A stretch of DNA of 64,000 nt from an uncultured Pseudomonadota bacterium (GTDB lineage: Bacteria > Oederibacteriota > Muellerivitia > Muellerivitales > Muellerivitaceae): positions 192,001-256,000 of the forward strand of contig CAWIIP010000004.1 in NCBI GenBank assembly GCA_963836235.1. The letters are read 5' to 3'. A program made the translations under genes and the position numbers. Below are positions 1 through 64,000 of the stretch, in pieces. Position 1 is the first letter of the stretch. Each line of letters starts with the position of its first letter. The notes below the pieces were generated by a model. That model was not told the DNA's origin, did no database searches, and saw only the letters and a program-made list of their open reading frames with translations.

Positions 1-1326
1 CCATTAGGAAAAACTCTTTCGGGGGAAATGGTTCAATTGGATTTGTGGGGAAGGGAAACCGAAAATTGGAACGTCCTTGTGGTTGGTTCCTCGGGTACCG
101 GCAAGTCCTTCACCATTAACCAACTAATCATCAAGAACCTCGCCTTGAACCCTTACGTGATGATTATCGATAAATCCCAATCCTATAAAACACTCTGCCG
201 GTTAGCGGGTGGCCGTTACCTCAATTATGACTTGGAGAGTAAAAACCACCTAAATATCTTCGATTATCCCTTGGATGAAATAAAGGAGAAGGAGGGGGAG
301 ATCGACTCGGAACATATTTCCAGCATCATCATGTACTTGGGAGTAGTCCTCGCCAATATCAAGGAAAACCGAATTGAGGAAACGGAGGAATTGGACAAAG
401 CGCTGCTTCAGGATGCAGTCAAACAAACCTACCGGAATGCCATCGGTGAGAAAAGGGTGCCTCTTTTAAGCGACCTCAAGGAAACCCTTCTGAAGACAGC
501 AGACGACAAGAAGATTCCGGGTGAGTTCCAATACCTTTGCCGAAAACAGGCAGAAGTTTTGAAGCTCTTTACCGGGAAGGGAATGTACGCCAACCTGACG
601 GACCGGGAATCCACCGTAAAAGCGGATAACTCCTTTATTGTTTTTGATACTTCCGGTATCAGCGACAACGACAAGAAGGCGGTGGGGTTGGCCGTCTTCG
701 TGATATCAAACTACTGCCTTCTAAAAGCCAAGCAGAACAAGGAATTAAACCGGCTTTCCCAACTGGCAATGGATGAGTGCTGGTACTTGGCGCAATACCC
801 GGCTGGATTGGCTTTCCTTCTTCGTATCGCTAAGACCGCCCGGCATTTGAGGCTCCAGCCCATTTTCGCCACCCAGGAGATTGGGGAGTTTTTTGGAGTG
901 AAGGGCGTTGAAGCGATTTTAAAGAACACTTCCACCAAAATCCTTTTGAAGTTGGTTGGCGACGACATCGACCACGCCAAGGGCCTTTTACAACTCAACC
1001 CAAACCAAGTGGAAAAAGTCATGAACCTGCATTTGGTGAAGGGCGTCTATTCCCAAGCAATGATTCACCAAACCCTAAGACAGGGAATCGTGAACATTTA
1101 CCCAGATGAGTTGGCTTACCACATTGCAACGACCTATGGCCCAGAAGCGGCCATTCGTGACCTATATCTGGAAACCTATGCTCCCAATGAGGACCCGGTG
1201 GCGACCTTGGGTGCTATCGCCAAATGGATAGAGGACAAGGAAAACAATACGGTATTAAAACCCGCTTCAAAGGAAAAAGAAGGGAAACCCATTTCAATTA
1301 AACGAGACGAGGTTTTGATGAAATGA
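1..1326 (+). CDS. virB4: VirB4-like conjugation ATPase, 5'-truncated by window edge
   Basis: Frame open from base 1 (PLGKTLSGEMVQL..); Walker A GSSGTGKS, Walker B MDECW; matches C-terminal half of 47080-49647. Confidence 0.85.
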   Translation, partial: PLGKTLSGEMVQLDLWGRETENWNVLVVGSSGTGKSFTINQLIIKNLALNPYVMIIDKSQSYKTLCRLAGGRYLNYDLESKNHLNIFDYPLDEIKEKEGEIDSEHISSIIMYLGVVLANIKENRIEETEELDKALLQDAVKQTYRNAIGEKRVPLLSDLKETLLKTADDKKIPGEFQYLCRKQAEVLKLFTGKGMYANLTDRESTVKADNSFIVFDTSGISDNDKKAVGLAVFVISNYCLLKAKQNKELNRLSQLAMDECWYLAQYPAGLAFLLRIAKTARHLRLQPIFATQEIGEFFGVKGVEAILKNTSTKILLKLVGDDIDHAKGLLQLNPNQVEKVMNLHLVKGVYSQAMIHQTLRQGIVNIYPDELAYHIATTYGPEAAIRDLYLETYAPNEDPVATLGAIAKWIEDKENNTVLKPASKEKEGKPISIKRDEVLMK

Positions 1327-1919
1327 CAGAACCCAAAAAAGATGAAGGCCATTCCATTGTCGATGTCATCGAAGAGGAACCTAAAAAGAAGGGATACACC
1401 GGGAAGATTATTATCGGGCTCGTTGTTGTTCTAATCGGTTTGGGTTCCACCCTTTATTGGGGAAAAAGAGGACAGGTGGTGGAATCCAAAAATGATGTTT
1501 CTGGTATTACAGCCCAAAAGGGTAATCAGGACTCCCAATACCAGGATGTAACAGATTTCGCGGAAAAGTTCACAATCATGGCCTTCAATTTCAGTTACAG
1601 CGATATGAACAATCAAGTGGGTAAAGTGGCGGACCTCATGAGCGACAACATGATGTCCTATTACCAGGAGGCTTTCCTTGATCCCAAGTGGGTCGCCTTT
1701 CTTTCGGACAACAAGGCCTATGTTTCCTATCAGCAGATAGACCGGTCGAGCGTGGAAAACACAGATGGGACCCATTATTGGGTGAGGGTCATTGGAAAGA
1801 ACCTTTATATCTCGGATGCCAGGGGATTGGGCTCTCAGATCGAATTGCCTTTTCACATTGTCGTGGTGGTCAAGCGGGAGAACGGAAAACTTATAGTGAC
1901 TGATTTCCAGAGGTTATGA
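1323..1919 (+). CDS. VirB8/TcpC-like bitopic T4SS component
   Basis: Single N-terminal TM followed by an NTF2-like alpha/beta pattern (FAEKF..Y.D..); directly after virB4. Confidence 0.55.
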   Translation: MTEPKKDEGHSIVDVIEEEPKKKGYTGKIIIGLVVVLIGLGSTLYWGKRGQVVESKNDVSGITAQKGNQDSQYQDVTDFAEKFTIMAFNFSYSDMNNQVGKVADLMSDNMMSYYQEAFLDPKWVAFLSDNKAYVSYQQIDRSSVENTDGTHYWVRVIGKNLYISDARGLGSQIELPFHIVVVVKRENGKLIVTDFQRL

Positions 1920-3394
1920 ATATGGAAGAAAACCTATTGCAAATAAACCCTGAATTAGCCAAACGGTGCCTTCAATCCGCCCACCTATATATGGAAACCA
2001 ACCGGGATAAAGAAGCGTTGAAGCTTTTCGATGAGGTTTTGGCCAAGCACCAGCCCCAAAATGTTGAGGCACACCTTGAATCCGCCAAGATATTTGTCAA
2101 ATACAAACAACCCCATTCCATCTTGAAGGTGATTAACCGTCTTCACAACTTCTCCCCCAAAACCCCGGAAAGTCTCGTCCTGCTTGCCCGTGCCCAATAC
2201 CAATTGGGCAATTTCAGCGACTGCCAAGACTCATTGAAAGAGATTTTTACTTTGAAAAGGGATTTTCCTGAGGGCGTGGCCCTAGAGGCTGAGTTGTGTA
2301 TCCGAACCGGGAAATATGAGACCGCCGTGGAAAAGTTTGAATCCTTGAGCCTCCGTTTTCCAAAAAACTACAATTATTTAACTCTTTTGGCCGCATCCCA
2401 TTACGCCAGAGGCCAATACCACCGGACCATCACTCTTTGTACGACACTCATGCAAGCCGGAGTGAATGACAACAAGGTCAACCGCCTTTATGAATTGGCA
2501 AAAAAGAAAAAGAGAATCGAAGCTTTAGGGAAGTTAAAGAAAGTAAAGCCCCTTAAATGGTTATTCGCCCAACTCTTCGATCCATTTTTGGAAAAAGAAA
2601 TGAGAGCGGAATCCGAGAACCAGACCACCCAAGAAAACCTTGTAAACGAAACTTTGGTAGACCATCGCACAGGGCTCTTAAACGATAGGGCCGCCGTCCA
2701 GCAGATCCCGGCCCTTGCCGCAAGAAGAAAGAACCACTTTTACCTTTCGATGGCGGATATCGACTTCTTCAAGTCCTTCAATGACGTCCATTACAACCAC
2801 CAAGTCGGAAACGCCGTATTGAAAGCCTTGGCAAAGGCGGGTCAGAGCATTTTCACCAAAAACAATATCTGGCGTTACGGGGGTGAAGAAATTGTCTGGG
2901 TTTTCGACGGCACTGAGGAAGAGGCGGTCGAAAAGGCCGAACTATTCAGGAAGCATTGCGAAGAGAAGGTTTCGGATGAAGCCAATGAAATCATAAAGAA
3001 AGAAGAAATAAGACATTTTACCGATGGCTTTGACCACAAAAAGGATGACCAATTCATCATCCATTACCCGGTAACTATCAGCCAAGCCCTGGTTGAGTGG
3101 GGAGAGGACGGAACCAACTTGGAGAATATTTTGACGGCGGCGGACAACGGACTTTACGCGGCAAAGGAAAACGGAAGGAACACGGTGGTTTTCAGGGGTG
3201 CAATCAGGAGCGTTGGGGTTAAGCCCGTCAAATACACCCCGGAATTGTTGGCAATCCTTCATGACTTTTCTTTTAAGAAAAGTTCAACCGATTGGTGGGC
3301 TTACCAGAAGTCGGTTAGTGAGAAGAAGAAAGAAGAGGCTCTGGAATATGCGAGGAATACCCTAATCGAAAAGGAGGTCCCCAAAAAGAAATAG
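1916..3394 (+). CDS. TPR-repeat GGDEF (diguanylate cyclase-like) protein
   Basis: N-terminal TPR helices; DHRTGLLN, DIDFFKSFND, RYGGEEI, AADNGLYAAKENGRN motifs. Confidence 0.88.
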   Translation: MNMEENLLQINPELAKRCLQSAHLYMETNRDKEALKLFDEVLAKHQPQNVEAHLESAKIFVKYKQPHSILKVINRLHNFSPKTPESLVLLARAQYQLGNFSDCQDSLKEIFTLKRDFPEGVALEAELCIRTGKYETAVEKFESLSLRFPKNYNYLTLLAASHYARGQYHRTITLCTTLMQAGVNDNKVNRLYELAKKKKRIEALGKLKKVKPLKWLFAQLFDPFLEKEMRAESENQTTQENLVNETLVDHRTGLLNDRAAVQQIPALAARRKNHFYLSMADIDFFKSFNDVHYNHQVGNAVLKALAKAGQSIFTKNNIWRYGGEEIVWVFDGTEEEAVEKAELFRKHCEEKVSDEANEIIKKEEIRHFTDGFDHKKDDQFIIHYPVTISQALVEWGEDGTNLENILTAADNGLYAAKENGRNTVVFRGAIRSVGVKPVKYTPELLAILHDFSFKKSSTDWWAYQKSVSEKKKEEALEYARNTLIEKEVPKKK

Positions 3395-3430
3395 TTTATT
3401 TGGAAGTTAAATCAAAAAAGGAGAAATCAA

Positions 3431-3733
3431 ATGGCTTTAAAAATCAACGTTACGAGGATGTACCCCTATGAAGGGGAGAACACCAAGGCGTTCTTTGATG
3501 TGAAGGTTGGCATTTCGGGTTACGAATTCTTTTTCAATGATTTGACCCTAGTGAAGAAAAAGGAAGGGGATGGGTTATTCATAGGCTTCCCCTCCCGTCC
3601 CGGCAAAAAGGAGGGTGATTACTTCCACTTTTGTAACGCCAACAAGAAAGCAAAAGAGGAGATTGAGAAGGCGGCTATGGCGGAATTCAAAAAGAAAGCC
3701 AAGGGCAAGGAATCCGCCCCGGCTGGGAAATAA
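3431..3733 (+). CDS. SpoVG-like nucleic-acid-binding protein
   Basis: KAFFDV..., GLFIGFPSR, GDYF motifs typical of SpoVG; RBS AGGAG. Confidence 0.7.
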   Translation: MALKINVTRMYPYEGENTKAFFDVKVGISGYEFFFNDLTLVKKKEGDGLFIGFPSRPGKKEGDYFHFCNANKKAKEEIEKAAMAEFKKKAKGKESAPAGK

Positions 3734-3760
3734 CCAAAACCGTTTTTAGGGGAGGGGAGA

Positions 3761-4048
3761 ATGGATAGGAGAAAACCAGACCGCAGAAACCCAAATCAGG
3801 ATCAGCTCTTGTCTGACAAACAGGTTGCCCTGATGGCCGGGGTGCCGGTCAATACCGTGAGTTATTGGCGCTTGGCGGGTATGCTTCCGTTCGTGAAGCT
3901 CGGAAGGCATCCGAGGGTTTGGCTGTCCGTGTTCCAAAAAACATTCCACCAACCAAAATCAAATGGCCCTTGGGAACCATTGAGTGAAGGTGTTAATATA
4001 CAAACACAAAGTGCAGGTGGCATTAGGAGGAAACATGGCAAGACCTAA
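3761..4048 (+). CDS. Excisionase-like HTH_17/MerR-type DNA-binding protein
   Basis: LLSDKQVALMAGVPVNTVSYWRLAGMLPFVKLGRHPR; overlaps integrase start. Confidence 0.8.
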   Translation: MDRRKPDRRNPNQDQLLSDKQVALMAGVPVNTVSYWRLAGMLPFVKLGRHPRVWLSVFQKTFHQPKSNGPWEPLSEGVNIQTQSAGGIRRKHGKT

Positions 4049-5144
4049 TGTACACGGATTACCGCAACATCTTCGAAAGGATGTGGCGGGATACTTTTTA
4101 GAGTATTACTTAAAAGAAGGAGGAATAAAAACTAGGAGAAGGGTCCGATTGGGACACATTCCTTTGGTCCAAGCCAAAAAATTACTGGCCCAAAACATGG
4201 CTGAGATTGTCGAGGGCAAGTTTTTATCAAGCGAAAAGGCGAAAGTCACATTTGCCGAATCCGCTGATTCGTTTTTGGCCTATTCCAAAGCCAGGAAAAA
4301 AAGCCACAGGAACGATCCACCGATCGTATCCCGGTTCAAGGCTTTTTTTGGAAACCGGTCTTTGGAAAGTTTGACCCCTGACCTCGTGGAGGCCTATTTG
4401 ATCCAGAGGCAACGGGATGGACAATTGAACCATAAGGGGAAGCCCATTACGGGAACCAGTTTGAACAAGGAAATTGCCTGCCTCAAGACGATAGTTCGGC
4501 GGGCGATGCTCAATGGACAGATTGATCGCAATCCGATTTTCGGGGTCCGCAAGTACAAGGAAGTACCTAGGAATAGGACCTTGAACCCGGAGGAGTTCCA
4601 GAAGCTTTTTGAGATGGCTACTCCCCGGTTGCGACCGATTATCGCGTTGGGCTACTACACCGGAATGAGGTGTGGGGAGGTCCTTGGTTTGAAGTTTACT
4701 CAACTGGACTTCAAACACAAAATCCTAGTTTTGGAAGCGTTGGACACAAAGACCATGGAGAGGAGGGAAATTCCCTTAAGTGACGCCTTGATCGGGTTGC
4801 TTAGGCAGGTTCCCCCGACCCTGGGAAGCCCCTACGTTTTCACATACAAAGGGAAACCCATGAAGAGCATCAAACGGGCTTTTAAGTGGGCTTGCCGTAA
4901 AGCGGGGATCGACAACTTTAGGTTCCACGATCTCAGACATTGTATGGTCACGAATTTCAGGAAGGCGGGGGTAAGTGACAACGTAATCATGTCGATTTCG
5001 GGCCATAAGACCCATTCGGTGTTCAGGCGGTATGACCGGGTGGATCGGGATGACCGGCATGGTGCCCTTCAAAAAGTTGAAATTTTGATAGACACGAATA
5101 AGACACTCGTAGAAAATCAGTGTCCCTCAGAGGGAGCTAAGTAG
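4035..5144 (+). CDS. int: Tyrosine recombinase/integrase
   Basis: TGMRCGE (R), K, FHDLRH (HxxR), SGHK, RRY catalytic residues; ATG 4035 after AGGAGG; adjacent to att. Confidence 0.93.
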   Translation: MARPNVHGLPQHLRKDVAGYFLEYYLKEGGIKTRRRVRLGHIPLVQAKKLLAQNMAEIVEGKFLSSEKAKVTFAESADSFLAYSKARKKSHRNDPPIVSRFKAFFGNRSLESLTPDLVEAYLIQRQRDGQLNHKGKPITGTSLNKEIACLKTIVRRAMLNGQIDRNPIFGVRKYKEVPRNRTLNPEEFQKLFEMATPRLRPIIALGYYTGMRCGEVLGLKFTQLDFKHKILVLEALDTKTMERREIPLSDALIGLLRQVPPTLGSPYVFTYKGKPMKSIKRAFKWACRKAGIDNFRFHDLRHCMVTNFRKAGVSDNVIMSISGHKTHSVFRRYDRVDRDDRHGALQKVEILIDTNKTLVENQCPSEGAK

Positions 5145-5212
5145 CTCAAAAACCTTTTGAACAAAAGGGTTTTTGGTGGTTGTTGGTGAAGGGAAAAGAA
5201 CCGAGCCGTTTT

Positions 5213-5262
5213 CTTGTAAGCGGCAGGTCACCGGTCCGATTCCGGTCGCCAGCTCCATTTTT
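5213..5262 (+). repeat. att core, copy 1: 3' half of tRNA-Thr(TGT)
   Basis: CTTGTAAGCGGCAGGTCACCGGTCCGATTCCGGTCGCCAGCTCCATTTTT, identical to 53917-53966; anticodon loop, T-arm, CCA. Confidence 0.92.
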
Positions 5263-5398
5263 AAAAAAACTGTTCCCAGCAAGGTTTTAAAAGCCTTTGC
5301 TTGTAAGGGTTTCACGACCTAAACGGGCAAAGGCTCCTTTTTTTGAATTGATCGTCAATGATCATCAGCGATCCTAAAAACTCATAAAAAAGCAATTC

Positions 5399-5417
5399 GA
5401 TTGACACGTATATGACA
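5399..5417 (+). promoter_or_regulatory. Putative integrase arm-type site
   Basis: GATTGACACGTATATGACA vs GATTGACACGCATATGACA at 53791-53809; variant at ~5087-5106. Confidence 0.6.
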
Positions 5418-5526
5418 GGAAGATTTATCGAAATTCCTGTGGATATGAACTTGTCAACTTTTGCCGATGGGAATAAAGATAAAGGGTCTTTGGTGTCCCA
5501 TTAATCTTTGAAGAAGTCAAACCGCC

Positions 5527-7371
5527 ATGAATACCGGGAATTTATTCAAGAAGATCGAGAGCCACACCCCCCCTCTCTTAGTCGGTTTTGCCACTTATTC
5601 GGGCCTTAAATTCATCCTAGAGGCCTTTGGGGTAATAGGTGTCTCCGTCAATCCTTTCGACACAATTTCGATCCTTTCCGTGGGTTTTCTCTACATGTTT
5701 GAGAAGCATGTCCGCTTGGACCACCTCTTGGCCTTAGCCCCCGCCGTCATTGCATTAGCATTTTGCCATGACTTTTTCGGGGTGTTGTTGGGGACGGATG
5801 GGTTTACAGGGGATGTAGTAATGGGTATTTCCATCCTCATTGGTTTTTGCGTTTATTTCATCCATTTCACAACGGAAAAAATTGCGGAACAATCGGCGGA
5901 ATCCCCAAAGGAGGAGAAGGGGAAATATCCCCTTTACCTTGATTCCGAGGATAAGTATTTCATCCCAACGGAAATGCTCAAATACCACGCAGAGGTTATT
6001 GGATCTTCCGGCACCGGAAAGACCAACATCTTCAATCACCTAATCGAGCAAGGCATCAAGAATGGGATTGGAATGTTTGTATTTGACGCGAAGTCTAACT
6101 ACAACAAACACATTCCATATTTCGCATCAAAATATGGGAGGCTCCATGACCTGAAATATTTTGATTTAGCCGATGTGAAGAGGAGTCAGACCTATAACCC
6201 TGATTTCAAGGATAAGCCGGACGAGGTTTTCAACGGTCTCATGAAGTCGTTATTTTATGGCCCCGTAAAAGAGGAATATTACAGGGACCAAGCAAGCGAA
6301 GTTTTAAGCAATCTGACAAACCTTCTTTTTAAGGAATTTACCCATGTCACAAGGATGGATTATCAGAACCTGATTTCAAACGAGATCAGATCGTTCAAGA
6401 CAATCCAATGGCTTGCCACGAAATACGAAGACACGGTTTCAGGAAAATACTTTTTAGAAAAATGGATGCACATGTCCGAAAAGGACAGGGAATTAAACCT
6501 ATCCGGCCTGACCAGCAAGCTTTCCAGATTCACCAGCCGGGAATGGTCGCCATTAATCAACACCCTAAATCCAGAGATCAAAATGAGGGACGTAGTCGAA
6601 AAACAGCAGATATTCTTATTTGGCACATCTTCCTTGGTGAACCAGGAGGATTCAAAACCAGTGATTATTTCGGCTTTGGTGGACTTGGCCGGTGTAATTG
6701 GAAGACGCCTTATTGAGAAGCCCCAAAAACCCTTTTTTGTCTTTTTGGACGAGTTCTACACCGCCGCATATCCAGGATTGAATGACCTAATATCCCTTGG
6801 ACGGGAGGCCAATGTTTGCTTTTTCTTGGCCCATCACAGTTTGGGCCAGCTTGGGGCGGTCAGTCAGGAGTTTAAGGACGACATATTAACGAATACGAAC
6901 CACAAGATCGTGATGAACATCACCGAAAAAGATACGGTGGATTTCTTCGCCTCCATATTCGGAACTAAGGTAACGAAAAAGGATGTTTATTCCTTTGATA
7001 CCAGATCAGCCCAGGCGAGGGGTAGGACTGAAAAGCCGGATGAGGAATTCATCATCCATCCCAATTACCTTAGGCTTATGAGGCGCGGGGAAGCTGTCTG
7101 TCGAATCGTTTATGTTACCGGTCCCAGGATATTTAAAATGAAACTCAAAGAAGTCAAAAGCCCTCCTGCCAGCTTTGATTATGTGGGCTGTGTTCCTACT
7201 AGGAACAATCATTTGAAGCCAAATGAATACAACAAGATCGTTGTTCCCAAAGTCGAAACAACCCCGAAATCCAAACCCAAAAAAGAGGGGGATCAGGTTC
7301 CTCCCACCAAATCCGTTCCTGAACCGAAACCCAAAACAAGTGGATTGAGCCACGGAGAAAATGCTTCCTAA
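5527..7371 (+). CDS. Type IV coupling protein (TraD/VirD4 family)
   Basis: N-terminal TMs; Walker A GSSGTGKT; FDAK; Walker B FLDEF; GREAN motif. Confidence 0.85.
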   Translation: MNTGNLFKKIESHTPPLLVGFATYSGLKFILEAFGVIGVSVNPFDTISILSVGFLYMFEKHVRLDHLLALAPAVIALAFCHDFFGVLLGTDGFTGDVVMGISILIGFCVYFIHFTTEKIAEQSAESPKEEKGKYPLYLDSEDKYFIPTEMLKYHAEVIGSSGTGKTNIFNHLIEQGIKNGIGMFVFDAKSNYNKHIPYFASKYGRLHDLKYFDLADVKRSQTYNPDFKDKPDEVFNGLMKSLFYGPVKEEYYRDQASEVLSNLTNLLFKEFTHVTRMDYQNLISNEIRSFKTIQWLATKYEDTVSGKYFLEKWMHMSEKDRELNLSGLTSKLSRFTSREWSPLINTLNPEIKMRDVVEKQQIFLFGTSSLVNQEDSKPVIISALVDLAGVIGRRLIEKPQKPFFVFLDEFYTAAYPGLNDLISLGREANVCFFLAHHSLGQLGAVSQEFKDDILTNTNHKIVMNITEKDTVDFFASIFGTKVTKKDVYSFDTRSAQARGRTEKPDEEFIIHPNYLRLMRRGEAVCRIVYVTGPRIFKMKLKEVKSPPASFDYVGCVPTRNNHLKPNEYNKIVVPKVETTPKSKPKKEGDQVPPTKSVPEPKPKTSGLSHGENAS

Positions 7372-7389
7372 GAAGGATTAGTAATACTT

Positions 7390-8202
7390 ATGAGCGATTT
7401 TCTTGAGATTAACGAAAACGAAGCCGAACATCTTGCATGGATTCACTCAAATAAATTTACGATTCCCGACGTCTTTCATCAAAAATTTTTTAAGTCAAGT
7501 TACAGGTACGCTTGTCGAGTCCTCAGAAAATATTATCTAAAAAAAGGTTTTCTGAGTATGACAAAAGCAGAAGGGACAACCTTTCAAGATTCAATATATT
7601 TTCTTACGACAAACGCCTTAAGAAGTTTGGATTCCAAAAACAAAATCTTGGTTCGAGGGACAAAATTTCCGATAAAAGTGAATCCTTATGAAAGGCAACA
7701 TGATCTGATGGTTCAGGAGATTAGGGTTGCAATAGAGGCAAGCGAGGACTTATCCGATATATTTTGGGTAACGGATTTTGAAATGCGGTCTGGAATAACC
7801 CCTTCCATTAAAGCCAGATTCGTTGAGGGAAAATTTGACAAAAACGAATGGAGGTCAAATGGTTTGAACCCCAACAGCACTGGCCGTAGAACACCTGATG
7901 GTTATTTCGAAGCGGATTTGGAGGGGCAGAGGGAGGGATTTACCCTTGAGTTTGAACATCATCCTTACGACGACAGAAAATTCAATCGAATGGCATGGTA
8001 TTTAAAACAGTATTTTCCTAATGCTACAAAACTTGTCGTTTCCGCTAGCCGGGAGAATTCAATACGGATGATAAAAGCCCTTCAAACAAAAATTAAAAGC
8101 GGGGAACAAGATAAGTGGTTTGTTACGGATTTTGAAAAAATTAAAACACTACCATTCAAGAAAATATGGCATCAACTTAACCATCCATTGGAGAAAGTGT
8201 AA
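7390..8202 (+). CDS. Replication-relaxation (Replic_Relax-like) protein, candidate relaxase
   Basis: wHTH-like N-terminus, HDL, RTPDGYF..LEFE PD-(D/E)xK-like pattern; directly after T4CP. Confidence 0.6.
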   Translation: MSDFLEINENEAEHLAWIHSNKFTIPDVFHQKFFKSSYRYACRVLRKYYLKKGFLSMTKAEGTTFQDSIYFLTTNALRSLDSKNKILVRGTKFPIKVNPYERQHDLMVQEIRVAIEASEDLSDIFWVTDFEMRSGITPSIKARFVEGKFDKNEWRSNGLNPNSTGRRTPDGYFEADLEGQREGFTLEFEHHPYDDRKFNRMAWYLKQYFPNATKLVVSASRENSIRMIKALQTKIKSGEQDKWFVTDFEKIKTLPFKKIWHQLNHPLEKV

Positions 8203-8206
8203 CGGT

Positions 8207-8941
8207 TTAATCTTTATCCCTTTTTATAAAAGCTATGCTTTCAAAAAGTCTAGAGGCGTAGGCGTCTGCTGGAATTTTTACCCATGCTGGATTTATTTTA
8301 AGAATCCATAAAAAAATCAAAATGAGATCAAAAATAAATAAACCGGTTGTAATTTCTTTAATTGCAATTCCCCCACGTAAGTTTAAAGTTATTTCGAATA
8401 GTTGAAAAAAAGAAAGAGAAAATAGTATAAAAAGTGCAAAAGGTTTCATGGCCCACAGGTTCCGACGAAACCCATAACTCACGTTTTCTGTAAAGAGGAT
8501 CGAGAACTTTTTGGTGTCCCTGGTTCTTTCGATGAGGAAACGACAGAAGCTTTCGTAAATTTCATCTGCAAGTTGTGGATTCTTATTTTCAAAAGCTTTT
8601 GTTAATTTTTTTCTAATTTTTAGGTTTTTAGAGAGTTCAGTTAAATATCGTTTGTGTGTTATGGGGTCTAGCCATGTGTTTCGGAATCTTAGAATGGATA
8701 TACTTGGTTTTCCGGCCCACCTCTTAAATAACCAAGCTTCTTTTCGCTTTCCAGCATCGCGACCCGCTTCCCCTAAAAAGTGAATAATTCCGAATGAGGT
8801 AAGTATGGAGATAATGGATTTACGTTCAATCCAAAGCTCTGGGAACCTAATAATTAAAAAAAGGATTATGGGAAATAAAACAATAAGGGAGGCCAAAAAC
8901 CTAGCTTTATAGGCATAAAAGGCACTTGAAACAGTTGTCAT
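8207..8941 (-). CDS. Multi-TM membrane protein, divergent from MBL-E1/E2-JAB operon
   Basis: Two hydrophobic hairpins; ENVSYGFRRNL motif; low-GC like the adjacent operon. Confidence 0.6.
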   Translation of the reverse strand: MTTVSSAFYAYKARFLASLIVLFPIILFLIIRFPELWIERKSIISILTSFGIIHFLGEAGRDAGKRKEAWLFKRWAGKPSISILRFRNTWLDPITHKRYLTELSKNLKIRKKLTKAFENKNPQLADEIYESFCRFLIERTRDTKKFSILFTENVSYGFRRNLWAMKPFALFILFSLSFFQLFEITLNLRGGIAIKEITTGLFIFDLILIFLWILKINPAWVKIPADAYASRLFESIAFIKRDKD

Positions 8942-9017
8942 TAGAACCTATTTTCATTGGGGTAAAAAATTAAAGGCGACAAACCTATACCATAATATAA
9001 CCATTTAAGGAGTATGT

Positions 9018-10097
9018 ATGCGTAGCATCACTTTTTTCCAGGCTGGCAATGGGAATTTTTCGCTTGTCCAAGCTGATAACACAAACATTTTGATGGATAT
9101 GAAAAGCACCGAAGATAAGACCTCTTGGGAAATTGTGAAACCGTTTTTAAAGAAAGATGGAAAAAAATACATTTTGGACGTTCTTTCCGTATCGCATGGG
9201 GACCAGGACCATTGTGGTGGCTATACAGAGTTTCAAAAGTTAATGGATGAAGGAAAACTAGTAATCGGTTCTATTTGGCACCCCGACTATGACCGCACTG
9301 AAGTTTCTGAAGAAGAAGAATTGCCTGAGGATTATCTTATGCTCCATAAAGAAATACTTCGGCGTCAAAAAATCAAAAATCCTCAATTTGGGGAAATCCA
9401 AATACCTTTAACAACATTAGATGACGAAAAATCAGCTTTTAACGGTTTACAATTGCCCACTGATTTAAAACTGAAGGTTTTAAATCCTCATCATAAAGAC
9501 CAAGGTGATACTGAGTGGGACGTAAATGATTCAAGTCTAGTAATAAAATTATCCATTTCCGGCTTAAGAGTTTTATTTACTGGGGATTCGAGTTCGGAAG
9601 TTTGGCAAACAAGAATTATTCCTCTGACATTAAAGAAAAACGATAAATCAGATTGGGCAGAAGCTCAAATTTTAGTTGCATCACATCATGGTTCTGCTAC
9701 TTTTTTTGGCGTCGATAGAGAAACTGTTCTTAATGCCAAACCAACTCCTGAAAATTACAAGGCACTAGATTATATTAAACCTGAATTTTTGGTTCTTTCT
9801 GCATCGACAAAATTTCCGACGAGTGGGGATGAATCTGGAGATCTACCCCCTCACTATGCGGCTTGGAAGTGGTATCACAAATGGTTTAGAGAAAATAAGA
9901 ATGTTAAGGAAAGCGATAACCATCCCGATTTGTTCAAATATACGGCTAATGGGCACGTTCGTTTGCAATTGGGCGACGATAAAGAATGGAGATTTAAAGA
10001 AAATTGGACGCCTGATGATGATCCTGATAAAGGTAGCGATGTCCATTTTACAAATAAAGGCGGGGGAACTAAGCGCCAAGAATCAGGGTATGCGTGA
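9018..10097 (+). CDS. ComEC/Rec2-type metallo-beta-lactamase-fold hydrolase
   Basis: SHGDQDH, FTGD, SHHGS motifs; RBS AAGGAG. Confidence 0.85.
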   Translation: MRSITFFQAGNGNFSLVQADNTNILMDMKSTEDKTSWEIVKPFLKKDGKKYILDVLSVSHGDQDHCGGYTEFQKLMDEGKLVIGSIWHPDYDRTEVSEEEELPEDYLMLHKEILRRQKIKNPQFGEIQIPLTTLDDEKSAFNGLQLPTDLKLKVLNPHHKDQGDTEWDVNDSSLVIKLSISGLRVLFTGDSSSEVWQTRIIPLTLKKNDKSDWAEAQILVASHHGSATFFGVDRETVLNAKPTPENYKALDYIKPEFLVLSASTKFPTSGDESGDLPPHYAAWKWYHKWFRENKNVKESDNHPDLFKYTANGHVRLQLGDDKEWRFKENWTPDDDPDKGSDVHFTNKGGGTKRQESGYA

Positions 10098-10105
10098 ATT
10101 GAATA

Positions 10106-11914
10106 ATGACTTCTTTCCCTCCCGGCCTTTCAGAGGCAATTCAAAAAGGTTTATTAAAAGCTGCTTCAACACAATGTTGTGAATTTATTTCTGAAATTCG
10201 GCCTTCGACTAATGAGGGCTATTTTGAAATAGAAGCCATAATTGGTCCTGCGGATGTACCTCTAGGTTCTAGCCCACCAAAATATAAGGTCCGTTTTTTA
10301 ATACCAAAATCCTTCCCATATGACGTAATAGAGACCGTTCCCTTAGACCCAGCGTTAAAGTGGAACCAGCACCAATTTGCTGATGGAGATTATTCAAGGG
10401 CGAATATTATTTGTCCCCCGTCATTAAATAATATACCTGCTGAAGCATTATTCTTCCCTTATATCGAACATGCCTATAGATGGATTACTGATTGTTTATC
10501 GGGGACGCTCATAAAACCATTGGAAGATTATGAATTTCCGCATTTGGGGGAGGAGCCTAGAGGCAACTTCAATTTTTATATTGATATAGACAATTTTCCC
10601 CATTCATGGATTTCAAAAAATAAATTTGGTATGGCCTGGACCACTGAAATAAACGGAAGTAAATCAGGAAAGCTTTATCGTGTAAGGGAACTTGAGGCAA
10701 TAAACCCGCTTGAAGGCCCCAAAAACATAGAATCCAGCATACGAGACAATTGTTTTGTTAACGGGGAAACAAAGGGTTGGATTCCATGGATTTTCGGTGG
10801 CAATCCAGTCTTTAAAGTTCCACATCAACGTTTTCAAAAGCTTTCGGAATTTAGCTTAGAGTTTAGAGATGAATTTTTAAATGCTTGTAAAAATGTAATG
10901 GAAAAACAGTTTACTTTGCCGTATTTACTTTTAGCGTTTGAGATCCCACTTAAATGGTCGGGTACACCAAACAGAATATATTGGACTGCAATGAGTTTGA
11001 AGAAATTTAATGGTTCTTCATTTAAGTGTCCTCCGGGTTTTCGTCCGAAGACCTCTGATTTCAAAACGTGGCCTAATGTTACTCAATTTTTTAGAGAAAA
11101 CAATCCATTGTTACTAAACCATTGCGAAGATATTTCTCCTAACACAATGACATTGAGGAGCGGAGAAGAAAACGTGGATATGAAGTCGAAAAAAATTGTT
11201 ATTGTGGGTGTTGGTTCGCTTGGTTCAATGTTAACAAAATCGATCTCGAAATTAAGCCCGGCTAAAATCAAATTGATTGACAGTGGAAGGATTGAACCGG
11301 GTAATTTAATTCGGCACGAGGCATTAACTTCTCAAGTCGAGGAATTTAAAGCTGATGCAATGAGAATGTTAATAAAACCAATGTTTAAATCCTCTGAGGT
11401 GGTTTCCCTCGCGATTGATATTGTTTCTGGTTTGCCAAAATTTATTGAAGCTATTGCTGATACTGACTTAATACTTGATTGTACTGGAGACGCTGGTTCA
11501 AATTATATGTTGCTAAGTAATTCAAAATTTTTGACTCACAAAGTAGCAATCGCATTTATTAAACCCGGACCTGCTTTTGGGGTTTTAATTTTGAAAAACC
11601 CCGGCCTTAATATTTCTCCCCGCGCCTGTATTGATAAACTTAAAGAAGGAATTCCGGCAGATGTTTGGGAAAGATATAACAGTTCAGATTCTACGGAAAG
11701 CCAAGAAGTAAGAACTGCACCTGGTTGCTATTCAACTACCTTTTCCGCCCCTTATTATAGAATTAGATTGTTGGCCGATATGTTTCTTGCATCTATTCTT
11801 GGATGGTTGAATGGGGGAGCTTCCTCTAGTTTTATTTTATTGTTTGACCAAGTTGTTTCCGAAAGTGGATTAGGCGTAGATATTAAACGCTATGAAGTAA
11901 AAATTAATGATTGA
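10106..11914 (+). CDS. E2-E1(ThiF) fusion, Cap2-like ubiquitin-transferase-like enzyme
   Basis: N-terminal E2-like (FPY..P, ICPP Cys); ThiF GVGSLGS, D..EPGNLIRH, ILDCTG, PGCYSTTF Cys. Confidence 0.85.
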   Translation: MTSFPPGLSEAIQKGLLKAASTQCCEFISEIRPSTNEGYFEIEAIIGPADVPLGSSPPKYKVRFLIPKSFPYDVIETVPLDPALKWNQHQFADGDYSRANIICPPSLNNIPAEALFFPYIEHAYRWITDCLSGTLIKPLEDYEFPHLGEEPRGNFNFYIDIDNFPHSWISKNKFGMAWTTEINGSKSGKLYRVRELEAINPLEGPKNIESSIRDNCFVNGETKGWIPWIFGGNPVFKVPHQRFQKLSEFSLEFRDEFLNACKNVMEKQFTLPYLLLAFEIPLKWSGTPNRIYWTAMSLKKFNGSSFKCPPGFRPKTSDFKTWPNVTQFFRENNPLLLNHCEDISPNTMTLRSGEENVDMKSKKIVIVGVGSLGSMLTKSISKLSPAKIKLIDSGRIEPGNLIRHEALTSQVEEFKADAMRMLIKPMFKSSEVVSLAIDIVSGLPKFIEAIADTDLILDCTGDAGSNYMLLSNSKFLTHKVAIAFIKPGPAFGVLILKNPGLNISPRACIDKLKEGIPADVWERYNSSDSTESQEVRTAPGCYSTTFSAPYYRIRLLADMFLASILGWLNGGASSSFILLFDQVVSESGLGVDIKRYEVKIND

Positions 11915-12503
11915 AAAACCAAGTAGCAATTACAGTTTTAATTTTAAAACAGGCAGTCTCGAAGTGCATTTATCAAATTCTTTAATAGGTCAGCTAAGTC
12001 GTTTATCGAAATCCGCTTTGCCTAATGAAACTGGCGGAACTCTTCTGGGCTATTACAATGATTCAATGAAGATTGCAAATATTACTGAAATTTTGAAATC
12101 TGCCGGAAAACCCAAATCAACTCCAACTTCTTTTATTAGGCCAAGTGATACCAAGGAAACTGAGTCAAATAGAAGAATTTTGGCTTCACGTGGGCGTCTT
12201 TTTTATTTAGGCGAATGGCATTCACATCCAAAAGGGCCACCTTATCCAAGCCCTAATGATTTAATGTCTTGCTTTGAATTAGTTAAATATTCCAGAGTCC
12301 CGACCGAAACACCAATAATGCTTATAATTGGAAATGATCTGTCTGCTAATGTAAACAATATGGCTTGCTGTCTATTGGTGGCGAAAAAAGGCGCATGCGA
12401 AATTCAAAGAGCAGAAAGAATAAACGAACCGATACCACTTAAGAACCAAAGAAAACTTCGATTATTTACCAACGTAAAACTGCGAAAAAAATTGCATCTT
12501 TAA
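11907..12503 (+). CDS. JAB/Mov34 metallo-isopeptidase (Cap3-like)
   Basis: ETGG and GEWHSHP...PSPND JAMM motif. Confidence 0.9.
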   Translation: MIEKPSSNYSFNFKTGSLEVHLSNSLIGQLSRLSKSALPNETGGTLLGYYNDSMKIANITEILKSAGKPKSTPTSFIRPSDTKETESNRRILASRGRLFYLGEWHSHPKGPPYPSPNDLMSCFELVKYSRVPTETPIMLIIGNDLSANVNNMACCLLVAKKGACEIQRAERINEPIPLKNQRKLRLFTNVKLRKKLHL

Positions 12504-12548
12504 TCGAATAAGAATTAGAACCAAGTACGATTACGGGAGGTGTAAGGA

Positions 12549-13238
12549 ATGTGCGTTTGTTACCAGCTAAACCTTCCCATTAAAAACATCGCAAAGGCCT
12601 TCAAGGCAAAACCGCCCAAAGTGACCTGGAATCCCTTGGACAAAATCCGGCCTTCCAACCTGGTTCCCGTGGTTATGGTTAATCCTCCAACAGGGGAGAG
12701 GGTTATTAAGCTAATGACGTGGGGAATGCCTTTTTACGATTTTCAAAAAAAGAAATTGGTTAAGCACCACCTCTTTAACGCTAGGTCCGAAACCATCACC
12801 GAAAAGAAAACCTTCAAAAGCCACTTCCAAAAGGACCGTATCTTGGTTCCGGTTTTTCCCGCCTTTGTTGAATGGCAGGACACCGGAGAAAAGCGAAAGA
12901 AGCCTTATGTGATTGGCCTAAAATCGAATGAGCCCTTTGCTTTTGCGGGTATATGGGGGAAATGGAACATGACCATCGAGGACGACGAAACCATCGAAAA
13001 GAAGTTGAAGGCAAATCCCAAGTATGTCCCGAAAAAAGAGGAAATCGAGTATTACTCAGTTATCACGACAACCCCAAACGAAGTAGTGGCTCCTATTCAC
13101 AACCGTATGCCTTGCATTCTGGACTCCCGGAACTACGATGCTTGGTTGGACCCCAAAATTGACCCGGAGATACTCAGACCCCTTTTGAAGCCCTTCCCAG
13201 CCGAGAAGATGCAAGCTAAACCAACGGGGAAAACCTAA
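12549..13238 (+). CDS. SOS response-associated peptidase (SRAP/YedK)
   Basis: Cys2, FNARSE, FVEW, FAFAGIW, IHNRMP motifs. Confidence 0.9.
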   Translation: MCVCYQLNLPIKNIAKAFKAKPPKVTWNPLDKIRPSNLVPVVMVNPPTGERVIKLMTWGMPFYDFQKKKLVKHHLFNARSETITEKKTFKSHFQKDRILVPVFPAFVEWQDTGEKRKKPYVIGLKSNEPFAFAGIWGKWNMTIEDDETIEKKLKANPKYVPKKEEIEYYSVITTTPNEVVAPIHNRMPCILDSRNYDAWLDPKIDPEILRPLLKPFPAEKMQAKPTGKT

Positions 13239-13275
13239 AAAAAGAATATTCGATTTATAGAGAAAGCTTTATTTT

Positions 13276-13584
13276 ATGAAGAAAAAAAGTTCCTCCCAAA
13301 AAGATCTATTCAATCAAGAACCAGAAAATCCCGATATGGTTCGTTTTATTAAACGAGATCGTAAATGGTCCCGTGAAATTCGTGAGTTGATTGCCACCAC
13401 ATCTTGTCCTCATTGTGGTTCTCGAAAAATCACTTACTTTGAATGGGGCCAAGGCGGTTTTGGACCAGAACACGATAAGCTGGTAGCGGAAGACCTTCTC
13501 ATCCAGAGGGGTTGCATCATGCAGAAGGATGAACCGGAATTTACCTGCCGCGATTGCAAAAAGAATTTCTCTAAAAATCCTTGA
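13276..13584 (+). CDS. Small zinc-ribbon protein
   Basis: CPHC ... GC ... CRDC. Confidence 0.6.
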   Translation: MKKKSSSQKDLFNQEPENPDMVRFIKRDRKWSREIRELIATTSCPHCGSRKITYFEWGQGGFGPEHDKLVAEDLLIQRGCIMQKDEPEFTCRDCKKNFSKNP

Positions 13585-13593
13585 AGTAGGCGT

Positions 13594-14298
13594 TTGAATA
13601 TGAAAATGAAATTTGCTCTCGTAAATGAAGAACGATTGGAGCCCCAGCCGGGCCTCAAAGGTAAGTGTTTCCTTTGTGAAAAACCCGTAGTTGCGAAGTG
13701 CGGAAAGATTAGGATTCCGCATTGGGCTCACCTTGGAAAGCTCGAATGTGACCCCTGGTGGAAGAACAAAACTGATTGGCATATTGATTGGCAAAATAAA
13801 TTTCCTAAGTCTTGGCAGGAATTTGTTCACCAAGCCACAAACGGTGAAAAACACTTTGCTGATGTAAAAACAGACCAAGGTTGGGTTCTTGAATTCCAAC
13901 ATTCCTTCATCAAACCGGACGAAAGAAATTCACGAAATAACTTTTACCCAAAAATAGTTTGGGTTGTAAACGGAATGAGGCGGAAGAATGACCTAAAGAA
14001 ATTTTTTGAAGTTGTAAAAAATAATGGTAAACAACTCAACCCAAAGGCACCAATATTGAAGTTAATGGGTTACTGGGATGAGTCTGCTCTTCTTCGTGAC
14101 TGGGCGGATAGTCCTGTGCCAGTATTCTTTGATTTCGGAGGAACTTCAGACCTTTGTTATTTACTTCCCAAGAGTGCCGATGGATTTCCTGATGTTGTAT
14201 GGTTCCCACGAACGTACTTCCTTGAACTATTTCTGAATGGGGCACAGAAAGTCAAAGATATGAACTTTTGGTTTTCGGATTTTATATCGGGCAATTAG
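13594..14298 (+). CDS. CoiA-like Zn-finger/PD-(D/E)xK nuclease family protein
   Basis: CFLC..KCG..HWAH, WH..WQ, HFADV..VLEFQHS motifs. Confidence 0.75.
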   Translation: MNMKMKFALVNEERLEPQPGLKGKCFLCEKPVVAKCGKIRIPHWAHLGKLECDPWWKNKTDWHIDWQNKFPKSWQEFVHQATNGEKHFADVKTDQGWVLEFQHSFIKPDERNSRNNFYPKIVWVVNGMRRKNDLKKFFEVVKNNGKQLNPKAPILKLMGYWDESALLRDWADSPVPVFFDFGGTSDLCYLLPKSADGFPDVVWFPRTYFLELFLNGAQKVKDMNFWFSDFISGN

Positions 14299-14751
14299 GC
14301 AAAACCGCAGCCCCAAACACCAAGCCAACCTCCTCCTCAAGTACAAATTGATCCCAACAGCCTTCAAGCTTACGTTCAACGTAAAATAGCCAGGGAGAAT
14401 TGATTTCGGAGACGATTTTAAGGGGCTTAACGCGAAAATATGCTGACCGCAGCGACAGTCTGGGTAGGTAAGTATCCCTTGGCTAAGGACGAGGAACAGT
14501 ACAAAGACCAATCAGCAGAGTTAGTATTTATTACTGGTCGCAGTGTATGGCCGTACCGAATCAGTGAAGTGGTAGAAGCTTTTTGGGATCAAACTTATGA
14601 AGGAGCTGTTAGCACCATCCCTGTTCCACTGATAGTTTGAAGCTGTTTCTGCACTTCGAAGCCCGAAATTGTAAGCAATAAACCCCGAACGATGGCTCTG
14701 GTGAGATAATAGAGTGCTTTTATACTAGGGAGATATATTCGGCGGTAAGTC

Positions 14752-16227
14752 TTGAAAATCCTCATCGACACCAACATCGTTATTCCTCTTGAACCGGCAT
14801 CCACAGGCGACTTAGAGCCGGGTACCATCCTTGCCGCTGAATTTCATCGTTTGGCCGCCAAAGCGGGTCACCAGCTATTCATCCATCCCTTAATCCGACT
14901 GGATATTGATCGTGACCGCGATAGTGCTCGGGCTGACCTGCGTCGACAGTTAATTGGGAAATATAGCCAGTTAAATAACCCCCCAACCATTATTCAAAGA
15001 CCGATTCCGCCATTAGAGGCACCTGCCCAAGATAGTAATGATTGGGTTGATGTAAACCTATTGGTGGCATTGGACTCTAATGCCGTGGATATATTGGTGA
15101 CCGATGATGAAGATATCCATCGGAAGGCCTTGAAGGTTGGTTTGCAATCCAAGGTTGCGCGACTGCCAGATATGGTGGCGTCGCTAAAAGACCTGTTTGA
15201 TAAGGTTCATGAGCCGCCACCGGCAGTTGACTTCACTGAAGCTTATACTTTGAACGAGAGCGACCCGATATTTAATAGCGTGAGAGAGAGCTATGGAGCT
15301 GAGTTTGATCCTTGGTTACAGAAATGCAAGGCCCAACATCGGCACTGTTTTGTCATTCAGGATAAGTCGGCGGGAAAGTATGTCGGTGTGGCTATTCTGA
15401 ATAGAGAAGATGGCGCTTATGGTCTTGTGGGGAAGACCTTAAAACTCTGTACTTTTAAAATAGCGGACGAATATGGTGGGTACCGATACGGGGAATTGTT
15501 GTTGAAAGCTGTTTTTGATTATGCGGTAAACAACCAATACGATGGCGTATTTGTAACGGCTTATCCTGACAAAGATCGTTTGATTCGAACGTTTCAAGAT
15601 TTTGGGTTTCAAATTGTTGAGCAAGGTGCCCAAGTGGTTCTTGTGAAGCGATTCACTTATACACGGGCTGAATACGATTTGGTTGAACCGCTAGTTTTCC
15701 ATACTCTTTATGGGCCGATGGCGACTAAATTTGAGGGAAACAACACTCACATTGTCCCAATTCAGCCGGAATTTCATAAGCTCTTGTTCCCGGAATATGA
15801 ACCACAACCCGAACTGTTCCCAGGCCAGCATCCCTGTGGGAACAGTATCAAGAAGGCTTACCTGTGTCATTCGGCTACCCGTCAATTAAAACCAGGGGAT
15901 AATCTTTTGTTCTATCGGTCCGAGGATGATAAAGCGATAACAGCGGTGGGAATCGTTGAGGAGTTCATTGTTTCTTCTTCTGCGGATGAGATTGCCCAAT
16001 ATGTAAGCACAAGAACGGTCTATTCTTATGATGACATTAAAGCTATGTGCGAAACGGAAACATTGGCGATTAAATTCCGACTTGTTAAAATCGTTAAGCC
16101 GGTTATCCCGCTTAAGGACTTAAAGAAAAATAAGGTGGTAAAAGAACATCCGCAGGCTATTCACAAGATTAAAACAGGGAGTGCTGAATGGGTAAGAGAA
16201 GCGACGAGCCTTCAACCGAAGTATTGA
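14752..16227 (+). CDS. PIN-GNAT-EVE/PUA-like multidomain protein
   Basis: ILIDTN and D..L..LVTDD (PIN); LKLCTFK..GYRYGELLL..FQDFGF (GNAT); KAYLCH..LKPGDNLLFYRS (EVE/PUA); TTG start. Confidence 0.75.
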   Translation: MKILIDTNIVIPLEPASTGDLEPGTILAAEFHRLAAKAGHQLFIHPLIRLDIDRDRDSARADLRRQLIGKYSQLNNPPTIIQRPIPPLEAPAQDSNDWVDVNLLVALDSNAVDILVTDDEDIHRKALKVGLQSKVARLPDMVASLKDLFDKVHEPPPAVDFTEAYTLNESDPIFNSVRESYGAEFDPWLQKCKAQHRHCFVIQDKSAGKYVGVAILNREDGAYGLVGKTLKLCTFKIADEYGGYRYGELLLKAVFDYAVNNQYDGVFVTAYPDKDRLIRTFQDFGFQIVEQGAQVVLVKRFTYTRAEYDLVEPLVFHTLYGPMATKFEGNNTHIVPIQPEFHKLLFPEYEPQPELFPGQHPCGNSIKKAYLCHSATRQLKPGDNLLFYRSEDDKAITAVGIVEEFIVSSSADEIAQYVSTRTVYSYDDIKAMCETETLAIKFRLVKIVKPVIPLKDLKKNKVVKEHPQAIHKIKTGSAEWVREATSLQPKY

Positions 16228-16691
16228 TTTCGATTTACCAGAAATATGCGGAAGCCATATTGAAAGGTGAGAAAATCATTGAATTTCGCAAAGCGCAATT
16301 CCCAAAAAACGTATCCCGTGTCTATCTATATTCCACGAGCCCCGTTCAAAAGGTCATCGGTCATTTTGATGTAAAAGACGTTCTTCGAGCTAGTCCTCGG
16401 AGTTTGTGGAACGAATACGGGAAACATGGCTCGATCGGTTATGCTGATTATGTTAATTACTATGGAGACGCGGAAGAGGCTTGTGGAATACTTGTTAAGA
16501 GTGTCGTTCGATATTTGCGACCGGTGGATTTAAAGGAAATTGATCCCTCAATGTCGGTACCACAAAGTTATCGTTACCTTACTGAGGATCTTATTGAAAA
16601 GCTGGAAAGTAAATCTTTAAAAAATCGATCAAGCTATTTTTCACGAATAGTTTCCTCTGCATTTGGATTGGGAAAGATGTTTGCGAGGTAA
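16188..16691 (+). CDS. ASCH domain protein
   Basis: LISI..YAEAILKGEKIIEFRK, YSTSPVQKVIG, PQSYRYL. Confidence 0.85.
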   Translation: MGKRSDEPSTEVLISIYQKYAEAILKGEKIIEFRKAQFPKNVSRVYLYSTSPVQKVIGHFDVKDVLRASPRSLWNEYGKHGSIGYADYVNYYGDAEEACGILVKSVVRYLRPVDLKEIDPSMSVPQSYRYLTEDLIEKLESKSLKNRSSYFSRIVSSAFGLGKMFAR

Positions 16692-16953
16692 CTTGGTAAG
16701 ATTTTATAGAACACCATTCCTTCTCCTATATTCGACATTGTGCGATCAAGCTTATAAGTGGGGCATTTCTACTTGGGCTAAGGTTATTTTTTAAGTGGCT
16801 TTTTCTAACTATTCTAGAATCTCTGATTTCATTGTTTTGGATGGGCCAGTTATTGAAAAAGTGATGCGATTATTGATTTAGCAAAAATGGCAAAGGGACA
16901 ATAAACAAAAATCCAATCCAACAATTGAAGCTTTTTAAAAAGAAAGGAATTTC

Positions 16954-17799
16954 ATGGAAGCCAATGACGATATGTTTACAACTATTCTTGGTTTAATTAT
17001 TAGTCTGATAATTTCATGGAGCATTGGGCTTTTCCTTCCGATTCTGATTCGCTACGTTTTTTATAAACGGGCCCTTTCAAAAAAAGAGGCTGGTTGGTTT
17101 GCCTTTGCGAATTCTTTTTTAAATTTTATCCTCTCAGTGACAATGGCAATCGCATTCCCCGATTATTGGAAACTTTCCAACGAAAAAAACTTGTTATTGC
17201 CTTACGTTATCTTATTTTTTGGTGCCCGGTGGGTAATGACCAGGCCAACAGCTCCCCCGAAAATTAAAAAGGCTGAAGAAAAAAAGGTGCCGGTGGAGCA
17301 TTTAAGTTTGGGACGGAAGACTTTTCGATTTTTTTGGAAAACCGTTTTTTGTTTGGCTGGAACCTGGTTGGGGGTTCTATGGATAATCACTATTTACGCG
17401 ATGCTGAAGAAAGACATTGAAAACGAATTATTTACTTCCGGCTTTGTAATGTTTGTTTCCCGGTCTAGCTCCTTGGCGCTAATAACCTTTGAGTTGATAA
17501 TCTCCCTCTATCTGTTTTCGTATATTATTCAAAAAACTCTGTTGGTGAAAATTATTAGATTTATTGAATGGATAATTTTTATAATCTTTTTGATTATGGG
17601 AACGGTAGGGATTGCAAATTACTTATTTATGTTTTTGAAGGGGGAAGGGTTTTACCCGGGAACTATTATTTTCAATCTGTTTTTTGTTGGTATTTGTTTA
17701 TTGGTTTTGTGGCATCTGTTTAAGATTCCGGCTTCGACGAGAATTTATCAAAATTTGAAAATTAGTTGGACCAACAATAAAGCTTTAAAAATGCCATGA
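16954..17799 (+). CDS. Hypothetical multi-pass membrane protein
   Basis: About 7 hydrophobic segments; RBS AAGGA. Confidence 0.6.
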   Translation: MEANDDMFTTILGLIISLIISWSIGLFLPILIRYVFYKRALSKKEAGWFAFANSFLNFILSVTMAIAFPDYWKLSNEKNLLLPYVILFFGARWVMTRPTAPPKIKKAEEKKVPVEHLSLGRKTFRFFWKTVFCLAGTWLGVLWIITIYAMLKKDIENELFTSGFVMFVSRSSSLALITFELIISLYLFSYIIQKTLLVKIIRFIEWIIFIIFLIMGTVGIANYLFMFLKGEGFYPGTIIFNLFFVGICLLVLWHLFKIPASTRIYQNLKISWTNNKALKMP

Positions 17800-17860
17800 G
17801 ATGGGAGAATTCATTTGTCAGAACTTAGAAGAACACATTTCATTTATAAAAAAGGCACCC

Positions 17861-17889
17861 TTGACGAACCCACCCCATCCGTATACTCT
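17861..17889 (+). promoter_or_regulatory. Sigma70-like promoter
   Basis: TTGACG-17 nt-TACTCT; overlapped by inverted repeat ACTCTTAA/TTAAGAGT (17885-17908). Confidence 0.5.
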
Positions 17890-17910
17890 TAAATTAGTCA
17901 TTAAGAGTTG

Positions 17911-18007
17911 GGCTGGCGCCCATACCAACCTGCCTACCCCGGCAAGGTGGTTCGCTTTCAAAAGCGGATGAGGCCCCCGAAGGGCAACTTTAGCGGGACT
18001 GCCAGCC
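17911..18007 (+). ncRNA. Candidate structured RNA / cis-regulatory leader of unknown family
   Basis: Closing helix GGCTGGC/GCCAGCC enclosing three hairpins; sits between a promoter and a terminator. Confidence 0.45.
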
Positions 18008-18037
18008 TTCCTGAATTTTCAGGTGGGCTTTTTTATT
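18004..18037 (+). terminator. Rho-independent terminator
   Basis: AGCCTTCCTGAA-TT-TTCAGGTGGGCT followed by TTTTTATT. Confidence 0.65.
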
Positions 18038-18151
18038 GCCCGGAATTGGAGGAAATGCAAAACCAAAAAATTTTGTAAGGCTGGATTTAACCAACTTGTC
18101 CCGGCCAGGCTCCCGGAAAGGAACCAAAAGGGACTAAAAAGGAGATTTAAA

Positions 18152-19315
18152 ATGAGTAACACCATTCCGTTTGAGAATTTTGAGGATATCCACCAAGACA
18201 TCCCGAGGCAATTTAGTTTTTTAAGGCAAAAACTCGTCACCCTCGCCTTCATCCCAAGGCGATTAGCAATTCCAGAACGACCTGAACTAAACGATTTTCC
18301 ACTCAACATCATCTTTTCCAACCGGGTTGATATCCCCAAGGGAGGGGACATCCGCCTAGCTCTTTATGAGCCGGATTTTTCGACCTTCGAGTCAAAAGAG
18401 GGCAAAAAGGAGTTGATCTACCGCAATACGCATGGCGGGGACAGCCAAGTAAAAGTTATCAAAGAAGCCAAGGGCTATTACACGGGAGTCAGAACCATCA
18501 AAGGGGTGGATAAAAATTTCGTCAATGGGGAAACCTGGAAATTCTTTTTTCTCTATTTGAGTTTATACGGGATATTTGGGGATGAAGCTTATATCAACTT
18601 GCCCGCCTCGGTCATAACCGAAGCTTTCCCCCCGAAGGCGATTCCAGAAAAGGACAAGGAGATATTGACCGCTCCCGAACCGATCAAACCATATCTGACG
18701 GTCGCCCAGAACAATGTCAATGCCGACAGCAAGGCGGTTGAAGAAATCCGTTTAAAAGCCAAAACAGAACCCGATAAATATCTTTCCCAACTCGCTAAAA
18801 ACCTGAGCGACCTCGGGCTCAGTTTAAGTGGAGCAGGCCAAAAGGATGACGCGGTTAAGGTCACCCGCGAAGCGCTTGAAATCGCTCGTTCATTGAACGA
18901 AGGGGAAAACCAAGAAAACCCTATCTTGCTAGGCGTAATCCTCAACAACTTTGGCAATAGGCTTTACGAACAAGGAAAAATACAAGAAGCCATCGAAACG
19001 GTCAATGAAGCCGAAGTCATTTTTCGCAAGTTGGCCAAAGATTACGGGGGAACTCCCAGGGGCGACCACGCCAGAAGCCTCATTGATAGTGCTCAATATT
19101 TAAGTAAATTGAATAAAAACGATGAAGCACTTAAGCTGGCCCAAGAAGCCGTTGAGCTAAGCCGAAAACTTGTAAACGAGAACGCTGTAAGGTACCGTTC
19201 GTTTCTTGCAAGGGGTTTATTCACTCTTTCAAATTCTTATAGAGGATTAGGACTTTTCGACGAATCATATAAGGCAGGGAAAGAGGCTGAAATGGTATCC
19301 GATGGGATGGTATAG
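18152..19315 (+). CDS. Tetratricopeptide repeat protein
   Basis: C-terminal TPRs (LSDLGLSLS.AG, LNNFGNRL); ATG 18152 after AAGGAG. Confidence 0.75.
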   Translation: MSNTIPFENFEDIHQDIPRQFSFLRQKLVTLAFIPRRLAIPERPELNDFPLNIIFSNRVDIPKGGDIRLALYEPDFSTFESKEGKKELIYRNTHGGDSQVKVIKEAKGYYTGVRTIKGVDKNFVNGETWKFFFLYLSLYGIFGDEAYINLPASVITEAFPPKAIPEKDKEILTAPEPIKPYLTVAQNNVNADSKAVEEIRLKAKTEPDKYLSQLAKNLSDLGLSLSGAGQKDDAVKVTREALEIARSLNEGENQENPILLGVILNNFGNRLYEQGKIQEAIETVNEAEVIFRKLAKDYGGTPRGDHARSLIDSAQYLSKLNKNDEALKLAQEAVELSRKLVNENAVRYRSFLARGLFTLSNSYRGLGLFDESYKAGKEAEMVSDGMV

Positions 19316-19345
19316 AAATTCTTTAAGTTAAAAAGAGGTGGTCAA

Positions 19346-19816
19346 ATGCCAAAACAAATCCTCTATATCGACATGGACAACGTTCTGGTCGATTTCAAAT
19401 CAGGCATTAATCGCCTGACAAAGGCCGAGAGGAAGCTTTTCAAAGACCGTCTCGACGAGGTTCCCGGCATCTTCCACCGCATGGAACCAATGAAGGACGC
19501 GGTCAAATCTTTTCAAACCCTTGCCAAACACTTCGACGTTTACATCCTCTCCACCGCACCTTGGGAGAACCACACCGCCTGGAGCGATAAGCTGCTTTGG
19601 GTCAAATTGCACTTGGGGGAAACCGCCTACAAGCGAGTGATTTTGACCCACCACAAAAACCTGAATATGGGGGATTATTTGATCGACGACCGCACCAAAA
19701 ACGGCGTCGATAAATTCACTGGGGAACACATTCATTTTGGTAAGGGCGAATTCAAAACCTGGAAAGCTGTGGTAAAGCACCTTTCTTCTAAAAAGACGTC
19801 GGTTTCCAAAAAATGA
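19346..19816 (+). CDS. 5'(3')-deoxyribonucleotidase, NT5C/HAD family
   Basis: YIDMDNVLVDF, LSTAPW, K..W, GDYLIDD. Confidence 0.9.
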   Translation: MPKQILYIDMDNVLVDFKSGINRLTKAERKLFKDRLDEVPGIFHRMEPMKDAVKSFQTLAKHFDVYILSTAPWENHTAWSDKLLWVKLHLGETAYKRVILTHHKNLNMGDYLIDDRTKNGVDKFTGEHIHFGKGEFKTWKAVVKHLSSKKTSVSKK

Positions 19817-20055
19817 AAAATTTTGCATTTTGGCGCGGGGCTATTTTCGACGCCAAAACCCTTTTGAGTTTAAAAGCCGTGGGGGAGGACATCGCCCAAT
19901 TTCAGAAACAAACCGACCTTTTGGGCGACGGGGAAAAGAAATTAACTGAGGTCCAAGTGGAAACCCTTCGCTTGGAATACTCCCTTAAAATGAAAAAATT
20001 GACCGCAGAAACCCTGTTTATAAAACAGCCTGGAAAGCCCAAGTTTAAAAAATAA
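19813..20055 (+). CDS. Hypothetical protein
   Basis: ATGA overlap with the upstream gene. Confidence 0.4.
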   Translation: MKNFAFWRGAIFDAKTLLSLKAVGEDIAQFQKQTDLLGDGEKKLTEVQVETLRLEYSLKMKKLTAETLFIKQPGKPKFKK

Positions 20056-20186
20056 AACTGAAAATTGAACATCGTTCAGCCCCATAAATCTAGTATTTAG
20101 GGCCTGGTTAATTTATTGAATGGCATTTGGTATTGCGCAATAATTTACAAGATATAATTTGAAATTTTTAATTCGACAGGCATCAG

Positions 20187-21998
20187 ATGCTCTTCCCTTT
20201 GGAAATATCAGCCCTAACCTTTCTTAGTGGTTTGTTATTTTGGCGGCTTTACATTTATTACAGCACTCCTATTTTAGGTGATGGGAGCTTTTTCCAGGAC
20301 TCCAAGGACTTTATGAAAGAAGAATTTCATAGGGTCTTCAAAATCGAGATTAACAGCGTGGGTTTGGATAACCCGCCACCGTTAAAGAAAAAGGATGGGT
20401 TAGTTATTCCTTCAGCGGTAGGTGAAGCTGGTATCTATGCGGCATCAATTATCCATAATTTATTAAGTGTAGATCGAGCGGTTTTGGATACTGCTACTCA
20501 ACTATCCCATCAAACAATTAAAAATGTTTCAGATCTTCATACAGCAATAGGTGATTACAGCCATACCTTGGATGGAGGAGCCACCCAATCCGTGGTCAAA
20601 TTCTTCGAAGGCCACTTAGGGGAGCAATTGGTAGCCAATCATGTGGAACATCTCGGAGCCCAAGTGAATTTCCCCGAGATGTCAAACCAGGTTGGTTATG
20701 ACTTTCATCTAAATGGAATACCCGTGAATGTGAAAACTATTGCGGACGCTAATAACCTCGCCGAACATTTTGCTAAATATCCAGACATACCGGCTGTCGT
20801 TCCTTCCGACGCGATGCACATACCGCATGACGCGATTTATTTGAACCATGCTGATTCGATCGATCATTTCGTCAATGCTTATCACCAAGGGCTTAACCAT
20901 ATTGTTCTAGTTGATTCTGGTTTATCGAATGTAGATGCTGTTCACCACGCAGGGAGCGCTTTGGATGCTGCTTCAGGAAATTTTGACATCCATTGGCCGT
21001 GGGTAACAACAGTCCTATCGACAGTTAGGGAAATAGAGCTCTTGGATAAAAACTATACGACTTTTAAAAACTCTATTAAAAACATTGCATTGGATGCATC
21101 TGGCACTGGTATTGGAGCTGCGGCTGGTGCCAAACTTGGTGGTTTATTTGGTATGGCTATTTTTGGGCCGATAGGAGCCGCTGTGTTTGTGGTTTTGGGT
21201 GCTATTGCCGGAGGAGTCGGTGGTAGGACTGGAACGAATGCTATTAAATACAAAGAGTTCAATGACTTAAATGATCGATTTGAAGCCTTAAGAATGAGTG
21301 CACCAGGAAAGATGGAACACATCAAATCTACAACGGAAAATAAGATCGATTCCCATGTGTTAGAAAAGCAAAACGAACTTAAAAATTATTCCCTTGAGTT
21401 GGAAACAAAAATCAATGAGGAAAGGGAAGCTGTTAAAAAGAATGTGATTGATAAGTCGTCGCTTGAAGTTGAACATTTACATAAATTGAAACAAAAGTTC
21501 ATAGAGGAGGTTAATTTAGAGATTACCGATCTTTCAGCTAAAATGAATGAGATCCCATTACTCCACAGAATCTTTCCGAATAAAAACACAACTCTTTTGG
21601 TAAAGACTCGAAGATTCTTGATTTGGAAAGTAAACGGAATTAATAAAAGATTTAATCGGGTTATTCAAAGTATTAAACCCAGTGGTCTTACGGTTGGTGA
21701 GGCTGTCTCGCTTTTTTCGATACTTGCTGAGTTCAAATCCGCAAGCTCAGATGTCCATGGATATGTTGCCGAATTACAGAAAGACAGAGATAAAGCATTA
21801 GCGGCATATTCGAAACTTACTCAACGTTGTATTGATAACCTGGCAATCAAACGAAAACACATTATTGATGGGTTAGCGGTTTTTACAAAAAGGGAAATGG
21901 ATGAAGCCAATTCTAGAGTTTTAAGAGTTATTGAAGACTTGAAGTCTGTCCAGGACAGTCTTGTTAGGGAGGGGAAAAGACAAGGTCTTATTCAATAA
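20187..21998 (+). CDS. Hypothetical membrane protein with nuclease-like segment, glycine zipper and coiled coil
   Basis: N-terminal TM; GE..GYD..NVK; GxxxG-rich hydrophobic hairpin; helical C-terminus. Confidence 0.6.
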   Translation: MLFPLEISALTFLSGLLFWRLYIYYSTPILGDGSFFQDSKDFMKEEFHRVFKIEINSVGLDNPPPLKKKDGLVIPSAVGEAGIYAASIIHNLLSVDRAVLDTATQLSHQTIKNVSDLHTAIGDYSHTLDGGATQSVVKFFEGHLGEQLVANHVEHLGAQVNFPEMSNQVGYDFHLNGIPVNVKTIADANNLAEHFAKYPDIPAVVPSDAMHIPHDAIYLNHADSIDHFVNAYHQGLNHIVLVDSGLSNVDAVHHAGSALDAASGNFDIHWPWVTTVLSTVREIELLDKNYTTFKNSIKNIALDASGTGIGAAAGAKLGGLFGMAIFGPIGAAVFVVLGAIAGGVGGRTGTNAIKYKEFNDLNDRFEALRMSAPGKMEHIKSTTENKIDSHVLEKQNELKNYSLELETKINEEREAVKKNVIDKSSLEVEHLHKLKQKFIEEVNLEITDLSAKMNEIPLLHRIFPNKNTTLLVKTRRFLIWKVNGINKRFNRVIQSIKPSGLTVGEAVSLFSILAEFKSASSDVHGYVAELQKDRDKALAAYSKLTQRCIDNLAIKRKHIIDGLAVFTKREMDEANSRVLRVIEDLKSVQDSLVREGKRQGLIQ

Positions 21999-22181
21999 TC
22001 AGTCGAATCTCTTATGCACCACACGCCCTTGAAAACCAAAATTCAAAAAATAAATTCTTTAAATTTACTGAAAATCCCCAGTTTTTAATTTTACCAAATC
22101 CTAAAAACTTGACCCCCTTCCAATATAGGCGTTATATCTACAGTATACCCATGTATACCAACGACCTTATTTGGAGGATTT

Positions 22182-22652
22182 ATGACCACCCATGCCCACT
22201 ATGTCGGCTCCGTCGAAGAATACGAAAACCTCATCCTGACCCTCGTTCTGCCCCCGGTCCAGTGCGGGGCTCCCGGCCCACCGGAGTCCTACAAGGAGAA
22301 GCGCATCCAATTAAGCGACTTGGTGGATCACCCCTACGCCTCTTACCTCTGGATTGCCTCCGGGGATTCCATGATCGGGGCTGGCATCCATTCGGGGGAT
22401 TTCCTTTTGGTCGATAAGGCACTCATCCCCATCCCCAACGATATCGTCATCGCCGCCCTCAATGGGGAGGCAACCGTCAAGCGGCTCAGTATCCAGGACA
22501 AGAAAGTTCTCCTCATTCCCGAAAACCCGGAATTCAAACCCATCCCGATTGACCCCGAAGAAGGGGTCCATATGCTCGGTGTCATTACCTATACCATCCA
22601 TCCCTTGAGAGGTTCCAATGGAGTACGTCGTCGCATTGGTCGATTGCAATAA
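22182..22652 (+). CDS. umuD: UmuD-like S24 peptidase
   Basis: CG cleavage-site region, GDSM (Ser), TVKRL (Lys). Confidence 0.85.
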   Translation: MTTHAHYVGSVEEYENLILTLVLPPVQCGAPGPPESYKEKRIQLSDLVDHPYASYLWIASGDSMIGAGIHSGDFLLVDKALIPIPNDIVIAALNGEATVKRLSIQDKKVLLIPENPEFKPIPIDPEEGVHMLGVITYTIHPLRGSNGVRRRIGRLQ

Positions 22653-23889
22653 TTTCTTTGTCTCCTGTGAGCGTGCCTTTAACCCCCGACTTTTCAAGAG
22701 GCCGGTCGTTGTGCTTTCCAACAACGACGGCCTGGTCATAGCCCGCTCAAACGAAGCTAAGGCCTTGGGTTTCAAGATGGGTGACGCTGTGTTCTTGAAA
22801 CGGGATCTGATTAAAGAACACAACGTCATAGTCATGTCCTCGAACTACGCCCTGTATTTCGACATGCGCGACCGGGTGAGGGAAGTGTTTTCTCTCTTTA
22901 CCCACAGGCTAGATAAATACTCCATCGATGAATGTTTCCTCGACCTGTCCGGCATGCCCCATGAGGAATTAGAGGGGTATGGACGGCAGATCAAGGAGAT
23001 GGTGGAAAGATGCACAGAGATACCGGTGTCGGTGGGTATCGCCGGAACCAAAAGTTTGGCAAAACTCGCAAACAAGATCGCCAAGAAATCCGATAAGGCG
23101 AAGGGAGTTGTGAACCTTTTTAAATCCCCTCACTTGGAAAGAGCCTTGGCCCAAACCGATGTGGGTGACCTATGGGGTGTGGGACCGGCTTACGAAAGGA
23201 TGCTCAAAGAGAACGGCATTAACAACGCCCTGGAATTCAGGAACGCCCCGGAACATTGGGTGAGGGCCAGGATGACAGTCATGGGGGCCAGGATTCAAAC
23301 CGAACTGAAAGGGACCGAGTGCTTTCCCTTGGAACTGCTACCACCGCCCAAAAAGATGATTGGTACGGCCCAAGGTTTTGGAGCCCTTATCGAATCCCTG
23401 GAAGAAATGAGGGAGGCCGCGGCGACCAGGGCATCCGAGGAGGCGGTGAAGCTCAGGGTCGAGAAGCAATGCGTGAAGGAACTGACCGTCTGGATTCAGA
23501 CCAACACCTTCAGCCCTGAACCCCAATATGGGGAAGCCCGGACGGTGGTATTCCCGGTGGCCACCAACGACACCTCGACTCTGATCCGGTATGTGGTGGC
23601 CGTGGTGGAGGCCCTTTACAAGAGGGGCTACCGGTACAAGAGGATAGGATTGAACGCCGACAAGTTGGAACCGGAGGACGCCGTTCAACAACATTTGTTC
23701 CTCAGGCCTGAGGATGCCCGGAGGCCTGTCCTGATGAGGGTCATTGACCAATTGAATGAGGTCAAAGGGGCCGGCACGATCAGAATGGCGGCGGTGGGGA
23801 TTAACCAAAGGTGGCTGACCAAGTTCGAACACCAGTCACCGCACTACACGACAAGACTCAGGGACTTGCCCATCGCAAGAGTCTGTTGA
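22618..23889 (+). CDS. umuC: Y-family DNA polymerase V subunit
   Basis: DCNNFFVSCE, VLSNNDG, SSNYALY, YSIDE, SPHYTTR. Confidence 0.93.
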   Translation: MEYVVALVDCNNFFVSCERAFNPRLFKRPVVVLSNNDGLVIARSNEAKALGFKMGDAVFLKRDLIKEHNVIVMSSNYALYFDMRDRVREVFSLFTHRLDKYSIDECFLDLSGMPHEELEGYGRQIKEMVERCTEIPVSVGIAGTKSLAKLANKIAKKSDKAKGVVNLFKSPHLERALAQTDVGDLWGVGPAYERMLKENGINNALEFRNAPEHWVRARMTVMGARIQTELKGTECFPLELLPPPKKMIGTAQGFGALIESLEEMREAAATRASEEAVKLRVEKQCVKELTVWIQTNTFSPEPQYGEARTVVFPVATNDTSTLIRYVVAVVEALYKRGYRYKRIGLNADKLEPEDAVQQHLFLRPEDARRPVLMRVIDQLNEVKGAGTIRMAAVGINQRWLTKFEHQSPHYTTRLRDLPIARVC

Positions 23890-24039
23890 AGGCCGGAAAA
23901 AACGTCCGACAAAACCCTCAAACCCACCCCGAAAAAGGCCAAGATGCAGAGACAAACACCGTCACAGGTAGTACCGCGCCATGGAACCATCAAAAGTAAA
24001 GTTATGGGCTGTTTTACTGGTCAATCTTCGTGCTCCGAT

Positions 24040-24098
24040 GGCGACCCCCCCTATCTACGCATCAAGAGAAGATGCTAGAAGCGATAGGGGGGGTCGCC
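24040..24098. repeat. 16-bp perfect inverted repeat
   Basis: GGCGACCCCCCCTATC ... GATAGGGGGGGTCGCC. Confidence 0.85.
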
Positions 24099-24242
24099 CT
24101 CTCCGCACGAAGACCAGTAAAACAGCCCAAGTTTTTAAAACAGAAAAGGAACAGAGTTAAGAAACAGAGAAAGTCAAAGTCAAAAGCAAACACTGTAAAC
24201 CGAAGTGGTAGGACGGGAGTGAAGTGGTAGGGGTATGCGATG

Positions 24243-24401
24243 TGGTAGGTGGTAAGGCAGCCATAGGAGCCAGAGGTTGTAGGTGGTGGATGTTGGGGGT
24301 AATAGAATTCAGGATGGTAGGTGGTAAAACAGACATAGGGGCCGGGAGTTTTAGGTGATGGATTTTAGGGGATTTAGAATCCGGGGTGGTAGCCGGTAAG
24401 G
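24243..24401 (+). repeat. Imperfect 72-bp tandem repeat (~2.2 units)
   Basis: Units start TGGTAGGTGGTAA at 24243 and 24315, TGGTAGCCGGTAA at 24387. Confidence 0.75.
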
Positions 24402-24435
24402 CAAAGCACAGACAAGGCAAAATCTTAGAGGCATT

Positions 24436-24472
24436 AAAACTAGGCTTCCTGGTTCCCAGGAAGCCTAGTTTT
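24436..24472. repeat. 17-bp perfect inverted repeat
   Basis: AAAACTAGGCTTCCTGG-TTC-CCAGGAAGCCTAGTTTT. Confidence 0.9.
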
Positions 24473-25579
24473 TTAGGGCATGGGGAAGACGGGTTTTTTA
24501 AGGCCATACTTCCAGAGGATGGAAGCCGCTTTGAAGTTTGGGGGAGTGACGGCTTGGAAGCCCTGGATGGAATAGACATCCTCAGGAACAACGACACCCT
24601 GAAAAACAGACGTCCAACAGAAACTTAAAGTCTTGATGATTGGGGGGAACGGAGCAGGGAAAAGCGCCCTGCTCCTGGGCCTTCCCCCTGGATTGAAATA
24701 TCCCGCAAAGATCGCGGAATGATTTCAATCCACCCCTTTCCTCAGGGGCTTCCGCCCCCGAACCCCTGACCAAAGGAACATCCCTTTGGAATCCCTTAAA
24801 ACCGTCCGTGAGGGATTGGAGTGGTCGCGTTGAAGTTTCCCTTTCCTTTCCCTTTGGGGACCCCGCCAAGCCGAAATCCCCCTCCCCGTCTTGCTAGCCA
24901 GCCAAATTTTTTTAGCCCTTCGGGGAATGGAATTTTGGAGGCTACAAGCCGGGGAGGGGTCTTGTCGGATTGGCCCTCCCACAAAGGCGGCTCCCCGCCT
25001 GGGCGACAACAAACGCCGCCCTGGCAGGAAGCCGATAAAGGAAAGGGGAGTTTGAGTCCTCAGTGCCGTTTCAAAAATGGAAAATTTCGGCGTGACATAA
25101 CAACACCGCCTCGGTTTCCCATTTTTGAAAGGCTGAAAGCCGTGCCCCTGAAAGGCAGGGGCACCGGCCCTTCGGGTATCGGGGATTCATTAAAACCTTC
25201 CTAGTGGATCTTGGTAGTTATTCCTTCCTGAAGTTCAGTAGCAAACCCAATCAAGCAGACATAGAGGTCCGGTAGTCCAGGACTTAGGACGATGGACAGT
25301 TTCGGGATTTCGTCCCGAGGCCCAATGACGGTTTTTCTTCGTTCACGGCCACCCTTGCGAAGTTCGCAACTTTTGCGCCAGCCGAAAAGCACGGCTGTCA
25401 CAAAAGCGAGGGATGGCCTTTCTTTTTTTGTTCTCCCTTCGTCTCAGAACGTTCCCAAGCACGAAATCCCAAAACTCCTTCTTTGCCTTCCCCTCCCCCC
25501 TCTGTTTTTGAGGGGGGAGGCGGAAGGCGGTTTCAAAAAGGCGAAGAGCCTTCAAAAAAAATAAAGGGGGTGATGGGAC

Positions 25580-25708
25580 ATGACGGAAGAAATCAAGGAG
25601 AAGCGGGAAGAGAAACCGGAAGGAATCCAAGGCGAGGGCTGGAAGGTCAGCGACGAGGAAATCGACCGGGTCATCAAAAAGCTGGAAGAAGGTTGGCTTG
25701 GATTTTAA
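25580..25708 (+). CDS. 42-aa small charged protein (below ORF-track cutoff)
   Basis: MTEEIKEKREEKPEGIQGEGWKVSDEEIDRVIKKLEEGWLGF; G-rich RBS; stop abuts the next RBS. Confidence 0.55.
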   Translation: MTEEIKEKREEKPEGIQGEGWKVSDEEIDRVIKKLEEGWLGF

Positions 25709-25717
25709 GGGGGAGTT

Positions 25718-25951
25718 ATGGCGCATCCATCGTTTCAGGTCGGGAAGTTCAAAGTTTTAGGCCGGTATGAAATTCACTTTGGGAAAGACGGTGAAGGGTT
25801 CTTCTTTTACGAAATCGAAGACCTGGAAACCTTTGCCATGGTGGACGTCAAGGACGGCCTGACCGAGGGCGAGTTTTTGGAGGCGGTCGGATGCGCCATG
25901 AACCCTATGGAGTTCTTTGTTTTTCAAAAACTAATTCACTCAAACACATAA
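25718..25951 (+). CDS. Small acidic hypothetical protein
   Basis: RBS GGGGGAG; co-oriented with ardC. Confidence 0.65.
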   Translation: MAHPSFQVGKFKVLGRYEIHFGKDGEGFFFYEIEDLETFAMVDVKDGLTEGEFLEAVGCAMNPMEFFVFQKLIHSNT

Positions 25952-25963
25952 GGAGGCAGAGCC

Positions 25964-26845
25964 ATGAAAAGAAATATCGCAGAGGAAATCACCAACCGGA
26001 TTTTAGAGGACTTGGAAAAAGGCGTCACGCCTTGGGAGAAGCCCTGGAAGGCAGGGCGGGGGCTACCCCTGCCCCTCAACGCCAGCACCGGGAAGCACTA
26101 CCGGGGAATCAATGTCTTTGTCCTTTGGGATCAAGCCATAGCGAAGGGCTATTCCACCCCCTCTTGGGTGACTTTCAACCAAGCCAACGGACTTAAAGGC
26201 CACGTCAAGAAAGGCGAGAAGGGAACCGACGTTGTTTTTTACAAGCCGATTTCCAAAACCAAGAGCTTAAACCTTGAGGACGAGGTTTTGGTGGACCAGC
26301 AGACCTTTTGGGTTCTTCGAACCTACACGGTTTTTAACCTGGACCAAGTGGACGGACTTGACCACCTAAAACTGAAACCCGAACCGATGGAACCCTTTGT
26401 GGCCATCGAGGAAGCGGACGGGCTTTTGATTGATTCGGGAGCCGAGATTATCCACGCCCCTATTGACCAAGCCTTCTATGACCGCAAGAAGGATTTCATC
26501 ACTCTTCCCTTGAGGGAGAGCTTCGTGAGCCGGGAGAGTTTTTACGGGGTCGCCCTCCACGAGGTCACCCACTGGACCGGACATTCGACACGGTTGAACC
26601 GGGAATTCGGGAAGCGGTACGGGGACCAAGCCTACGCCTTTGAGGAACTGGTGGCCGAAATGGGAGCGGCTTTCCTTTGCGCTACTTGCGGCATTCCTTA
26701 CGCTACCCGGCATTCCAACTACATCGGGGACTGGATTCAGGTTTTGAAGGACCACAAGCGGGCCATCTTCACGGCGGCGGCCAAGGCCCAAGCCGCCATG
26801 GATTTTGTTTTGAAAAGAACGGGTGAGGAGGCGGCGGTGGCTTAA
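25964..26845 (+). CDS. ardC: ArdC antirestriction / ssDNA-binding protein
   Basis: PWEKPW, YRGINV, WVTFNQA, VKKGEKG, VFNLDQ; zincin HEVTH and YAFEELVAE. Confidence 0.93.
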   Translation: MKRNIAEEITNRILEDLEKGVTPWEKPWKAGRGLPLPLNASTGKHYRGINVFVLWDQAIAKGYSTPSWVTFNQANGLKGHVKKGEKGTDVVFYKPISKTKSLNLEDEVLVDQQTFWVLRTYTVFNLDQVDGLDHLKLKPEPMEPFVAIEEADGLLIDSGAEIIHAPIDQAFYDRKKDFITLPLRESFVSRESFYGVALHEVTHWTGHSTRLNREFGKRYGDQAYAFEELVAEMGAAFLCATCGIPYATRHSNYIGDWIQVLKDHKRAIFTAAAKAQAAMDFVLKRTGEEAAVA

Positions 26846-26846
26846 A

Positions 26847-26919
26847 GGCCGAAATACCGGCTTCCTCGAAAAGGTGAGGCGACCGGTATCAACGGGTTAT
26901 GCCCGTTCTGACGAAGGCC
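26847..26919 (+). ncRNA. Type II hammerhead ribozyme
   Basis: GGCC-GAAA-stem III (ATACCGG/CCGGTAT)-C-stem I (AACGGG/CCCGTT)-CTGACGA-A-GGCC; predicted cut after AUC at 26890. Confidence 0.8.
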
Positions 26920-26943
26920 AGATTTTTTTAAGGAGGAAATAGC

Positions 26944-27171
26944 ATGACCAAAGAAATCGCAAAGGAACTTTGGCCGGAAGTTTATGAAGCCGTCCGCGAG
27001 GAAGCGAGATCAGCGGCGGTTTGCATGAAAGCGGCCATGTTCGTGGTGTGGGACCCCACGGACTCAAACCAGAAGGTCCATTGGGCAAGCCCGGTTTGTT
27101 TCAACGAGTTATTCCCTAAAGCCGCCGAGGTCATCGAGGTTGTCGGACCTTATGCCCGGCGGGTGCTGTAA
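26944..27171 (+). CDS. Small hypothetical protein
   Basis: Strong RBS AAGGAGG. Confidence 0.65.
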   Translation: MTKEIAKELWPEVYEAVREEARSAAVCMKAAMFVVWDPTDSNQKVHWASPVCFNELFPKAAEVIEVVGPYARRVL

Positions 27172-27204
27172 GGCAAACCACAAAACGGGGCGTCCATAAG
27201 GTGG

Positions 27205-27555
27205 ATGCCCCGAAAGGAGATTTCCGTGTTTAAGCCAATCGAAGAACTATTGGATAAGCCCGAGGCTTTGGCTGACATGCCAGCCTTGTACGCCACCGAG
27301 GGGCAAGAACTGGATGACCACCGCTTGCTCCTCCGGTTTTATCATCCCCTGTGCCAGTGGTCGTGGTACGCCGTGGAGTATAACTCCGAAGAGCGGGTTT
27401 TCTTTGGATGGACTGACGGGCAATTCCAGGAGTGGGGTTATTTCAGCCTGCTGGAAATGGCTTTTGTGGAAGTGAAGGGAGTCCCTGTTTTTTGGGACGT
27501 AGATTTCAAACCGGTTCGTTTTGGTGACTTAAAGGCCAGCTTGAGGAATGCTTAA
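27205..27555 (+). CDS. DUF2958-family protein
   Basis: P.LYATE, F.P...WSWY..E, FFG, EWGYFSL.E motifs. Confidence 0.8.
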   Translation: MPRKEISVFKPIEELLDKPEALADMPALYATEGQELDDHRLLLRFYHPLCQWSWYAVEYNSEERVFFGWTDGQFQEWGYFSLLEMAFVEVKGVPVFWDVDFKPVRFGDLKASLRNA

Positions 27556-27808
27556 GGGTAACCAACGGCCACCTTCGCCGGTGTGTCTTCGTGACCGAAG
27601 GTGGCGGGCTTTGGAACAGGATGGAAAGGTAGGTAGTGGTTTTTAAGGTCTGGCTCCGAGGGCTCGCCCTCAATTCGTGAAAGAATTATTCGTTATTCCT
27701 CCGAAGCCGGAAGGCTTCTTTTCGTCAATCAGGCCCTTGCCGTTATAATGCCTTTCAAGCCGATTCTGAAAGAGGGTAAAATTGATGAAATTGTGAGGGG
27801 GAATTTCT

Positions 27809-30436
27809 GTGCCTAAATATTTACGGCTCTACAACCAATTTGTTAATTTCGTAAAAATGGTGGAGAAAGAATTAACTACCGATTACGAACGTAAACTCAT
27901 CAATCTAATTTTGGAGGATTTTGACGCGATAAAGGACAAGAAAGCCACCAAGGGTTTGCGGGGGAAACACCTTTACGAGTTGATTAAGAAAAAAGGAAAA
28001 AGTGTTTCGCCTACGATCACGGTTTCTTCGACTAACACTCAGTCAGGTGGGTTTTCTTTCGTCGGTCTTGATTCCATTGTGGTAGAACATTTTCGGGGGT
28101 TCTCCGAAAAAGAGACATTCAAATTCGACCGTCCATTCACGTTTGTCTTCGGCCCAAATGGAAGCGGTAAATCCAGCCTCTGTGAAGCGCTCGAATTCTC
28201 CATGCTTGGATACATCCAGGAAGCAATAGCCAAAGATATCGACGTCCAAGAGTACACGACCAACTGTTTCGATGAAAAGCAAAGTGATCCCGTCCTTAAG
28301 GCAAAGGATGCATCGGGGAATATCATCGACATTTCCCAGAACCAAGACTTGCAATTCTGTTTCATAGAAAAAAGCCGGATCGAAAGCTTTGCAAGGATTT
28401 CAGCAAACACCCCGAAAAAGATGGAGGAGCAACTCGCAACATTGTTTGGCCTGGATGAGTTCAACGAATTTGTCGGAGATTTTAACAAGAAGGTTGACGA
28501 TTATTTTGAAATGGATTCTCTTAAGGCAAGGGAATATGAGGCCAAAAGCGCCGGGATGCCGGGCATTAGGGAGAACCTGGAAGGGGAAAAAAAGAAGAAG
28601 GGGGAAGCAGAAGCCAAGATTGCTGAAATTGTAAAAAACTCCGGGATTCCCTCGGTGGGGGATTTCGAATTTGCGTTTGTAAGCCCGAAAACAGGAACTA
28701 AGACCAAACTGGAAGAAATGAGCGAAAAACTTTCAGCGCCGACGTCCCAATCTCTCGTTTTTCCAACGGTTATCAAAATAGTGGAGGATATCAAGGCGGC
28801 GAAAACCGCTTTGGTTCCGCTAACCGCAATTCGGAGCCAGTTGACCTCCCGCAAAAAAGAATTCCAATTCCGCGATCTTTTCGAAGCTGCGTCCGTAGTT
28901 GAAACTTTATGGACAGAATCCTGTCCCCTGTGCGAAACGCCAATGGATGAAGTCCACAAACATCCATACGACAACGCCCGTGCCAAACTGAAGGAACTGG
29001 AGACACTTGCCGCTTTTGAAAATCAGGAAGAAAAAGATTATGAGATATTTTTGGAAAAGATAGACGCCATGGATAAATCCACCGAATCTTTCAACGCTGT
29101 CCTGGTCTCCAATGGGAAAGATTCCTTTCAGTTCGACGCCATCCCTTGGCCCGGGAAGAACAGGGCGGACAGGGATCTTGCCATTGCACACCACGAAACG
29201 GTTGAAATATTTACAAACCAAAGAATGAAAGAATTGGTCGAGGCGGAGGCTTCATTAACAGCAATTAATTCCAAGATTCAAGACGAAATGAAAGCAAAAG
29301 CCGTTCTTCGGGCTGAATACGAACGGCTAAAAATTGAAAAAGACAGTTATATACAAGAAAAAGCTAATGTGAAAAATTGCGATGACCGAATCCAACAAGC
29401 GGAAAAAACGATTGCAACTTTTGAAGCCGAAACAGCCACTCTGAAAGCAGAGGTCCAGTCAGAAAAGGAACGTATTGACCAAAATAAACTATGGCTTTCG
29501 GCTTACGATAGCTTTAAGGAAAAGCTCGACGTCTATAAAGATCAACTACCCCTCAGGTACGTACAAAAACTCAGCGAGCTTACGTGTTCGATCTACAACC
29601 AATTAAATCAGCATGACCGGGAATATGAAAAGGCGTTATCAATTGATCTTCCTAAAACCACTGCCGATTCCATCAAGATAGAATTCGCCAAAAATCCCGG
29701 TTCTAAATTTGATGCCTTGCTTGTATTAAGCGAAGGGCATCTGCGGTGCTTAGGGCTCTCGATACTCATGGCGAAGAACATTGATGACAATTGCCCGGTG
29801 ATAATTTTTGACGATGTGGTTAATGCAATCGACGACGAACATAGGAGCGGAGTGGCCGACCTCCTCTTTGAATTTGATCGGTTGCGGGGTAAACAGATAA
29901 TACTAACGACCCACGCTGAACATTTCATATCCGACCTTCAATTGAAAGTGCCGGCCCAGAACAAGAAGGATTTGATTCATGTCTATAATTTTCAATCAGA
30001 TGAAAAAAGGCGGAAAATAAATATTGATTCCAAATCCCGGAATCATCTTGAACGCGCCGATGAACATTATTCCGACGGACGAATGGACGATACGCTTCAT
30101 AGCTGTAGGTTGGCACTTGATAACATTGCCGAGGCTTTATGGAAAAGACTATGGAAAAAGGGTTATGCCGCAACAATTAGGGTTCCTCTAAGAGAACTCC
30201 ATGCCAAGCCGGATACAAAAAATGCCATCGAAGCATTGAAATCCTTCATCAAGACTAAGAATGTTACTGAATTTATAGGGACTGATGAGCATTTTGAGTA
30301 TTTGTTACAGGAGGATGTCTGGAGCCAATTTAATATTGCTTCTCATGAAATGGGAGGTAAACCGACTTTCAACAACGCCATCATTAAGGAAATTGTGGGT
30401 AGGTGTTATAAGATCGATGCGATTGTAAAAAGCTAA
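27809..30436 (+). CDS. Rad50/SbcC-like ABC ATPase with zinc hook (RloC-like)
   Basis: FRGF, GPNGSGKS, CPLC hook in coiled coil, LSEG signature, IFDD, TTH; helical C-terminus with N..SH. Confidence 0.75.
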   Translation: MPKYLRLYNQFVNFVKMVEKELTTDYERKLINLILEDFDAIKDKKATKGLRGKHLYELIKKKGKSVSPTITVSSTNTQSGGFSFVGLDSIVVEHFRGFSEKETFKFDRPFTFVFGPNGSGKSSLCEALEFSMLGYIQEAIAKDIDVQEYTTNCFDEKQSDPVLKAKDASGNIIDISQNQDLQFCFIEKSRIESFARISANTPKKMEEQLATLFGLDEFNEFVGDFNKKVDDYFEMDSLKAREYEAKSAGMPGIRENLEGEKKKKGEAEAKIAEIVKNSGIPSVGDFEFAFVSPKTGTKTKLEEMSEKLSAPTSQSLVFPTVIKIVEDIKAAKTALVPLTAIRSQLTSRKKEFQFRDLFEAASVVETLWTESCPLCETPMDEVHKHPYDNARAKLKELETLAAFENQEEKDYEIFLEKIDAMDKSTESFNAVLVSNGKDSFQFDAIPWPGKNRADRDLAIAHHETVEIFTNQRMKELVEAEASLTAINSKIQDEMKAKAVLRAEYERLKIEKDSYIQEKANVKNCDDRIQQAEKTIATFEAETATLKAEVQSEKERIDQNKLWLSAYDSFKEKLDVYKDQLPLRYVQKLSELTCSIYNQLNQHDREYEKALSIDLPKTTADSIKIEFAKNPGSKFDALLVLSEGHLRCLGLSILMAKNIDDNCPVIIFDDVVNAIDDEHRSGVADLLFEFDRLRGKQIILTTHAEHFISDLQLKVPAQNKKDLIHVYNFQSDEKRRKINIDSKSRNHLERADEHYSDGRMDDTLHSCRLALDNIAEALWKRLWKKGYAATIRVPLRELHAKPDTKNAIEALKSFIKTKNVTEFIGTDEHFEYLLQEDVWSQFNIASHEMGGKPTFNNAIIKEIVGRCYKIDAIVKS

Positions 30437-30440
30437 TGAC

Positions 30441-30469
30441 TTGACAACGTGTCGCTAGTAAACGACAAT
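30441..30469 (+). promoter_or_regulatory. TA promoter with operator palindrome
   Basis: TTGACA-17-GACAAT with TGTCG/CGACA inverted repeat. Confidence 0.6.
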
Positions 30470-30475
30470 TGATTC

Positions 30476-30826
30476 ATGGAAGCTAGGCCCCGGACCGTTA
30501 TCAACTACGCAAAACTCGACGGGGTCGAACCGGTCGATGTTTGGTTCCGTAACTTGAAAGACTTGGTAGGGAAGAAGGCTGTTTCGGACAGGATTCGAAG
30601 GGTCCGGCTGGGCACTTTGGGCCACGTTGATAATATCGGGCAAGGTGTTTGGGGGTTGAAGATTGACGTGGGGCCGGGTTACAGGGTCTATTTCGGCCAG
30701 GACGGCCCTGTGTTAGTTATCCTTCTTTGTGGAGGGGAAAAGCACGGCCAGGACAAAGATGCGGCTACGGCCAGGGAACATTGGGCAGATTATAAGAGTC
30801 GAAAGCAGAAGGAGCATGGAAAATGA
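30476..30826 (+). CDS. RelE/ParE-family (HigB-like) addiction-module toxin
   Basis: RIRRVRLG.LG, IDVGPGYRVYF, LLCGG motifs. Confidence 0.9.
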   Translation: MEARPRTVINYAKLDGVEPVDVWFRNLKDLVGKKAVSDRIRRVRLGTLGHVDNIGQGVWGLKIDVGPGYRVYFGQDGPVLVILLCGGEKHGQDKDAATAREHWADYKSRKQKEHGK

Positions 30827-31179
30827 AAAATAAAAAAGCCAATTCCCCGATGGGCGGTGAATTTAAAGACACTGTTGTCCGTGAGCTACAAGAGGATTCC
30901 GCATTCCGCGAAGAATATCTTAAAGACCTTTTGATAGAACAAGACCTACCTATGTTAGCTCTCGGTTTACGTGACCTTGTGGAAGCTCTAGGAGGGATCG
31001 GGAAGCTGGCAAAGGAAACCGGCCTCAACCGGCAGAACCTTTACAGAGCCCTTTCCGGGAAAGTACGCCCGGATTTTCCGACCCTTTTAAAAATTATTAA
31101 CTTCTCTGGATTCGACCTTTCCATCCAGAAGAAGTCAAAAGGGAAGCCGTCGGGCCACACCTTGGCTTTGGCGAATTAA
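30823..31179 (+). CDS. HigA-like addiction-module antidote (HTH)
   Basis: GGIGKLAKETGLNRQNLYRALSG..P.F.TL. Confidence 0.9.
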   Translation: MKNKKANSPMGGEFKDTVVRELQEDSAFREEYLKDLLIEQDLPMLALGLRDLVEALGGIGKLAKETGLNRQNLYRALSGKVRPDFPTLLKIINFSGFDLSIQKKSKGKPSGHTLALAN

Positions 31180-31184
31180 CTTCA

Positions 31185-32237
31185 ATGGAAGAAACGTGTT
31201 TATTTTGTGGCCAAAAAGTTTTAGTGGAAACTATCCATAACGGGCCATCTAAAAATAATCCAATTTGCCACAAGTTTAATTGTCAAACTTGTGGCCTCCA
31301 CATCCTGTCCAACGCAGTGCACGCCAAAAAGAAATCCGGTCAATTATTGGGTACTCCTCAAGAATTGGTGAATTGCGGTTCTAAATCTTTGGAGGTGAAA
31401 AAGGAATATCCAAAAAAGATTTCGTATTGGGTATTAGACGAAAATTCTCCCCAAGTAGAAGAGTTGAAAAATCATCCTGAAGTAGTTGTGTGTGTTTTTG
31501 AAGAAATAAAGCATTCAACTGTAGAACATGCAAATAAACCTTATGTTTTATTGGAACAGATTTCCAAAAGGGCTTCAAAAGATGGGGCTTATAAATATTC
31601 CCCCGTACTTAAGGAGGATGTTTGTTTTTCAAAAATTCCTGATTTGGAAGAATTGAAAACGTTAATAACCTTTTTGGTTGAAAAGGGATTGGTTCAACAA
31701 AAAGGAACTTTTAGTGATGAAGATTTGGCTAGAAAAGATATTTCTCCTCATAATGTCCGTTTAACTGTTGAGGGGTGGGATTTCATTTGGCGGAAGAACT
31801 CATTTCCAAATACAAATAAAGTATTTATTGGAATTCAGTTCAATTGGGAAGATGAATCGTTGCGTGAAGAAGTTCTTAAATCTATTAAAAACGCCTGCAA
31901 AAAAAACAACTATGATGCAGATATTGTTACTCAGGATCACACAGGGAATGTAACGGATCAAATAATATCAGAGATTAAAAAATCAAGATTCATGGTTGCT
32001 GAATTAACTTATAACAACAAAGGTGTCTATTTTGAATCCGGTTTTGCCCGAGGTTTAGGTATGCCAGTTTTTCATTTAATTCGCGATACACATATAGACG
32101 GGAATGATAATGAAGGGAAAAAGATTCATTTTGATATTCAACAAGTAATGTATCGTAAATGGAATGACCCACAGGAATTAGAAACGGAACTGGATTCTTG
32201 GATCTTCGGTACTATTGGCCCTTTTGAAAAATCCTAA
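31185..32237 (+). CDS. Zn-finger/wHTH protein with nucleoside 2-deoxyribosyltransferase/TIR-like C-terminal domain
   Basis: CLFC..CQTC; LTVEGW; KVFIG, I..SRFMVAELT..N.GVYFESGFA.G. Confidence 0.7.
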   Translation: MEETCLFCGQKVLVETIHNGPSKNNPICHKFNCQTCGLHILSNAVHAKKKSGQLLGTPQELVNCGSKSLEVKKEYPKKISYWVLDENSPQVEELKNHPEVVVCVFEEIKHSTVEHANKPYVLLEQISKRASKDGAYKYSPVLKEDVCFSKIPDLEELKTLITFLVEKGLVQQKGTFSDEDLARKDISPHNVRLTVEGWDFIWRKNSFPNTNKVFIGIQFNWEDESLREEVLKSIKNACKKNNYDADIVTQDHTGNVTDQIISEIKKSRFMVAELTYNNKGVYFESGFARGLGMPVFHLIRDTHIDGNDNEGKKIHFDIQQVMYRKWNDPQELETELDSWIFGTIGPFEKS

Positions 32238-32673
32238 AAGAAAAACGAAAGGGGCTCAATAAAGCTTATTCCCTGGATTTCGCCTCGAAAGAATGATCCC
32301 TAATCCTTTTCTTGATTGATTTGGTTAGTTGGATTTCCCAATACCGAAACCAAGTTTTTTGACCTTTTTTGGATTTATGGTGGGGAAAGGTAGGGGCTAT
32401 CAGGTATCCAGCAAGGTCAATGGCTAAGTCTTCAACCGGTTTTTCCACTTTGAAACCTCAGTCGTTTTCTGGCCCAAATAAACAATACCGCATGGAACTA
32501 GGAACTCGGTCTTTACCTTCGTAAACAATATGTCCTATCCGCCAGCGTGTCACCCGAAGGCATTTCAAAAGGGCAAAATCGGAATTAAGGGCAAAGGTTG
32601 GGTAAATAGCCCCAAGTCGGCCATTCCTAAAGAAATATAGAAAATCAGACTCCAAAGTGTCCTCTTTTATAAC

Positions 32674-32689
32674 AATATCTATAGATATT
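32674..32689. promoter_or_regulatory. Perfect palindrome upstream of XRE gene, candidate operator
   Basis: AATATCTATAGATATT flanked by TTATAA on both sides. Confidence 0.5.
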
Positions 32690-32725
32690 TCTTATAATAA
32701 CCTCCTCCCACATATCTTGTAAAGC

Positions 32726-32950
32726 ATGAAAAAGTCCAAATACGTTGAAGTCCTAAAGTTTGGAGATAATGTCAGGCGTTTACGGATAAAAAAAGGTTTT
32801 ACCCAGGAAGATTTGGCCGAATTAACGGGATTACAAGCCGCTTATATCGGTTTTGTTGAAAGGGGAATAAGGTCTCCATCAACTCGGACCACCGCCAAGC
32901 TTTACAAGGCTTTGGGTTGCAAGCCCAACGACTTGTTCAAGGGAGTTTAG
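32726..32950 (+). CDS. XRE/Cro HTH regulator (C-protein-like)
   Basis: FGDNVRRLR..TQEDLAE..YIGFVERG. Confidence 0.9.
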   Translation: MKKSKYVEVLKFGDNVRRLRIKKGFTQEDLAELTGLQAAYIGFVERGIRSPSTRTTAKLYKALGCKPNDLFKGV

Positions 32951-33088
32951 TTGTCCGCGAACGGTCAGTCCTGTCAAAAAGGAGGCTGATTTTAAAAAAC
33001 AACTCTTTTAAATTTCTGCTCTTGCCCAGAAGGTTTGAAAGTTTTATTATTTTATTAAGGAAGGTTTAACCTGTGTAGGCGGCAGATA

Positions 33089-33559
33089 ATGAAACTTTTA
33101 GGCGATCTTTTTTCCAACATATTTCTTATTGGCCTTGTAGTTTTCCTTGGCGTCTTTTGCTTGATGATGGTCTTGGGCGGTATTGCTTTTATCGGCAGGA
33201 TTTTGTTTTACGTTTTTTATCCCCTCTATTTCCTAACATTAAAACCGGCCATTTGGGCATTTAGTTCAATTTTTCAAAGTCGTTGCCCTCAATGCAAAGG
33301 GTTCTTCAAAAGAAAGTTAATCGATTTTGAAGTCGCCAGCGAAGAGGAAATTAGAAAGACAGTAAACCGCATTGATCGGGGAACCATCTATTCCAACAGG
33401 CTTTTTGTTCCAAACATGGGTTATGAAGCCAACCGTAAGGAACAGGTAACCGTAATTCAAAAGACGATTCAAAACCATTGGGAATGTAAAAATCCTACTT
33501 GCGGTCATAAGTGGCTTTCCGAAGAATTCATGGAATACGAAGGTTCCTTGGAAAATTAA
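33089..33559 (+). CDS. Membrane-anchored zinc-ribbon protein
   Basis: N-terminal TMs; CPQC ... CKNPTCGHKW. Confidence 0.6.
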   Translation: MKLLGDLFSNIFLIGLVVFLGVFCLMMVLGGIAFIGRILFYVFYPLYFLTLKPAIWAFSSIFQSRCPQCKGFFKRKLIDFEVASEEEIRKTVNRIDRGTIYSNRLFVPNMGYEANRKEQVTVIQKTIQNHWECKNPTCGHKWLSEEFMEYEGSLEN

Positions 33560-33687
33560 TAGTTAGTCCCTCGTCCTCTACAATCCCGGTCTAATTAAGT
33601 TAAATACCCAAAATGTCTTTTGGTTGATTGCGCCGAAAAGGTTAGAATCGTTTGGCGTTTGAAACCTAGAGGGTTGGGGGTTCTTGA

Positions 33688-35307
33688 ATGGGTTCAATAT
33701 ATTTAAACGGGTTGAATGTCGAGCAAAGGAAAGCTTTGGTCGAAAAGTTATTTAAAACACAAAATGGTAAGTGTTTTATTTGTGAAAAGGAAATTGACCT
33801 AACTCTTCATTCTGATTCGGTTGACATAGACCATGTAGAACCACAAAAAGTTGGGGGAAAAGATGATCCGAGTAATTTTGCTTTAACCCATGATTCCTGT
33901 AACAGATCGAAGCAAGCAAGTGATCTGCGAGTTGCAAGAGTTCTTTCTCGTTTCGAAAAGATTAAAGAAGAAGTAGAAGCGGCAGTAAATCGTGGCCCGA
34001 ATTTAAGTGATGTTCTGCAAAGGTACCAAGGGGCAAGGTACGACCTCCCAATGAAAATTGAAGACGGTTACATTTCTTTTTCTTTTCCAGATTTAAAGAT
34101 TAATCAAATTGTTAAAGTTCCCTTATATAAGGATGAATTAAGCGGCCTTCAATATTTTTTTGCAAAATTACCAATTGAATATTTGTTCCATGATGATCGT
34201 GTTAATCCGAGATCAGTAGGAGGAAGTCTTCATGGATTGGTGGAGGAGTTTCATAGGAAACGACCCCAACTTCAAATTGGATTGGCTTGGTCCGAATTAA
34301 AGGGAAGCGACGTTCGAGGAAAAATTCAAGTTTTCGATGGACAGCATAAAGCAACCGCCCAAGTGTTGCTTGGGACCAGGGAAATTCCATTACGAGTTTT
34401 TTTAAACCCCAATTTAGATATTTTATTAACGACAAATACGAATGCAGGTACTACGTTACGCCAAGTGGCTTTTGACAAATCAGTCCAAAGACACTTGGGG
34501 AGCGCATTGTTTGCGGATCGAATTCAAAGGTATCGAAAAGACCGTGGTTTGAAAGATGACGATGAGAATTTTTCTGAAAAAGATCTTGTCAATCACTTCA
34601 GGGGTGAATGGCGAGAAATGAGAAAATACATTCTTGATGCGGTAAGAGATTACATTACTCATAACGTAGAAAATAAATTAAAAGATTATGTGGATTTCGC
34701 CGGCAAAGGTAAGGAGAAGCCTTTGTCATATAGCACAATGGAAAAAACATTTTATTCTTTTTTTATTTTACAAGAAGCTTTGGAAACTCCTTTAAATTAT
34801 CGTTTAGATGAGAATGAAAACCCTCGGGAGTTAGAGAAACAACAAATATTGCAATTGATGAATTTAATTGCTGAAAAAATTTATATCGGTCGTTTTGACC
34901 CTGCATTAGGTACAGCTAGAATAGAAAACAAAATTCAAAAAGGCGAGGATGTTCCCGAACCACATTTGATAGCTTATCGGTTGAGTCGTGAAGAAATAAT
35001 TTATACTTGGTTAAAGATTGTGAGAAACATTGCGCATAATTATTTCATCATGACCGGAAAATCAATCCATGAAGAAAAACTCTTTCAATACAAGTTTCCT
35101 GAACCTTTATGGGACAATATTGAGAATTTCCTTGTGAATTTAACCAAGATGCCATTATGGATTAACCGGGATCTTTCTTTATCAGTGTTTGGCGGTAAAC
35201 AAAATAATGAATATTGGCAAACGATTTTCGAGACTGGAAAGACACCATCCGGACAAGCGGTTTTACCGGCGGGTGTAAATTTCATTAAAATGATTCAACA
35301 AAGTTAA
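33688..35307 (+). CDS. HNH endonuclease fused to ParB/DGQHR-like domain
   Basis: CFIC..IDHVEP..GG..N..H..CN.SK; NPR and FDGQHK. Confidence 0.75.
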   Translation: MGSIYLNGLNVEQRKALVEKLFKTQNGKCFICEKEIDLTLHSDSVDIDHVEPQKVGGKDDPSNFALTHDSCNRSKQASDLRVARVLSRFEKIKEEVEAAVNRGPNLSDVLQRYQGARYDLPMKIEDGYISFSFPDLKINQIVKVPLYKDELSGLQYFFAKLPIEYLFHDDRVNPRSVGGSLHGLVEEFHRKRPQLQIGLAWSELKGSDVRGKIQVFDGQHKATAQVLLGTREIPLRVFLNPNLDILLTTNTNAGTTLRQVAFDKSVQRHLGSALFADRIQRYRKDRGLKDDDENFSEKDLVNHFRGEWREMRKYILDAVRDYITHNVENKLKDYVDFAGKGKEKPLSYSTMEKTFYSFFILQEALETPLNYRLDENENPRELEKQQILQLMNLIAEKIYIGRFDPALGTARIENKIQKGEDVPEPHLIAYRLSREEIIYTWLKIVRNIAHNYFIMTGKSIHEEKLFQYKFPEPLWDNIENFLVNLTKMPLWINRDLSLSVFGGKQNNEYWQTIFETGKTPSGQAVLPAGVNFIKMIQQS

Positions 35308-35366
35308 TCGAGATTTAAAACTTAAATTTCCAATTTAGATAAATTAGGAAAAATGGGAGTGTTTTT

Positions 35367-38300
35367 TTGTCTATAAAGAGGTTGGACAAAGCCTTAACAA
35401 ATATTTTTAAATCCTATTTACGGGATGTTAAAAGTCTCTTAAATGAGTCTGCGAAAACCCACCGTTTTGTTGCTTTGGTATCCGAACTCTTTCCAGGAAA
35501 CCCCGTAATTAGTGATCTTGCATCGAGCATAGAAAAGAACACTTTGCGAATTGATGAAAATAAGAAGCTTGCAAAGGGACGTATCGATTCTTATTACGGA
35601 AACGCAGTTATTGAATTCGAAAATTCTTTAAAGGTCACAGGCGCTCATGCTGAGGAACAACTAAAAGGGTATGTTGCTGGTATTTGGATTAAAGAACATC
35701 CAAAGCCCGGAAAGGAATTTCGACCTTTAATTGCAGTGGCTTCTGATGGAATTGTTTGGCGAATTTATCGACCGGTATTTGTTTCCTTGGATAATGGAAT
35801 CCCGAATGTCAGACTTGATAAACTTCAGGATTTCATTCTTACAGAAGATAACCTGGATGAATTTTGGGTTTGGCTTACGAGTTTTTTATTTAGGCCACAG
35901 CAAATTGAACCTACCGCGGAACAATTTAGAAGAGATTTTGGAGCTTCAAGTCTGGCCTTCAACGAGGGGAAAGAGGCGTTAAGACAAGCATGGAAAGAAG
36001 CTCAAAAAAACAAAGAAATACTTTTAGCTTTTGAAACTTGGAAAAAGTACCTGACCTTCACTTATGGTCGGCTATCCTCCGAAGACGATTCTCAACTTAA
36101 CAATGAACTTGTTGAATTGTTTTTAAAACATACTTACTTAGCTTGTTTGGCAAGGCTACTAATTTGGGCTTCGCAGTCGAAAGGGAAAGTCGGAGAAGAT
36201 ATAAGAGGAATGATTCATCAGATCATTTCCGGGGTTTATTTTGTTTCAAGAGGATTAGCCAACTTAGTAGAGAATGATTTCTTTCAATGGACTCGTGGTG
36301 AACAAGCCGACATTATCCTGTATCCCATTTGGGAAAGGATACTTGTTCAATTACTAACTTATGATTTGCGGTCAATGAAGGAGGATGTATTTAAAAGTAT
36401 CTACCAAGAATTAGTTGACCCAAAAGACAGGCATGATTTAGGGGAATATTACACACCGGATTGGTTATGCGAACGATTAGTCGAGGAATTATTGCCTAAA
36501 AGGGGGTTCGTATCTGTTTTGGACCCAAGTTGTGGGTCTGGTTCATTTTTAAGAGCGTCAATTTCTCATCTCCTAAAAAATAACCCTGGATTATCCAAAG
36601 AAGAAAAGCTTAACCAAATTCTCCAAAATGTTGCCGGTATTGATATTCACCCTTTGGCTGTCACGATTGCGAGAGCAACATATGTTTTGGCACTTGGGGA
36701 CCTTATGGCGACAGTAAAAAGACCTATTAGGATTCCTGTTTATATGGCGGATTCACTTTTCTTACCAGCGGATGTTACTCAAACAAGCATTTTTGAAGAT
36801 GAAAGTATTGGGATAGAACTTAGTTTCGGCGGGGAAAAGGTAATTATCCCGGATGAATTAGTTAAAAATCCTGATCTGTTTGACAAAGCAATTTCCTCCT
36901 CCACAAAAGTAGCTGTCGATCACGCCATTTCCGGGAAAGAGAACTTAAATAGTTTGAAAAGCTTCTTAGAAAAAGAAGCTCCGGCAATTGGTAAATTTAA
37001 AAACAAAAAGAGTGTTTATACTTCTTTGTGGTCTTACGTTGAAAAACTTACCAGGTTAATAACTTTAAAGCAAAATTCAATTTGGGATTTCATCATAAGA
37101 AATGCTTATAGGCCTGCCATGATAAGAAACCATTTTGATGTAATTTTAGGAAACCCCCCTTGGTTGTCGTATCGTTACATTGAGAACCCCGAATACCAAA
37201 AAGAAATTAAACGACTGGCAGTTGATGAATATAAAATCGCGCCGAAATCACAAAAACTTATTACCCAAATGGAATTGGGTACTGTTTTTTTGGCACATAG
37301 CTTAACGGCGTTTGGAAAAGAAAAGGCAAAGCTTGGTTTTGTTCTCCCGAGAAGTGTTTTAGGGGCTGACCAGCATTCAAATTTAAGATTAAGAAAATAT
37401 TTTGCCCCTATTCGTTTGACTGGGTATTGGGATTTAAAAGGTGTACACCCGTTATTTCGGACTTTATCTTGTGTCCTTTTTGCAGAACACAATGAAAAAA
37501 AGGGGAGTATTGGGGATAGTCTTGATGTCTTGGAATGGGAAGGTGCTCTCGAGGAAAAAGATGTTCGATGGGAAAAAGCCAAAAAATCCCTGAAAGTTGT
37601 AAAGGCTCTTGGACGAGTCAGATTTCACGGCAATAGCAATGCTTTCACTACAAAGGAAGGAAGTTTAGAAGAACAAAAGGTAAGTACGTATTCTGCCCGG
37701 TTTAAACAAGGGGCAACACTTGTTCCCAGAAATTTTTATTTTGTTAACGTTAAAGATTTAGGGAAAAAGGTCGAACCGAATAAACTTTATTGGGCAGAAA
37801 CAGATCCTGAGCAAGCAAAGCAATCAAAGCCAACTTATAAAGAAGTAAGAATGAGCGGTCATGTCGAAGGACGATTCATATTTTCTACGGCTTTGGCAAA
37901 ACACTTACTCCCGTTCGTTTTATTGGACACCCCAAAGGTCGTATTGCCTTCAGAATACAAAAATGGATATTTTAATGTTGTTACTTCAGAAGAATTGAGA
38001 CAAAACGGTTTTAGAGAAATGGCAGAATGGATGTCGAAAGCGGAGAAGATTTGGAACAAAAAGAGGGAAGACAAGGCTATAAACCAAACGGCTTATGAAA
38101 GAATTGATTATCAAAAAGGAATTTCTGCCCAAAGTTTAAATCAAAGATACCTTGTACTTTATAATGCGGCAGGGAAAAACATTTCTGCTGCTTACTTTGA
38201 TAGGAGCACCTCTCCATTGCCTTTTATTGTAGAGAGCAAACTTTATTGGATGGACTGCGCTTCAGTTGAAGAATGTGATTATGTCAGCGCCATCTTAAAT

Positions 38301-38588
38301 TCTGAGATAGTGAACGAAAGTATGAAACCATTTCAATCCGCAGGATTACTTGGCGAAAGAGATATTCACAAAAAAGCTCTTGGATTACCAATACCCGCAT
38401 TCGACCCAAAAAATATTTTGCATAAGGAAATTGCTGATCTTGGTAAAGCTTCTAGAATTAAAGCGGCGACTTTGGTAAATCCGAAATTTCTCGAATCATC
38501 TTTAGCGAAACAAAGAGGAAATATTAGGGAAGGTGTAAAAGAAATTCTTGATAAAATTAATCCTTTAGTTAAAGGCCTTATTACTTAG
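35367..38588 (+). CDS. Type IIG restriction-modification enzyme (N6-adenine MTase)
   Basis: GEYYTPDW, DPSCGSGSF (motif I), GNPPW (motif IV); N-terminal nuclease-like region; C-terminal TRD. Confidence 0.88.
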   Translation: MSIKRLDKALTNIFKSYLRDVKSLLNESAKTHRFVALVSELFPGNPVISDLASSIEKNTLRIDENKKLAKGRIDSYYGNAVIEFENSLKVTGAHAEEQLKGYVAGIWIKEHPKPGKEFRPLIAVASDGIVWRIYRPVFVSLDNGIPNVRLDKLQDFILTEDNLDEFWVWLTSFLFRPQQIEPTAEQFRRDFGASSLAFNEGKEALRQAWKEAQKNKEILLAFETWKKYLTFTYGRLSSEDDSQLNNELVELFLKHTYLACLARLLIWASQSKGKVGEDIRGMIHQIISGVYFVSRGLANLVENDFFQWTRGEQADIILYPIWERILVQLLTYDLRSMKEDVFKSIYQELVDPKDRHDLGEYYTPDWLCERLVEELLPKRGFVSVLDPSCGSGSFLRASISHLLKNNPGLSKEEKLNQILQNVAGIDIHPLAVTIARATYVLALGDLMATVKRPIRIPVYMADSLFLPADVTQTSIFEDESIGIELSFGGEKVIIPDELVKNPDLFDKAISSSTKVAVDHAISGKENLNSLKSFLEKEAPAIGKFKNKKSVYTSLWSYVEKLTRLITLKQNSIWDFIIRNAYRPAMIRNHFDVILGNPPWLSYRYIENPEYQKEIKRLAVDEYKIAPKSQKLITQMELGTVFLAHSLTAFGKEKAKLGFVLPRSVLGADQHSNLRLRKYFAPIRLTGYWDLKGVHPLFRTLSCVLFAEHNEKKGSIGDSLDVLEWEGALEEKDVRWEKAKKSLKVVKALGRVRFHGNSNAFTTKEGSLEEQKVSTYSARFKQGATLVPRNFYFVNVKDLGKKVEPNKLYWAETDPEQAKQSKPTYKEVRMSGHVEGRFIFSTALAKHLLPFVLLDTPKVVLPSEYKNGYFNVVTSEELRQNGFREMAEWMSKAEKIWNKKREDKAINQTAYERIDYQKGISAQSLNQRYLVLYNAAGKNISAAYFDRSTSPLPFIVESKLYWMDCASVEECDYVSAILNSEIVNESMKPFQSAGLLGERDIHKKALGLPIPAFDPKNILHKEIADLGKASRIKAATLVNPKFLESSLAKQRGNIREGVKEILDKINPLVKGLIT

Positions 38589-38655
38589 TATTAAGATTAT
38601 TCTGAGCTTGACCGAGACTTAATTTGGTAGTTCGGCACCAAATAAATAAATGGTT

Positions 38656-39141
38656 TTATTTTAAAAATTCTTTAGCCAATTCCTTTGCGTTGTAAACCAA
38701 ACAAGGCCATGTCCCTCCATCTTTTGGGGGTATTTGAAAAACCCAAAACATGAGTTTCGCATTATCATCGGGTAAAATAAGTAATCGAAGTTGTTCCTTT
38801 GTAAAACCCCGGACTACATAATTTCTTTTATCTTGTTCTGAACGGGTGGAACGAAAAATTTCTGCATCTGTTTCTCTGAAAAAAATAGGCATTGCCATTT
38901 TGAAAGGCGTTGGTCCCACAAGCAATACATAATAGTTCCCAGTTATTCTCCCCTTGGACAATTCCATCAATCCCCAAAATGGCTGACCTTCCACGTTTTC
39001 ATCAGGTAATAGTTTTTTTATTCGTTCACGAAAATCACTTAAAAATTCCTTTTTTTCTGTTTCCGACAAAACCCTATGGGGTGAAAAATTCCATTTAAAT
39101 TGTTTTGCAAAAAACTTTAGGTATTGCATTAAAGCTTTCAT
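38656..39141 (-). CDS. Hypothetical protein
   Basis: ATGA-coupled to the upstream HTH gene. Confidence 0.5.
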   Translation of the reverse strand: MKALMQYLKFFAKQFKWNFSPHRVLSETEKKEFLSDFRERIKKLLPDENVEGQPFWGLMELSKGRITGNYYVLLVGPTPFKMAMPIFFRETDAEIFRSTRSEQDKRNYVVRGFTKEQLRLLILPDDNAKLMFWVFQIPPKDGGTWPCLVYNAKELAKEFLK

Positions 39142-39404
39142 TTTGGGTCTTTGTCCCTTTTGGGATTCGAATCATTGGGGAAAAAATCATGTATTGAACA
39201 ACACAAAGCTTTCGCAAGCCTGTACAAGACCCAAGTTGGAATTTGGATTACTTTTTTACGTTCCCAACGTTGAACCGTCCTGGGCGCCACTTCCACCTTT
39301 CCAGCAAGATCCTCCTGAGTGATCCCTTTTTTGATCCTCATTTCGGCTATCCGATGTTGGATTTCTTTTAAAAATGAATTTTCAGAAGGGCTTAAATTGG
39401 ACAT
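39138..39404 (-). CDS. XRE HTH repressor, divergent from the transfer operon
   Basis: RIAEMRIKKGITQEDLA..TVQRWER; likely ATG at 39404. Confidence 0.8.
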   Translation of the reverse strand: MSNLSPSENSFLKEIQHRIAEMRIKKGITQEDLAGKVEVAPRTVQRWERKKVIQIPTWVLYRLAKALCCSIHDFFPNDSNPKRDKDPK

Positions 39405-39436
39405 TTTTGAATAGTATTTCACGCAAAATACTCTTT

Positions 39437-39457
39437 CCACGACCTCTGGGGTCGTGG
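39437..39457. promoter_or_regulatory. Palindromic candidate operator
   Basis: CCACGACC-N5-GGTCGTGG between the divergent repressor and transfer operon. Confidence 0.5.
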
Positions 39458-39576
39458 TAAAAATTTTTGAATAATTGAGAATTACCTCCAAGTCATTCGG
39501 GCAAAAACCATTAGAAAGCTCAAATAAAGCTTTCGGTTTAACGGGGGAGGCCCGCCCTGGACTTATGGAGGGTTAT

Positions 39577-40665
39577 ATGAAAAAGAATTCCGCTATCATT
39601 TTGGGAATATCGCTGGTCGTAATTTCCGCTTTTATTTGCTCAATAGGCTGTAAAAACAGCGGCCCTTCAACCCCTTACGATATTGGATTTACCCCAACCC
39701 CTGTCCGTATTTATGGGCCAGTTAATGCCTTTGTTGAGGATAAAGGGATTGCTGTCCCCAACCTGTTGGTTCAGGCGATACCCCCTTCCGGTGTGACAAT
39801 CTTCAGCCAATCCACCACGGCAAGCGGGATTGCAACCTTTAACCCGCCTTATCTTGAATTGGGGAATTGGACTTTTGTGGTTCCGGCCCAAACCCCGTTC
39901 CCCTATGCCCCTAGCACCATCACCATGCCCGTGTCAGTCGTCAATGAAACGGCCAACTTCAACACGGCGGGGGCTACAATTTATTTGACCCCGACTGTGC
40001 CGGAATCTTTCACTTCAACCAACCCCGGCTCCCCCTATACCTACAGCATGATTTACAGCCAGCCCGGAAATTTGTTCATTCCGGGAAAAATCGCCTTTTC
40101 CGGATTTCCAACAAATTGGAGCGCGTCTTACGGACCAGCGACGATTGGATATGGGAATTCCGACACCGGCTCCGTTACTGTTGTTGGTGTCAATTGTGTG
40201 GACAGGCAACCCAGTTTCGCAGTGACCGCTCTCGATTTGGAACCAACGCCTTATCCCCGCGCCAACAGTTCACCACAGACCATCACCAAAAGTTTCACAT
40301 CGACGGTCACCGTTACTTGGAACACGACTGGGTTGAATTCCGATTTCTGCAACAACGGAACTGCAATTGGAATCGTATATGGAACCCTTACTGTTTCAAC
40401 TTCCAATGCTTGTTCTTACGATGCCGTTGTTTCAGTTTCAATGAACGCGGGGAATTGTTGTTACAGCCAATTCCAGACACCCAATGGAAACGTCTCAGCC
40501 GCGAATTGTGGCGGGGGTGGAGTTAATTTTGGACCGGGGTCCTATAACTGCACTGTCCTGAGTGGTGCCACTTGGGGAGCCCTTAATTGTTCCTTCAACG
40601 GTGTCTCACATACCGTGAACGTTCCGACATCGGGTTCTGTCCAGCTTTTAAGCACAAGTTACTAA
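39577..40665 (+). CDS. Lipoprotein, beta-rich with Cys-rich C-terminus (adhesin-like)
   Basis: Signal peptide ending SIGC; Thr/Pro-rich Ig-like strands; ATG after GGAGG. Confidence 0.65.
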   Translation: MKKNSAIILGISLVVISAFICSIGCKNSGPSTPYDIGFTPTPVRIYGPVNAFVEDKGIAVPNLLVQAIPPSGVTIFSQSTTASGIATFNPPYLELGNWTFVVPAQTPFPYAPSTITMPVSVVNETANFNTAGATIYLTPTVPESFTSTNPGSPYTYSMIYSQPGNLFIPGKIAFSGFPTNWSASYGPATIGYGNSDTGSVTVVGVNCVDRQPSFAVTALDLEPTPYPRANSSPQTITKSFTSTVTVTWNTTGLNSDFCNNGTAIGIVYGTLTVSTSNACSYDAVVSVSMNAGNCCYSQFQTPNGNVSAANCGGGGVNFGPGSYNCTVLSGATWGALNCSFNGVSHTVNVPTSGSVQLLSTSY

Positions 40666-40677
40666 GGGGCCTGGATT

Positions 40678-41433
40678 ATGAAATATCTACCGGCACTTTT
40701 ATTGATTTGTTTGATTTATGGATGCGGAAAAGGCCCTTCTGGACCGACCGGGCCTCAAGGTTCCCCTGGTACGGGTATCCCTTCATTTCAATTGGAATTC
40801 GAGCAAGGGATATTTCCCGACGCCGGATATTCCGGAGTTGACACCCACTGGCTGGATGGAAGCAATCCCAATACAGCGCCGGGTACGGGGGAGATTGAAG
40901 TAGCCACCGGAACAACCACCTCGAATGTGGCTTTGGGGTTAGTGAGGTTCGACCTTTCTTATGGCATTCCATCAAACGCCACAATCACCGGCGCAAGTCT
41001 GGAATTAACAACCGAAACCGGTTCGATCCTTTCAGGCGGGACTTATGTTTTTGGCATCCATCAAGTCATCCAGCCACCTGCCGGGCAGGTGCCTTGGAAC
41101 GACTCAAGTACATGGAATGTTTTGGTAACCCCATATGGTTGGGACGGGGGGACCAGTTCTCCCGTTACGGCGGGGGCCGATTACAACTCGACCCCGATGG
41201 ACGCTGTGACTGTTACCGCCTCGCAGGTCAACGCAACCCAAATTCTCCTAGCTTGGAATATCACGCCTGCCCTTGCCCAGGTTTGGGTGAACAAAGCCAA
41301 TAACAATTACGGAGTTTTGATTTCGCCGGAACCAGAAATAAGCGGGTCGGTTTCAGGCTTTATTTCGTTTTGGGATAACACGGGGAACTCCCAACAAAAA
41401 CCAAAGATGATTGTTTCTTACACCATTCCTTGA
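40678..41433 (+). CDS. Lipoprotein with short collagen-like segment and DNRLRE/CBM96-like domain
   Basis: IYGC lipobox, GPSGPTGPQGSPG, LVRFDLS..IPSNATI..ASL, NNYGVLI, PKMIVSY. Confidence 0.7.
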   Translation: MKYLPALLLICLIYGCGKGPSGPTGPQGSPGTGIPSFQLEFEQGIFPDAGYSGVDTHWLDGSNPNTAPGTGEIEVATGTTTSNVALGLVRFDLSYGIPSNATITGASLELTTETGSILSGGTYVFGIHQVIQPPAGQVPWNDSSTWNVLVTPYGWDGGTSSPVTAGADYNSTPMDAVTVTASQVNATQILLAWNITPALAQVWVNKANNNYGVLISPEPEISGSVSGFISFWDNTGNSQQKPKMIVSYTIP

Positions 41434-41442
41434 GGTGGATAT

Positions 41443-42660
41443 ATGAAAAAGAGAATATCTATTTTTGTGGTCCTGATTTTATTTCATTCGGTGATGGCTT
41501 ATGCCAAGACAAAACCGAAAACCACCCCTACCCCAAGCCCAACTTCAACCCCGGAACCTAAGCCCCGGTGGGTCCCGCCACCCTATGTTGGCAACGACTC
41601 CAAAGTCCTCAATGCGACTGTTGCGGCCCATTACGAGAGTGCCGCTTCCGGGAACCTTGGCTATTCCTTATTCGACCTTTCTGGTATCCGAAAACTCGAC
41701 GAGAACGACGTTTCGGCCCAAGGGACCGTCCGGTTCATGAAATATTTTTCCAGTTCGGATGATGTAGGGGAACTCCAATTGAGGGAAGCCAATCTTTCCC
41801 TTTCCGAGCCCTGGATTGAAGTAAGGTTGGGCCGGATGGATTTGTCCGATATCGCAAGTACCACCCACTTTTTTGGGCGTTATCCCTTGATGGGTTTGAG
41901 GCGATTGGACGGGATCAAGGTTTATATCCCTTTCAAGTTTTTCTTCGGAGTTGAGGATTACAAGAGCGTTTCAAGCCCGCCGACATCGTTAAGCTTTTTT
42001 TATTTTCCAACCCTTCTTTCGGCCCAGGACGCTGTCATTGACGGTTCCCAAGGTTATTTCATGGGACAGGCCCGCATGAAACTCAATTTCGGGGATATTC
42101 GGACAGTCCTTCTTTTCAACATGGGGGCCAGCTCGTCGGATGATTTTGAATACTCCTCCATGAGTGGGAATCCTGCCTACTCCATTTGTGGGGAGGCCAA
42201 CTTCAGCAGGGATTACACCCTTTACTTCGAATACGGGGTTCAGGATTCCGCCAGGTCGGGCGATACGAGCGCATTCACATTTGGGGGAAAAGCCGAGCAT
42301 CTATTTACCTTCGACTTCCTCTCCCTCGACCAAGTCATTCTGGAAGTCCAAGTTCCGATTGCCAACAATCCCAATAATCCATTTACAGGCGGGAACGGCA
42401 TTGATCCGGCATCCGCAGTACTCCCTCAGACCGCTTTGTATGGGAAGGCGCGGATTCGAATTCGGTCTATTTTCATTGATTTCAACATCACTGATTCTTT
42501 GGGCGATTTCACCTTCGCTCGGTTGAATCCCAACAACATCAACACACCTTTACCCATGCCGGTGGGTGGGGGGAATGAGACGGACGGCCTGGAAATCCCG
42601 CTTCTCTCATCCGGTTACAACAACTACGCCTTCAGCGTGGATACGGGGGTTCAGTTTTGA
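41443..42660 (+). CDS. Putative outer-membrane beta-barrel protein
   Basis: Signal peptide, amphipathic strands, LREA..EVRLGR porin-like segment, C-terminal VDTGVQF. Confidence 0.6.
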   Translation: MKKRISIFVVLILFHSVMAYAKTKPKTTPTPSPTSTPEPKPRWVPPPYVGNDSKVLNATVAAHYESAASGNLGYSLFDLSGIRKLDENDVSAQGTVRFMKYFSSSDDVGELQLREANLSLSEPWIEVRLGRMDLSDIASTTHFFGRYPLMGLRRLDGIKVYIPFKFFFGVEDYKSVSSPPTSLSFFYFPTLLSAQDAVIDGSQGYFMGQARMKLNFGDIRTVLLFNMGASSSDDFEYSSMSGNPAYSICGEANFSRDYTLYFEYGVQDSARSGDTSAFTFGGKAEHLFTFDFLSLDQVILEVQVPIANNPNNPFTGGNGIDPASAVLPQTALYGKARIRIRSIFIDFNITDSLGDFTFARLNPNNINTPLPMPVGGGNETDGLEIPLLSSGYNNYAFSVDTGVQF

Positions 42661-43163
42661 AAGGGGCATTTCTTTTCATCATTTTTTGGTTTGTTTCCAG
42701 GGCCTTGGCCCAGGACGGCAACCCATTCACGGACGTCCGGGACAGGGACCAATGGTCTATAGAACAGGTTATGGAGCATAAAGCCCCCGTGGATTCATGG
42801 GATGGAAGTTCAAATGAAGGAGGCACCCACCGGGGAAAAAGACCTGCTCCAATTGCTCCCCCAACCGCGACTCCTTTTCAAACTAAATCTTACAACTTCC
42901 AAACCGAAACAGACGAGGCCAAGGTCGGCGCATCCATTACGGATAACGGTTCCAATTTCACCATAGATATTTCCTGTGACCAAACGATCCAGGGTTGGCT
43001 TTTGAAATTCCAATCAACCAAGCAGGTTTTCCTGAAAGGGGGGGCGCCCACGGATAACCCTTACAAATGCCGGATCGCGGTGGACCGGCCCTATATCAGG
43101 GACTTTGGACTGACCGTTTATGTCACCCAAGACAGTGATCCGGCTTTTATCCAACTCTTTTAG
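42657..43163 (+). CDS. Secreted hypothetical protein
   Basis: Signal peptide ALA-Q; overlaps upstream stop. Confidence 0.55.
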   Translation: MKGAFLFIIFWFVSRALAQDGNPFTDVRDRDQWSIEQVMEHKAPVDSWDGSSNEGGTHRGKRPAPIAPPTATPFQTKSYNFQTETDEAKVGASITDNGSNFTIDISCDQTIQGWLLKFQSTKQVFLKGGAPTDNPYKCRIAVDRPYIRDFGLTVYVTQDSDPAFIQLF

Positions 43164-43172
43164 GCGGTAAAG

Positions 43173-43622
43173 ATGGAAAACCAAATACAGAAGTCGGAAA
43201 ACTTAAAGACTTTTCATCCTTCATTTTATCAATGTACGCCCGTGCTTTTTCTCCCCTTTCCGTTGTTTCTTTTTGTCCTCTTGGGAGTCCGGCTTTATTA
43301 CATCCTAATGCTGTTTTGGTTCATGGAAATGTCGTTTCTTTTATTTATCTGGGTTTACCTCACAACCACTCTCTACGTCATCAGGCCCGACCGAATTGAA
43401 ATCAAAACCGGGATATTCGTTAAGCGGTCAAGAACCGTCCCTTTCGACCAAATCATAAATATCACCTGCAAACAGAGCATTGCCCAAAGGCTTTTTAGGA
43501 TTGGGGACATTTTCATAGACACTCCCGGAGGGAAACCTTTTGAGTTGGCTTTGGCGGGGGTCGAGAGACATGAAGAGATGGCGGAATTTCTATTTGCCTT
43601 GAAAAAAAGAGGCAATCCATGA
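43173..43622 (+). CDS. Membrane protein with bacterial PH (bPH_2/YdbS-like) domain
   Basis: 2 TMs then Y.I..DRIEIKTGIF..QSIAQRLFRIGDI.I.T. Confidence 0.8.
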   Translation: MENQIQKSENLKTFHPSFYQCTPVLFLPFPLFLFVLLGVRLYYILMLFWFMEMSFLLFIWVYLTTTLYVIRPDRIEIKTGIFVKRSRTVPFDQIINITCKQSIAQRLFRIGDIFIDTPGGKPFELALAGVERHEEMAEFLFALKKRGNP

Positions 43623-44485
43623 AGGTCATACTTCTTTGTTTTTTGATGTTTAGTGGGGCTTGCCAACTGGTTTTGGCCGACACAACTTCCGACGATCCTA
43701 AAACGGAAGAGGCGTTGAGGAACAATGTCATCGACTTTAGGGATTGGTTGATGAAACAACTTTCCCAATTTCCCAAAGCCGACCCGCATAAAACAGGGAT
43801 GATCCTAAGAAATTATGCATCTCTTCCAAGAAAGAACCGGGTCATCAATGCCAACCAATACAACCAAGCGGCCAAATCAGATTGGGTGAAAGGCCAAGTT
43901 TTGCAGGGCCTTTCCACCTTGAGCCAACAGCTTGCCAATACCGCAGGGACGGCTTTAGCTCCTCAAAGCGCAAGCCAGCTTCAACAATACTCGACTCAAT
44001 TGGGTCAAAGTAACGATCCCCAATTCCAACAGGTTGGAACTCTTTACTCCCAGGAAGCCCAGGCCTTACAAGCAGGGAACACCCAGGGGGCCAACCAAGC
44101 GGCCAGCCAGGTCGCCGCCGTTCCCCAGCCCAATGTCCCGCCAGGATACCAACCCACCCAAAACGAAACATCACTGGCCGCGACCCTTAACCAGATCACC
44201 GGAAGCCTTATCGGTGCGGTCGTTGAGGCAGTTATCGCCATTTATGGCGGACCGGTTGCGGCCTCCCTGTTTTCACCGGCAATTATGTCGATTTTTGGGG
44301 GTGGGCAGAATACCGGAAGTGCCCTAGCAACAGCGCCGAACCCCGCAACGGCGCTTAACACGGGGGGAGTCAATGTCGCACAAACGGGAGGGGGAGCGTT
44401 GATGCAACAGTTGGGTAGTGTGAATGTCAAACCGCTTCAACCCCAAAATTCCGCAAATGCCGGTGCCGCACCACCGGCCCAATAA
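43619..44485 (+). CDS. Secreted Gln/Ala/Gly-rich protein (possible VirB5-like/tip protein)
   Basis: Signal peptide, helical Q-rich body, hydrophobic C-terminal segment; position in T4SS operon. Confidence 0.45.
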   Translation: MKVILLCFLMFSGACQLVLADTTSDDPKTEEALRNNVIDFRDWLMKQLSQFPKADPHKTGMILRNYASLPRKNRVINANQYNQAAKSDWVKGQVLQGLSTLSQQLANTAGTALAPQSASQLQQYSTQLGQSNDPQFQQVGTLYSQEAQALQAGNTQGANQAASQVAAVPQPNVPPGYQPTQNETSLAATLNQITGSLIGAVVEAVIAIYGGPVAASLFSPAIMSIFGGGQNTGSALATAPNPATALNTGGVNVAQTGGGALMQQLGSVNVKPLQPQNSANAGAAPPAQ

Positions 44486-44508
44486 ATATCAATGATCGGA
44501 GAAATTAA

Positions 44509-44871
44509 ATGAAAAAAAGAAACTTTATCAATTCTATAAAGCAGGTAGGGATGACGGGCTATCTCCTCATTCTTGCGGATAAGGCCAATGCACAAGCGAT
44601 TACCAGTATGCCGGAACTTTCCCCGATAAAACTGATGATCCTTTTTGTACTGGATGCTTATGGGGTTTGGAAACTATTGCAATGCGTTAAGAACGTCTTG
44701 GATCACCTCGCCGATTCAAGTAAGGGTGATCCGGCGGCTAAAGATCGGATTTGGGGAAGCGTTCTGGCTTTCATCGGGATACTTATGGTGGGGGTAATGG
44801 TCAATGTTTTAATTCTCAAAGCGGGAGAATTTGGGGCGAGGCCGGTTAGTTCTGTCCTGTCCGGGAATTGA
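44509..44871 (+). CDS. VirB2/TrbC-like pilin
   Basis: Leader ending ANA-Q then two hydrophobic helices. Confidence 0.55.
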   Translation: MKKRNFINSIKQVGMTGYLLILADKANAQAITSMPELSPIKLMILFVLDAYGVWKLLQCVKNVLDHLADSSKGDPAAKDRIWGSVLAFIGILMVGVMVNVLILKAGEFGARPVSSVLSGN

Positions 44872-44878
44872 TCCATTC

Positions 44879-46792
44879 ATGAAAAGAGTTCTTCAACTCC
44901 CACCCCTAATTTGTTTTTGCCTTTTGACCTCGACTTCCTGGGGGGTCTCGGTGTTATCGACCGATAGCGGCCCCACTTCACAGACAATCGAGCAGGGAGT
45001 TTCGGCAGGGATTTTCGATTCCATGACGCAACACGCGGGGGATTGGGTCGCCAATGGGATGAACAAAATCGGGAATTGGGCTTTGCAAACTTTATTTGCG
45101 ATTTACGATAAATATATTGGAACTTTCCTGATTATGATCCCCGATTTGGCATCTCCCCAAACCTATACCGCATTAACCAATGGCTCCCTTAATACATCCG
45201 CCAATGCAGTCCAAGTCGTTCTAAATATTCTAAAAATTACCAGTGGGACAGGACTTTTCATCCTGATAGTAGGGTTTGTTATAGATACGGGCCAAAGGTC
45301 ATCCGGTTTGTGGGATAGGTTTGTCGATGGATCAACCGTGATTGGGTTCGTTGCGGCTTTCCTTTTTCTTTTCGCTTGGCCGACCGTTCATTCCTACCTG
45401 ACCAATGGGATAACGGCGATGGGTTATTACATTTATAACCAGAATACTTTGCGCACTTCCGGCGTTTTGGAGGGCATCCAGAATATTGACCTAAATTCTG
45501 ATGGTGTAGCGACTTCCGTTCAATTGGCCCAATTTGATTTCCGGGGAAATTTCATCACGATTCAGGGAATCATTTGGAATCTTATTTATCTCATTTCCAT
45601 TTCCTTGGTCGTCTTGGGTTTCTACAACTGTTATTCGGCGGTATCCGCGGGGGATTCCCAGAAAGGCAGTTATAAATTTTTTCAGGCCGTTGCCGGAATC
45701 ATCCTGATTCTCGGTGTTCCCACAATCATCCATGTTTTTATCGACAAAGGAGCCGACGCTTTGGGGACCCAACAAGCCATTCCGGGGCAATCCCTTACTC
45801 CTTTTTCCATGCAAGGATTGGTTCAGGATAACGGCGTTCAGTATCCCCAACAACAGGGGCAAGCCCCGCCCAACATTGGAACAGCAGGCAATAGTACCCA
45901 AGTTCCTGGAACAAGCCGTTTAGCGATATTTTCTGCTGGCCTTGTGAAATGCGGAGTTTCTATTTGGGGACTCATCGTCTGCTTTTCGGTGGTCTTCGCA
46001 AAGTTTTTCCAAATTTTGAATCTTTGGGTCATGTTCATCCTCGGTCCCGTTTTCATCGGGTGCCTTGGGCACCCGGCCACTTCCTCTATTTTTTGGGGCG
46101 CGGCCCGGTACTTTTTAAAACTCATCCTTTATTCCGTAATTTGGGCAATCACCCTTGTCGGCCTCTATTTGATTCCAAACATCAATTGGGGTGTGGAGAC
46201 AATTGGTGTGAACAGTCTCTTGACGGCAGTCGCCGTACTTGCCGGTCTTCAAATGATCGCCAACGTCCAAGAATTCGCATCCCTTTTCACAACCTTTTCA
46301 GGCGCAAACCTGAGAGGCGAAGGTTACAAGGAATCCTACCGGGATACCAAGGCAGCCCTTGGGTCGGCCAATTCATTACGCCTGGGAACATTTGGAGCCC
46401 TTCAAGGCGCATCGGGTGAGACAAGTCAAGGGTTGGCCGCCGCCACGGGTGCGGCATTCGGGTCAATTATTCCCGGTGTGGGGACGGCTAGTGGTGCCCT
46501 GGCAGGGCAAAAGACGATGAAAGGTTTTAACTCTTTAGCCAAATTGGGGTCTATGGGTGGCAGGGGAAAGGGTGAGGAAGAATCGGACAATCCGATTTCA
46601 AAAGCCCTTAAAAAGTTTTCCGGCAATGTAATTTCCAAGAATCTTTCTAAGGAAGACCAACAAAACAAGTCCTACTCGGTGGATGAAAGAAAAAAACGCC
46701 AATTGGTCAGTGAATACGCAAAAAAACTCCAAGGCAAGAAACCAAATCCGAATTCAGGGTATCAGGGACCAAAAGGGAAGAGGAGTGTCTAA
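44879..46792 (+). CDS. VirB6/TrbL-like polytopic membrane protein
   Basis: Multiple TMs, ILGPVFI..L..P.T motif, Gly/Ala-rich then basic tail. Confidence 0.7.
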   Translation: MKRVLQLPPLICFCLLTSTSWGVSVLSTDSGPTSQTIEQGVSAGIFDSMTQHAGDWVANGMNKIGNWALQTLFAIYDKYIGTFLIMIPDLASPQTYTALTNGSLNTSANAVQVVLNILKITSGTGLFILIVGFVIDTGQRSSGLWDRFVDGSTVIGFVAAFLFLFAWPTVHSYLTNGITAMGYYIYNQNTLRTSGVLEGIQNIDLNSDGVATSVQLAQFDFRGNFITIQGIIWNLIYLISISLVVLGFYNCYSAVSAGDSQKGSYKFFQAVAGIILILGVPTIIHVFIDKGADALGTQQAIPGQSLTPFSMQGLVQDNGVQYPQQQGQAPPNIGTAGNSTQVPGTSRLAIFSAGLVKCGVSIWGLIVCFSVVFAKFFQILNLWVMFILGPVFIGCLGHPATSSIFWGAARYFLKLILYSVIWAITLVGLYLIPNINWGVETIGVNSLLTAVAVLAGLQMIANVQEFASLFTTFSGANLRGEGYKESYRDTKAALGSANSLRLGTFGALQGASGETSQGLAAATGAAFGSIIPGVGTASGALAGQKTMKGFNSLAKLGSMGGRGKGEEESDNPISKALKKFSGNVISKNLSKEDQQNKSYSVDERKKRQLVSEYAKKLQGKKPNPNSGYQGPKGKRSV

Positions 46793-47083
46793 ATGGCTAT
46801 TCCTTTAGAAAAAGAATCCAAAATGTGGGGTCTCTTTTATACCTCCGATTTTAACAAATTGATGTTTGCCATTATCGGCAACGCCCTTGCCTTCATGGTG
46901 TTTTTCATTTTTTGGGGCCTTGAAGGCGCATTAGTCCTTTTCTTCGCAACCATGATCCTCGTGACCACTTACTACGTCATGAAGAGTTTTTGGCCCGAAA
47001 AATACTTTGAAAACATCATCCGTTACCACAACGAACCAAAACAATATTTTCCCGGCGGGGAAGCAAGCGAGTTTGAGAAATGA
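46793..47083 (+). CDS. VirB3/PrgI-like membrane protein
   Basis: Small 2-TM protein overlapping virB4 start; E.K.WG and PKQY motifs. Confidence 0.6.
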   Translation: MAIPLEKESKMWGLFYTSDFNKLMFAIIGNALAFMVFFIFWGLEGALVLFFATMILVTTYYVMKSFWPEKYFENIIRYHNEPKQYFPGGEASEFEK

Positions 47084-49647
47084 GAAATTTCTTCATACCA
47101 AAAAAGAAGCCAGATTCAGTAGCGGGACTACTCAGGATAAAAGCAGTCGGACCGGGTTACATCGTTTTAAGGAATCCTGAGCAATATGTCTCAATATTTA
47201 GGATTGCGGGAGGGTTGAATCCTTGGATGGAAGACCCGGATGTTTTGGGGGAGAAAATCCGAAAGCTTGATTCAATCCTATCGGATTTGAGAAGAGGCGA
47301 GGAAGTCCAATTCCTGACTAAAAGAATTAAGGCTGATGCTGAATCCGCGATTGAAAAATTTGACGAAAGGATTCACGACAATGCCCCAGAGGTTTTCAGG
47401 AACCAATACCCAGAGTTTTTTCGGAATTGGCTAAGACAGTTTTATGACCAACAGAAAATATGTCATTACCGGTCCTATGTCCTATTTACCATCCCGCCAC
47501 CCCGATCTTCAAAACCCACCAAGGATTTTTTGAAGATTGAGGAAGTGCTTCGAAGGGGGAAATCCTGGGCATCCCAACTCAATATGGTCGGAATGGATGT
47601 TCAGGAACCAACGGAAGAGGAGATTTACTCACTTCTTTTTGAGGAATTATCCCAACAACCTTTTTATGGGAATCCCCAAAGATTCAAGAATGCCGTTGGA
47701 GTTTCTGGGGGGGACTATGGTTTACAAACATTAAGAGAAATGTTGACCACCTATCCGTGGGATTTTAGGGAACCAACTTACTTCAAGGTTGGGGATGTCT
47801 TTGGCAAAACCCTTTATGTGACTGAATTCCCATCTTTCAACGAAGAAAACCTTTTCTTCCAGGAGCTTTACGAACAAACCGATGATTTCAAAATCTCTCT
47901 TTTTGTGAAGGGAGTAGACATCTTCCGGGCTCAATCAATCGTGGAAAAACAAATTCAAGCCGACCAAGGGGCTATTTGGAAAAGAAAGAACGTGATGAAT
48001 TTCGATGCGAAAGCGGCTTTGGATTATCGCCAAAGCGTTCTCGAGCTTGTATCGGAAAGAAGAACATCCCTCGCAAAGTTTTCCCTCTACGTGACCCTCT
48101 TTTCCGACAATTCCAAAAAACTTATGACCAGTTTCGAGAGTTTGACCAGGATGTTCAAGAACGTCCATCCCTTATCAGGTTACGGCGAACAGAAGAGGCT
48201 TTTTCTTTCGACTATCCCGCAGGCAACCGATGAAGCTGGACATGAACACCTTCAAGCCACGGCTGTCATCGCAAACGCGATCCCCTGTCTTTATGACCCC
48301 ATTGCAGATACGGACGGTGTCCCAATCGGGAAAACACTTTCCGGCGAAATGGTTCAATTAAATTTGTGGGGGAGGGAAACGGAAAACTGGAACGTCCTGG
48401 TAGTTGGGTCTTCCGGCACGGGAAAGTCTTTCAGCATCAACCAACTGCTTATAAAAAACCTGCCCATGAACCCCTACGTCATGATTATCGATAAATCCCA
48501 ATCTTATAAAACCCTGTGCAGGCTGGCTGGTGGTCGCTATTTGAATTATGACTTGGATAGCTCCCATCACTTGAACATCTTCGACTATCCCCTTGATGAG
48601 GTTAAGGCGCTAGACGGTGAAATCGATCCCGATCATATCGCCAACATCATCATGTATTTGGGAGTAGTCCTTGCGAATATCAAGGATAACCGGATTGAGG
48701 AAGCCGAGGAGTTGGACAAAGCCCTTCTCCAAGAAGCCGTAAAACAAACCTATAAGAACACCATCGGGGAGAACAGAGTTCCTCTCTTGAGGGATTTAAG
48801 GGAAACACTTTTCAAAATGGCCGATGACAAGAAAGTACCGGCCCAATTCCAATACATTTGCCGGAAACAATCGGAAGTTTTGAAACTCTTCACCGGAAAG
48901 GGAATGTACGCCAACCTAACCGACCGGGAATCGACCGTCAACGCGGACAATTCATTCATCGTTTTCGATACATCCGGGATAAGTGATAACGACAAAAAGG
49001 CCGTAGGATTGGCGGTCTTTGTTATCTCCAATTACTGCCTTAATAAGGCAAAGCAGAACAAAGAATTAAACCGCCTTTCCCAATTGGCGATGGATGAATG
49101 CTGGTATTTAGCTCAGTATCCCGCAGGCCTAGCCTTCCTATTAAGAATCGCAAAGACCGCCCGGCATTTACGGCTCCAACCCATTTTCGCCACCCAAGAA
49201 ATTGGAGAGTTTTTCGGGGTGAAGGGTGTTGAAGCAATCCTCAAGAACACTTCCACAAAAATACTCTTAAAGCTGGTCGGGGACGACATCGACCACGCAA
49301 AAGGACTCCTTCAGTTAAATCCAACCCAAGTTGAGAAGGTGATGAACCTCCATTTGGTTAAGGGTGTCTATTCCCAAGCCTTGATCCACCAAACTCTTCG
49401 GCAGGGAATCGTGAACATTTTTCCCGATGAATTGGCTTATCACATCGCAACGACTTATGGCCCGGAAGCGGCAGTCCGTGACCATTACCTTGAAACCTAT
49501 TCGAGCGAGGAAGACCCATTAACGACTTTGGGAGCAATCAGCAAATGGATTGAGGACAAGGAAAACAACTGTGTTTTGAAACCAATCGTTAGGGAACAGG
49601 ACAAATTGCCCATAGTCAAAAAGGCGGAAGAGGTAGTGATGAAATGA
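47080..49647 (+). CDS. virB4: VirB4-like conjugation ATPase
   Basis: 855 aa; GSSGTGKS, IIDK, MDECW, KTARH, ATQ. Confidence 0.9.
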   Translation: MRNFFIPKKKPDSVAGLLRIKAVGPGYIVLRNPEQYVSIFRIAGGLNPWMEDPDVLGEKIRKLDSILSDLRRGEEVQFLTKRIKADAESAIEKFDERIHDNAPEVFRNQYPEFFRNWLRQFYDQQKICHYRSYVLFTIPPPRSSKPTKDFLKIEEVLRRGKSWASQLNMVGMDVQEPTEEEIYSLLFEELSQQPFYGNPQRFKNAVGVSGGDYGLQTLREMLTTYPWDFREPTYFKVGDVFGKTLYVTEFPSFNEENLFFQELYEQTDDFKISLFVKGVDIFRAQSIVEKQIQADQGAIWKRKNVMNFDAKAALDYRQSVLELVSERRTSLAKFSLYVTLFSDNSKKLMTSFESLTRMFKNVHPLSGYGEQKRLFLSTIPQATDEAGHEHLQATAVIANAIPCLYDPIADTDGVPIGKTLSGEMVQLNLWGRETENWNVLVVGSSGTGKSFSINQLLIKNLPMNPYVMIIDKSQSYKTLCRLAGGRYLNYDLDSSHHLNIFDYPLDEVKALDGEIDPDHIANIIMYLGVVLANIKDNRIEEAEELDKALLQEAVKQTYKNTIGENRVPLLRDLRETLFKMADDKKVPAQFQYICRKQSEVLKLFTGKGMYANLTDRESTVNADNSFIVFDTSGISDNDKKAVGLAVFVISNYCLNKAKQNKELNRLSQLAMDECWYLAQYPAGLAFLLRIAKTARHLRLQPIFATQEIGEFFGVKGVEAILKNTSTKILLKLVGDDIDHAKGLLQLNPTQVEKVMNLHLVKGVYSQALIHQTLRQGIVNIFPDELAYHIATTYGPEAAVRDHYLETYSSEEDPLTTLGAISKWIEDKENNCVLKPIVREQDKLPIVKKAEEVVMK

Positions 49648-50243
49648 CGGAACCGAACGAAAAAGATGATTTGAAATTCTTGGAAAAGTTGGATGAGGAA
49701 CCGAAGAAATCTGGTTACACCCCCGCGATTCTTGTCGCTATTGCGTTTGTTGGGCTTGGAATCGCGACGACTCTTTTATGGGGAAGAACGAAGATTTTGA
49801 ATTCCCCTAAAACCGACGTATCGAACACAACGGATCAACAAGCGGTAAGCCAGGAGGCTCAATATTCCGACATCATAAACTTCGCCGAAAAATTCACAAT
49901 CATGGTTTTCAACGTGAACTATACCGATATCAACCACCAGGAAGACAAAGTGGCAAACCTTATGAGCGACAACATGATGTCTTACTACCAGGATGCTTTT
50001 CTTGACCCTAAATGGATTGCCTTCATTACAGACAATAAGGCCTATGTGACCTACCAGGGAATTGAACGGTCAACGGTCGAGAACACCGATGGAACCCACT
50101 ATTGGGTCCGGGTGATTGGTAAATGCCTCTACAACTCCGATACCAGAGGGTTTGGCTCCCAGATTGAATTGCCGTTTCACCTGGTAGTTGTCGTCAAGAA
50201 GGACAACGGAAAACTAATCATTACGGATTTTCAAAGGTTATAG
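49644..50243 (+). CDS. VirB8/TcpC-like protein
   Basis: Paralog of 1323-1919. Confidence 0.55.
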   Translation: MTEPNEKDDLKFLEKLDEEPKKSGYTPAILVAIAFVGLGIATTLLWGRTKILNSPKTDVSNTTDQQAVSQEAQYSDIINFAEKFTIMVFNVNYTDINHQEDKVANLMSDNMMSYYQDAFLDPKWIAFITDNKAYVTYQGIERSTVENTDGTHYWVRVIGKCLYNSDTRGFGSQIELPFHLVVVVKKDNGKLIITDFQRL

Positions 50244-50245
50244 CG

Positions 50246-50590
50246 ATGGAAGATCTTATTTTACGGATTAATCCTCAAATTGCTCGGCGCTACCTGCAAG
50301 CGGCCAATTTTTACTTTGTGACCGATAGTTATCTTGATGCTTTGAAAAAATTTGAAGGCCTTTTGGTTGGACACGAAAAGGAAGGGTATTCCGAAACGCC
50401 TTGGATATATGCCAAGTTCAAAAAGCCTAACCTCGTTTTAAAAACCATAAATCGAATCAACGAATTCTTTCCAACCTTCACAAAAAGAATTGCCTTTGTC
50501 GCTAGAGCCCAATTTTTACTTGGGATTTACCTGTTTTATGTCAAAGACGACCACGGAAAGTTAATCATCACGGATTTTAAAAGGCTTTGA
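50246..50590 (+). CDS. Chimeric ORF: TPR-GGDEF N-terminus fused to VirB8-like C-terminus
   Basis: Starts MEDLILRINPQIARR (cf MEDNVLQINPELARR); ends KDDHGKLIITDFKRL (cf KKDNGKLIITDFQRL). Confidence 0.7.
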   Translation: MEDLILRINPQIARRYLQAANFYFVTDSYLDALKKFEGLLVGHEKEGYSETPWIYAKFKKPNLVLKTINRINEFFPTFTKRIAFVARAQFLLGIYLFYVKDDHGKLIITDFKRL

Positions 50591-50593
50591 TCG

Positions 50594-52066
50594 ATGGAAG
50601 ATAACGTATTGCAGATAAACCCGGAATTAGCCCGAAGATGCCTTCAATCTGCCCATCTATATATGGAAACAAACCGTTACCGTGAGGCCTTGAAGCTTTT
50701 TGATGACGTTATTGGCAAATACCAACCCCAAAACATTGAAGCCCATCTGGAATCGGCAAAGATTTATGCCAAGTTCAAAAAGCCTAATTCCATATTAAAG
50801 GTAATAACCCGTCTCCATAATTTCGCTGAAAAAACTCCCGAAAGTCTTGTCTTGCTTGGTAGAGCCCAATTTTTTCTTGAGCTTTATAGCGATTGCGAAG
50901 AAACGCTTAAAGAAATCTTTTTCAAGACGAGAGACTTTCCCGAAGCAGTCGCCTTGGAAGGGGAATTGTGTATCCATACCGGGAAATACGAAGCCGCGAT
51001 CGAAAAGTTTGAAAGTTTAAGCACTAGATATCCCAAGAATTACAACTATCTAGCCCTTTTGGCCCTTGCCCAATATGTAGGCGGACGATACCACCGAACA
51101 ATTACCAATTGCACCACGATCATGAAAACCGGGTTTGCCGATCCCAAAGTCACGAAATTGTACGAAATGGCGAGAAAAAAGAAACGCCGCGAGGCTTTGG
51201 GAAAGTTGAGGAAGGTTAAACCCCTCAAGTGGCTTTTTGCCCAATTGTTTGACCCGTTTTTGGAAAGCGAAATGCGGGCTGAATCTCAAAGCCAAACAAC
51301 ACATGAAGATCTTGTTCAAGAAACATTGGTGGACCATAGAACGGGCCTTTTTAATGACCGGGCCGCTACACAACAAATACCCGCCCTTGCCGCCCGGAGG
51401 AAGTCCCAATTCTTCTTGACCATGGCCGATATCGACTTTTTCAAATCTTTCAACGACGTCCATTACAACCATCAGGTCGGAAACGCTGTTTTAAAAGCCC
51501 TCGCAAAGGCGGGACAGAAAATATTCTCAAAAAACAATATTTGGCGATATGGCGGGGAAGAGATTGTTTGGGCCTTGGACACATCCGAAGACCAAGCAAT
51601 CGAAAAAGCGGAACAATTCAGGAAGTATTGCGAAGAAAGCGTGGTTGAAGAAGCAAATGAGATTATCAAGAAAGAAGGAATTAAACATTTTGCGGACGGC
51701 CTAGATCATAAAAAAGATGAGGTCTTCTATATCTACTATCCCGTAACCATCAGCCAAGCCATTGTTCAATGGGGTGAAGACGGGACAAACCTGGAAAGCG
51801 TACTAACGGCGGCGGATAAGGGCCTCTATACCGCAAAGGAAAGCGGTCGAAATGCGGTGGTCTATAGGGGAGCCCTAAAGAGTAGCGGGAAACGCCCTAT
51901 TAAGTACACTCCTGAAATCCTCGGAATTCTCCATGAACAATCCATCAAAAAAGGTTCGCCCCATTGGTGGGCTCACATTAAAGGTCTTTCCGAGAAGGCA
52001 CGGGAAGAAGCCCTTGAATACGCAAGGAACACTTTAAGCAACAAGGAGGTACCCTCCAAAAAATAA
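50594..52066 (+). CDS. TPR-repeat GGDEF protein
   Basis: Paralog of 1916-3394; DIDFFKSFND, RYGGEEI. Confidence 0.88.
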   Translation: MEDNVLQINPELARRCLQSAHLYMETNRYREALKLFDDVIGKYQPQNIEAHLESAKIYAKFKKPNSILKVITRLHNFAEKTPESLVLLGRAQFFLELYSDCEETLKEIFFKTRDFPEAVALEGELCIHTGKYEAAIEKFESLSTRYPKNYNYLALLALAQYVGGRYHRTITNCTTIMKTGFADPKVTKLYEMARKKKRREALGKLRKVKPLKWLFAQLFDPFLESEMRAESQSQTTHEDLVQETLVDHRTGLFNDRAATQQIPALAARRKSQFFLTMADIDFFKSFNDVHYNHQVGNAVLKALAKAGQKIFSKNNIWRYGGEEIVWALDTSEDQAIEKAEQFRKYCEESVVEEANEIIKKEGIKHFADGLDHKKDEVFYIYYPVTISQAIVQWGEDGTNLESVLTAADKGLYTAKESGRNAVVYRGALKSSGKRPIKYTPEILGILHEQSIKKGSPHWWAHIKGLSEKAREEALEYARNTLSNKEVPSKK

Positions 52067-52105
52067 TTTATGGCGTTGGTCTAAAACAAAAAAAGGAGAA
52101 AGAAC

Positions 52106-52408
52106 ATGGGCTTAAAAGTCAGGATTACCAGGATGTATCCGTATGACGGGGAACACACGAAGGCTTTTGTGGGGGCCAAGGTCCTAATATCCGGGCGTGT
52201 CTTTGGTTACAACGAATTGACACTTGTGAAAAAGAAGGAAGGCAATGGTTTGTTTCTTGGTCTTCCCTCAAGACCCGGAAGACAGGAGGGGGAATACCAC
52301 GACATTTGTTATATGGACCCGAACACTCGGAAGGAAATTGAAAAAATCGCCATTTTGGAATACGAAAAAAAGGTAAAGGAAAACAAAACCTCGGAAAAAC
52401 AGGATTAA
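52106..52408 (+). CDS. SpoVG-like protein
   Basis: GLFLGLPSR..GEYHDICY. Confidence 0.72.
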   Translation: MGLKVRITRMYPYDGEHTKAFVGAKVLISGRVFGYNELTLVKKKEGNGLFLGLPSRPGRQEGEYHDICYMDPNTRKEIEKIAILEYEKKVKENKTSEKQD

Positions 52409-52466
52409 GTGAGAAGCAATTCTTTCCATTTCAAAAACCGTTTTAAGGGTCTGGCGGAGGGAAATC

Positions 52467-52742
52467 ATGTCCGAACGTAGAAGTGGAGACAGGCGGAATA
52501 AGATTCAAAATCGCCTTTTGAGCGACAAACAGGTCGCTGAATTGGCAGGGGTTCCGGTCAATACCGTTCGTAAGTGGAGACAGATTGGAACCCTACCCTT
52601 TGTCAAAGTCGGTCGTCATCCGAGGGTTTGGATGTCGGAATTCGAAAAAACTTTCCATCAGCCAAAACCAAATGGCCCTTGGGAACAAATCCCTGATGAT
52701 GGTAAAATGCCAGGTGCTGGGAACATTAGGAGGAAGTTATGA
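52467..52742 (+). CDS. Excisionase-like HTH protein
   Basis: LLSDKQVAELAGVPVNTVRKWRQIGTLPFVKVGRHPR; ATGA overlap with int. Confidence 0.8.
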   Translation: MSERRSGDRRNKIQNRLLSDKQVAELAGVPVNTVRKWRQIGTLPFVKVGRHPRVWMSEFEKTFHQPKPNGPWEQIPDDGKMPGAGNIRRKL

Positions 52743-53848
52743 GCAAGCCTAATGTTCATGGATTGCCTTCGCATCTTCGTAAGGATGCGGAGGGTTATTT
52801 TTTGGACTACTTTATCCAGGAAGGCGGTTTGAAAAAAAGGAAAAGAGTCCGGTTGGGCCACGTACCTTTGGCCCAGGCCAAAAAGATCCTCGCTCAAAAC
52901 ATGACGGATATGTTGGAGCAAAGGTTTTTGGAGGTTGACCGGAAAAAGGTGACTTTTAACGAAGCCGCCGATTCCTTCTTGGCTTATTCCCAGGGCAGGA
53001 AAAAGAGCCACCGAAACGACATTCCAATTGTCGCGAGGTTCAAGGCTTTTTTTGGAAACCGGTACCTGGAAAGTTTGACCCTGGACCATTTGGAGTCGTA
53101 CATTCTCCGAAGGCAAAGGGAAGGCCAAGTGAACCACAAGGGGAAACCCTTGTCGGGAACCACCTTGAACAAGGAAATCGCCTGCCTCAAGACGATTATC
53201 CATAGGGCTATTCGAAACGGCCAAATAGACCGTGATCCGATAGTCGGTATTAAAAAGTTCAAGGAAATTCCGCGGGATAGGACTCTTTCGCCAGAGGAGT
53301 GTCAGGGACTTCTCGTGGCTTGTTCCAACCACCTGCGGCCCATCGTCCAATTGGGTTATTCAACTGGAATGAGGTGCGGGGAAATACTAGGTTTGAGGTG
53401 GGAGCAAGTGGACTTTAAGAATAAAGTGATATTCTTAGAGGCTTTGGACACAAAGACCCAGGAAAAGAGGGAAGTACCGCTGAGCGAGGCTTTAGTAAGG
53501 CTTCTTCAGAATGTTCCCAAGACTCTTGGTAGTCCTTATGTGTTCACCTATAGAGGGAAGCGAATGGTCAGCGTGAAGACAGCTTTCAAAATAGCGTGCC
53601 GAAGGGCTGGGGTTGAGAATTTCAGGTTCCATGACCTCAGGCATTGTTCGGTCACGAATATGAGGAAAGCGGGGGTTAGTGACAACGTCACCATGTCGAT
53701 TCACGGTCATAAGTCAGGCGCAGTATTTAGGAGATATGACCGGGTAGACAGGGAAGACCGCCACAAGGCCCTTGGAAAAGTTGAAAGTTTGATTGACACG
53801 CATATGACACTCGTGGAAAATCAGTCTCCCCTTGAAGGGAGTAAGTAA
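52739..53848 (+). CDS. int: Tyrosine recombinase/integrase
   Basis: TGMRCGE, FHDLRH, GHK, RRY; adjacent to att. Confidence 0.93.
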   Translation: MSKPNVHGLPSHLRKDAEGYFLDYFIQEGGLKKRKRVRLGHVPLAQAKKILAQNMTDMLEQRFLEVDRKKVTFNEAADSFLAYSQGRKKSHRNDIPIVARFKAFFGNRYLESLTLDHLESYILRRQREGQVNHKGKPLSGTTLNKEIACLKTIIHRAIRNGQIDRDPIVGIKKFKEIPRDRTLSPEECQGLLVACSNHLRPIVQLGYSTGMRCGEILGLRWEQVDFKNKVIFLEALDTKTQEKREVPLSEALVRLLQNVPKTLGSPYVFTYRGKRMVSVKTAFKIACRRAGVENFRFHDLRHCSVTNMRKAGVSDNVTMSIHGHKSGAVFRRYDRVDREDRHKALGKVESLIDTHMTLVENQSPLEGSK

Positions 53849-53911
53849 TGCAAAACCCTTTTGTGGAAAGGGTTTTGCAAGATGGAACGTAGATTGTAAA
53901 AAGTTGAGCTA

Positions 53912-53966
53912 GCCGCCTTGTAAGCGGCAGGTCACCGGTCCGATTCCGGTCGCCAGCTCCATTTTT
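53912..53966 (+). repeat. att core, copy 2: tRNA-Thr(TGT) 3' fragment including full anticodon arm
   Basis: GCCGC-CTTGTAA-GCGGC anticodon arm, T-arm, CCA; no 5' acceptor strand upstream. Confidence 0.92.
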
Positions 53967-54163
53967 CAAATTCATGTTGTTAATAGAAATTAAAAGCCTT
54001 TGTTTGCAATGACTTTAACCAGTTTTGCAGACAAGGGCTTTTTCATGTAACGGCAACAAAGCCACTCAAAGAATAACAAGAAGCCCATGACAACCGGTGA
54101 AGAAAAGCCCAATGAATAGGTTTCCGGAAGCGGAATTTGCGTCCGGAAACCATGGCCAATGGC

Positions 54164-55240
54164 CTAAGCCTTAAGGATGACTTTCAAGGCATTTTCTTTC
54201 GCCGCGTTGCCGAAAGTGTCATAGGCCTTCATGACGTCGGAGAGGGCGAACTTATGGGTTCCCATCCTCTTGGCGTCCAGCTTCCCGGACTGCAACACCT
54301 TCAACAGCATGGGCGTGGTCACCGTGTCCACCAGGCGGGTGGTGATGGCCATGTTGCGGTCCCAAAGCTTTTCCAGGTGCAACTCGGCGGATTTGCCGTG
54401 AACCCCGATGTTGGCGATCCTTCCGCCGGGCGCGATGATGTTTTGGCAGGTCTCGAAGGAAGAAGGGACTCCGACGGCCTCAATGGCCACATCCACCCCA
54501 TCGCCATGGGTCAGCAACCTCACTCGCTCCTCCACGTTCTCGTCCTTGAAATTAATGGTATGGGTCGCCCCGAAAGTGCGGGCCACCTGGAGCCGGTTAT
54601 CATCCTGGTCGATCAGGATGAGCTGGGCGGGGGAATAGAACTGGGCGGTTAAGAGCGCGGCCAAGCCGATGGGGCCGGAGCCGACGATGGCTACCGTATC
54701 CCCTGGTTTCACCTGGCCATTGATCACACCGCACTCGAAGCCGGTAGGGAAGATATCCGACAGCATGACGATGGCTTCTTCGTCGATCCCCTCGGGCGCG
54801 TGGTAAAGGCTGTTATCCGCGTGGGGAACGCGGACATATTGGGCTTGGGTTCCGTCAATCATGTTTCCTAATATCCAACCACCGTTGCGGCAATGGGAAT
54901 ACATCCCCTTTTTGCAATAATCGCATTTGCCACAGGACGTGATGCAGGAGACCAGAACCTTATCCCCTTTTTTGAATTGGGTGACGCCAGCACCGATTTC
55001 CTCCACGACCCCGACGCCCTCATGGCCCAGGATACGACCATCGGTCACGGTGGGTACGTCACCCTTCATGATGTGGAGGTCGGTTCCGCAAATGGTAGAA
55101 GTGGTGATACGGACAATGGCGTCGGTGGTTTCCTTGATGGCTGGTTTTGGCTTTTCCTCCCAAGCCCTTTGACCGGGTCCGTGATAAACCAGTGCCTTCA
55201 TGGTGGTCGTGGTTTTTTCTTCCTTGATCATCGTCTTCAT
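54164..55240 (-). CDS. Zinc-dependent alcohol dehydrogenase (MDR family)
   Basis: ICGTDLH, GHEGVG, CGKCDYC..C, GSGPIG. Confidence 0.93.
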   Translation of the reverse strand: MKTMIKEEKTTTTMKALVYHGPGQRAWEEKPKPAIKETTDAIVRITTSTICGTDLHIMKGDVPTVTDGRILGHEGVGVVEEIGAGVTQFKKGDKVLVSCITSCGKCDYCKKGMYSHCRNGGWILGNMIDGTQAQYVRVPHADNSLYHAPEGIDEEAIVMLSDIFPTGFECGVINGQVKPGDTVAIVGSGPIGLAALLTAQFYSPAQLILIDQDDNRLQVARTFGATHTINFKDENVEERVRLLTHGDGVDVAIEAVGVPSSFETCQNIIAPGGRIANIGVHGKSAELHLEKLWDRNMAITTRLVDTVTTPMLLKVLQSGKLDAKRMGTHKFALSDVMKAYDTFGNAAKENALKVILKA

Positions 55241-55306
55241 GGCTACTCCTCCTCTGAACGAATCATTAACTTCAACATTAACCTATTCCTAAAAACCTCG
55301 GCTTCA

Positions 55307-55322
55307 TATGACTGAGGTCATA
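55307..55322. promoter_or_regulatory. Palindromic Crp/Fnr-like site
   Basis: TATGACTGAGGTCATA; near-identical copy at 58803-58818. Confidence 0.6.
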
Positions 55323-55374
55323 CCTTGAGGTGGCCTTGATCCCTATCATGAAATCGAAAGCCTAAAAGAGGAGG

Positions 55375-57793
55375 ATGGTCATGGCGGATTCAAGCGAATG
55401 GGTGAAAAGATTCGAGGAAGTGGGTATGCGGGACATCCCGTTGGTGGGCGGCAAGAATGCCTCCCTGGGTGAAATGACACAAAATCTCGCGAAAGCGGGA
55501 GTGAAGGTGCCCGAAGGTTTTGCAATCACCTCCAAGGCCTATTGGGATATTTTGGAGCAAAACCGTTTAGAGGGCGCGCTGGATCACCTGGCCGCAGAAG
55601 CGGAAAAGAGCCCGAAAAAACTCAAGACCGTGGGAAAGGCCGCGCGGGGTCTCATGCTTCACGCCCAATTTCCCATGGAACTCACATTAGAAATTCGCCG
55701 TGCCTATCGGGACCTTTGCGAGAAAGCAGGGGACGGGAATTTGGCGGTGGCGGTGCGTTCGTCCGCTACCGCGGAGGATTTGCCGGACGCTAGCTTCGCG
55801 GGACAGCAAGAAACCTTCCTAAATGTCAGGGGGGAAAAGGCGTTGTTGGACGCCTGCCGAAAATGTTACGCCTCTCTCTTCACCGACAGGGCCATCAGTT
55901 ACCGCATCGAGAAGGGTTATTCTCACACGAAGGTGGCCCTGTCCATCGGCATCCAGCGGATGGTGCGCTCCGATATCGGAAGTTCAGGGGTCATGTTTTC
56001 CATCGATACTGACAGTGGCTTTCCCAAGGTCGTCCTCATCAACGCGGACTATGGACTGGGGGAAACAGTGGTACAGGGCGAGGTGGATCCGGACGAATAC
56101 ATGGTCTTCAAACCCCTTTTGGAAAATCCCGGATCTGATTCCTATTCTGGAAAAAAAGCGCGGGGGCAAGAAAGTCAAAATGGTTTACCGCCCGGGGGGA
56201 GAGGGCACCCAACTTAAAAAAACCAGTTCGAAAGAGCAAACGAGCACCGTATTGACCAATACGGAAATACTCCAATTGGCCAAGTGGGCCGTTCTGGTGG
56301 AAAAGCATTATGGCAAGCCCATGGATATGGAATGGGCCAAGGACGGGAAGACGGGGGAACTTTACATGGTTCAGGCCCGGCCTGAGACCGTCCAATCCCG
56401 CAAAAAGGCCGGGGTATTAAAGAAGTATAGTTTGAAGGAAAAAGGCCAAGTTCTTCTGACTGGAATGGCGGTCGGGGACGGCATCGCCTCGGGCCAAGTG
56501 TGCCGGGTGAAGAGCGCCAAGGAGATCGCCAAATTCAAGGAAGGTTCCATCCTCGTGGCCGAGATGACCGATCCGGACTGGGTGCCCATCATGAAAAAGG
56601 CCAAGGGCATCATCACGGACCATGGAGGCCGCACTTGCCACGCCGCCATCGTGAGCCGGGAGCTGGGCATCCCCGCGGTCGTGGGCACGGCCCGGGCGAC
56701 CCATATCCTCAAAAGCGGGCAACCGGTCACCCTTTCCTGTGCCGAAGGGCTGCAGGGCGAGGTGTATCAGGGTGAACTAGCCTTCGAGGAAAAGGAGATC
56801 CGGCTGGATCAAATGGCGGACACTCGGACGCAGATATTGATGAACATCGCCAGCCCCGACGCGGCTTTCCAGTGGTGGCACCTTCCGGTCAAGGGAATCG
56901 GCCTGGCCCGGATGGAATTCCTGGTAAGCGACACTATCAAAGTTCATCCCATGGCCCTAGTGAATTTCCAAAAGTTAAAGGACAAGAAAGCTAAACGGCA
57001 AATCGCCGAAATCACCCAAGGCTATAAAGATAAAACCGAATATTTCGTGGATAAGCTTGCCCGGGGACTTTGCCAAATCGCGGCTACCCAGTATCCCTAC
57101 CCGGTTATCGTGCGCTTGAGCGACTTCAAGACCAATGAATACGCCAACCTCATCGGCGGGGCGCCCTTCGAGCCAAAGGAGGAAAACCCCATGATCGGCT
57201 GGCGGGGCGCGTCCCGCTATTACAGCCCTGGCTACCAGCCGGGTTTCGAGCTGGAATGCAAGGCCTTGAAGCGGGCGAGGGAAGTGATCGGGCTGGACAA
57301 TATCGTTGTCATGGTGCCCTTCTGCCGGACCACGGGGGAAGCGGATAAGGTGTTGGCGGTCATGGAAAGCCAGGGGTTGAAGCGGGGGGAGAAGGGTTTG
57401 AAAGTTTACGTGATGTGCGAGATACCCGCCAACGTCATCATGGCCGAGGAATTCGCCAAGCGCTTTGACGGCTTTTCCATCGGTTCCAACGACCTGACCC
57501 AATTGACCCTGGGGGTGGACCGGGACTCGGGGGTCCTTAGCAAGCTTTTTGACGAGCAGGACGAGGCGGTCAAGCGTTCCATCGCGGAAGTCATCCGCCG
57601 CTGCAGGGCCACCGGCACCAAAATCGGCATCTGTGGCCAAGCCCCTAGCGATCATCCCGATTTCGCGGCTTTTTTGGTGGAATGTGGAATCGATTCCATT
57701 TCGCTCAATCCCGATTCGGTGGCGGCGGCTTTGAAAAGTGTGGCGGAACAGGAAGCGAAACAAGAGAAAGGCCGGGGGAAGGGGGCGGCATGA
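55375..57793 (+). pseudogene. ppsA: Phosphoenolpyruvate synthase split by a +1 frameshift near 56128-56132 (or sequencing error)
   Basis: GGKNASLGEM, VRSSATAED, TCHAAIV (phospho-His), GSNDLTQ, ICGQ; removing one base gives ..LLENPDLIPILEK.. Confidence 0.85.
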
Positions 57794-57936
57794 ATCGAGA
57801 TTGGCACTCGCGCCATAAAATGCCGAAAAAGCCGACTGTTGAGCAACGGAAACGATGGCATTTAGGTCACGCCGAACATTGCGGGTGCCGGCCCATTCCA
57901 CCGGGTTTGTTAAGGAAAGTTGGAAAGATGAAATAA
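57790..57936 (+). CDS. Small His/Cys-rich protein (48 aa)
   Basis: MNRDWH..HKMPK.PT.EQR..WH..HA..CGCRPIP; ATGA overlap with ppsA. Confidence 0.6.
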   Translation: MNRDWHSRHKMPKKPTVEQRKRWHLGHAEHCGCRPIPPGLLRKVGKMK

Positions 57937-57985
57937 CCGAGTCTGAGCCTTTGTGGTTCTTTTTGAAAAGTAAGAGGAGGCGGCT

Positions 57986-58792
57986 ATGAAAACTAAAATG
58001 GGAAGCCGATTCGGAAAGAAAATCGAGGACTGGATCGGAGAAGCTTGTTTTGGTTGCTTGGAAAATACCTATATTCCAAAAGCTTTGCAAAAGCAGGTAT
58101 CGAAACTTTTTAAAAGAAACAGAACTCAGTCCACCCCGAAACCCACCCCTTTAAAGGTTACGACCCGCCCGTTGAAAAACAAAGGGTTACTGGGAATAGG
58201 CTTGTTCATTTTTGGGGCGGCTTTAATCCCGTTCCGGTTATTGGCCCAGGAACTGGCGCCCAATCAAAAGTGGATTGAACAGGCCGACGCCGGTTTTGTC
58301 TTTCCCGTCAGTACCAATGTTTCATCGGTGTTCAATGTGGGCTTGGGGGGAGACATTCTGGTGGGCTATCGATTCGACCGCAATTTCAGCCTTTCCACGG
58401 ATTTGGGTTATTACGATTGTGACCAGAAGGGGCCTTCCGGCGCGGCGGCCGGGGAATGGATTTACGTGCCCTTAATGGAAGTGGCACGGTACAACTTCGG
58501 TTCCGGCAGGATCCGGCCATATGTCCTTTTGGGGACGGGCGTGGCTTTCAATAATTACCATGAAACCCTCATCAACCTGGGCCAAAGCCTGGACCTCAGC
58601 CGAGTGGGAACCGATTTTTTATTGTCTCCCGGCGCCGGGGTCTTGTTTGTGGTTTACAGCGACGCGGCCGTTTATCTCCAGGCGAGGATGGACATGAATT
58701 TCACGCCGAATAGAAGCTTAAGCAGCCCCGTGGTGGACAATCCGTCAATTTTTATTCCCGTCAAGGCGGGATTGAGCTTTTTCGTGCTCTGA
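57986..58792 (+). CDS. Outer-membrane beta-barrel protein (OmpA-like barrel)
   Basis: Amphipathic strands, RPYVLLGTG, IPVKAGLSF; true start may be internal. Confidence 0.65.
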   Translation: MKTKMGSRFGKKIEDWIGEACFGCLENTYIPKALQKQVSKLFKRNRTQSTPKPTPLKVTTRPLKNKGLLGIGLFIFGAALIPFRLLAQELAPNQKWIEQADAGFVFPVSTNVSSVFNVGLGGDILVGYRFDRNFSLSTDLGYYDCDQKGPSGAAAGEWIYVPLMEVARYNFGSGRIRPYVLLGTGVAFNNYHETLINLGQSLDLSRVGTDFLLSPGAGVLFVVYSDAAVYLQARMDMNFTPNRSLSSPVVDNPSIFIPVKAGLSFFVL

Positions 58793-58802
58793 TCCGGAAA
58801 CT

Positions 58803-58818
58803 TATGACTGCGGTCATA
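58803..58818. promoter_or_regulatory. Palindromic Crp/Fnr-like site, copy 2
   Basis: TATGACTGCGGTCATA. Confidence 0.6.
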
Positions 58819-58871
58819 AAGGTTTTAGCCAAGCCGTCCTAGGATGAGGTTAAGGGAAGAAGAGGTGTTCC

Positions 58872-59213
58872 ATGGCGGATGAAAGAAACTCTTCGGAAAA
58901 AAGTCAAACCGGTTTTTTTCAGACGGCGGGGAAAGCCTTCGATTTTTTGGCCGCTATCCGGATTTTTTTCACCGAAATCAAGGAGTCGATCCTACAGCAT
59001 TGGGATTGGTTCCTTCGCCGGGTGGAGTATCTTTTTGTCGTTTATTTGTGGATTTCGGTCGGCATTCTTTTGATGGTCCTTGGAATATTCGACCTCTTAA
59101 TCGACTTCTGCCGGATCTCACGGGGAGTGGTATTTTCTCTCGGCGGATTGTTGATTTTACTGGTCGCGGTCATTTTTTTACAGGCGGCCAAGATGAAAAG
59201 ACGCGGAAAATAA
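58872..59213 (+). CDS. 2-TM membrane protein (YqjE-like)
   Basis: Two TMs; neighbour of DUF883-like gene. Confidence 0.5.
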   Translation: MADERNSSEKSQTGFFQTAGKAFDFLAAIRIFFTEIKESILQHWDWFLRRVEYLFVVYLWISVGILLMVLGIFDLLIDFCRISRGVVFSLGGLLILLVAVIFLQAAKMKRRGK

Positions 59214-59230
59214 AATAAGAAGGGGGAATT

Positions 59231-59581
59231 ATGGCACTCAAGGAAAAGGCTTCGGCCGCGTGGAGCGAACTGAAGCAGAAATTGCAGGATAAGGAAAACC
59301 GGCGCAGGGTGAAAGAGGAGATTGAGAGGCGGTTGAAGCAGGGACGGGAGGCTTTTGACCGCGTCGAAAAGGAACTCAGGGATCCCGAGAATGAGGCGCG
59401 GTTGGAAAATAAATTATTTGACGCCCAGCGGAAATTGAAAAAAGCGAAGGCCGAATTCGCGAAGAAGAAGGCTGAAGCCGTCAATTACACCAAGGACAAT
59501 CCCGAAAAGGCGCTAGTGATCGCGGCGGCGGCGGGGGCCTTGGCGGGGGCTCTTTGGACAGTTTTAAAGCGAAAAAAATAG
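59231..59581 (+). CDS. DUF883/ElaB-like tail-anchored protein
   Basis: Coiled coil then Y.KDNPEKALVIAAAAG TM and basic tail. Confidence 0.7.
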   Translation: MALKEKASAAWSELKQKLQDKENRRRVKEEIERRLKQGREAFDRVEKELRDPENEARLENKLFDAQRKLKKAKAEFAKKKAEAVNYTKDNPEKALVIAAAAGALAGALWTVLKRKK

Positions 59582-59593
59582 GACGGTGGAACC

Positions 59594-59788
59594 ATGATGA
59601 AAAACGCGCATAAAAAGGAACCCCGATTCTCCGATGCGGATATTTTAAAGCCTGCGCATCATCAGTTGAGGGAAGCGGCTTATTACCGCTGGTTAGACCG
59701 GGGGATGCCTGAGGGGGAAGGACTGGAAGACTGGTACGAGGTGGAGAATAAGTGGAGGGACAATATCGTTCCTTCCCGAAATGATTAA
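59594..59788 (+). CDS. DUF2934 protein
   Basis: REAAYYRWLDRG..EG..LEDW..E. Confidence 0.8.
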   Translation: MMKNAHKKEPRFSDADILKPAHHQLREAAYYRWLDRGMPEGEGLEDWYEVENKWRDNIVPSRND

Positions 59789-59844
59789 AACAACTTTCAA
59801 AAAGGATCGGAGTGAATAACGTAGTAAGAAGCAAGGAGGATGTC

Positions 59845-60057
59845 ATGACGATGATTAAAGAAAGAAAAACGGTGTCAAAGCATTTGGAGACGGGGAAGCC
59901 TGTGGAAAAGATGACCAAGGAAGATCTGGAAATGGCGGCTTATTTCCATTGGCTGGGCCGGGGATGCCCCAGCGACGACGCGCTTACCGATTGGATCGCC
60001 GTCGAAAAAAAATGGGGGCAGGAAGCTATTTCCGACAAAATGGACGTGCAGGCCTGA
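59845..60057 (+). CDS. DUF2934 protein
   Basis: AAYFHW..RG......DWIAVE; ATG after AGGAGG. Confidence 0.75.
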   Translation: MTMIKERKTVSKHLETGKPVEKMTKEDLEMAAYFHWLGRGCPSDDALTDWIAVEKKWGQEAISDKMDVQA

Positions 60058-60077
60058 AAGCCGGTTAAGGAGGAGCC

Positions 60078-60416
60078 ATGAAAACGGAATTGATGGAAAA
60101 ATTCAAATGGCGCATGGCCAAGTGGCTTTGGGCGCCGCCAGGAGAGATGCCCGTCTCCGATAAAAAATACGCCGAGTGGATCAAGCCCGAGGGAAAGCCC
60201 GTCAAAAACAAAAGACAGCGCCAACCATTGGCGGGGCGCGGAACTCCCCTGGGTGGAACCAGGCCCATCGAGGAATTTTACCATCGGGGCCCTTATTCCC
60301 GGCATGAAGCGCGGGCCCGCCATACTCCCAAAGCGGCATTGCCCTTTAGGGGTAAAGGTTTCAAAGTGGAGAGGCGCTCCAATCGGAGCAAAACCCGCAG
60401 GGCGGAAGGGAACTAA
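60078..60416 (+). CDS. Basic hypothetical protein
   Basis: RBS AAGGAGG. Confidence 0.45.
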   Translation: MKTELMEKFKWRMAKWLWAPPGEMPVSDKKYAEWIKPEGKPVKNKRQRQPLAGRGTPLGGTRPIEEFYHRGPYSRHEARARHTPKAALPFRGKGFKVERRSNRSKTRRAEGN

Positions 60417-60419
60417 GTC

Positions 60420-61028
60420 ATGCATCACATCATGGCGAAATTCTGGTGGATATTAGCCGTCCGGGGGATTTTAGGGATTCTCTTGGGTCTGGTTTCCATT
60501 GGGTGGATTATCGCCTTGAACGGATATTATCCGGATGGTTTTGGTTTGTCCCTTTTCGCGAAGTGGGCGACGATCGTCGCGACGTTGGTTTTGCTCTTGG
60601 GGCTTTACGCTTTTCTGGACGGTTTTTTTGCCGTTCTTTTGGGGGCTCAGGATTATGGGGACGGCCGCCGTTGGTGGACCCTTATAGTGGAGGGCATCTT
60701 GAGCATCGGTTTGGGGGTTTTAACTTGGCTCAAACCGGATTCGGTTTTGTTAATGCTCCTCTATTGGGTGGCGGGTTGGGCTTTTCTCACGGGTTTTCTG
60801 GAAATTTTCCAGGCTTTTGACTTGAACGAATATAAGGAAAGAAGGCGTCCCCTATTCTTCGCCGGGCTTTGTTCCGTAGTATTCGCGGTGTTGATCCTCG
60901 CTTTCCGGGAGGGTGGAATAACGCTCGTCTGGCTGATGGGAACCTATGCCTTCGCTTTCGGAATCCCCCTGCTTGTTTTTGCCTTCCGTTTACGCAGTTT
61001 TACCCCTGTTTCCCATCGGACCCGATAA
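60420..61028 (+). CDS. HdeD/DUF308 membrane protein
   Basis: WWILAVRGILGILLG, GLYAFLDG, WA..TG..EI, AFRLR. Confidence 0.85.
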   Translation: MHHIMAKFWWILAVRGILGILLGLVSIGWIIALNGYYPDGFGLSLFAKWATIVATLVLLLGLYAFLDGFFAVLLGAQDYGDGRRWWTLIVEGILSIGLGVLTWLKPDSVLLMLLYWVAGWAFLTGFLEIFQAFDLNEYKERRRPLFFAGLCSVVFAVLILAFREGGITLVWLMGTYAFAFGIPLLVFAFRLRSFTPVSHRTR

Positions 61029-61161
61029 CCGCCGGTTCTTTAACTTTCCTAAAAAACCAAAATTTACGCCTTTTTTCTTCAACTTTCCCTTGTGACTTGG
61101 CGAAGTAAAACAGTAAAATTTTTCATTCTGTTTTTACCTTCTATCCGGGAAAGTCCTGCCA

Positions 61162-62370
61162 TTGAAGAAACAAAAGAAGGTCAAAAAACCAGTCGTTAAA
61201 GGACGAGCAAAACCCAAGTCCCTTTCAGGATTCAAGGAACTTCGTAAGGCCGGAGACCAGGTGGACCGGTTCAAAGGGGTCTTGGAAGCCGCGCCCGACG
61301 CCATGGTTATTGTGGGAAAGGATGGAAAGATCATCCTGGTGAACGCCCAGACCGAAATCCTTTTTGGTTACAACCGGGAGGAATTACTGGGCCAACGTAT
61401 CGAGATCCTCATCCCAGAGCGTTTTCGAGCCCATCATCCGGGCCAACGCGGCGGCTATTTTGTTTCCCCCAATGTAAGGCCCATGGGTCCGGGACTCGAT
61501 CTTTACGCCCTTCGGAAGGACGGGACTGAATTTCCGGCGGAAATCAGCCTGAGCCCGGTAGAGACACCGGATGGCATTTTTGCCACCGCCGCCATCCGGG
61601 ACATTACCGAGCGCAAAAGGCAAATGGAGGAAGAGAACCGGCGCATGCAGGAAGCCAGCCGCCTCAAGAGCGAGTTCCTGGCTAATATGTCCCATGAGCT
61701 CCGAACTCCCCTGAACGCCATCATCGGTTTTTCCGAACTGATGTACCATGAAAAGGTCGGCCCGGTTTCGGAAGAACACAAGGAATACCTGGGCGACATC
61801 CTCACCAGCGCCCGGCATCTTCTCCAGCTCATCAACGACGTGTTGGACCTGACCAAAGTGGAAGCAGGCAAGATGGAGTTCCGCCCTGAAGTCTTAGATT
61901 TAGTCAAAGTTGTCCGGGAAGTGAGGGACATCTTGAGGGGTCTGGCCAGCCCGAAAGGCATCCAAGTGGAAGTTCAAATCGACCCCCTCCTCACGAAAGT
62001 GGTCCTGGATGGTTCGAAATTCAAGCAAGTGCTTTATAACTACCTGTCCAATGCCCTCAAATTCACTCCTGATCAAGGGCGGGTAACCATTCACCTGAAC
62101 CCCCTCAACCAAACTATGTTTCGCCTCGAGGTAGAAGACACGGGCGTTGGCATCAAACCGGAAGATATCCACAAACTTTTCATCGAATTCCAGCAATTGG
62201 ACGCGGGTTCGGCCAAGAAATATGCCGGGACAGGCCTGGGGCTGGCCCTGACCAAACGAATCGTGGAGGCCCAGGGCGGGAAGGTGGGAGTTCGGAGCGA
62301 GTTTGGGAAAGGAAGCGTATTTTTCGCCGAATTCCCGATCGAAATGAAGGGGGTGTCCGGTGGCCGGTGA
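61162..62370 (+). CDS. PAS-domain sensor histidine kinase
   Basis: PAS/PAC; [14 protein letters not shown]; NALKFT, DTGVGI, GTGLGL boxes. Confidence 0.93.
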
Positions 62371-62743
62371 AACCATCCTGATCGTGGATGACAGTCCTAT
62401 CAATTTGAAGCTGGTAAAGGTGTTATTGATCAAGGAAGGATACCAGGTGCAAACCGCTATTGACGCGGAGGAGGGCTTAAAATCCATCCAGGTTTCCAAG
62501 CCCCGATTGATCCTCACGGACATCCAGTTACCCGGCATGGATGGACTGGAAATGACAAGAAGGCTCAAAGCCTCTCCTGAAACCGCGGATATTAAGGTGG
62601 TTGCCTTGACGGCTTACGCCATGAAGGGTGACGAAGAAAAGGCCCGGGCGGCGGGCTGCGACGGTTATATTACCAAGCCAATCGATACCCAGGCCCTGCC
62701 GGGTTTGATAGCGAAGCAACTCCAAAATGGAAACGGAAAATAA
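62360..62743 (+). CDS. Single-domain response regulator (DivK-like)
   Basis: [19 protein letters not shown]. Confidence 0.92.
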
Positions 62744-64000
62744 AGTGAGCAAAATCCTCGTCGTGGACGATGACGCGATTGAACGCCGGCTCTTGACCAC
62801 CCTTCTGGGCAAGGTGGGAGGTTACGAGGTGGTGACGGCCGAAACAGGCCGGTTGGGCTTGGAGCGGGCCGTCGAATCGGTGGAAGCGGTTCTTTTGGAC
62901 CTTCAACTTCCCGACATGAGCGGCATGGAGGTTCTCCAGAAACTCAAAGCATCACGCCCGCAGCTTCCGGTGCTCATGCTGACCGGGGTGACCGACATTC
63001 AAAAGGCCGTGGAAGCCACCCGGTTGGGGGCCTACAACTATCTCACCAAACCTTTTGAGAATGATCACTTGCTCCTCAACGTTAGGCACGCGCTTGAGAA
63101 AAACGAGCTTCTGGCCCAAATGGAGGAACTCCGCCAGAGGGCGGGCAAGGGCCCGGCCCTCAGCCGTATCTTGGGAAAAAGCCGTGGCATCGAAGAAGTA
63201 CTTAGCCAGATCAAAAAGGTGGCCGGTTCCACCCTCACGGTGCTAATTCAGGGAGAAACGGGAACAGGCAAGGAACTGGCGGCCCGGGCACTGCACGAGG
63301 AAAGTCCAAGGCGCAATAAGCCCTTTGTGGCCATTGATTGCGGGGCCTTGGCGGAAAATCTTCTGGAATCGGAACTTTTTGGCCATGAAAAGGGAGCCTT
63401 TACCAGCGCGGACCGCCGGAAAGAGGGGCAATTGGTTCTTGCCCAGGGAGGAACCCTTTTCCTGGATGAGGTGGGAAATCTCCCGGTCGGCCTACAGGCC
63501 AAATTGCTGAGGGTTTTGCAGGAACGTCAGGTGAAACCAGTGGGCGCTGAAAAATCCATTGCCATCGATGTCCGTTTCATCGCGGCGACCAACGTGCCGC
63601 TAGAAGAAGAGGCCAAGGCGGGAAAATTCCGACAGGACCTTTATTACCGCTTGGCCGAGTTTACCCTCAAATTGCCACCATTAAGGGAGCGGCGGGAAGA
63701 CATCTTGCCCTTATCCCAAAAGTTTCTGGAAGAAGCCTCCTTGGAACTCAGGCGTACCGTCGGATCTTTTTCGGGAGATGCCGAAAAGCTTCTTTTGGCT
63801 CATGTTTGGCCCGGCAACATTCGAGAACTTCGCAATGTCGTCCGCCAGTCGGTTTTGTTGGCTTCGGGCCCGATTGTTCAAGTAGAACAAATCAAAGATC
63901 TTTTAAAGGGAACCTCCGCCTCCCTGGAATCGCCTGGGCCGGTGGAGGTGCCCATCCTGCCGGGACAATCGCTCAAGCAAATCGCTGAGAACGCCGTGGA
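62727..64000 (+). CDS. NtrC-family sigma54-dependent response regulator, runs off window end (not in ORF track)
   Basis: KILVVDDD receiver; GETGTGKE, ESELFGHEKGAFTSA, FLDE, WPGNIREL read from DNA. Confidence 0.9.
   Translation, partial: METENKVSKILVVDDDAIERRLLTTLLGKVGGYEVVTAETGRLGLERAVESVEAVLLDLQLPDMSGMEVLQKLKASRPQLPVLMLTGVTDIQKAVEATRLGAYNYLTKPFENDHLLLNVRHALEKNELLAQMEELRQRAGKGPALSRILGKSRGIEEVLSQIKKVAGSTLTVLIQGETGTGKELAARALHEESPRRNKPFVAIDCGALAENLLESELFGHEKGAFTSADRRKEGQLVLAQGGTLFLDEVGNLPVGLQAKLLRVLQERQVKPVGAEKSIAIDVRFIAATNVPLEEEAKAGKFRQDLYYRLAEFTLKLPPLRERREDILPLSQKFLEEASLELRRTVGSFSGDAEKLLLAHVWPGNIRELRNVVRQSVLLASGPIVQVEQIKDLLKGTSASLESPGPVEVPILPGQSLKQIAENAV

Follow-up and report, generated by a model that had tools for sequence, protein, structure and literature searches.

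Cyclase genes have been described on several kinds of conjugative element. The SXT/R391 ICEs encode the diguanylate cyclases DgcK and DgcL (Bordeleau et al. 2010, as cited in PMC4542580 and PMC5812530), plasmid-borne GGDEF proteins increase both biofilm formation and the rate of conjugation (Madsen et al. 2018, summarised in PMC10333796), and c-di-GMP modules lie beside the trb genes of Acidithiobacillus ICEs according to PMC6416229. As a rule, cyclase genes carried by mobile elements are regarded as cargo by which the behaviour of the host is altered. In the locus described here, from an uncultured, peat-associated candidate phylum, a cyclase gene belongs instead to the backbone that an ICE lineage conserves for transfer and excision, and in the encoded enzyme the residue that selects the substrate base is invariably altered.

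As in SXT/R391, an ICE-encoded GGDEF enzyme would add to the messenger pool of the host. The DgcK and DgcL genes are located in variable cargo hotspots, whereas the present gene is fixed in the backbone between VirB4 and xis-int, with a TPR input and an Asn at the base-reading site. The transmissible plasmids and Acidithiobacillus ICEs likewise carry cyclase genes on conjugative elements, with a tie to conjugation shown or proposed; in the accounts cited they encode PAS/GAF/EAL composites and PilZ effectors, whereas neither PilZ nor EAL was matched in the ICE described here, whose cyclase stands apart as a sequence clade of its own.

According to PMC6456294, the Asp at the base-reading position of GGDEF enzymes drives GTP specificity, and Hypr enzymes with a change at this residue have a changed product. 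Like the Hypr GGDEFs described there, such as GacA, the present enzyme naturally has another residue in place of the Asp by which the Watson-Crick face of the substrate base is read. Assignment as a Hypr GGDEF (cGAMP synthase) was rejected, since that class needs Ser/Thr with GGDE[F/Y], whereas the present clade combines Asn with GGEE[I/L/M/V].

The preliminary description of this DNA had noted that Arg-rich motifs of Cle proteins bind c-di-GMP, which is correct in print. The CleD-derived peptide DRR-x11-[R/K]RxxD is reported in PMC7382256 to bind an intercalated c-di-GMP dimer through its DRR and [R/K]RxxD elements; short linear Arg/Asp peptides reach nanomolar affinity, and one-residue deletions in the 11-residue spacer lose much of it. 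Both excisionases (Xis) described below carry a similarly short, linear, unstructured Arg/Asp stretch containing DRR and [R/K]RxxD, hereafter the Arg tag. In the CleD peptide, as reported, DRR comes first, the spacer folds round the ligand and two aromatics stack on the guanines, whereas in the tag the order is reversed, the elements are fused via one shared Asp and stacking aromatics are absent. The CleD peptide lies C-terminal to a receiver domain; the tag, a candidate binding motif, lies N-terminal to the HTH. In other respects Xis resembles the excisionase-family HTH (HTH_17, TIGR01764), being a small winged-helix-type protein whose gene lies just upstream of, and overlaps, that of a tyrosine integrase. 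It also has a conserved basic C-terminal tail; more distant family members have neither this tail nor the two-Arg-pair tag.

Two Tandem ICEs at tRNA-Thr

The window, i.e., the whole 64,000-nt stretch of DNA that was analysed, contains one partial and one complete ICE, colinear and of one lineage, inserted in tandem at tRNA-Thr(UGU), and the region of interest is a right-hand ICE end. Three copies of a 50-nt repeat bound both elements, the first copy being located inside an intact tRNA-Thr(TGT). ICE1 (65.4 kb) has its final 5.3 kb inside the window, and ICE2 (48.7 kb) is entirely inside it. The colinear proteins of the two elements share 56–96% identity. With a coupling protein, VirB4, VirB6, an integrase and att repeats at a tRNA gene, the two ICEs of the preliminary description were borne out, as were its reading frames in both copies, the second at 50594–53848, by the ORF calls (Table 1). 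A Pfam scan of 45 ICE2 ORFs gave no relaxase family match, and several conserved ORFs were family-less (e.g., 7390–8202 and 20187–21998).

Table 1. Positions of features in the window, counted from its first nucleotide.
Feature	Position	Strand	Remarks
VirB4-type ATPase, ICE1, C-terminal part	28..1326	+	Gene extends beyond window start; ~75% DNA identity to copy 2
p199 copy 1, membrane-anchored, 198 aa	1323..1919	+	Family-less; syntenic in related loci
TPR-GGDEF copy 1, 492 aa	1916..3394	+	Pfam match, alignment
SpoVG-like copy 1, 100 aa	3431..3733	+	Pfam 27.4 bits, below cut-off
Xis copy 1, 95 aa, Arg tag residues 2-9	3761..4048	+	Excisionase-type HTH
Tyrosine integrase copy 1	3984..5144	+	ORF opens with GTG at 3984; likely start ATG 4035 by copy-2 alignment
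50-nt att repeat, ICE1/ICE2 junction	5213..5262	+	Same as 3' part of tRNA-Thr(UGU)
Type IV coupling protein, first ICE2 gene	5527..7371	+	83% identical counterpart at left end of ICE1
T4SS gene block, ICE2	39475..50243	+	TrbL/VirB6 44831-46792, VirB4 47080-49647, p199 49644-50243
114-aa ORF, copy 2 only	50246..50590	+	Partial duplicate of TPR N-terminus, p199-like end
TPR-GGDEF copy 2, 490 aa	50594..52066	+	Pfam match, alignment
SpoVG-like copy 2	52106..52408	+	Pfam 27.9 bits, below cut-off
Xis copy 2, 91 aa, Arg tag residues 3-10	52467..52742	+	Stop overlaps int start by 4 nt
Tyrosine integrase copy 2	52739..53848	+	Pfam match
50-nt att repeat, ICE2 right end	53917..53966	+	Chromosomal DNA (G+C ~0.54) beyond

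Gene Order of the Transfer-Excision Backbone

At the right end of both ICEs, genes for VirB4, a 199-aa membrane protein (p199), the TPR-GGDEF protein, a SpoVG-like protein, Xis and Int follow one another, with reading frames that overlap or nearly touch. In copy 1, p199 shares 4 nt with each of its neighbours, the VirB4 and GGDEF genes. VirB4 copy 2 matched the TraG P-loop and AAA_10, and no Pfam match was obtained for p199. The SpoVG-like proteins scored slightly below the cut-off of SpoVG (PF04026; 29.6 bits), with a weak NF009749 match; in the Atlas feature search they matched PF04026-bearing clusters at 0.92.

The interval 39475–53848 holds 16 same-strand genes with gaps of at most 58 nt. 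The order VirB4-p199-GGDEF-SpoVG recurred in 6 of 13 genome loci, xis was immediately preceded by a GGDEF and/or SpoVG-like gene in 11 of 21 metagenome loci, and the GGDEF gene was followed by the SpoVG-like gene in all 26 testable related loci. The TPR-GGDEF and SpoVG-like genes are fixed backbone genes of this ICE lineage, between VirB4/p199 and xis-int, in agreement with the earlier placement of the GGDEF gene in the core rather than in cargo.

The TPR-GGDEF Protein

Copy 1 comprises TPRs (residues ~1–180), a helical linker and a GGDEF domain (~245–425), and is probably cytoplasmic, as no signal peptide or membrane segment was evident. Both copies matched Pfam GGDEF (PF00990; 67.6 and 69.0 bits, cut-off 23.8) and several TPR families, and the TIGR00254 match reached 81.5 bits.

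The active site was read by alignment to solved cyclases, including 6zxm. Metal-binding, GGEE and phosphate-binding residues are all retained. Both window copies carry the signature GGEEI; GGEE was found in 46 of 46 clade clusters, where the D-x-D strand and K...R pair are also kept and the signature ends in Ile, Leu, Met or Val. The guanine-reading position was Asn in all 46 clusters, as opposed to Asp in all 74 next-best neighbouring GGDEFs; one ordinary host GGDEF likewise has Asn. The RxxD inhibitory site, which is optional in the family, would lie five residues ahead of the signature; at its columns neither Arg nor Asp was present across the clade. The 46 clusters are at 65–99% identity, with the next sequences at only 36%. 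Of 99 genomes from the phylum, 12 contained the clade, and every one of these belongs to a single family (f1).

It had been proposed earlier that the ICE makes its own messenger. With the catalytic residues intact, an ICE-made nucleotide signal is reasonable, but c-di-GMP as the product is not assured, because of the Asn at the guanine-reading position.

Xis and Its Arg Tag

The N-termini MDRRKPDRRN (copy 1) and MSERRSGDRRN (copy 2) are as written in the preliminary description. The HTH_17 match starts at residue 16–17, so that each Xis has an extension of ~15 residues before the HTH. Against an HTH_17 cut-off of 27, copy 1 scored 22.1 bits, i.e., below it, and copy 2 34.2 bits; copy 2 also matched TIGR01764 (30.5 bits, cut-off 28.8). 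The two Xis share 64% identity. A strong Shine-Dalgarno sequence lies 5–9 nt upstream of each Xis ATG, xis overlaps the start of int in both copies, and the Xis-Int pairing is retained in related loci. Phage_integrase scores were 84.7 and 99.4 bits.

In an alignment of 48 Xis (copy 1 and 47 database clusters, copy 2 being among the clusters), the four tag Arg positions were at least 90% conserved, and two Arg pairs 3–4 residues apart were found in 43 of the 47 clusters. Among 40 distinct tagged Xis the four Arg were invariant, the pairs being spaced by 3 residues in 33 and by 4 in 7. Counts by eye in this set gave RRxxD in 22, RRxxE in 7 and neither in 11, with an acidic residue before the first Arg pair in 37 and before the second in 35. 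No aromatics precede the HTH in either window copy; in many homologs a single Tyr follows the tag.

Across ~35 loci, the Arg codons of the tag swap freely between the CGN and AGR families, so that selection acts on its amino acids rather than on its nucleotides. The tag is real and is translated. A PilZ assignment for Xis was rejected: no PilZ match was obtained, RxxxR arises only in tags with the 3-residue spacing, and the second PilZ motif, [D/N]xSxxG, and the beta-barrel are absent.

Co-Occurrence of Tag and Cyclase

The Arg tag was present in 24 of 25 distinct Xis with a GGDEF module upstream (24 of 24 intact ones) and in 16 of 16 without it, so the RRxxDRR-type extension showed no tie to the GGDEF gene. 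Four further tagged Xis-Int pairs in the same genome had no GGDEF match within 100 kb, and at least five related genomes with tagged Xis, near-complete ones among them, gave no clade GGDEF at E <= 1e-60. At one GGDEF-less locus (L014), Xis is 84% identical to copy 1. None of the untagged Xis homologs (n = 3) was accompanied by a cyclase, and all cyclase-bearing ICEs seen have tagged Xis. This pattern would fit a tag that reads the signal of the cyclase; shared ancestry explains it equally well. Judged from these comparisons, the tag is a property of a whole clade of Xis-Int modules, which move between different elements with or without a cyclase.

The host genome gave 16 GGDEF, 5 EAL and 15 PilZ matches. 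Neither EAL nor PilZ was matched inside the two ICEs, and no riboswitch for any dinucleotide was detected in the window at Rfam gathering scores.

Possible Roles of the Cyclase and the Tag

The best explanation overall, given roughly even chances, is that the ICE-backbone cyclase marks the donor state through receptors other than the Xis tag, with the tag acting as a basic arm. The TPR-GGDEF protein would be a working nucleotide cyclase on which its product exerts no feedback, made whenever the transfer operon is on, and its product, c-di-GMP or a variant dinucleotide, would mark the donor state. As the host alone has 15 PilZ matches, the simplest output would be that cells become sessile and favourable to mating, which is what has been reported for GGDEFs on plasmids. 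The tag would most likely touch DNA (or Int) as the excisive complex assembles. A plain c-di-GMP product would leave the Asn unexplained, and an arm that does nothing but bind DNA would hardly be expected to have the acidic residues of the tag. In combination with the Arg pairs, these residues recreate both CleD elements, DRR and [R/K]RxxD, as given in PMC7382256, a resemblance that counts against a basic arm. Besides, with a c-di-GMP supply of its own in the host, a tag that has no cyclase beside it could still read a ligand. Since the order of the two elements and spacing differ and aromatics are lacking, messenger reading by Xis is unproven and is considered unlikely.

In the reading drawn from the preliminary description, the ICE cyclase would make c-di-GMP when transfer is ready, and binding by the Xis tag would couple excision to mating readiness. 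Cyclase and xis do share one tight gene string, every intact Xis downstream of a cyclase is tagged, and the tag fuses the two dimer-binding elements of CleD, its four invariant Arg matching the four guanines of the c-di-GMP dimer. However, the tag is just as regular in cyclase-less relatives, so that nothing here shows it reading the signal of the cyclase. The elements are also reversed around a shared Asp instead of lying 11 residues apart, where spacer deletions are costly in the CleD account; the Arg-pair spacing varies, RRxxD itself is limited to 22 of 40 tagged Xis, no aromatic precedes the HTH in the window copies, and the cyclase has Asn where guanine is read. This coupling is accordingly rated the least probable of the readings considered. 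Sensing of the cellular c-di-GMP pool, of whatever source, by the whole tagged Xis clade, with the cyclase of the ICE lineage merely an extra input, would suit the clade-wide tag under protein-level selection, the complete c-di-GMP network of the host and the nanomolar affinities reported for short Arg/Asp peptides. The same motif mismatches count against it, as does the existence of untagged sister Xis with the same HTH signature (14 of 16 signature-bearing representatives), which makes the tag dispensable for basic Xis function, and no excisionase is described as a c-di-GMP receptor in the literature searched. Pool sensing is therefore considered unlikely as well, if less so. The earlier statement that no ICE is known to be regulated in this way stands, in the literature searched, for an excisionase as the receptor, but the sources cited above already describe GGDEFs on ICEs and plasmids and propose that these are linked to conjugation. 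As unlikely as pool sensing is the idea that a recombination directionality factor has, in the fused [R/K]RxxD-DRR tag, a minimal and portable arm for binding cyclic dinucleotides, by which a whole clade of integrative elements gates excision according to second-messenger level, one ICE lineage having fixed in its transfer operon an Asn-type cyclase that supplies the signal, possibly other than c-di-GMP. Were a dinucleotide bound by the tag, Xis would be the first excision factor under second-messenger control, and the tag one of nature's very small ligand-binding modules.

The remaining alternatives concern the cyclase itself. An Asn-type GGDEF might make an adenine-containing or other purine dinucleotide read by an ICE-borne partner, the first candidate being the SpoVG-like nucleic-acid-binding protein. 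Such a product would be in line with the Asn/Asp split between the clade and its nearest neighbours, with the product change in Hypr enzymes reported in PMC6456294, with the adjacency of the SpoVG-like gene in all 26 testable loci and with an ICE that has no PilZ or EAL match. The Asn of an ordinary host GGDEF means, however, that this residue need not signify a new product, the adjacency is confounded with the shared backbone, the titles and abstracts listed for SpoVG gave no cyclic-dinucleotide binding by it, and the window gave no dinucleotide riboswitch at the Rfam scores used. A new product read in this way is improbable, albeit the likeliest of the alternatives. The GGDEF domain could also lack cyclase activity, the protein serving the transfer machinery as a TPR adaptor or scaffold. 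Of all GGDEFs in the genome, those of the ICEs score lowest in Pfam (~52 bits vs 59–178 for the others), a ~20-residue insertion follows the GGEE strand, and the last signature residue is Ile, not Phe; yet all catalytic positions are invariant in a clade diverged to 58–65% identity, which is hard to explain without catalysis. A purely structural role is thus very unlikely, and only the coupling of excision to mating readiness is rated below it. Three points become directly testable with this system: signalling of the donor state by a conjugative element itself, the product of an Asn-type GGDEF, and the binding of DNA or of a nucleotide by the short Arg/Asp tag of an excisionase.

Comparison of the Two Copies

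At the DNA level, the two blocks (1882–5306 and 50553–54009) share 69.5% identity, and the sequences further upstream (1–1929 and 48322–50253) share 75.4%. A DNA contig of a relative (run X2, short side) skips positions 50021–50592, a span that includes the 114-aa ORF.

Gene content and tandem arrangement of the two elements

The coordinates that the preliminary description assigned to the open reading frames were correct in both copies, and the protein families were recovered with Pfam: each copy encodes a TPR-GGDEF protein, a SpoVG-like protein, an HTH_17 protein and a tyrosine integrase. The GGDEF domains scored 67.6 and 69.0 bits. The SpoVG-like proteins (100 aa) scored 27.4 and 27.9 bits, slightly below the Pfam cut-off of 29.6, and their assignment was backed by protein-atlas feature matches at 0.92. 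The small HTH protein of copy 2 also reached the excisionase model TIGR01764. Matches in PHROGs were only to unnamed GGDEF-like and generic excisionase families, and no relaxase family was recognised in the 45 scanned ORFs.

The two blocks were 69.5–75.4% identical at the DNA level, and an identical 50-nt stretch followed each int gene. This stretch occurs three times in the genome, all on one contig, and the first copy forms part of an intact tRNA-Thr(TGT) gene that lies 65 kb before the junction; ARAGORN detected no tRNA gene within the window, the intact tRNA-Thr lying upstream of it. Because of these three copies, the first of them in the tRNA gene, the window comprises the end of one integrative conjugative element (ICE1, 65,425 bp) and all of a second (ICE2, ≈48.7 kb), in tandem at the 3' end of tRNA-Thr(TGT). 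The anatomy was confirmed and extended in this way to tandem ICEs. The two elements are colinear, and their common proteins are 56–96% identical; common to both are the coupling protein, a conserved 270-aa protein, ArdC, the T4SS block, GGDEF, SpoVG-like, Xis and Int. The cargo of ICE2 includes defence-type and repair genes.

The cyclase as a backbone gene

The earlier view that the GGDEF gene belongs to a core operon and not to cargo held, as the gene lies in a tight one-strand string that keeps its order in related loci. The string in ICE2 comprises sixteen genes separated by no more than 58 nt, and there are 4-nt overlaps in several gene pairs, among them VirB4/p199, p199/GGDEF (in copy 1) and xis/int, p199 being a membrane-anchored protein of 198/199 aa encoded between VirB4 and GGDEF. 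Among 13 reference-genome loci, 6 have the order VirB4-p199-GGDEF-SpoVG-like-Xis-Int, and in 11 of 21 metagenome loci xis is immediately preceded by GGDEF and/or SpoVG-like.

Scanning of 99 genomes of the phylum placed a SpoVG-like gene after GGDEF in all 26 loci with sufficient downstream sequence. Relatives of the ICE cyclase (clade GGDEF) were found in 12 of these genomes, all of the window's own family (11 of its 30 other genomes, and none of the 68 outside it); the highest count in one genome was 7 matches. In a large protein collection, the clade formed 46 clusters 65–99% identical to copy 1, and the next matches were ordinary GGDEF proteins of at most 36% identity. A lineage-specific pair of Asn-type TPR-GGDEF and SpoVG-like proteins is fixed in the transfer-excision backbone.

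ICE- and plasmid-borne cyclases, with a shown or proposed tie to conjugation, are already reported in the available text of PMC4542580, PMC5812530, PMC6416229 and PMC10333796. The backbone position of the cyclase, its Asn variant and the tagged excisionase were not described in the literature searched.

Certain variations in gene content were also noted. In some related ICEs (loci L001 and L003) the SpoVG-like gene is doubled in tandem, with one version similar to copy 1 and the other to copy 2. In copy 2, a 114-aa ORF duplicates part of the TPR N-terminus and joins it to the last residues of p199; since one DNA contig (run X2) skips this stretch, relatives without the insert exist.

Active site of the ICE cyclase and the host signalling network

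Alignment to solved cyclases showed that the metal-binding Asp strand, the base-pocket Asn, Arg-x-GGEE, and the phosphate-holding Lys and Arg were kept. Little or no variation in these residues was seen across the 46 clusters or among six full-length relatives, of which the most divergent is 58% identical. In the same alignment, the RxxD inhibitory site was absent from the clade GGDEF domain, and about 20 residues were inserted after the signature strand.

The position facing the Watson-Crick edge of the base was occupied by Asn in 46/46 clade clusters, compared to Asp in 74/74 next-best GGDEFs. According to the available text of PMC6456294, the canonical Asp pairs with the guanine Watson-Crick face and drives GTP specificity, and Ser in its place gives the cGAMP-making Hypr enzymes; the discussion of the base-reading residue in that text does not mention the Asn variant. 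A literature search, covering text outside supplementary tables, returned no papers pairing 'GGDEF' with 'D344N'. Asn also fills this position in one ordinary, chromosomally encoded GGDEF of the host, which has GGEEM. The variant thus extends beyond the ICE clade, and Asn alone is no proof of a new product. As judged from conserved residues, the ICE GGDEF is predicted to be an active enzyme free of product inhibition, with an uncertain base preference.

The host genome (3.97 Mb, 99.4% complete) gave 16 GGDEF, 5 EAL and 15 PilZ matches. The genome-wide search placed no EAL or PilZ matches inside the ICEs, and no c-di-GMP or cGAMP riboswitch was found in the window at Rfam gathering scores, at which a SAM-I/IV riboswitch was the only one detected. 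Given a host network of this kind, ICEs free of EAL and PilZ matches and a window free of dinucleotide riboswitches, a nucleotide product of the ICE cyclase would join the existing c-di-GMP network of the host.

Conservation of the Xis tag

Both excisionase N-termini had been quoted correctly, and each Xis ATG is preceded by a strong ribosome-binding stretch. In the alignment of copy 1 with 47 database clusters (n = 48), the four Arg residues of the N-terminal extension (the tag) were at least 90% conserved, as was the basic C-terminal tail, and two Arg pairs 3–4 residues apart were present in 43 of the 47 database clusters. Inspection by eye of 40 distinct tagged Xis proteins showed spacers of 3 residues in 33 and 4 residues in 7, with an acidic residue before the first Arg pair in 37 and before the second in 35.

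Across about 35 loci the Arg residues of the tag are encoded interchangeably by CGN and AGR codons, so the constraint acts on the protein. A DNA-level cause of the tag, such as a repeat or operator under the codons, was rejected for the same reason.

The Xis search against 1.84 billion representatives yielded 1,262 matches at E ≤ 0.001. Among the best 150 of these 1,262, the tag was found in 8 of 71 small matches, and 14 of 16 matches bearing the HTH signature were without it. Most HTH-signature relatives being untagged, the tag marks one sub-clade. The Xis profile also matched proteins of 200–1,396 residues (P0065–P0195) in which 2 or more excisionase-type HTH stretches follow one another in tandem, up to 25 in P0074 (1,396 aa).

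Relation of the tag to the cyclase

It had been proposed that the tag reads the signal of the ICE's own cyclase and should co-occur with the GGDEF gene. No association was observed. Among pooled related loci (L001–L070, identical sequences collapsed), 24 of 25 distinct Xis encoded downstream of the module (TPR-GGDEF and SpoVG-like genes) carried the tag, the sole exception (L049) being an apparent frameshift of a tagged relative; of the distinct Xis without the module, 16 of 16 carried it. Loci counted as 'without' had at least 700 nt of upstream sequence and, within 3 kb on the same strand, neither a GGDEF nor a SpoVG-like match by tblastn at E ≤ 1e-5; four untestable loci were left out. Varied genes lay upstream of cyclase-less Xis, namely Fic, RadC, AbiE toxin-antitoxin, transposase, helicases and coupling protein. 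One such locus (L014) has 5.3 kb upstream without the module, yet its Xis is 84% identical to copy 1.

The same was evident within genomes. The window's own genome carries six Xis-Int pairs, all tagged, and its only clade cyclases are the two in the ICEs; the four other pairs have a tag spacer of 4 residues and lie more than 100 kb from any GGDEF match. Eleven genomes contained the Xis family but no clade GGDEF (E ≤ 1e-60, this query), and at least five of them had tagged Xis: G062 (80% complete) and G050, G056, G061 and G068 (93–99%). G066 and G073 were ambiguous because a SpoVG-like gene is present. The three untagged Xis among these genomes (G045, G047 and G074) were all without cyclase, which fits the proposal, but shared ancestry explains them equally well. 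Up to 8 Xis per genome were counted in relatives.

The proposal also drew on a known Arg-rich c-di-GMP-binding motif, and this background is sound, as the CleD peptide shows. According to the available text of PMC7382256, this peptide of 19–35 residues binds an intercalated c-di-GMP dimer via DRR-x11-[R/K]RxxD and two tyrosines, and single-residue spacer deletions markedly weaken binding. Like CleD, the tag of both window copies contains [R/K]RxxD and then, with nothing between, DRR, the two elements having one Asp in common. Unlike in CleD, the order of the elements is reversed, there is no 11-residue ligand-wrapping loop, and the window Xis lack an aromatic residue before the HTH. Only 22 of 40 tagged Xis retain RRxxD itself, and the Arg pairs are not uniformly spaced. 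A PilZ identity of Xis fails, there being no second motif and no barrel. The literature searched contained no excisionase acting as a c-di-GMP receptor, and titles and abstracts searched contained no c-di-GMP-binding SpoVG. The chemistry may permit the tag to read a cyclase signal; the comparative data give no support for it, as the tag is present with or without cyclase.

Possible expression signals

Promoter and terminator sites were not enriched over shuffles in either scan (10 compared to 18.2 expected and 18 to 24.3 in the first; 3 compared to 5.9 and 11 to 9.2 in the second). These scans gave nothing firm on operon structure.

Contigs from three peat RNA libraries were compared with window positions 47000-54400. 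The int gene of copy 2 was matched at ≥99% by contigs from all three libraries, and xis by one. In all three runs contigs start at the same place, shortly ahead of the int start and 19–21 nt past a promoter-like site that has an extended -10, and no loose end was reported there; these starts hint weakly at a separate int promoter inside xis. The contigs show neither transcription nor silence of the upstream genes: the uncovered GGDEF and T4SS genes are no sign of silence, because the data are contigs, with small shares and possible DNA in the libraries. Loose ends at 53911-53966 were rejected as an excision signal, since they derive from tRNA genes of other organisms.

Other features of the window

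Coordinates of features in the window and in related sequences
Feature	Position	Context
Block with copy 1 genes	1-5306	
50-nt stretch after int, copy 1	5213-5262	
Three adjoining genes: metallo-beta-lactamase-fold, ThiF/E1-like, prokaryotic JAB peptidase	9018-12503	ICE2 cargo
SAM-I/IV riboswitch	17893-18001	ICE2 cargo; 62.7 bits, Rfam cut-off 41.1
TPR protein gene	18023-19315	directly 3' of riboswitch
5'-nucleotidase-type protein gene	19346-19816	
UmuD-like S24 peptidase and UmuC-like polymerase gene pair	22182-23889	ICE2
Intergenic stretch, higher G+C, repeats	24005-24472	ICE2
Imperfect inverted repeat	24005-24129 on itself	74% identity
Direct repeat	24243-24327 with 24315-24399	
Imperfect inverted repeat	24436-24472	92% identity
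ArdC anti-restriction gene	25964-26845	ICE2
Sixteen same-strand genes	39475-53848	ICE2
Block with copy 2 genes	48322-54009	
Stretch skipped by DNA contig of run X2	50021-50592	
114-aa ORF	50246-50590	copy 2
Promoter-like site	52679-52708	
RNA-library contig starts	52727-52729	
50-nt stretch after int, copy 2	53917-53966	
PEP synthase-like gene	55375-57793 (frames 55375-56217 and 55823-57793)	just outside ICE2
Host GGDEF gene with Asn	G000:C2:283687-284166	window's own genome
Further tagged Xis-Int pairs (L037-L040)	G000 C2 ~508.3, 1185.4, 1373.6 kb; C5 ~272.1 kb	window's own genome
Tandem SpoVG-like genes	L001 9295-9955; L003 9300-9879	related ICEs

The TPR and 5'-nucleotidase-type genes are an unusual pair for a SAM-I/IV riboswitch. 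The three adjoining genes in the ICE2 cargo look like a ubiquitin-like conjugation or defence-type module. The two overlapping frames of the PEP synthase-like gene suggest a frameshift or an assembly error.

Follow-up and report, generated by a model that had tools for sequence, protein, structure and literature searches.

Introduction

Van den Berg et al. (2024, Cell Host Microbe 32:1427) reportedly gave the 6A-MBL system its name and tested it. Iyer, Burroughs and Aravind (2006) had listed it as operon type 6a, with E2, E1 and JAB placed in one triple-module polypeptide in row 6a of Table 1 (PMC1779556). The family is catalogued as anti-phage by its NCBIfam names and in PMC13276650 and 10.1101/2025.09.30.679545. 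The discussion of PMC11601596 describes a mechanism in which the 6A-MBL enzyme becomes conjugated to targets that are unknown, and the idea of MBL conjugation is already in print. The terms 'Type II Pycsar' and 'MBL operons' were found by our literature search only in papers of the Corbett laboratory.

Related chemistry is described for CBASS. The E. cloacae cGAS, which ends in ..GRFA, is adenylated by Cap2 and is a proven Cap2 substrate (10.1101/2022.03.31.486616). In E2-only CBASS, the E2 removes the residues beyond a conserved Gly, and it cuts and covalently captures its cyclase (PMC12948482). The HamM and Avs1a-partner MBLs are terminal DNases activated by proteolysis, not conjugation (PMC12799240). 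Here, we describe an operon that combines an MBL hydrolase with ligase and isopeptidase genes, and we compare it with these systems.

Organization of the Operon

The window, that is, the whole analysed stretch of 64,000 nt, contains three tightly coupled genes on the + strand. According to the ORF list, they code for a ComEC-like MBL-fold metallo-hydrolase (9018-10097, 359 aa), a Cap2-like E2-E1 fusion (10106-11914, 602 aa), and a Cap3-like JAB/JAMM isopeptidase (11907-12503, 198 aa). The MBL stop is separated from the E2-E1 start by 8 nt, and the E2-E1 and JAB genes overlap by 8 nt. An AAGGAG ribosome-binding site (9007-9012) is located 5 nt ahead of the MBL start codon. The coordinates and domains of this trio, as proposed in the preliminary description, are borne out by the ORF list, Pfam and PADLOC. 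That description left out the adjoining 'memb' family membrane-protein gene (8207-8941, - strand, 244 aa in the ORF list), which the related loci discussed below mark as part of the system. The divergent intergenic region between the memb and MBL genes was read from the sequence as 76 nt (8942-9017, no strand). A promoter scan gave 9 sites versus a mean of 15 in shuffled sequence, and since the promoter/terminator scan was no better than on shuffled sequence, no promoter is claimed.

The operon was also said to lack a CD-NTase and a ubiquitin-like gene, and neither was found. The CD-NTase (cyclase) models of PADLOC matched none of 11 neighbouring proteins, Pfam SMODS had 0 matches in the whole genome (99.4% complete), and the ORF list contained no free-standing small ubiquitin-like ORF. 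A Pfam scan of 12 proteins revealed no protease domain other than JAB, trypsin-like domains included.

Relation to Known Systems

The resemblance to 6A-MBL noted in the preliminary description was recovered in NCBIfam, where the 6A-MBL families (NF058524/NF058523) were the best for all three proteins. The MBL matched 6A-MBL_enzyme (1.4e-31, 109.9 bits versus an equivalog cut-off of 220). The E2-E1 matched positions 213-531 of 6A-MBL_cap2_3 (7.7e-31, 107.3 bits versus 320), and the JAB matched positions 538-664 of the same model (1.3e-26, 93.4 bits versus 320). As in 6A-MBL, the MBL gene adjoins E2, E1 and JAB activities and is accompanied by neither a ubiquitin-like protein nor a cyclase. The window differs in that all three proteins stay under the equivalog cut-offs, the E2-E1 and JAB are encoded by two overlapping genes, the MBL ends in Ala after Tyr and not in Gly, and the membrane gene is divergently oriented. 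Fused E2-E1-JAB forms of 755-794 aa were found in loci L136, L138, L139, L141 and L142, and the split arrangement of the window also occurs in the close relatives L004, L069, L070, L086 and L095. Judged by its protein sequences, the operon is a divergent, split-gene variant of the known 6A-MBL anti-phage system ('type II MBL').

With type II CBASS of E. cloacae and V. cholerae (10.1101/2022.03.31.486616; PMC10097602) the window shares separate Cap2-like and Cap3-like genes. However, neither the operon nor the genome has a CD-NTase, a metallo-hydrolase occupies the cyclase position, and the JAB is far closer to the 6A-MBL model than to NCBIfam CBASS Cap3 (7.8e-8). The PADLOC candidate PDC-M48, which pairs a membrane protein (M48A) with an MBL (M48B) and of which no mention was found in the literature searched, was rejected as an identity for the operon: the memb protein has no PADLOC match, and the MBL matched PDC-M48B at 7.6e-5 only.

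E2-E1 and JAB Enzymes

The E2-E1 protein matched Pfam ThiF (8e-13) and the PADLOC E1-E2 model (2.7e-34). Positions 139-494 of its profile aligned colinearly with residues 143-499 of the chain in the Cap2 structure 7to3 (E 5.3e-33). Both candidate catalytic cysteines announced earlier are present, namely Cys103 of the E2 domain in NIICPP (within nt 10403-10420) and Cys541 of the E1 domain in PGCY (within nt 11720-11731), and each is invariant in 7/7 aligned E2-E1 proteins. They are positioned 6-7 residues from C109 and C548 of Cap2, as numbered in 10.1101/2022.03.31.486616. Together with the adenylation motifs GVGSLGS (368-374) and GNLIRH (399-404), they stand at positions colinear with those of type II CBASS. 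The JAB protein matched Pfam Prok-JAB (2e-16) and has an intact JAMM motif, E41 + H105-x-H-x7-S-x2-D118, of which residues 105-118 (HSHPKGPPYPSPND) are encoded at nt 12219-12260.

Many related loci contain a small stand-alone E2 instead, identified by the PADLOC CBASS E2 models (4e-25 to 3e-38). Pfam gave no match for these E2s or for the membrane proteins of related loci. An hhalign comparison of the stand-alone E2 family with the E2-E1 alignment gave no significant match (probability 0.6%), so the two E2 types are linked only via the PADLOC E2 and E1-E2 models.

MBL Hydrolase

The MBL protein matched Pfam Lactamase_B under the cut-off (E 3e-4). Its H-x-D-x-DH motif is HGDQDH (residues 60-65, nt 9195-9212), and H60, D62, D64, H65, H88, D190, H223 and H224 do not vary among 39 relatives. 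The catalytic core spans approximately residues 1-300, and a three-stranded C-terminal sheet follows at 304-331. A tblastn search of plasmids returned distant MBL copies only, all at <28% identity; those of Clostridium, Hymenobacter and other genera are ~25-27% identical to the window protein.

The relatives of the MBL raise the question of whether it is a terminal DNase effector, as in HamM/Avs1a modules. The E2-E1/JAB would then be only an on/off switch or tether, and memb would merely anchor the enzyme at the inner membrane, the site of phage DNA entry, as the MBL domain of ComEC is placed at the DNA-uptake channel. We regard this explanation as possible, if on the unlikely side. The best PADLOC matches of the MBL are the LmuA, RTasMBL (DRT) and Avs1a MBL models (1.6e-15 to 3.3e-11). 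It also matched ComEC by sequence profile (2e-7), and the best fold match of its AlphaFold model was the ComEC MBL domain 9ic4 (E 4.7e-14, TM 0.75 on target). Such relatives are DNases that stay inactive until a partner enzyme acts (PMC12799240), and the invariant metal-binding residues listed above are consistent with a DNase. The ComEC-like fold and a latent enzyme under the control of a partner acting on the protein itself would be common to the window and to the gated MBL DNases of Hachiman, AVAST, Lamassu and DRT (HamM; PMC12799240; 10.1101/2025.09.03.673762). In the window, however, control would fall to a ubiquitin-like ligase with an isopeptidase, and the operon has no trypsin-like protease partner. 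The similarity to HamM-type models is restricted mainly to the first 110-160 residues (PADLOC), and the match to NCBIfam Avs1a (8.8e-13) is far under the cut-off of that model. A role as terminal DNase also leaves unexplained why, in relatives, phospholipase genes occur in place of the membrane protein or beside it.

C-Terminal Tail of MBL

The MBL ends in a flexible acidic, Gly-rich tail (residues 330-359, nt 10005-10094, + strand), whose Tyr358-Ala359 is the proposed adenylation/conjugation site. The tail quoted in the preliminary description was checked against the translation, and the last five residues are indeed ESGYA. In the AlphaFold model, the pLDDT is <50 at residues 339-348 and 354-359, and the tail is predicted to be disordered. 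A tail that is flexible in the model and has a small terminal residue suited to E1 adenylation agrees with 6A-MBL, and the aromatic-Ala end is of the type found in the E. cloacae cGAS. Among 75 close MBL homologues, 40 have an aromatic-Ala end, 2 an aromatic-Gly end, 30 the motif plus 1-7 residues, and 3 none.

The window and 47 loci of close relatives were then scored with purpose-built HMMs. They fell into 12 loci with E2-E1, 27 with E2 only, and 9 that were cut or unclassifiable, counts that are non-independent, with many rows close kin and several identical. In 10/12 of the E2-E1 loci, [YF]-Ala is the exact end of the MBL; the remaining two end in EYAKK and EYGR. In the E2-only loci, the motif is followed by 1-6 extra residues in 25/27 MBLs; the other two are frameshifted. 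Three two-gene loci with an MBL and a membrane protein but without any E2 have MBLs lacking the motif, and in two loci with fused E2-E1-JAB the MBL ends in Gly. These comparisons indicate that the form of the terminal aromatic-Gly/Ala motif tracks the kind of partner enzyme. By analogy, the pattern mirrors that of CBASS. As in E2-CBASS (type II short; Serratia marcescens CdnG-E2, PMC12948482), the partner of relatives of the window MBL is a stand-alone CBASS-type E2, and these MBLs carry extra residues after the conserved Gly. The window itself differs by its full E1 and JAB, so that its likeness to E2-CBASS is confined to relatives and docking mode.

Predicted MBL/E2-E1 Complex

Prediction of the MBL + E2-E1 complex gave a score of 0.73 (median of 3 runs) versus 0.00 for the best control. 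The score mark was reached by 116/157 solved complexes and 2/215 mismatched pairs, counts that hold only roughly here because the analysis used its own alignments. The runs share at least 58% of contacts, with a partner pLDDT of at least 86. In the predicted interface, the MBL C-terminal sheet (304-331, 340-346) is set against the N-terminal E2 region (10-26, 47-56, 111-121). This docking of a three-stranded sheet on the E2 region recalls the helix-plus-sheet E2-binding motif of CdnG. A Cap2-cyclase complex has been solved; no MBL complex has been solved.

The model supports binding of the MBL to E2-E1. Structure prediction of the tail in the E1 site had been suggested as a check; docking of the two proteins was obtained, but the confidently predicted interface does not put the last MBL residues into the E1 pocket. 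The earlier proposal that the MBL is itself what becomes conjugated gains from the conserved, partner-tracking tail, the likeness to a Cap2 substrate and the controlled complex model. The comparative evidence thus supports the view that the MBL is probably conjugated through its own tail. Against this view, HamM and the Avs1a partner, which are the closest defence MBLs to have been characterised, are switched on by proteolysis (PMC12799240).

Membrane Protein and Variable Third Genes

In the memb protein, a conserved helical domain of ~100 residues, which would be cytoplasmic, is flanked by two hydrophobic helices at each terminus. No match was found for it in Pfam, PADLOC or NCBIfam. The search for homologues yielded 220, and R61, P79, R141, Y156, G157, R160 and N161 are invariant across 25 sequences. 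Its model is all-helical (pLDDT 91). When its fold was compared with 48,161 chains, the only matches were generic ones between helical bundles, to GPCR chains (best Z 7.8), and a protein atlas search gave unnamed clusters only; neither was informative on function.

Homologues of memb adjoin MBL genes in L002, L006, L073, L080, L088 and L092, in L134-L139, and in the C. perfringens plasmid locus L141. This plasmid, pCP8533etx, carries memb, MBL and fused E2-E1-JAB; a memb-family gene flanks the fused canonical 6A-MBL operon there as well as in Bacteroidota. The family is present in 7/401 Bacteroidota genomes, and the locus has an adjacent MBL gene in 7/7. A membrane-protein gene is directly upstream of MBL in 9/10 evaluable loci of the long class. 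By this conservation of gene context, the divergent gene at 8207-8941 belongs to the system. We propose memb as a fourth component, which may be an effector, an anchor or a target. With such a partner, it is less safe to regard the MBL as the sole, terminal effector. In the literature searched, no description was found of MBL operons with E2 only, or of the membrane partner.

Of the 27 E2-only loci, 5 have a third gene for a memb-family protein, 8 one for a PDC-M48A-like membrane protein (1.8e-55, PADLOC) and 8 one for a patatin; in the other 6 there is none or the contig is cut. A core of MBL and E2 that stays constant while the third gene varies would fit an MBL acting upstream, as a sensor or signal-making enzyme. 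Like the CBASS cyclase, it would be regulated by E2 or E2-E1/JAB, and the variable partner (membrane protein or patatin phospholipase) would be the effector answering either the MBL product or conjugated MBL. We consider this role doubtful. It is consistent with the existence of two-gene MBL + membrane loci without any E2, comparable to type I CBASS without Cap2, and with the conserved, Arg-rich soluble domain of memb. The discussion of PMC11601596 likewise calls the MBL a 'signaling enzyme'. The patatin and the PDC-M48A-like protein each occur in two separate subclades of close MBLs, but this comes from a quick tree with several unsupported forks. Against such a role, memb and patatin occur together in L138 and L139 and are therefore not simple alternatives, no ligand-sensing domain was recognised in the membrane proteins with Pfam, PADLOC, NCBIfam or the fold search, and the nearest solved or characterised MBL relatives are nucleases. 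Nor is any MBL-fold enzyme known to make a second messenger.

Genomic Neighborhood

The GC content is 0.35-0.39 across the operon versus ~0.45-0.48 around it. At E 1e-10, the MBL was found in 0/40 relatives, 24 of which are in the same family and some of which are only 63-85% complete. Neighbouring defence candidates are PDC-M11, an LmuB-like ATPase and a type IIG restriction enzyme. An integrase is encoded at 3984-5144; no attachment site is proposed for it because no tRNA was found in the window. A horizontally acquired defence island is the best explanation for this setting of the operon.

A CoiA_N-like protein (Pfam) is encoded downstream at 13594-14298. Combined with the ComEC-like MBL, it could suggest a housekeeping or DNA-uptake module and not defence, which we find highly improbable. 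None of the related loci examined contains the CoiA-like, SRAP or zinc-ribbon neighbours, and the competence/DNA-uptake explanation was rejected because these neighbours are not conserved. The failure to find the operon in any of 40 relatives, its place among defence candidates and the anti-phage cataloguing of the family (NCBIfam names; PMC13276650; 10.1101/2025.09.30.679545) also speak against it.

Discussion

We think it likely, partly by analogy, that the window carries a four-gene 6A-MBL-type anti-phage operon in a defence island, in which the MBL is conjugated via its own tail and acts with the membrane protein. In such a system, the E1 domain of E2-E1 would adenylate the free carboxylate of the terminal Ala359 of the MBL. 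Cys541, followed by Cys103 in the E2 domain, would carry the MBL in thioester linkage before its ligation to an amine on a target. The JAB peptidase would take the conjugate off and, in relatives, trim extra C-terminal residues, thereby keeping the system in check. Conjugation may prime or relocate the ComEC-like metallo-phosphodiesterase, and the hydrolase and the neighbouring membrane protein may together execute defence at the level of the cell. All of these chemical steps are inferred, and so are the substrate of the MBL, the function of memb and an anti-phage role for the window copy.

Taken alone, the window operon adds one member to a defence family that is already catalogued. The form of the MBL C-terminus is strictly linked to the kind of adjoining ligase, and this link would predict the chemistry of each variant. 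Further testable handles are the conserved membrane-protein partner, which is unannotated by Pfam, PADLOC and NCBIfam, and the way in which patatin and membrane partners are exchanged while the MBL-E2 core stays constant. Together, the tail link, the membrane partner and this exchange pose the question of whether the hydrolase is a weapon or a sensor.

A broader and rather unlikely interpretation is that MBL systems make up a second family, which follows the CBASS plan but has no cyclase. Its core would be a ComEC-like MBL with a membrane or phospholipase effector ('type I'), to which regulators were added repeatedly: a stand-alone E2 cutting a C-terminal extension ('type II short'), or E1-E2 + JAB using a free aromatic-Gly/Ala end ('type II'). 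The MBL would sense the infection or make the signal, and killing would fall to the membrane and patatin genes that are swapped. If true, either the immune signal would be of a new kind or membrane effectors would be activated through conjugation.

Operon Layout and Genomic Setting

The operon consists of three genes on the forward strand, which code for the MBL protein (9018-10097, 359 aa), the E2-E1 protein (10106-11914, 602 aa) and the JAB protein (11907-12503, 198 aa). The boundaries in the ORF list match exactly the three-gene operon proposed in the preliminary description. The MBL and E2-E1 genes are separated by 8 nt, the E2-E1 and JAB genes overlap by 8 nt, and an AAGGAG ribosome-binding site is located 5 nt ahead of the MBL start codon. 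The lack of a CD-NTase, pointed out in the same description, was borne out, as no cyclase was found among the neighbouring genes with PADLOC and Pfam SMODS gave 0 matches across the 99.4%-complete genome. The genome carries a single copy of the operon, which was found in 0 of the 40 relatives searched at E 1e-10, part of these genomes being incomplete. The operon is accessory. The GC content is 0.35-0.39 across 7.5-12.5 kb vs. about 0.45-0.48 in the surroundings.

The operon is located in a defence island, with an integrase and a TraD-like ATPase on one flank and PDC-M11, an LmuB-like ATPase and a type IIG restriction enzyme on the other; the entire window reads as a defence island. The tyrosine integrase (Phage_integrase, 8.6e-24) is encoded at 3984-5144. 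TraD/TrwB-like coupling-type ATPases are encoded at 28-1326, 5527-7371 and 47080-49647 (PADLOC 'mad8', 1.7e-18, 1.2e-16 and 1.8e-16, respectively). The second of them lies a short way upstream of the MBL system and precedes a 270-aa protein without a family (7390-8202). The genes immediately downstream of JAB (12549-14298) encode an SOS-response-associated peptidase (SRAP, 6e-47), a zinc-ribbon protein of 102 aa and a protein of 234 aa that begins with a CoiA_N-like region; the MBL relatives examined have none of the three beside them. Further downstream, an overlapping pair at 14752-16691 corresponds to the PADLOC candidates PDC-M11A (2.9e-169; GNAT and EVE domains in Pfam) and PDC-M11B (1.1e-40; ASCH domain). 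The SMC/LmuB-like ATPase (PADLOC LmuB, 3.5e-26) is encoded at 27809-30436, and an HNH protein adjoins the type IIG restriction-methyltransferase (5.1e-77) at 33688-38588. The 64-kb window contains no tRNA gene, so none marks a border or attachment site of the island.

Assignment to the 6A-MBL System

For all three proteins, the top NCBIfam models were those of the '6A-MBL' anti-phage system, and the label used in the preliminary description was correct. The MBL protein matched 6A-MBL_enzyme (NF058524; E 1.4e-31, 109.9 bits vs. a cut-off of 220). The E2-E1 and JAB proteins matched positions 213-531 (E 7.7e-31, 107.3 bits) and 538-664 (E 1.3e-26, 93.4 bits) of 6A-MBL_cap2_3 (NF058523), for which the cut-off is 320. 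All three proteins thus lie below the equivalog cut-offs of these models. In contrast to the 6A-MBL system, the cap2_3 part is split here over two genes, as it is in CBASS, and the MBL protein is only about 25-27% identical to plasmid-borne 6A-MBL copies from Clostridium, Hymenobacter and other genera. The operon is a split-gene, divergent variant of a known system. The name 6A-MBL was reportedly given by van den Berg et al. in 2024. The class itself was traced to Iyer, Burroughs and Aravind 2006 (PMC1779556), and a preprint lists 6A-MBL among the jumbo-phage defences of P. aeruginosa (10.1101/2025.09.30.679545). The idea of MBL conjugation is already published.

Predicted Activities of the Three Proteins

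Profile searches and structure prediction identify the first protein as an MBL-fold hydrolase of the ComEC/Rec2 type. The match to Pfam Lactamase_B was under the cut-off (E 3e-4), and the PADLOC MBL models of Lamassu, DRT and Avs1a were matched at 1.6e-15 to 3.3e-11. When a profile of 39 MBL relatives was used, ComEC MBL domains were the top solved structures (2e-7). The AlphaFold model (pLDDT 87.3, pTM 0.87) had the ComEC domain 9ic4 as its top fold match (E 4.7e-14, TM 0.75 on the target), followed by the phosphorylcholine esterase Pce. In the 39 sequences, neither the ComEC-type motif H-x-D-x-DH (residues 60-65) nor any other metal ligand varies.

The second protein is a Cap2-like E2-E1 (ThiF in Pfam, 8e-13; PADLOC E1-E2, 2.7e-34). 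A profile of seven E2-E1 sequences matched the Cap2 structure 7to3 at 5.3e-33 in a colinear manner, with profile positions 139-494 corresponding to chain residues 143-499. The two candidate catalytic cysteines that had been noted earlier are present as Cys103 (NIICPP) and Cys541 (PGCY), both invariant in 7/7 sequences. They are offset by 6-7 residues from C109 and C548, given as catalytic for E. cloacae Cap2 (10.1101/2022.03.31.486616). The third protein is a JAB/JAMM peptidase, in which both Glu41 and the H-x-H-x7-S-x2-D motif are intact.

C-Terminal Tail of the MBL Protein

Residues 339-348 and 354-359 of the MBL protein are disordered in the AlphaFold model. Among 75 close homologues from a protein search, 40 end in aromatic-Ala and two in aromatic-Gly, in 30 the aromatic-Gly/Ala dipeptide is followed by 1-7 more residues, and three, one of them a partial record, lack it. 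The same ending is frequent in more distant representatives. By our estimate from residue frequencies, it is expected in ~2% of proteins. Because relatedness inflates such a count, co-variation of the tail with neighbouring genes was examined in the window and 47 loci of close relatives, both genomic and metagenomic, which were classed with purpose-built HMMs; nine loci were cut or not classifiable. At the 12 loci with E2-E1, the MBL ends exactly in [YF]-Ala in 10, the exceptions being EYAKK and EYGR. At 27 loci, the MBL gene is followed by a gene for a small protein alone, which has no Pfam match and is a CBASS-type E2 in PADLOC (4e-25 to 3e-38). Here, 25/27 MBLs have 1-6 residues after the dipeptide, and the remaining two MBLs are frameshifted. 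Two identical E2-only, patatin-bearing loci (L010, 2844-3970; L093, 3482-4608) have the MBL split over two frames, by a frameshift or a sequencing error. Among more distant loci, the MBL ends in Gly at two loci with a fused E2-E1-JAB, and the aromatic-Gly/Ala end is absent from the MBLs of three two-gene loci without any E2.

This relation between tail form and ligase type is a pattern already known from CBASS. The C-terminus of E. cloacae cGAS (..GRFA) is described as adenylated in the E1 site of Cap2, and Cap3 as also able to cleave C-terminal fusions from cGAS (10.1101/2022.03.31.486616), which would explain the two exceptions EYAKK and EYGR. In E2-only CBASS, the E2 is reported to act as a protease that cuts the residues after a conserved Gly and to link covalently to the cyclase (PMC12948482).

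Predicted Complex of MBL and E2-E1

Controlled co-folding of E2-E1 with MBL was performed in three runs, each protein with its own alignment. The median score was 0.73 vs. 0.00 for the best control. Of 157 solved complexes, 116 attain this mark, as do 2 of 215 mismatched pairs; these counts are only roughly valid here because our own alignments were used. Contact agreement between runs was at least 58%, and the partner pLDDT was at least 86. The E2-E1 side may be remembered by the predictor, as the Cap2-cyclase complex has been solved; no complex with an MBL partner has been solved. In the contacts predicted with confidence, residues 10-26, 47-56, 71 and 111-121 of the N-terminal E2 region meet the MBL at its final three strands (304-331) and at a portion of its tail (340-346). 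The preliminary description had proposed structure prediction of the tail in the E1 site. The model supports docking of the MBL on E2-E1, but not an adenylation geometry, since the final MBL residues are not inside the E1 pocket.

Membrane-Protein Partner

A fourth gene, left out of the three-gene operon of the preliminary description, lies divergently upstream of the MBL gene (8207-8941, reverse strand). It codes for a 244-aa protein in which a conserved helical domain is framed by hydrophobic helices on either side; no match to this protein was found in Pfam, PADLOC or NCBIfam. Its homologues beside MBL relatives surfaced before they were sought. In the census, they occur after the E2 gene at five loci (L002, L006, L080, L088 and L092), and at L073 the homologue immediately precedes the MBL gene. 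The two closest homologues (65% and 61% identical) are encoded on contigs equal in length to those of the two closest MBLs, and one of these lengths is also that of the contig with the closest E2-E1, so that the genes may share contigs. When 401 Bacteroidota genomes were searched with a profile of the membrane protein, seven contained the family, with an adjoining MBL gene in 7/7: three bare pairs, one locus with a fused E2-E1-JAB, two with a fused E2-E1-JAB and patatin, and one E2-only form. Plasmid pCP8533etx of C. perfringens (record 42604-46869) carries a member together with an MBL and a 760-aa ThiF-family protein, and the 2006 list of species with type 6a includes C. perfringens (PMC1779556). 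This plasmid locus is a canonical fused 6A-type operon, and its upstream 242-aa 'hypothetical protein', a member of the family by our HMM (1.5e-30), has no tie to the operon in the public annotation. At loci with E2-E1, a membrane-protein gene precedes the MBL gene in 9 of 10 with upstream sequence; these proteins form a single, loosely connected superfamily, which includes PDC-M48A of PADLOC.

Some MBL relatives have a patatin phospholipase in place of, or besides, the membrane protein. In a quick tree of MBLs, which included near-identical rows and had several unsupported forks, the E2-only MBLs group together (23/23 inside one group, support 84), and patatin is found in two subclades, as is the PDC-M48A-like protein. 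At patatin-bearing loci, the patatin gene is flanked by another MBL gene, which is shorter and only distantly related, so that each locus has two or three MBL genes (L005, 2186-3052; L079, 1840-2766; L083, 307-1227; L139, 3784-5855).

Proposed Mechanism

The best-supported explanation is a circuit like that of type II CBASS, in which the MBL would replace the cyclase. The E1 would adenylate Ala359 of the MBL, the MBL thioester would be relayed via Cys541 and then Cys103, and the MBL would be ligated to an amine of a target; JAB would reverse the conjugation. Within this explanation, two roles of the MBL carry about equal weight. A nuclease effector is favoured because the nearest characterised relatives are described as DNases that remain inactive unless acted on by a partner (PMC12799240). 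An upstream role, with a sensor-plus-effector logic like that of CBASS, is favoured by the constant MBL-E2 core, around which membrane and phospholipase partners are exchanged, and by the two-gene forms without E2. The value of these observations lies not in the operon itself but in the comparative handles they offer on the mechanism of the system.
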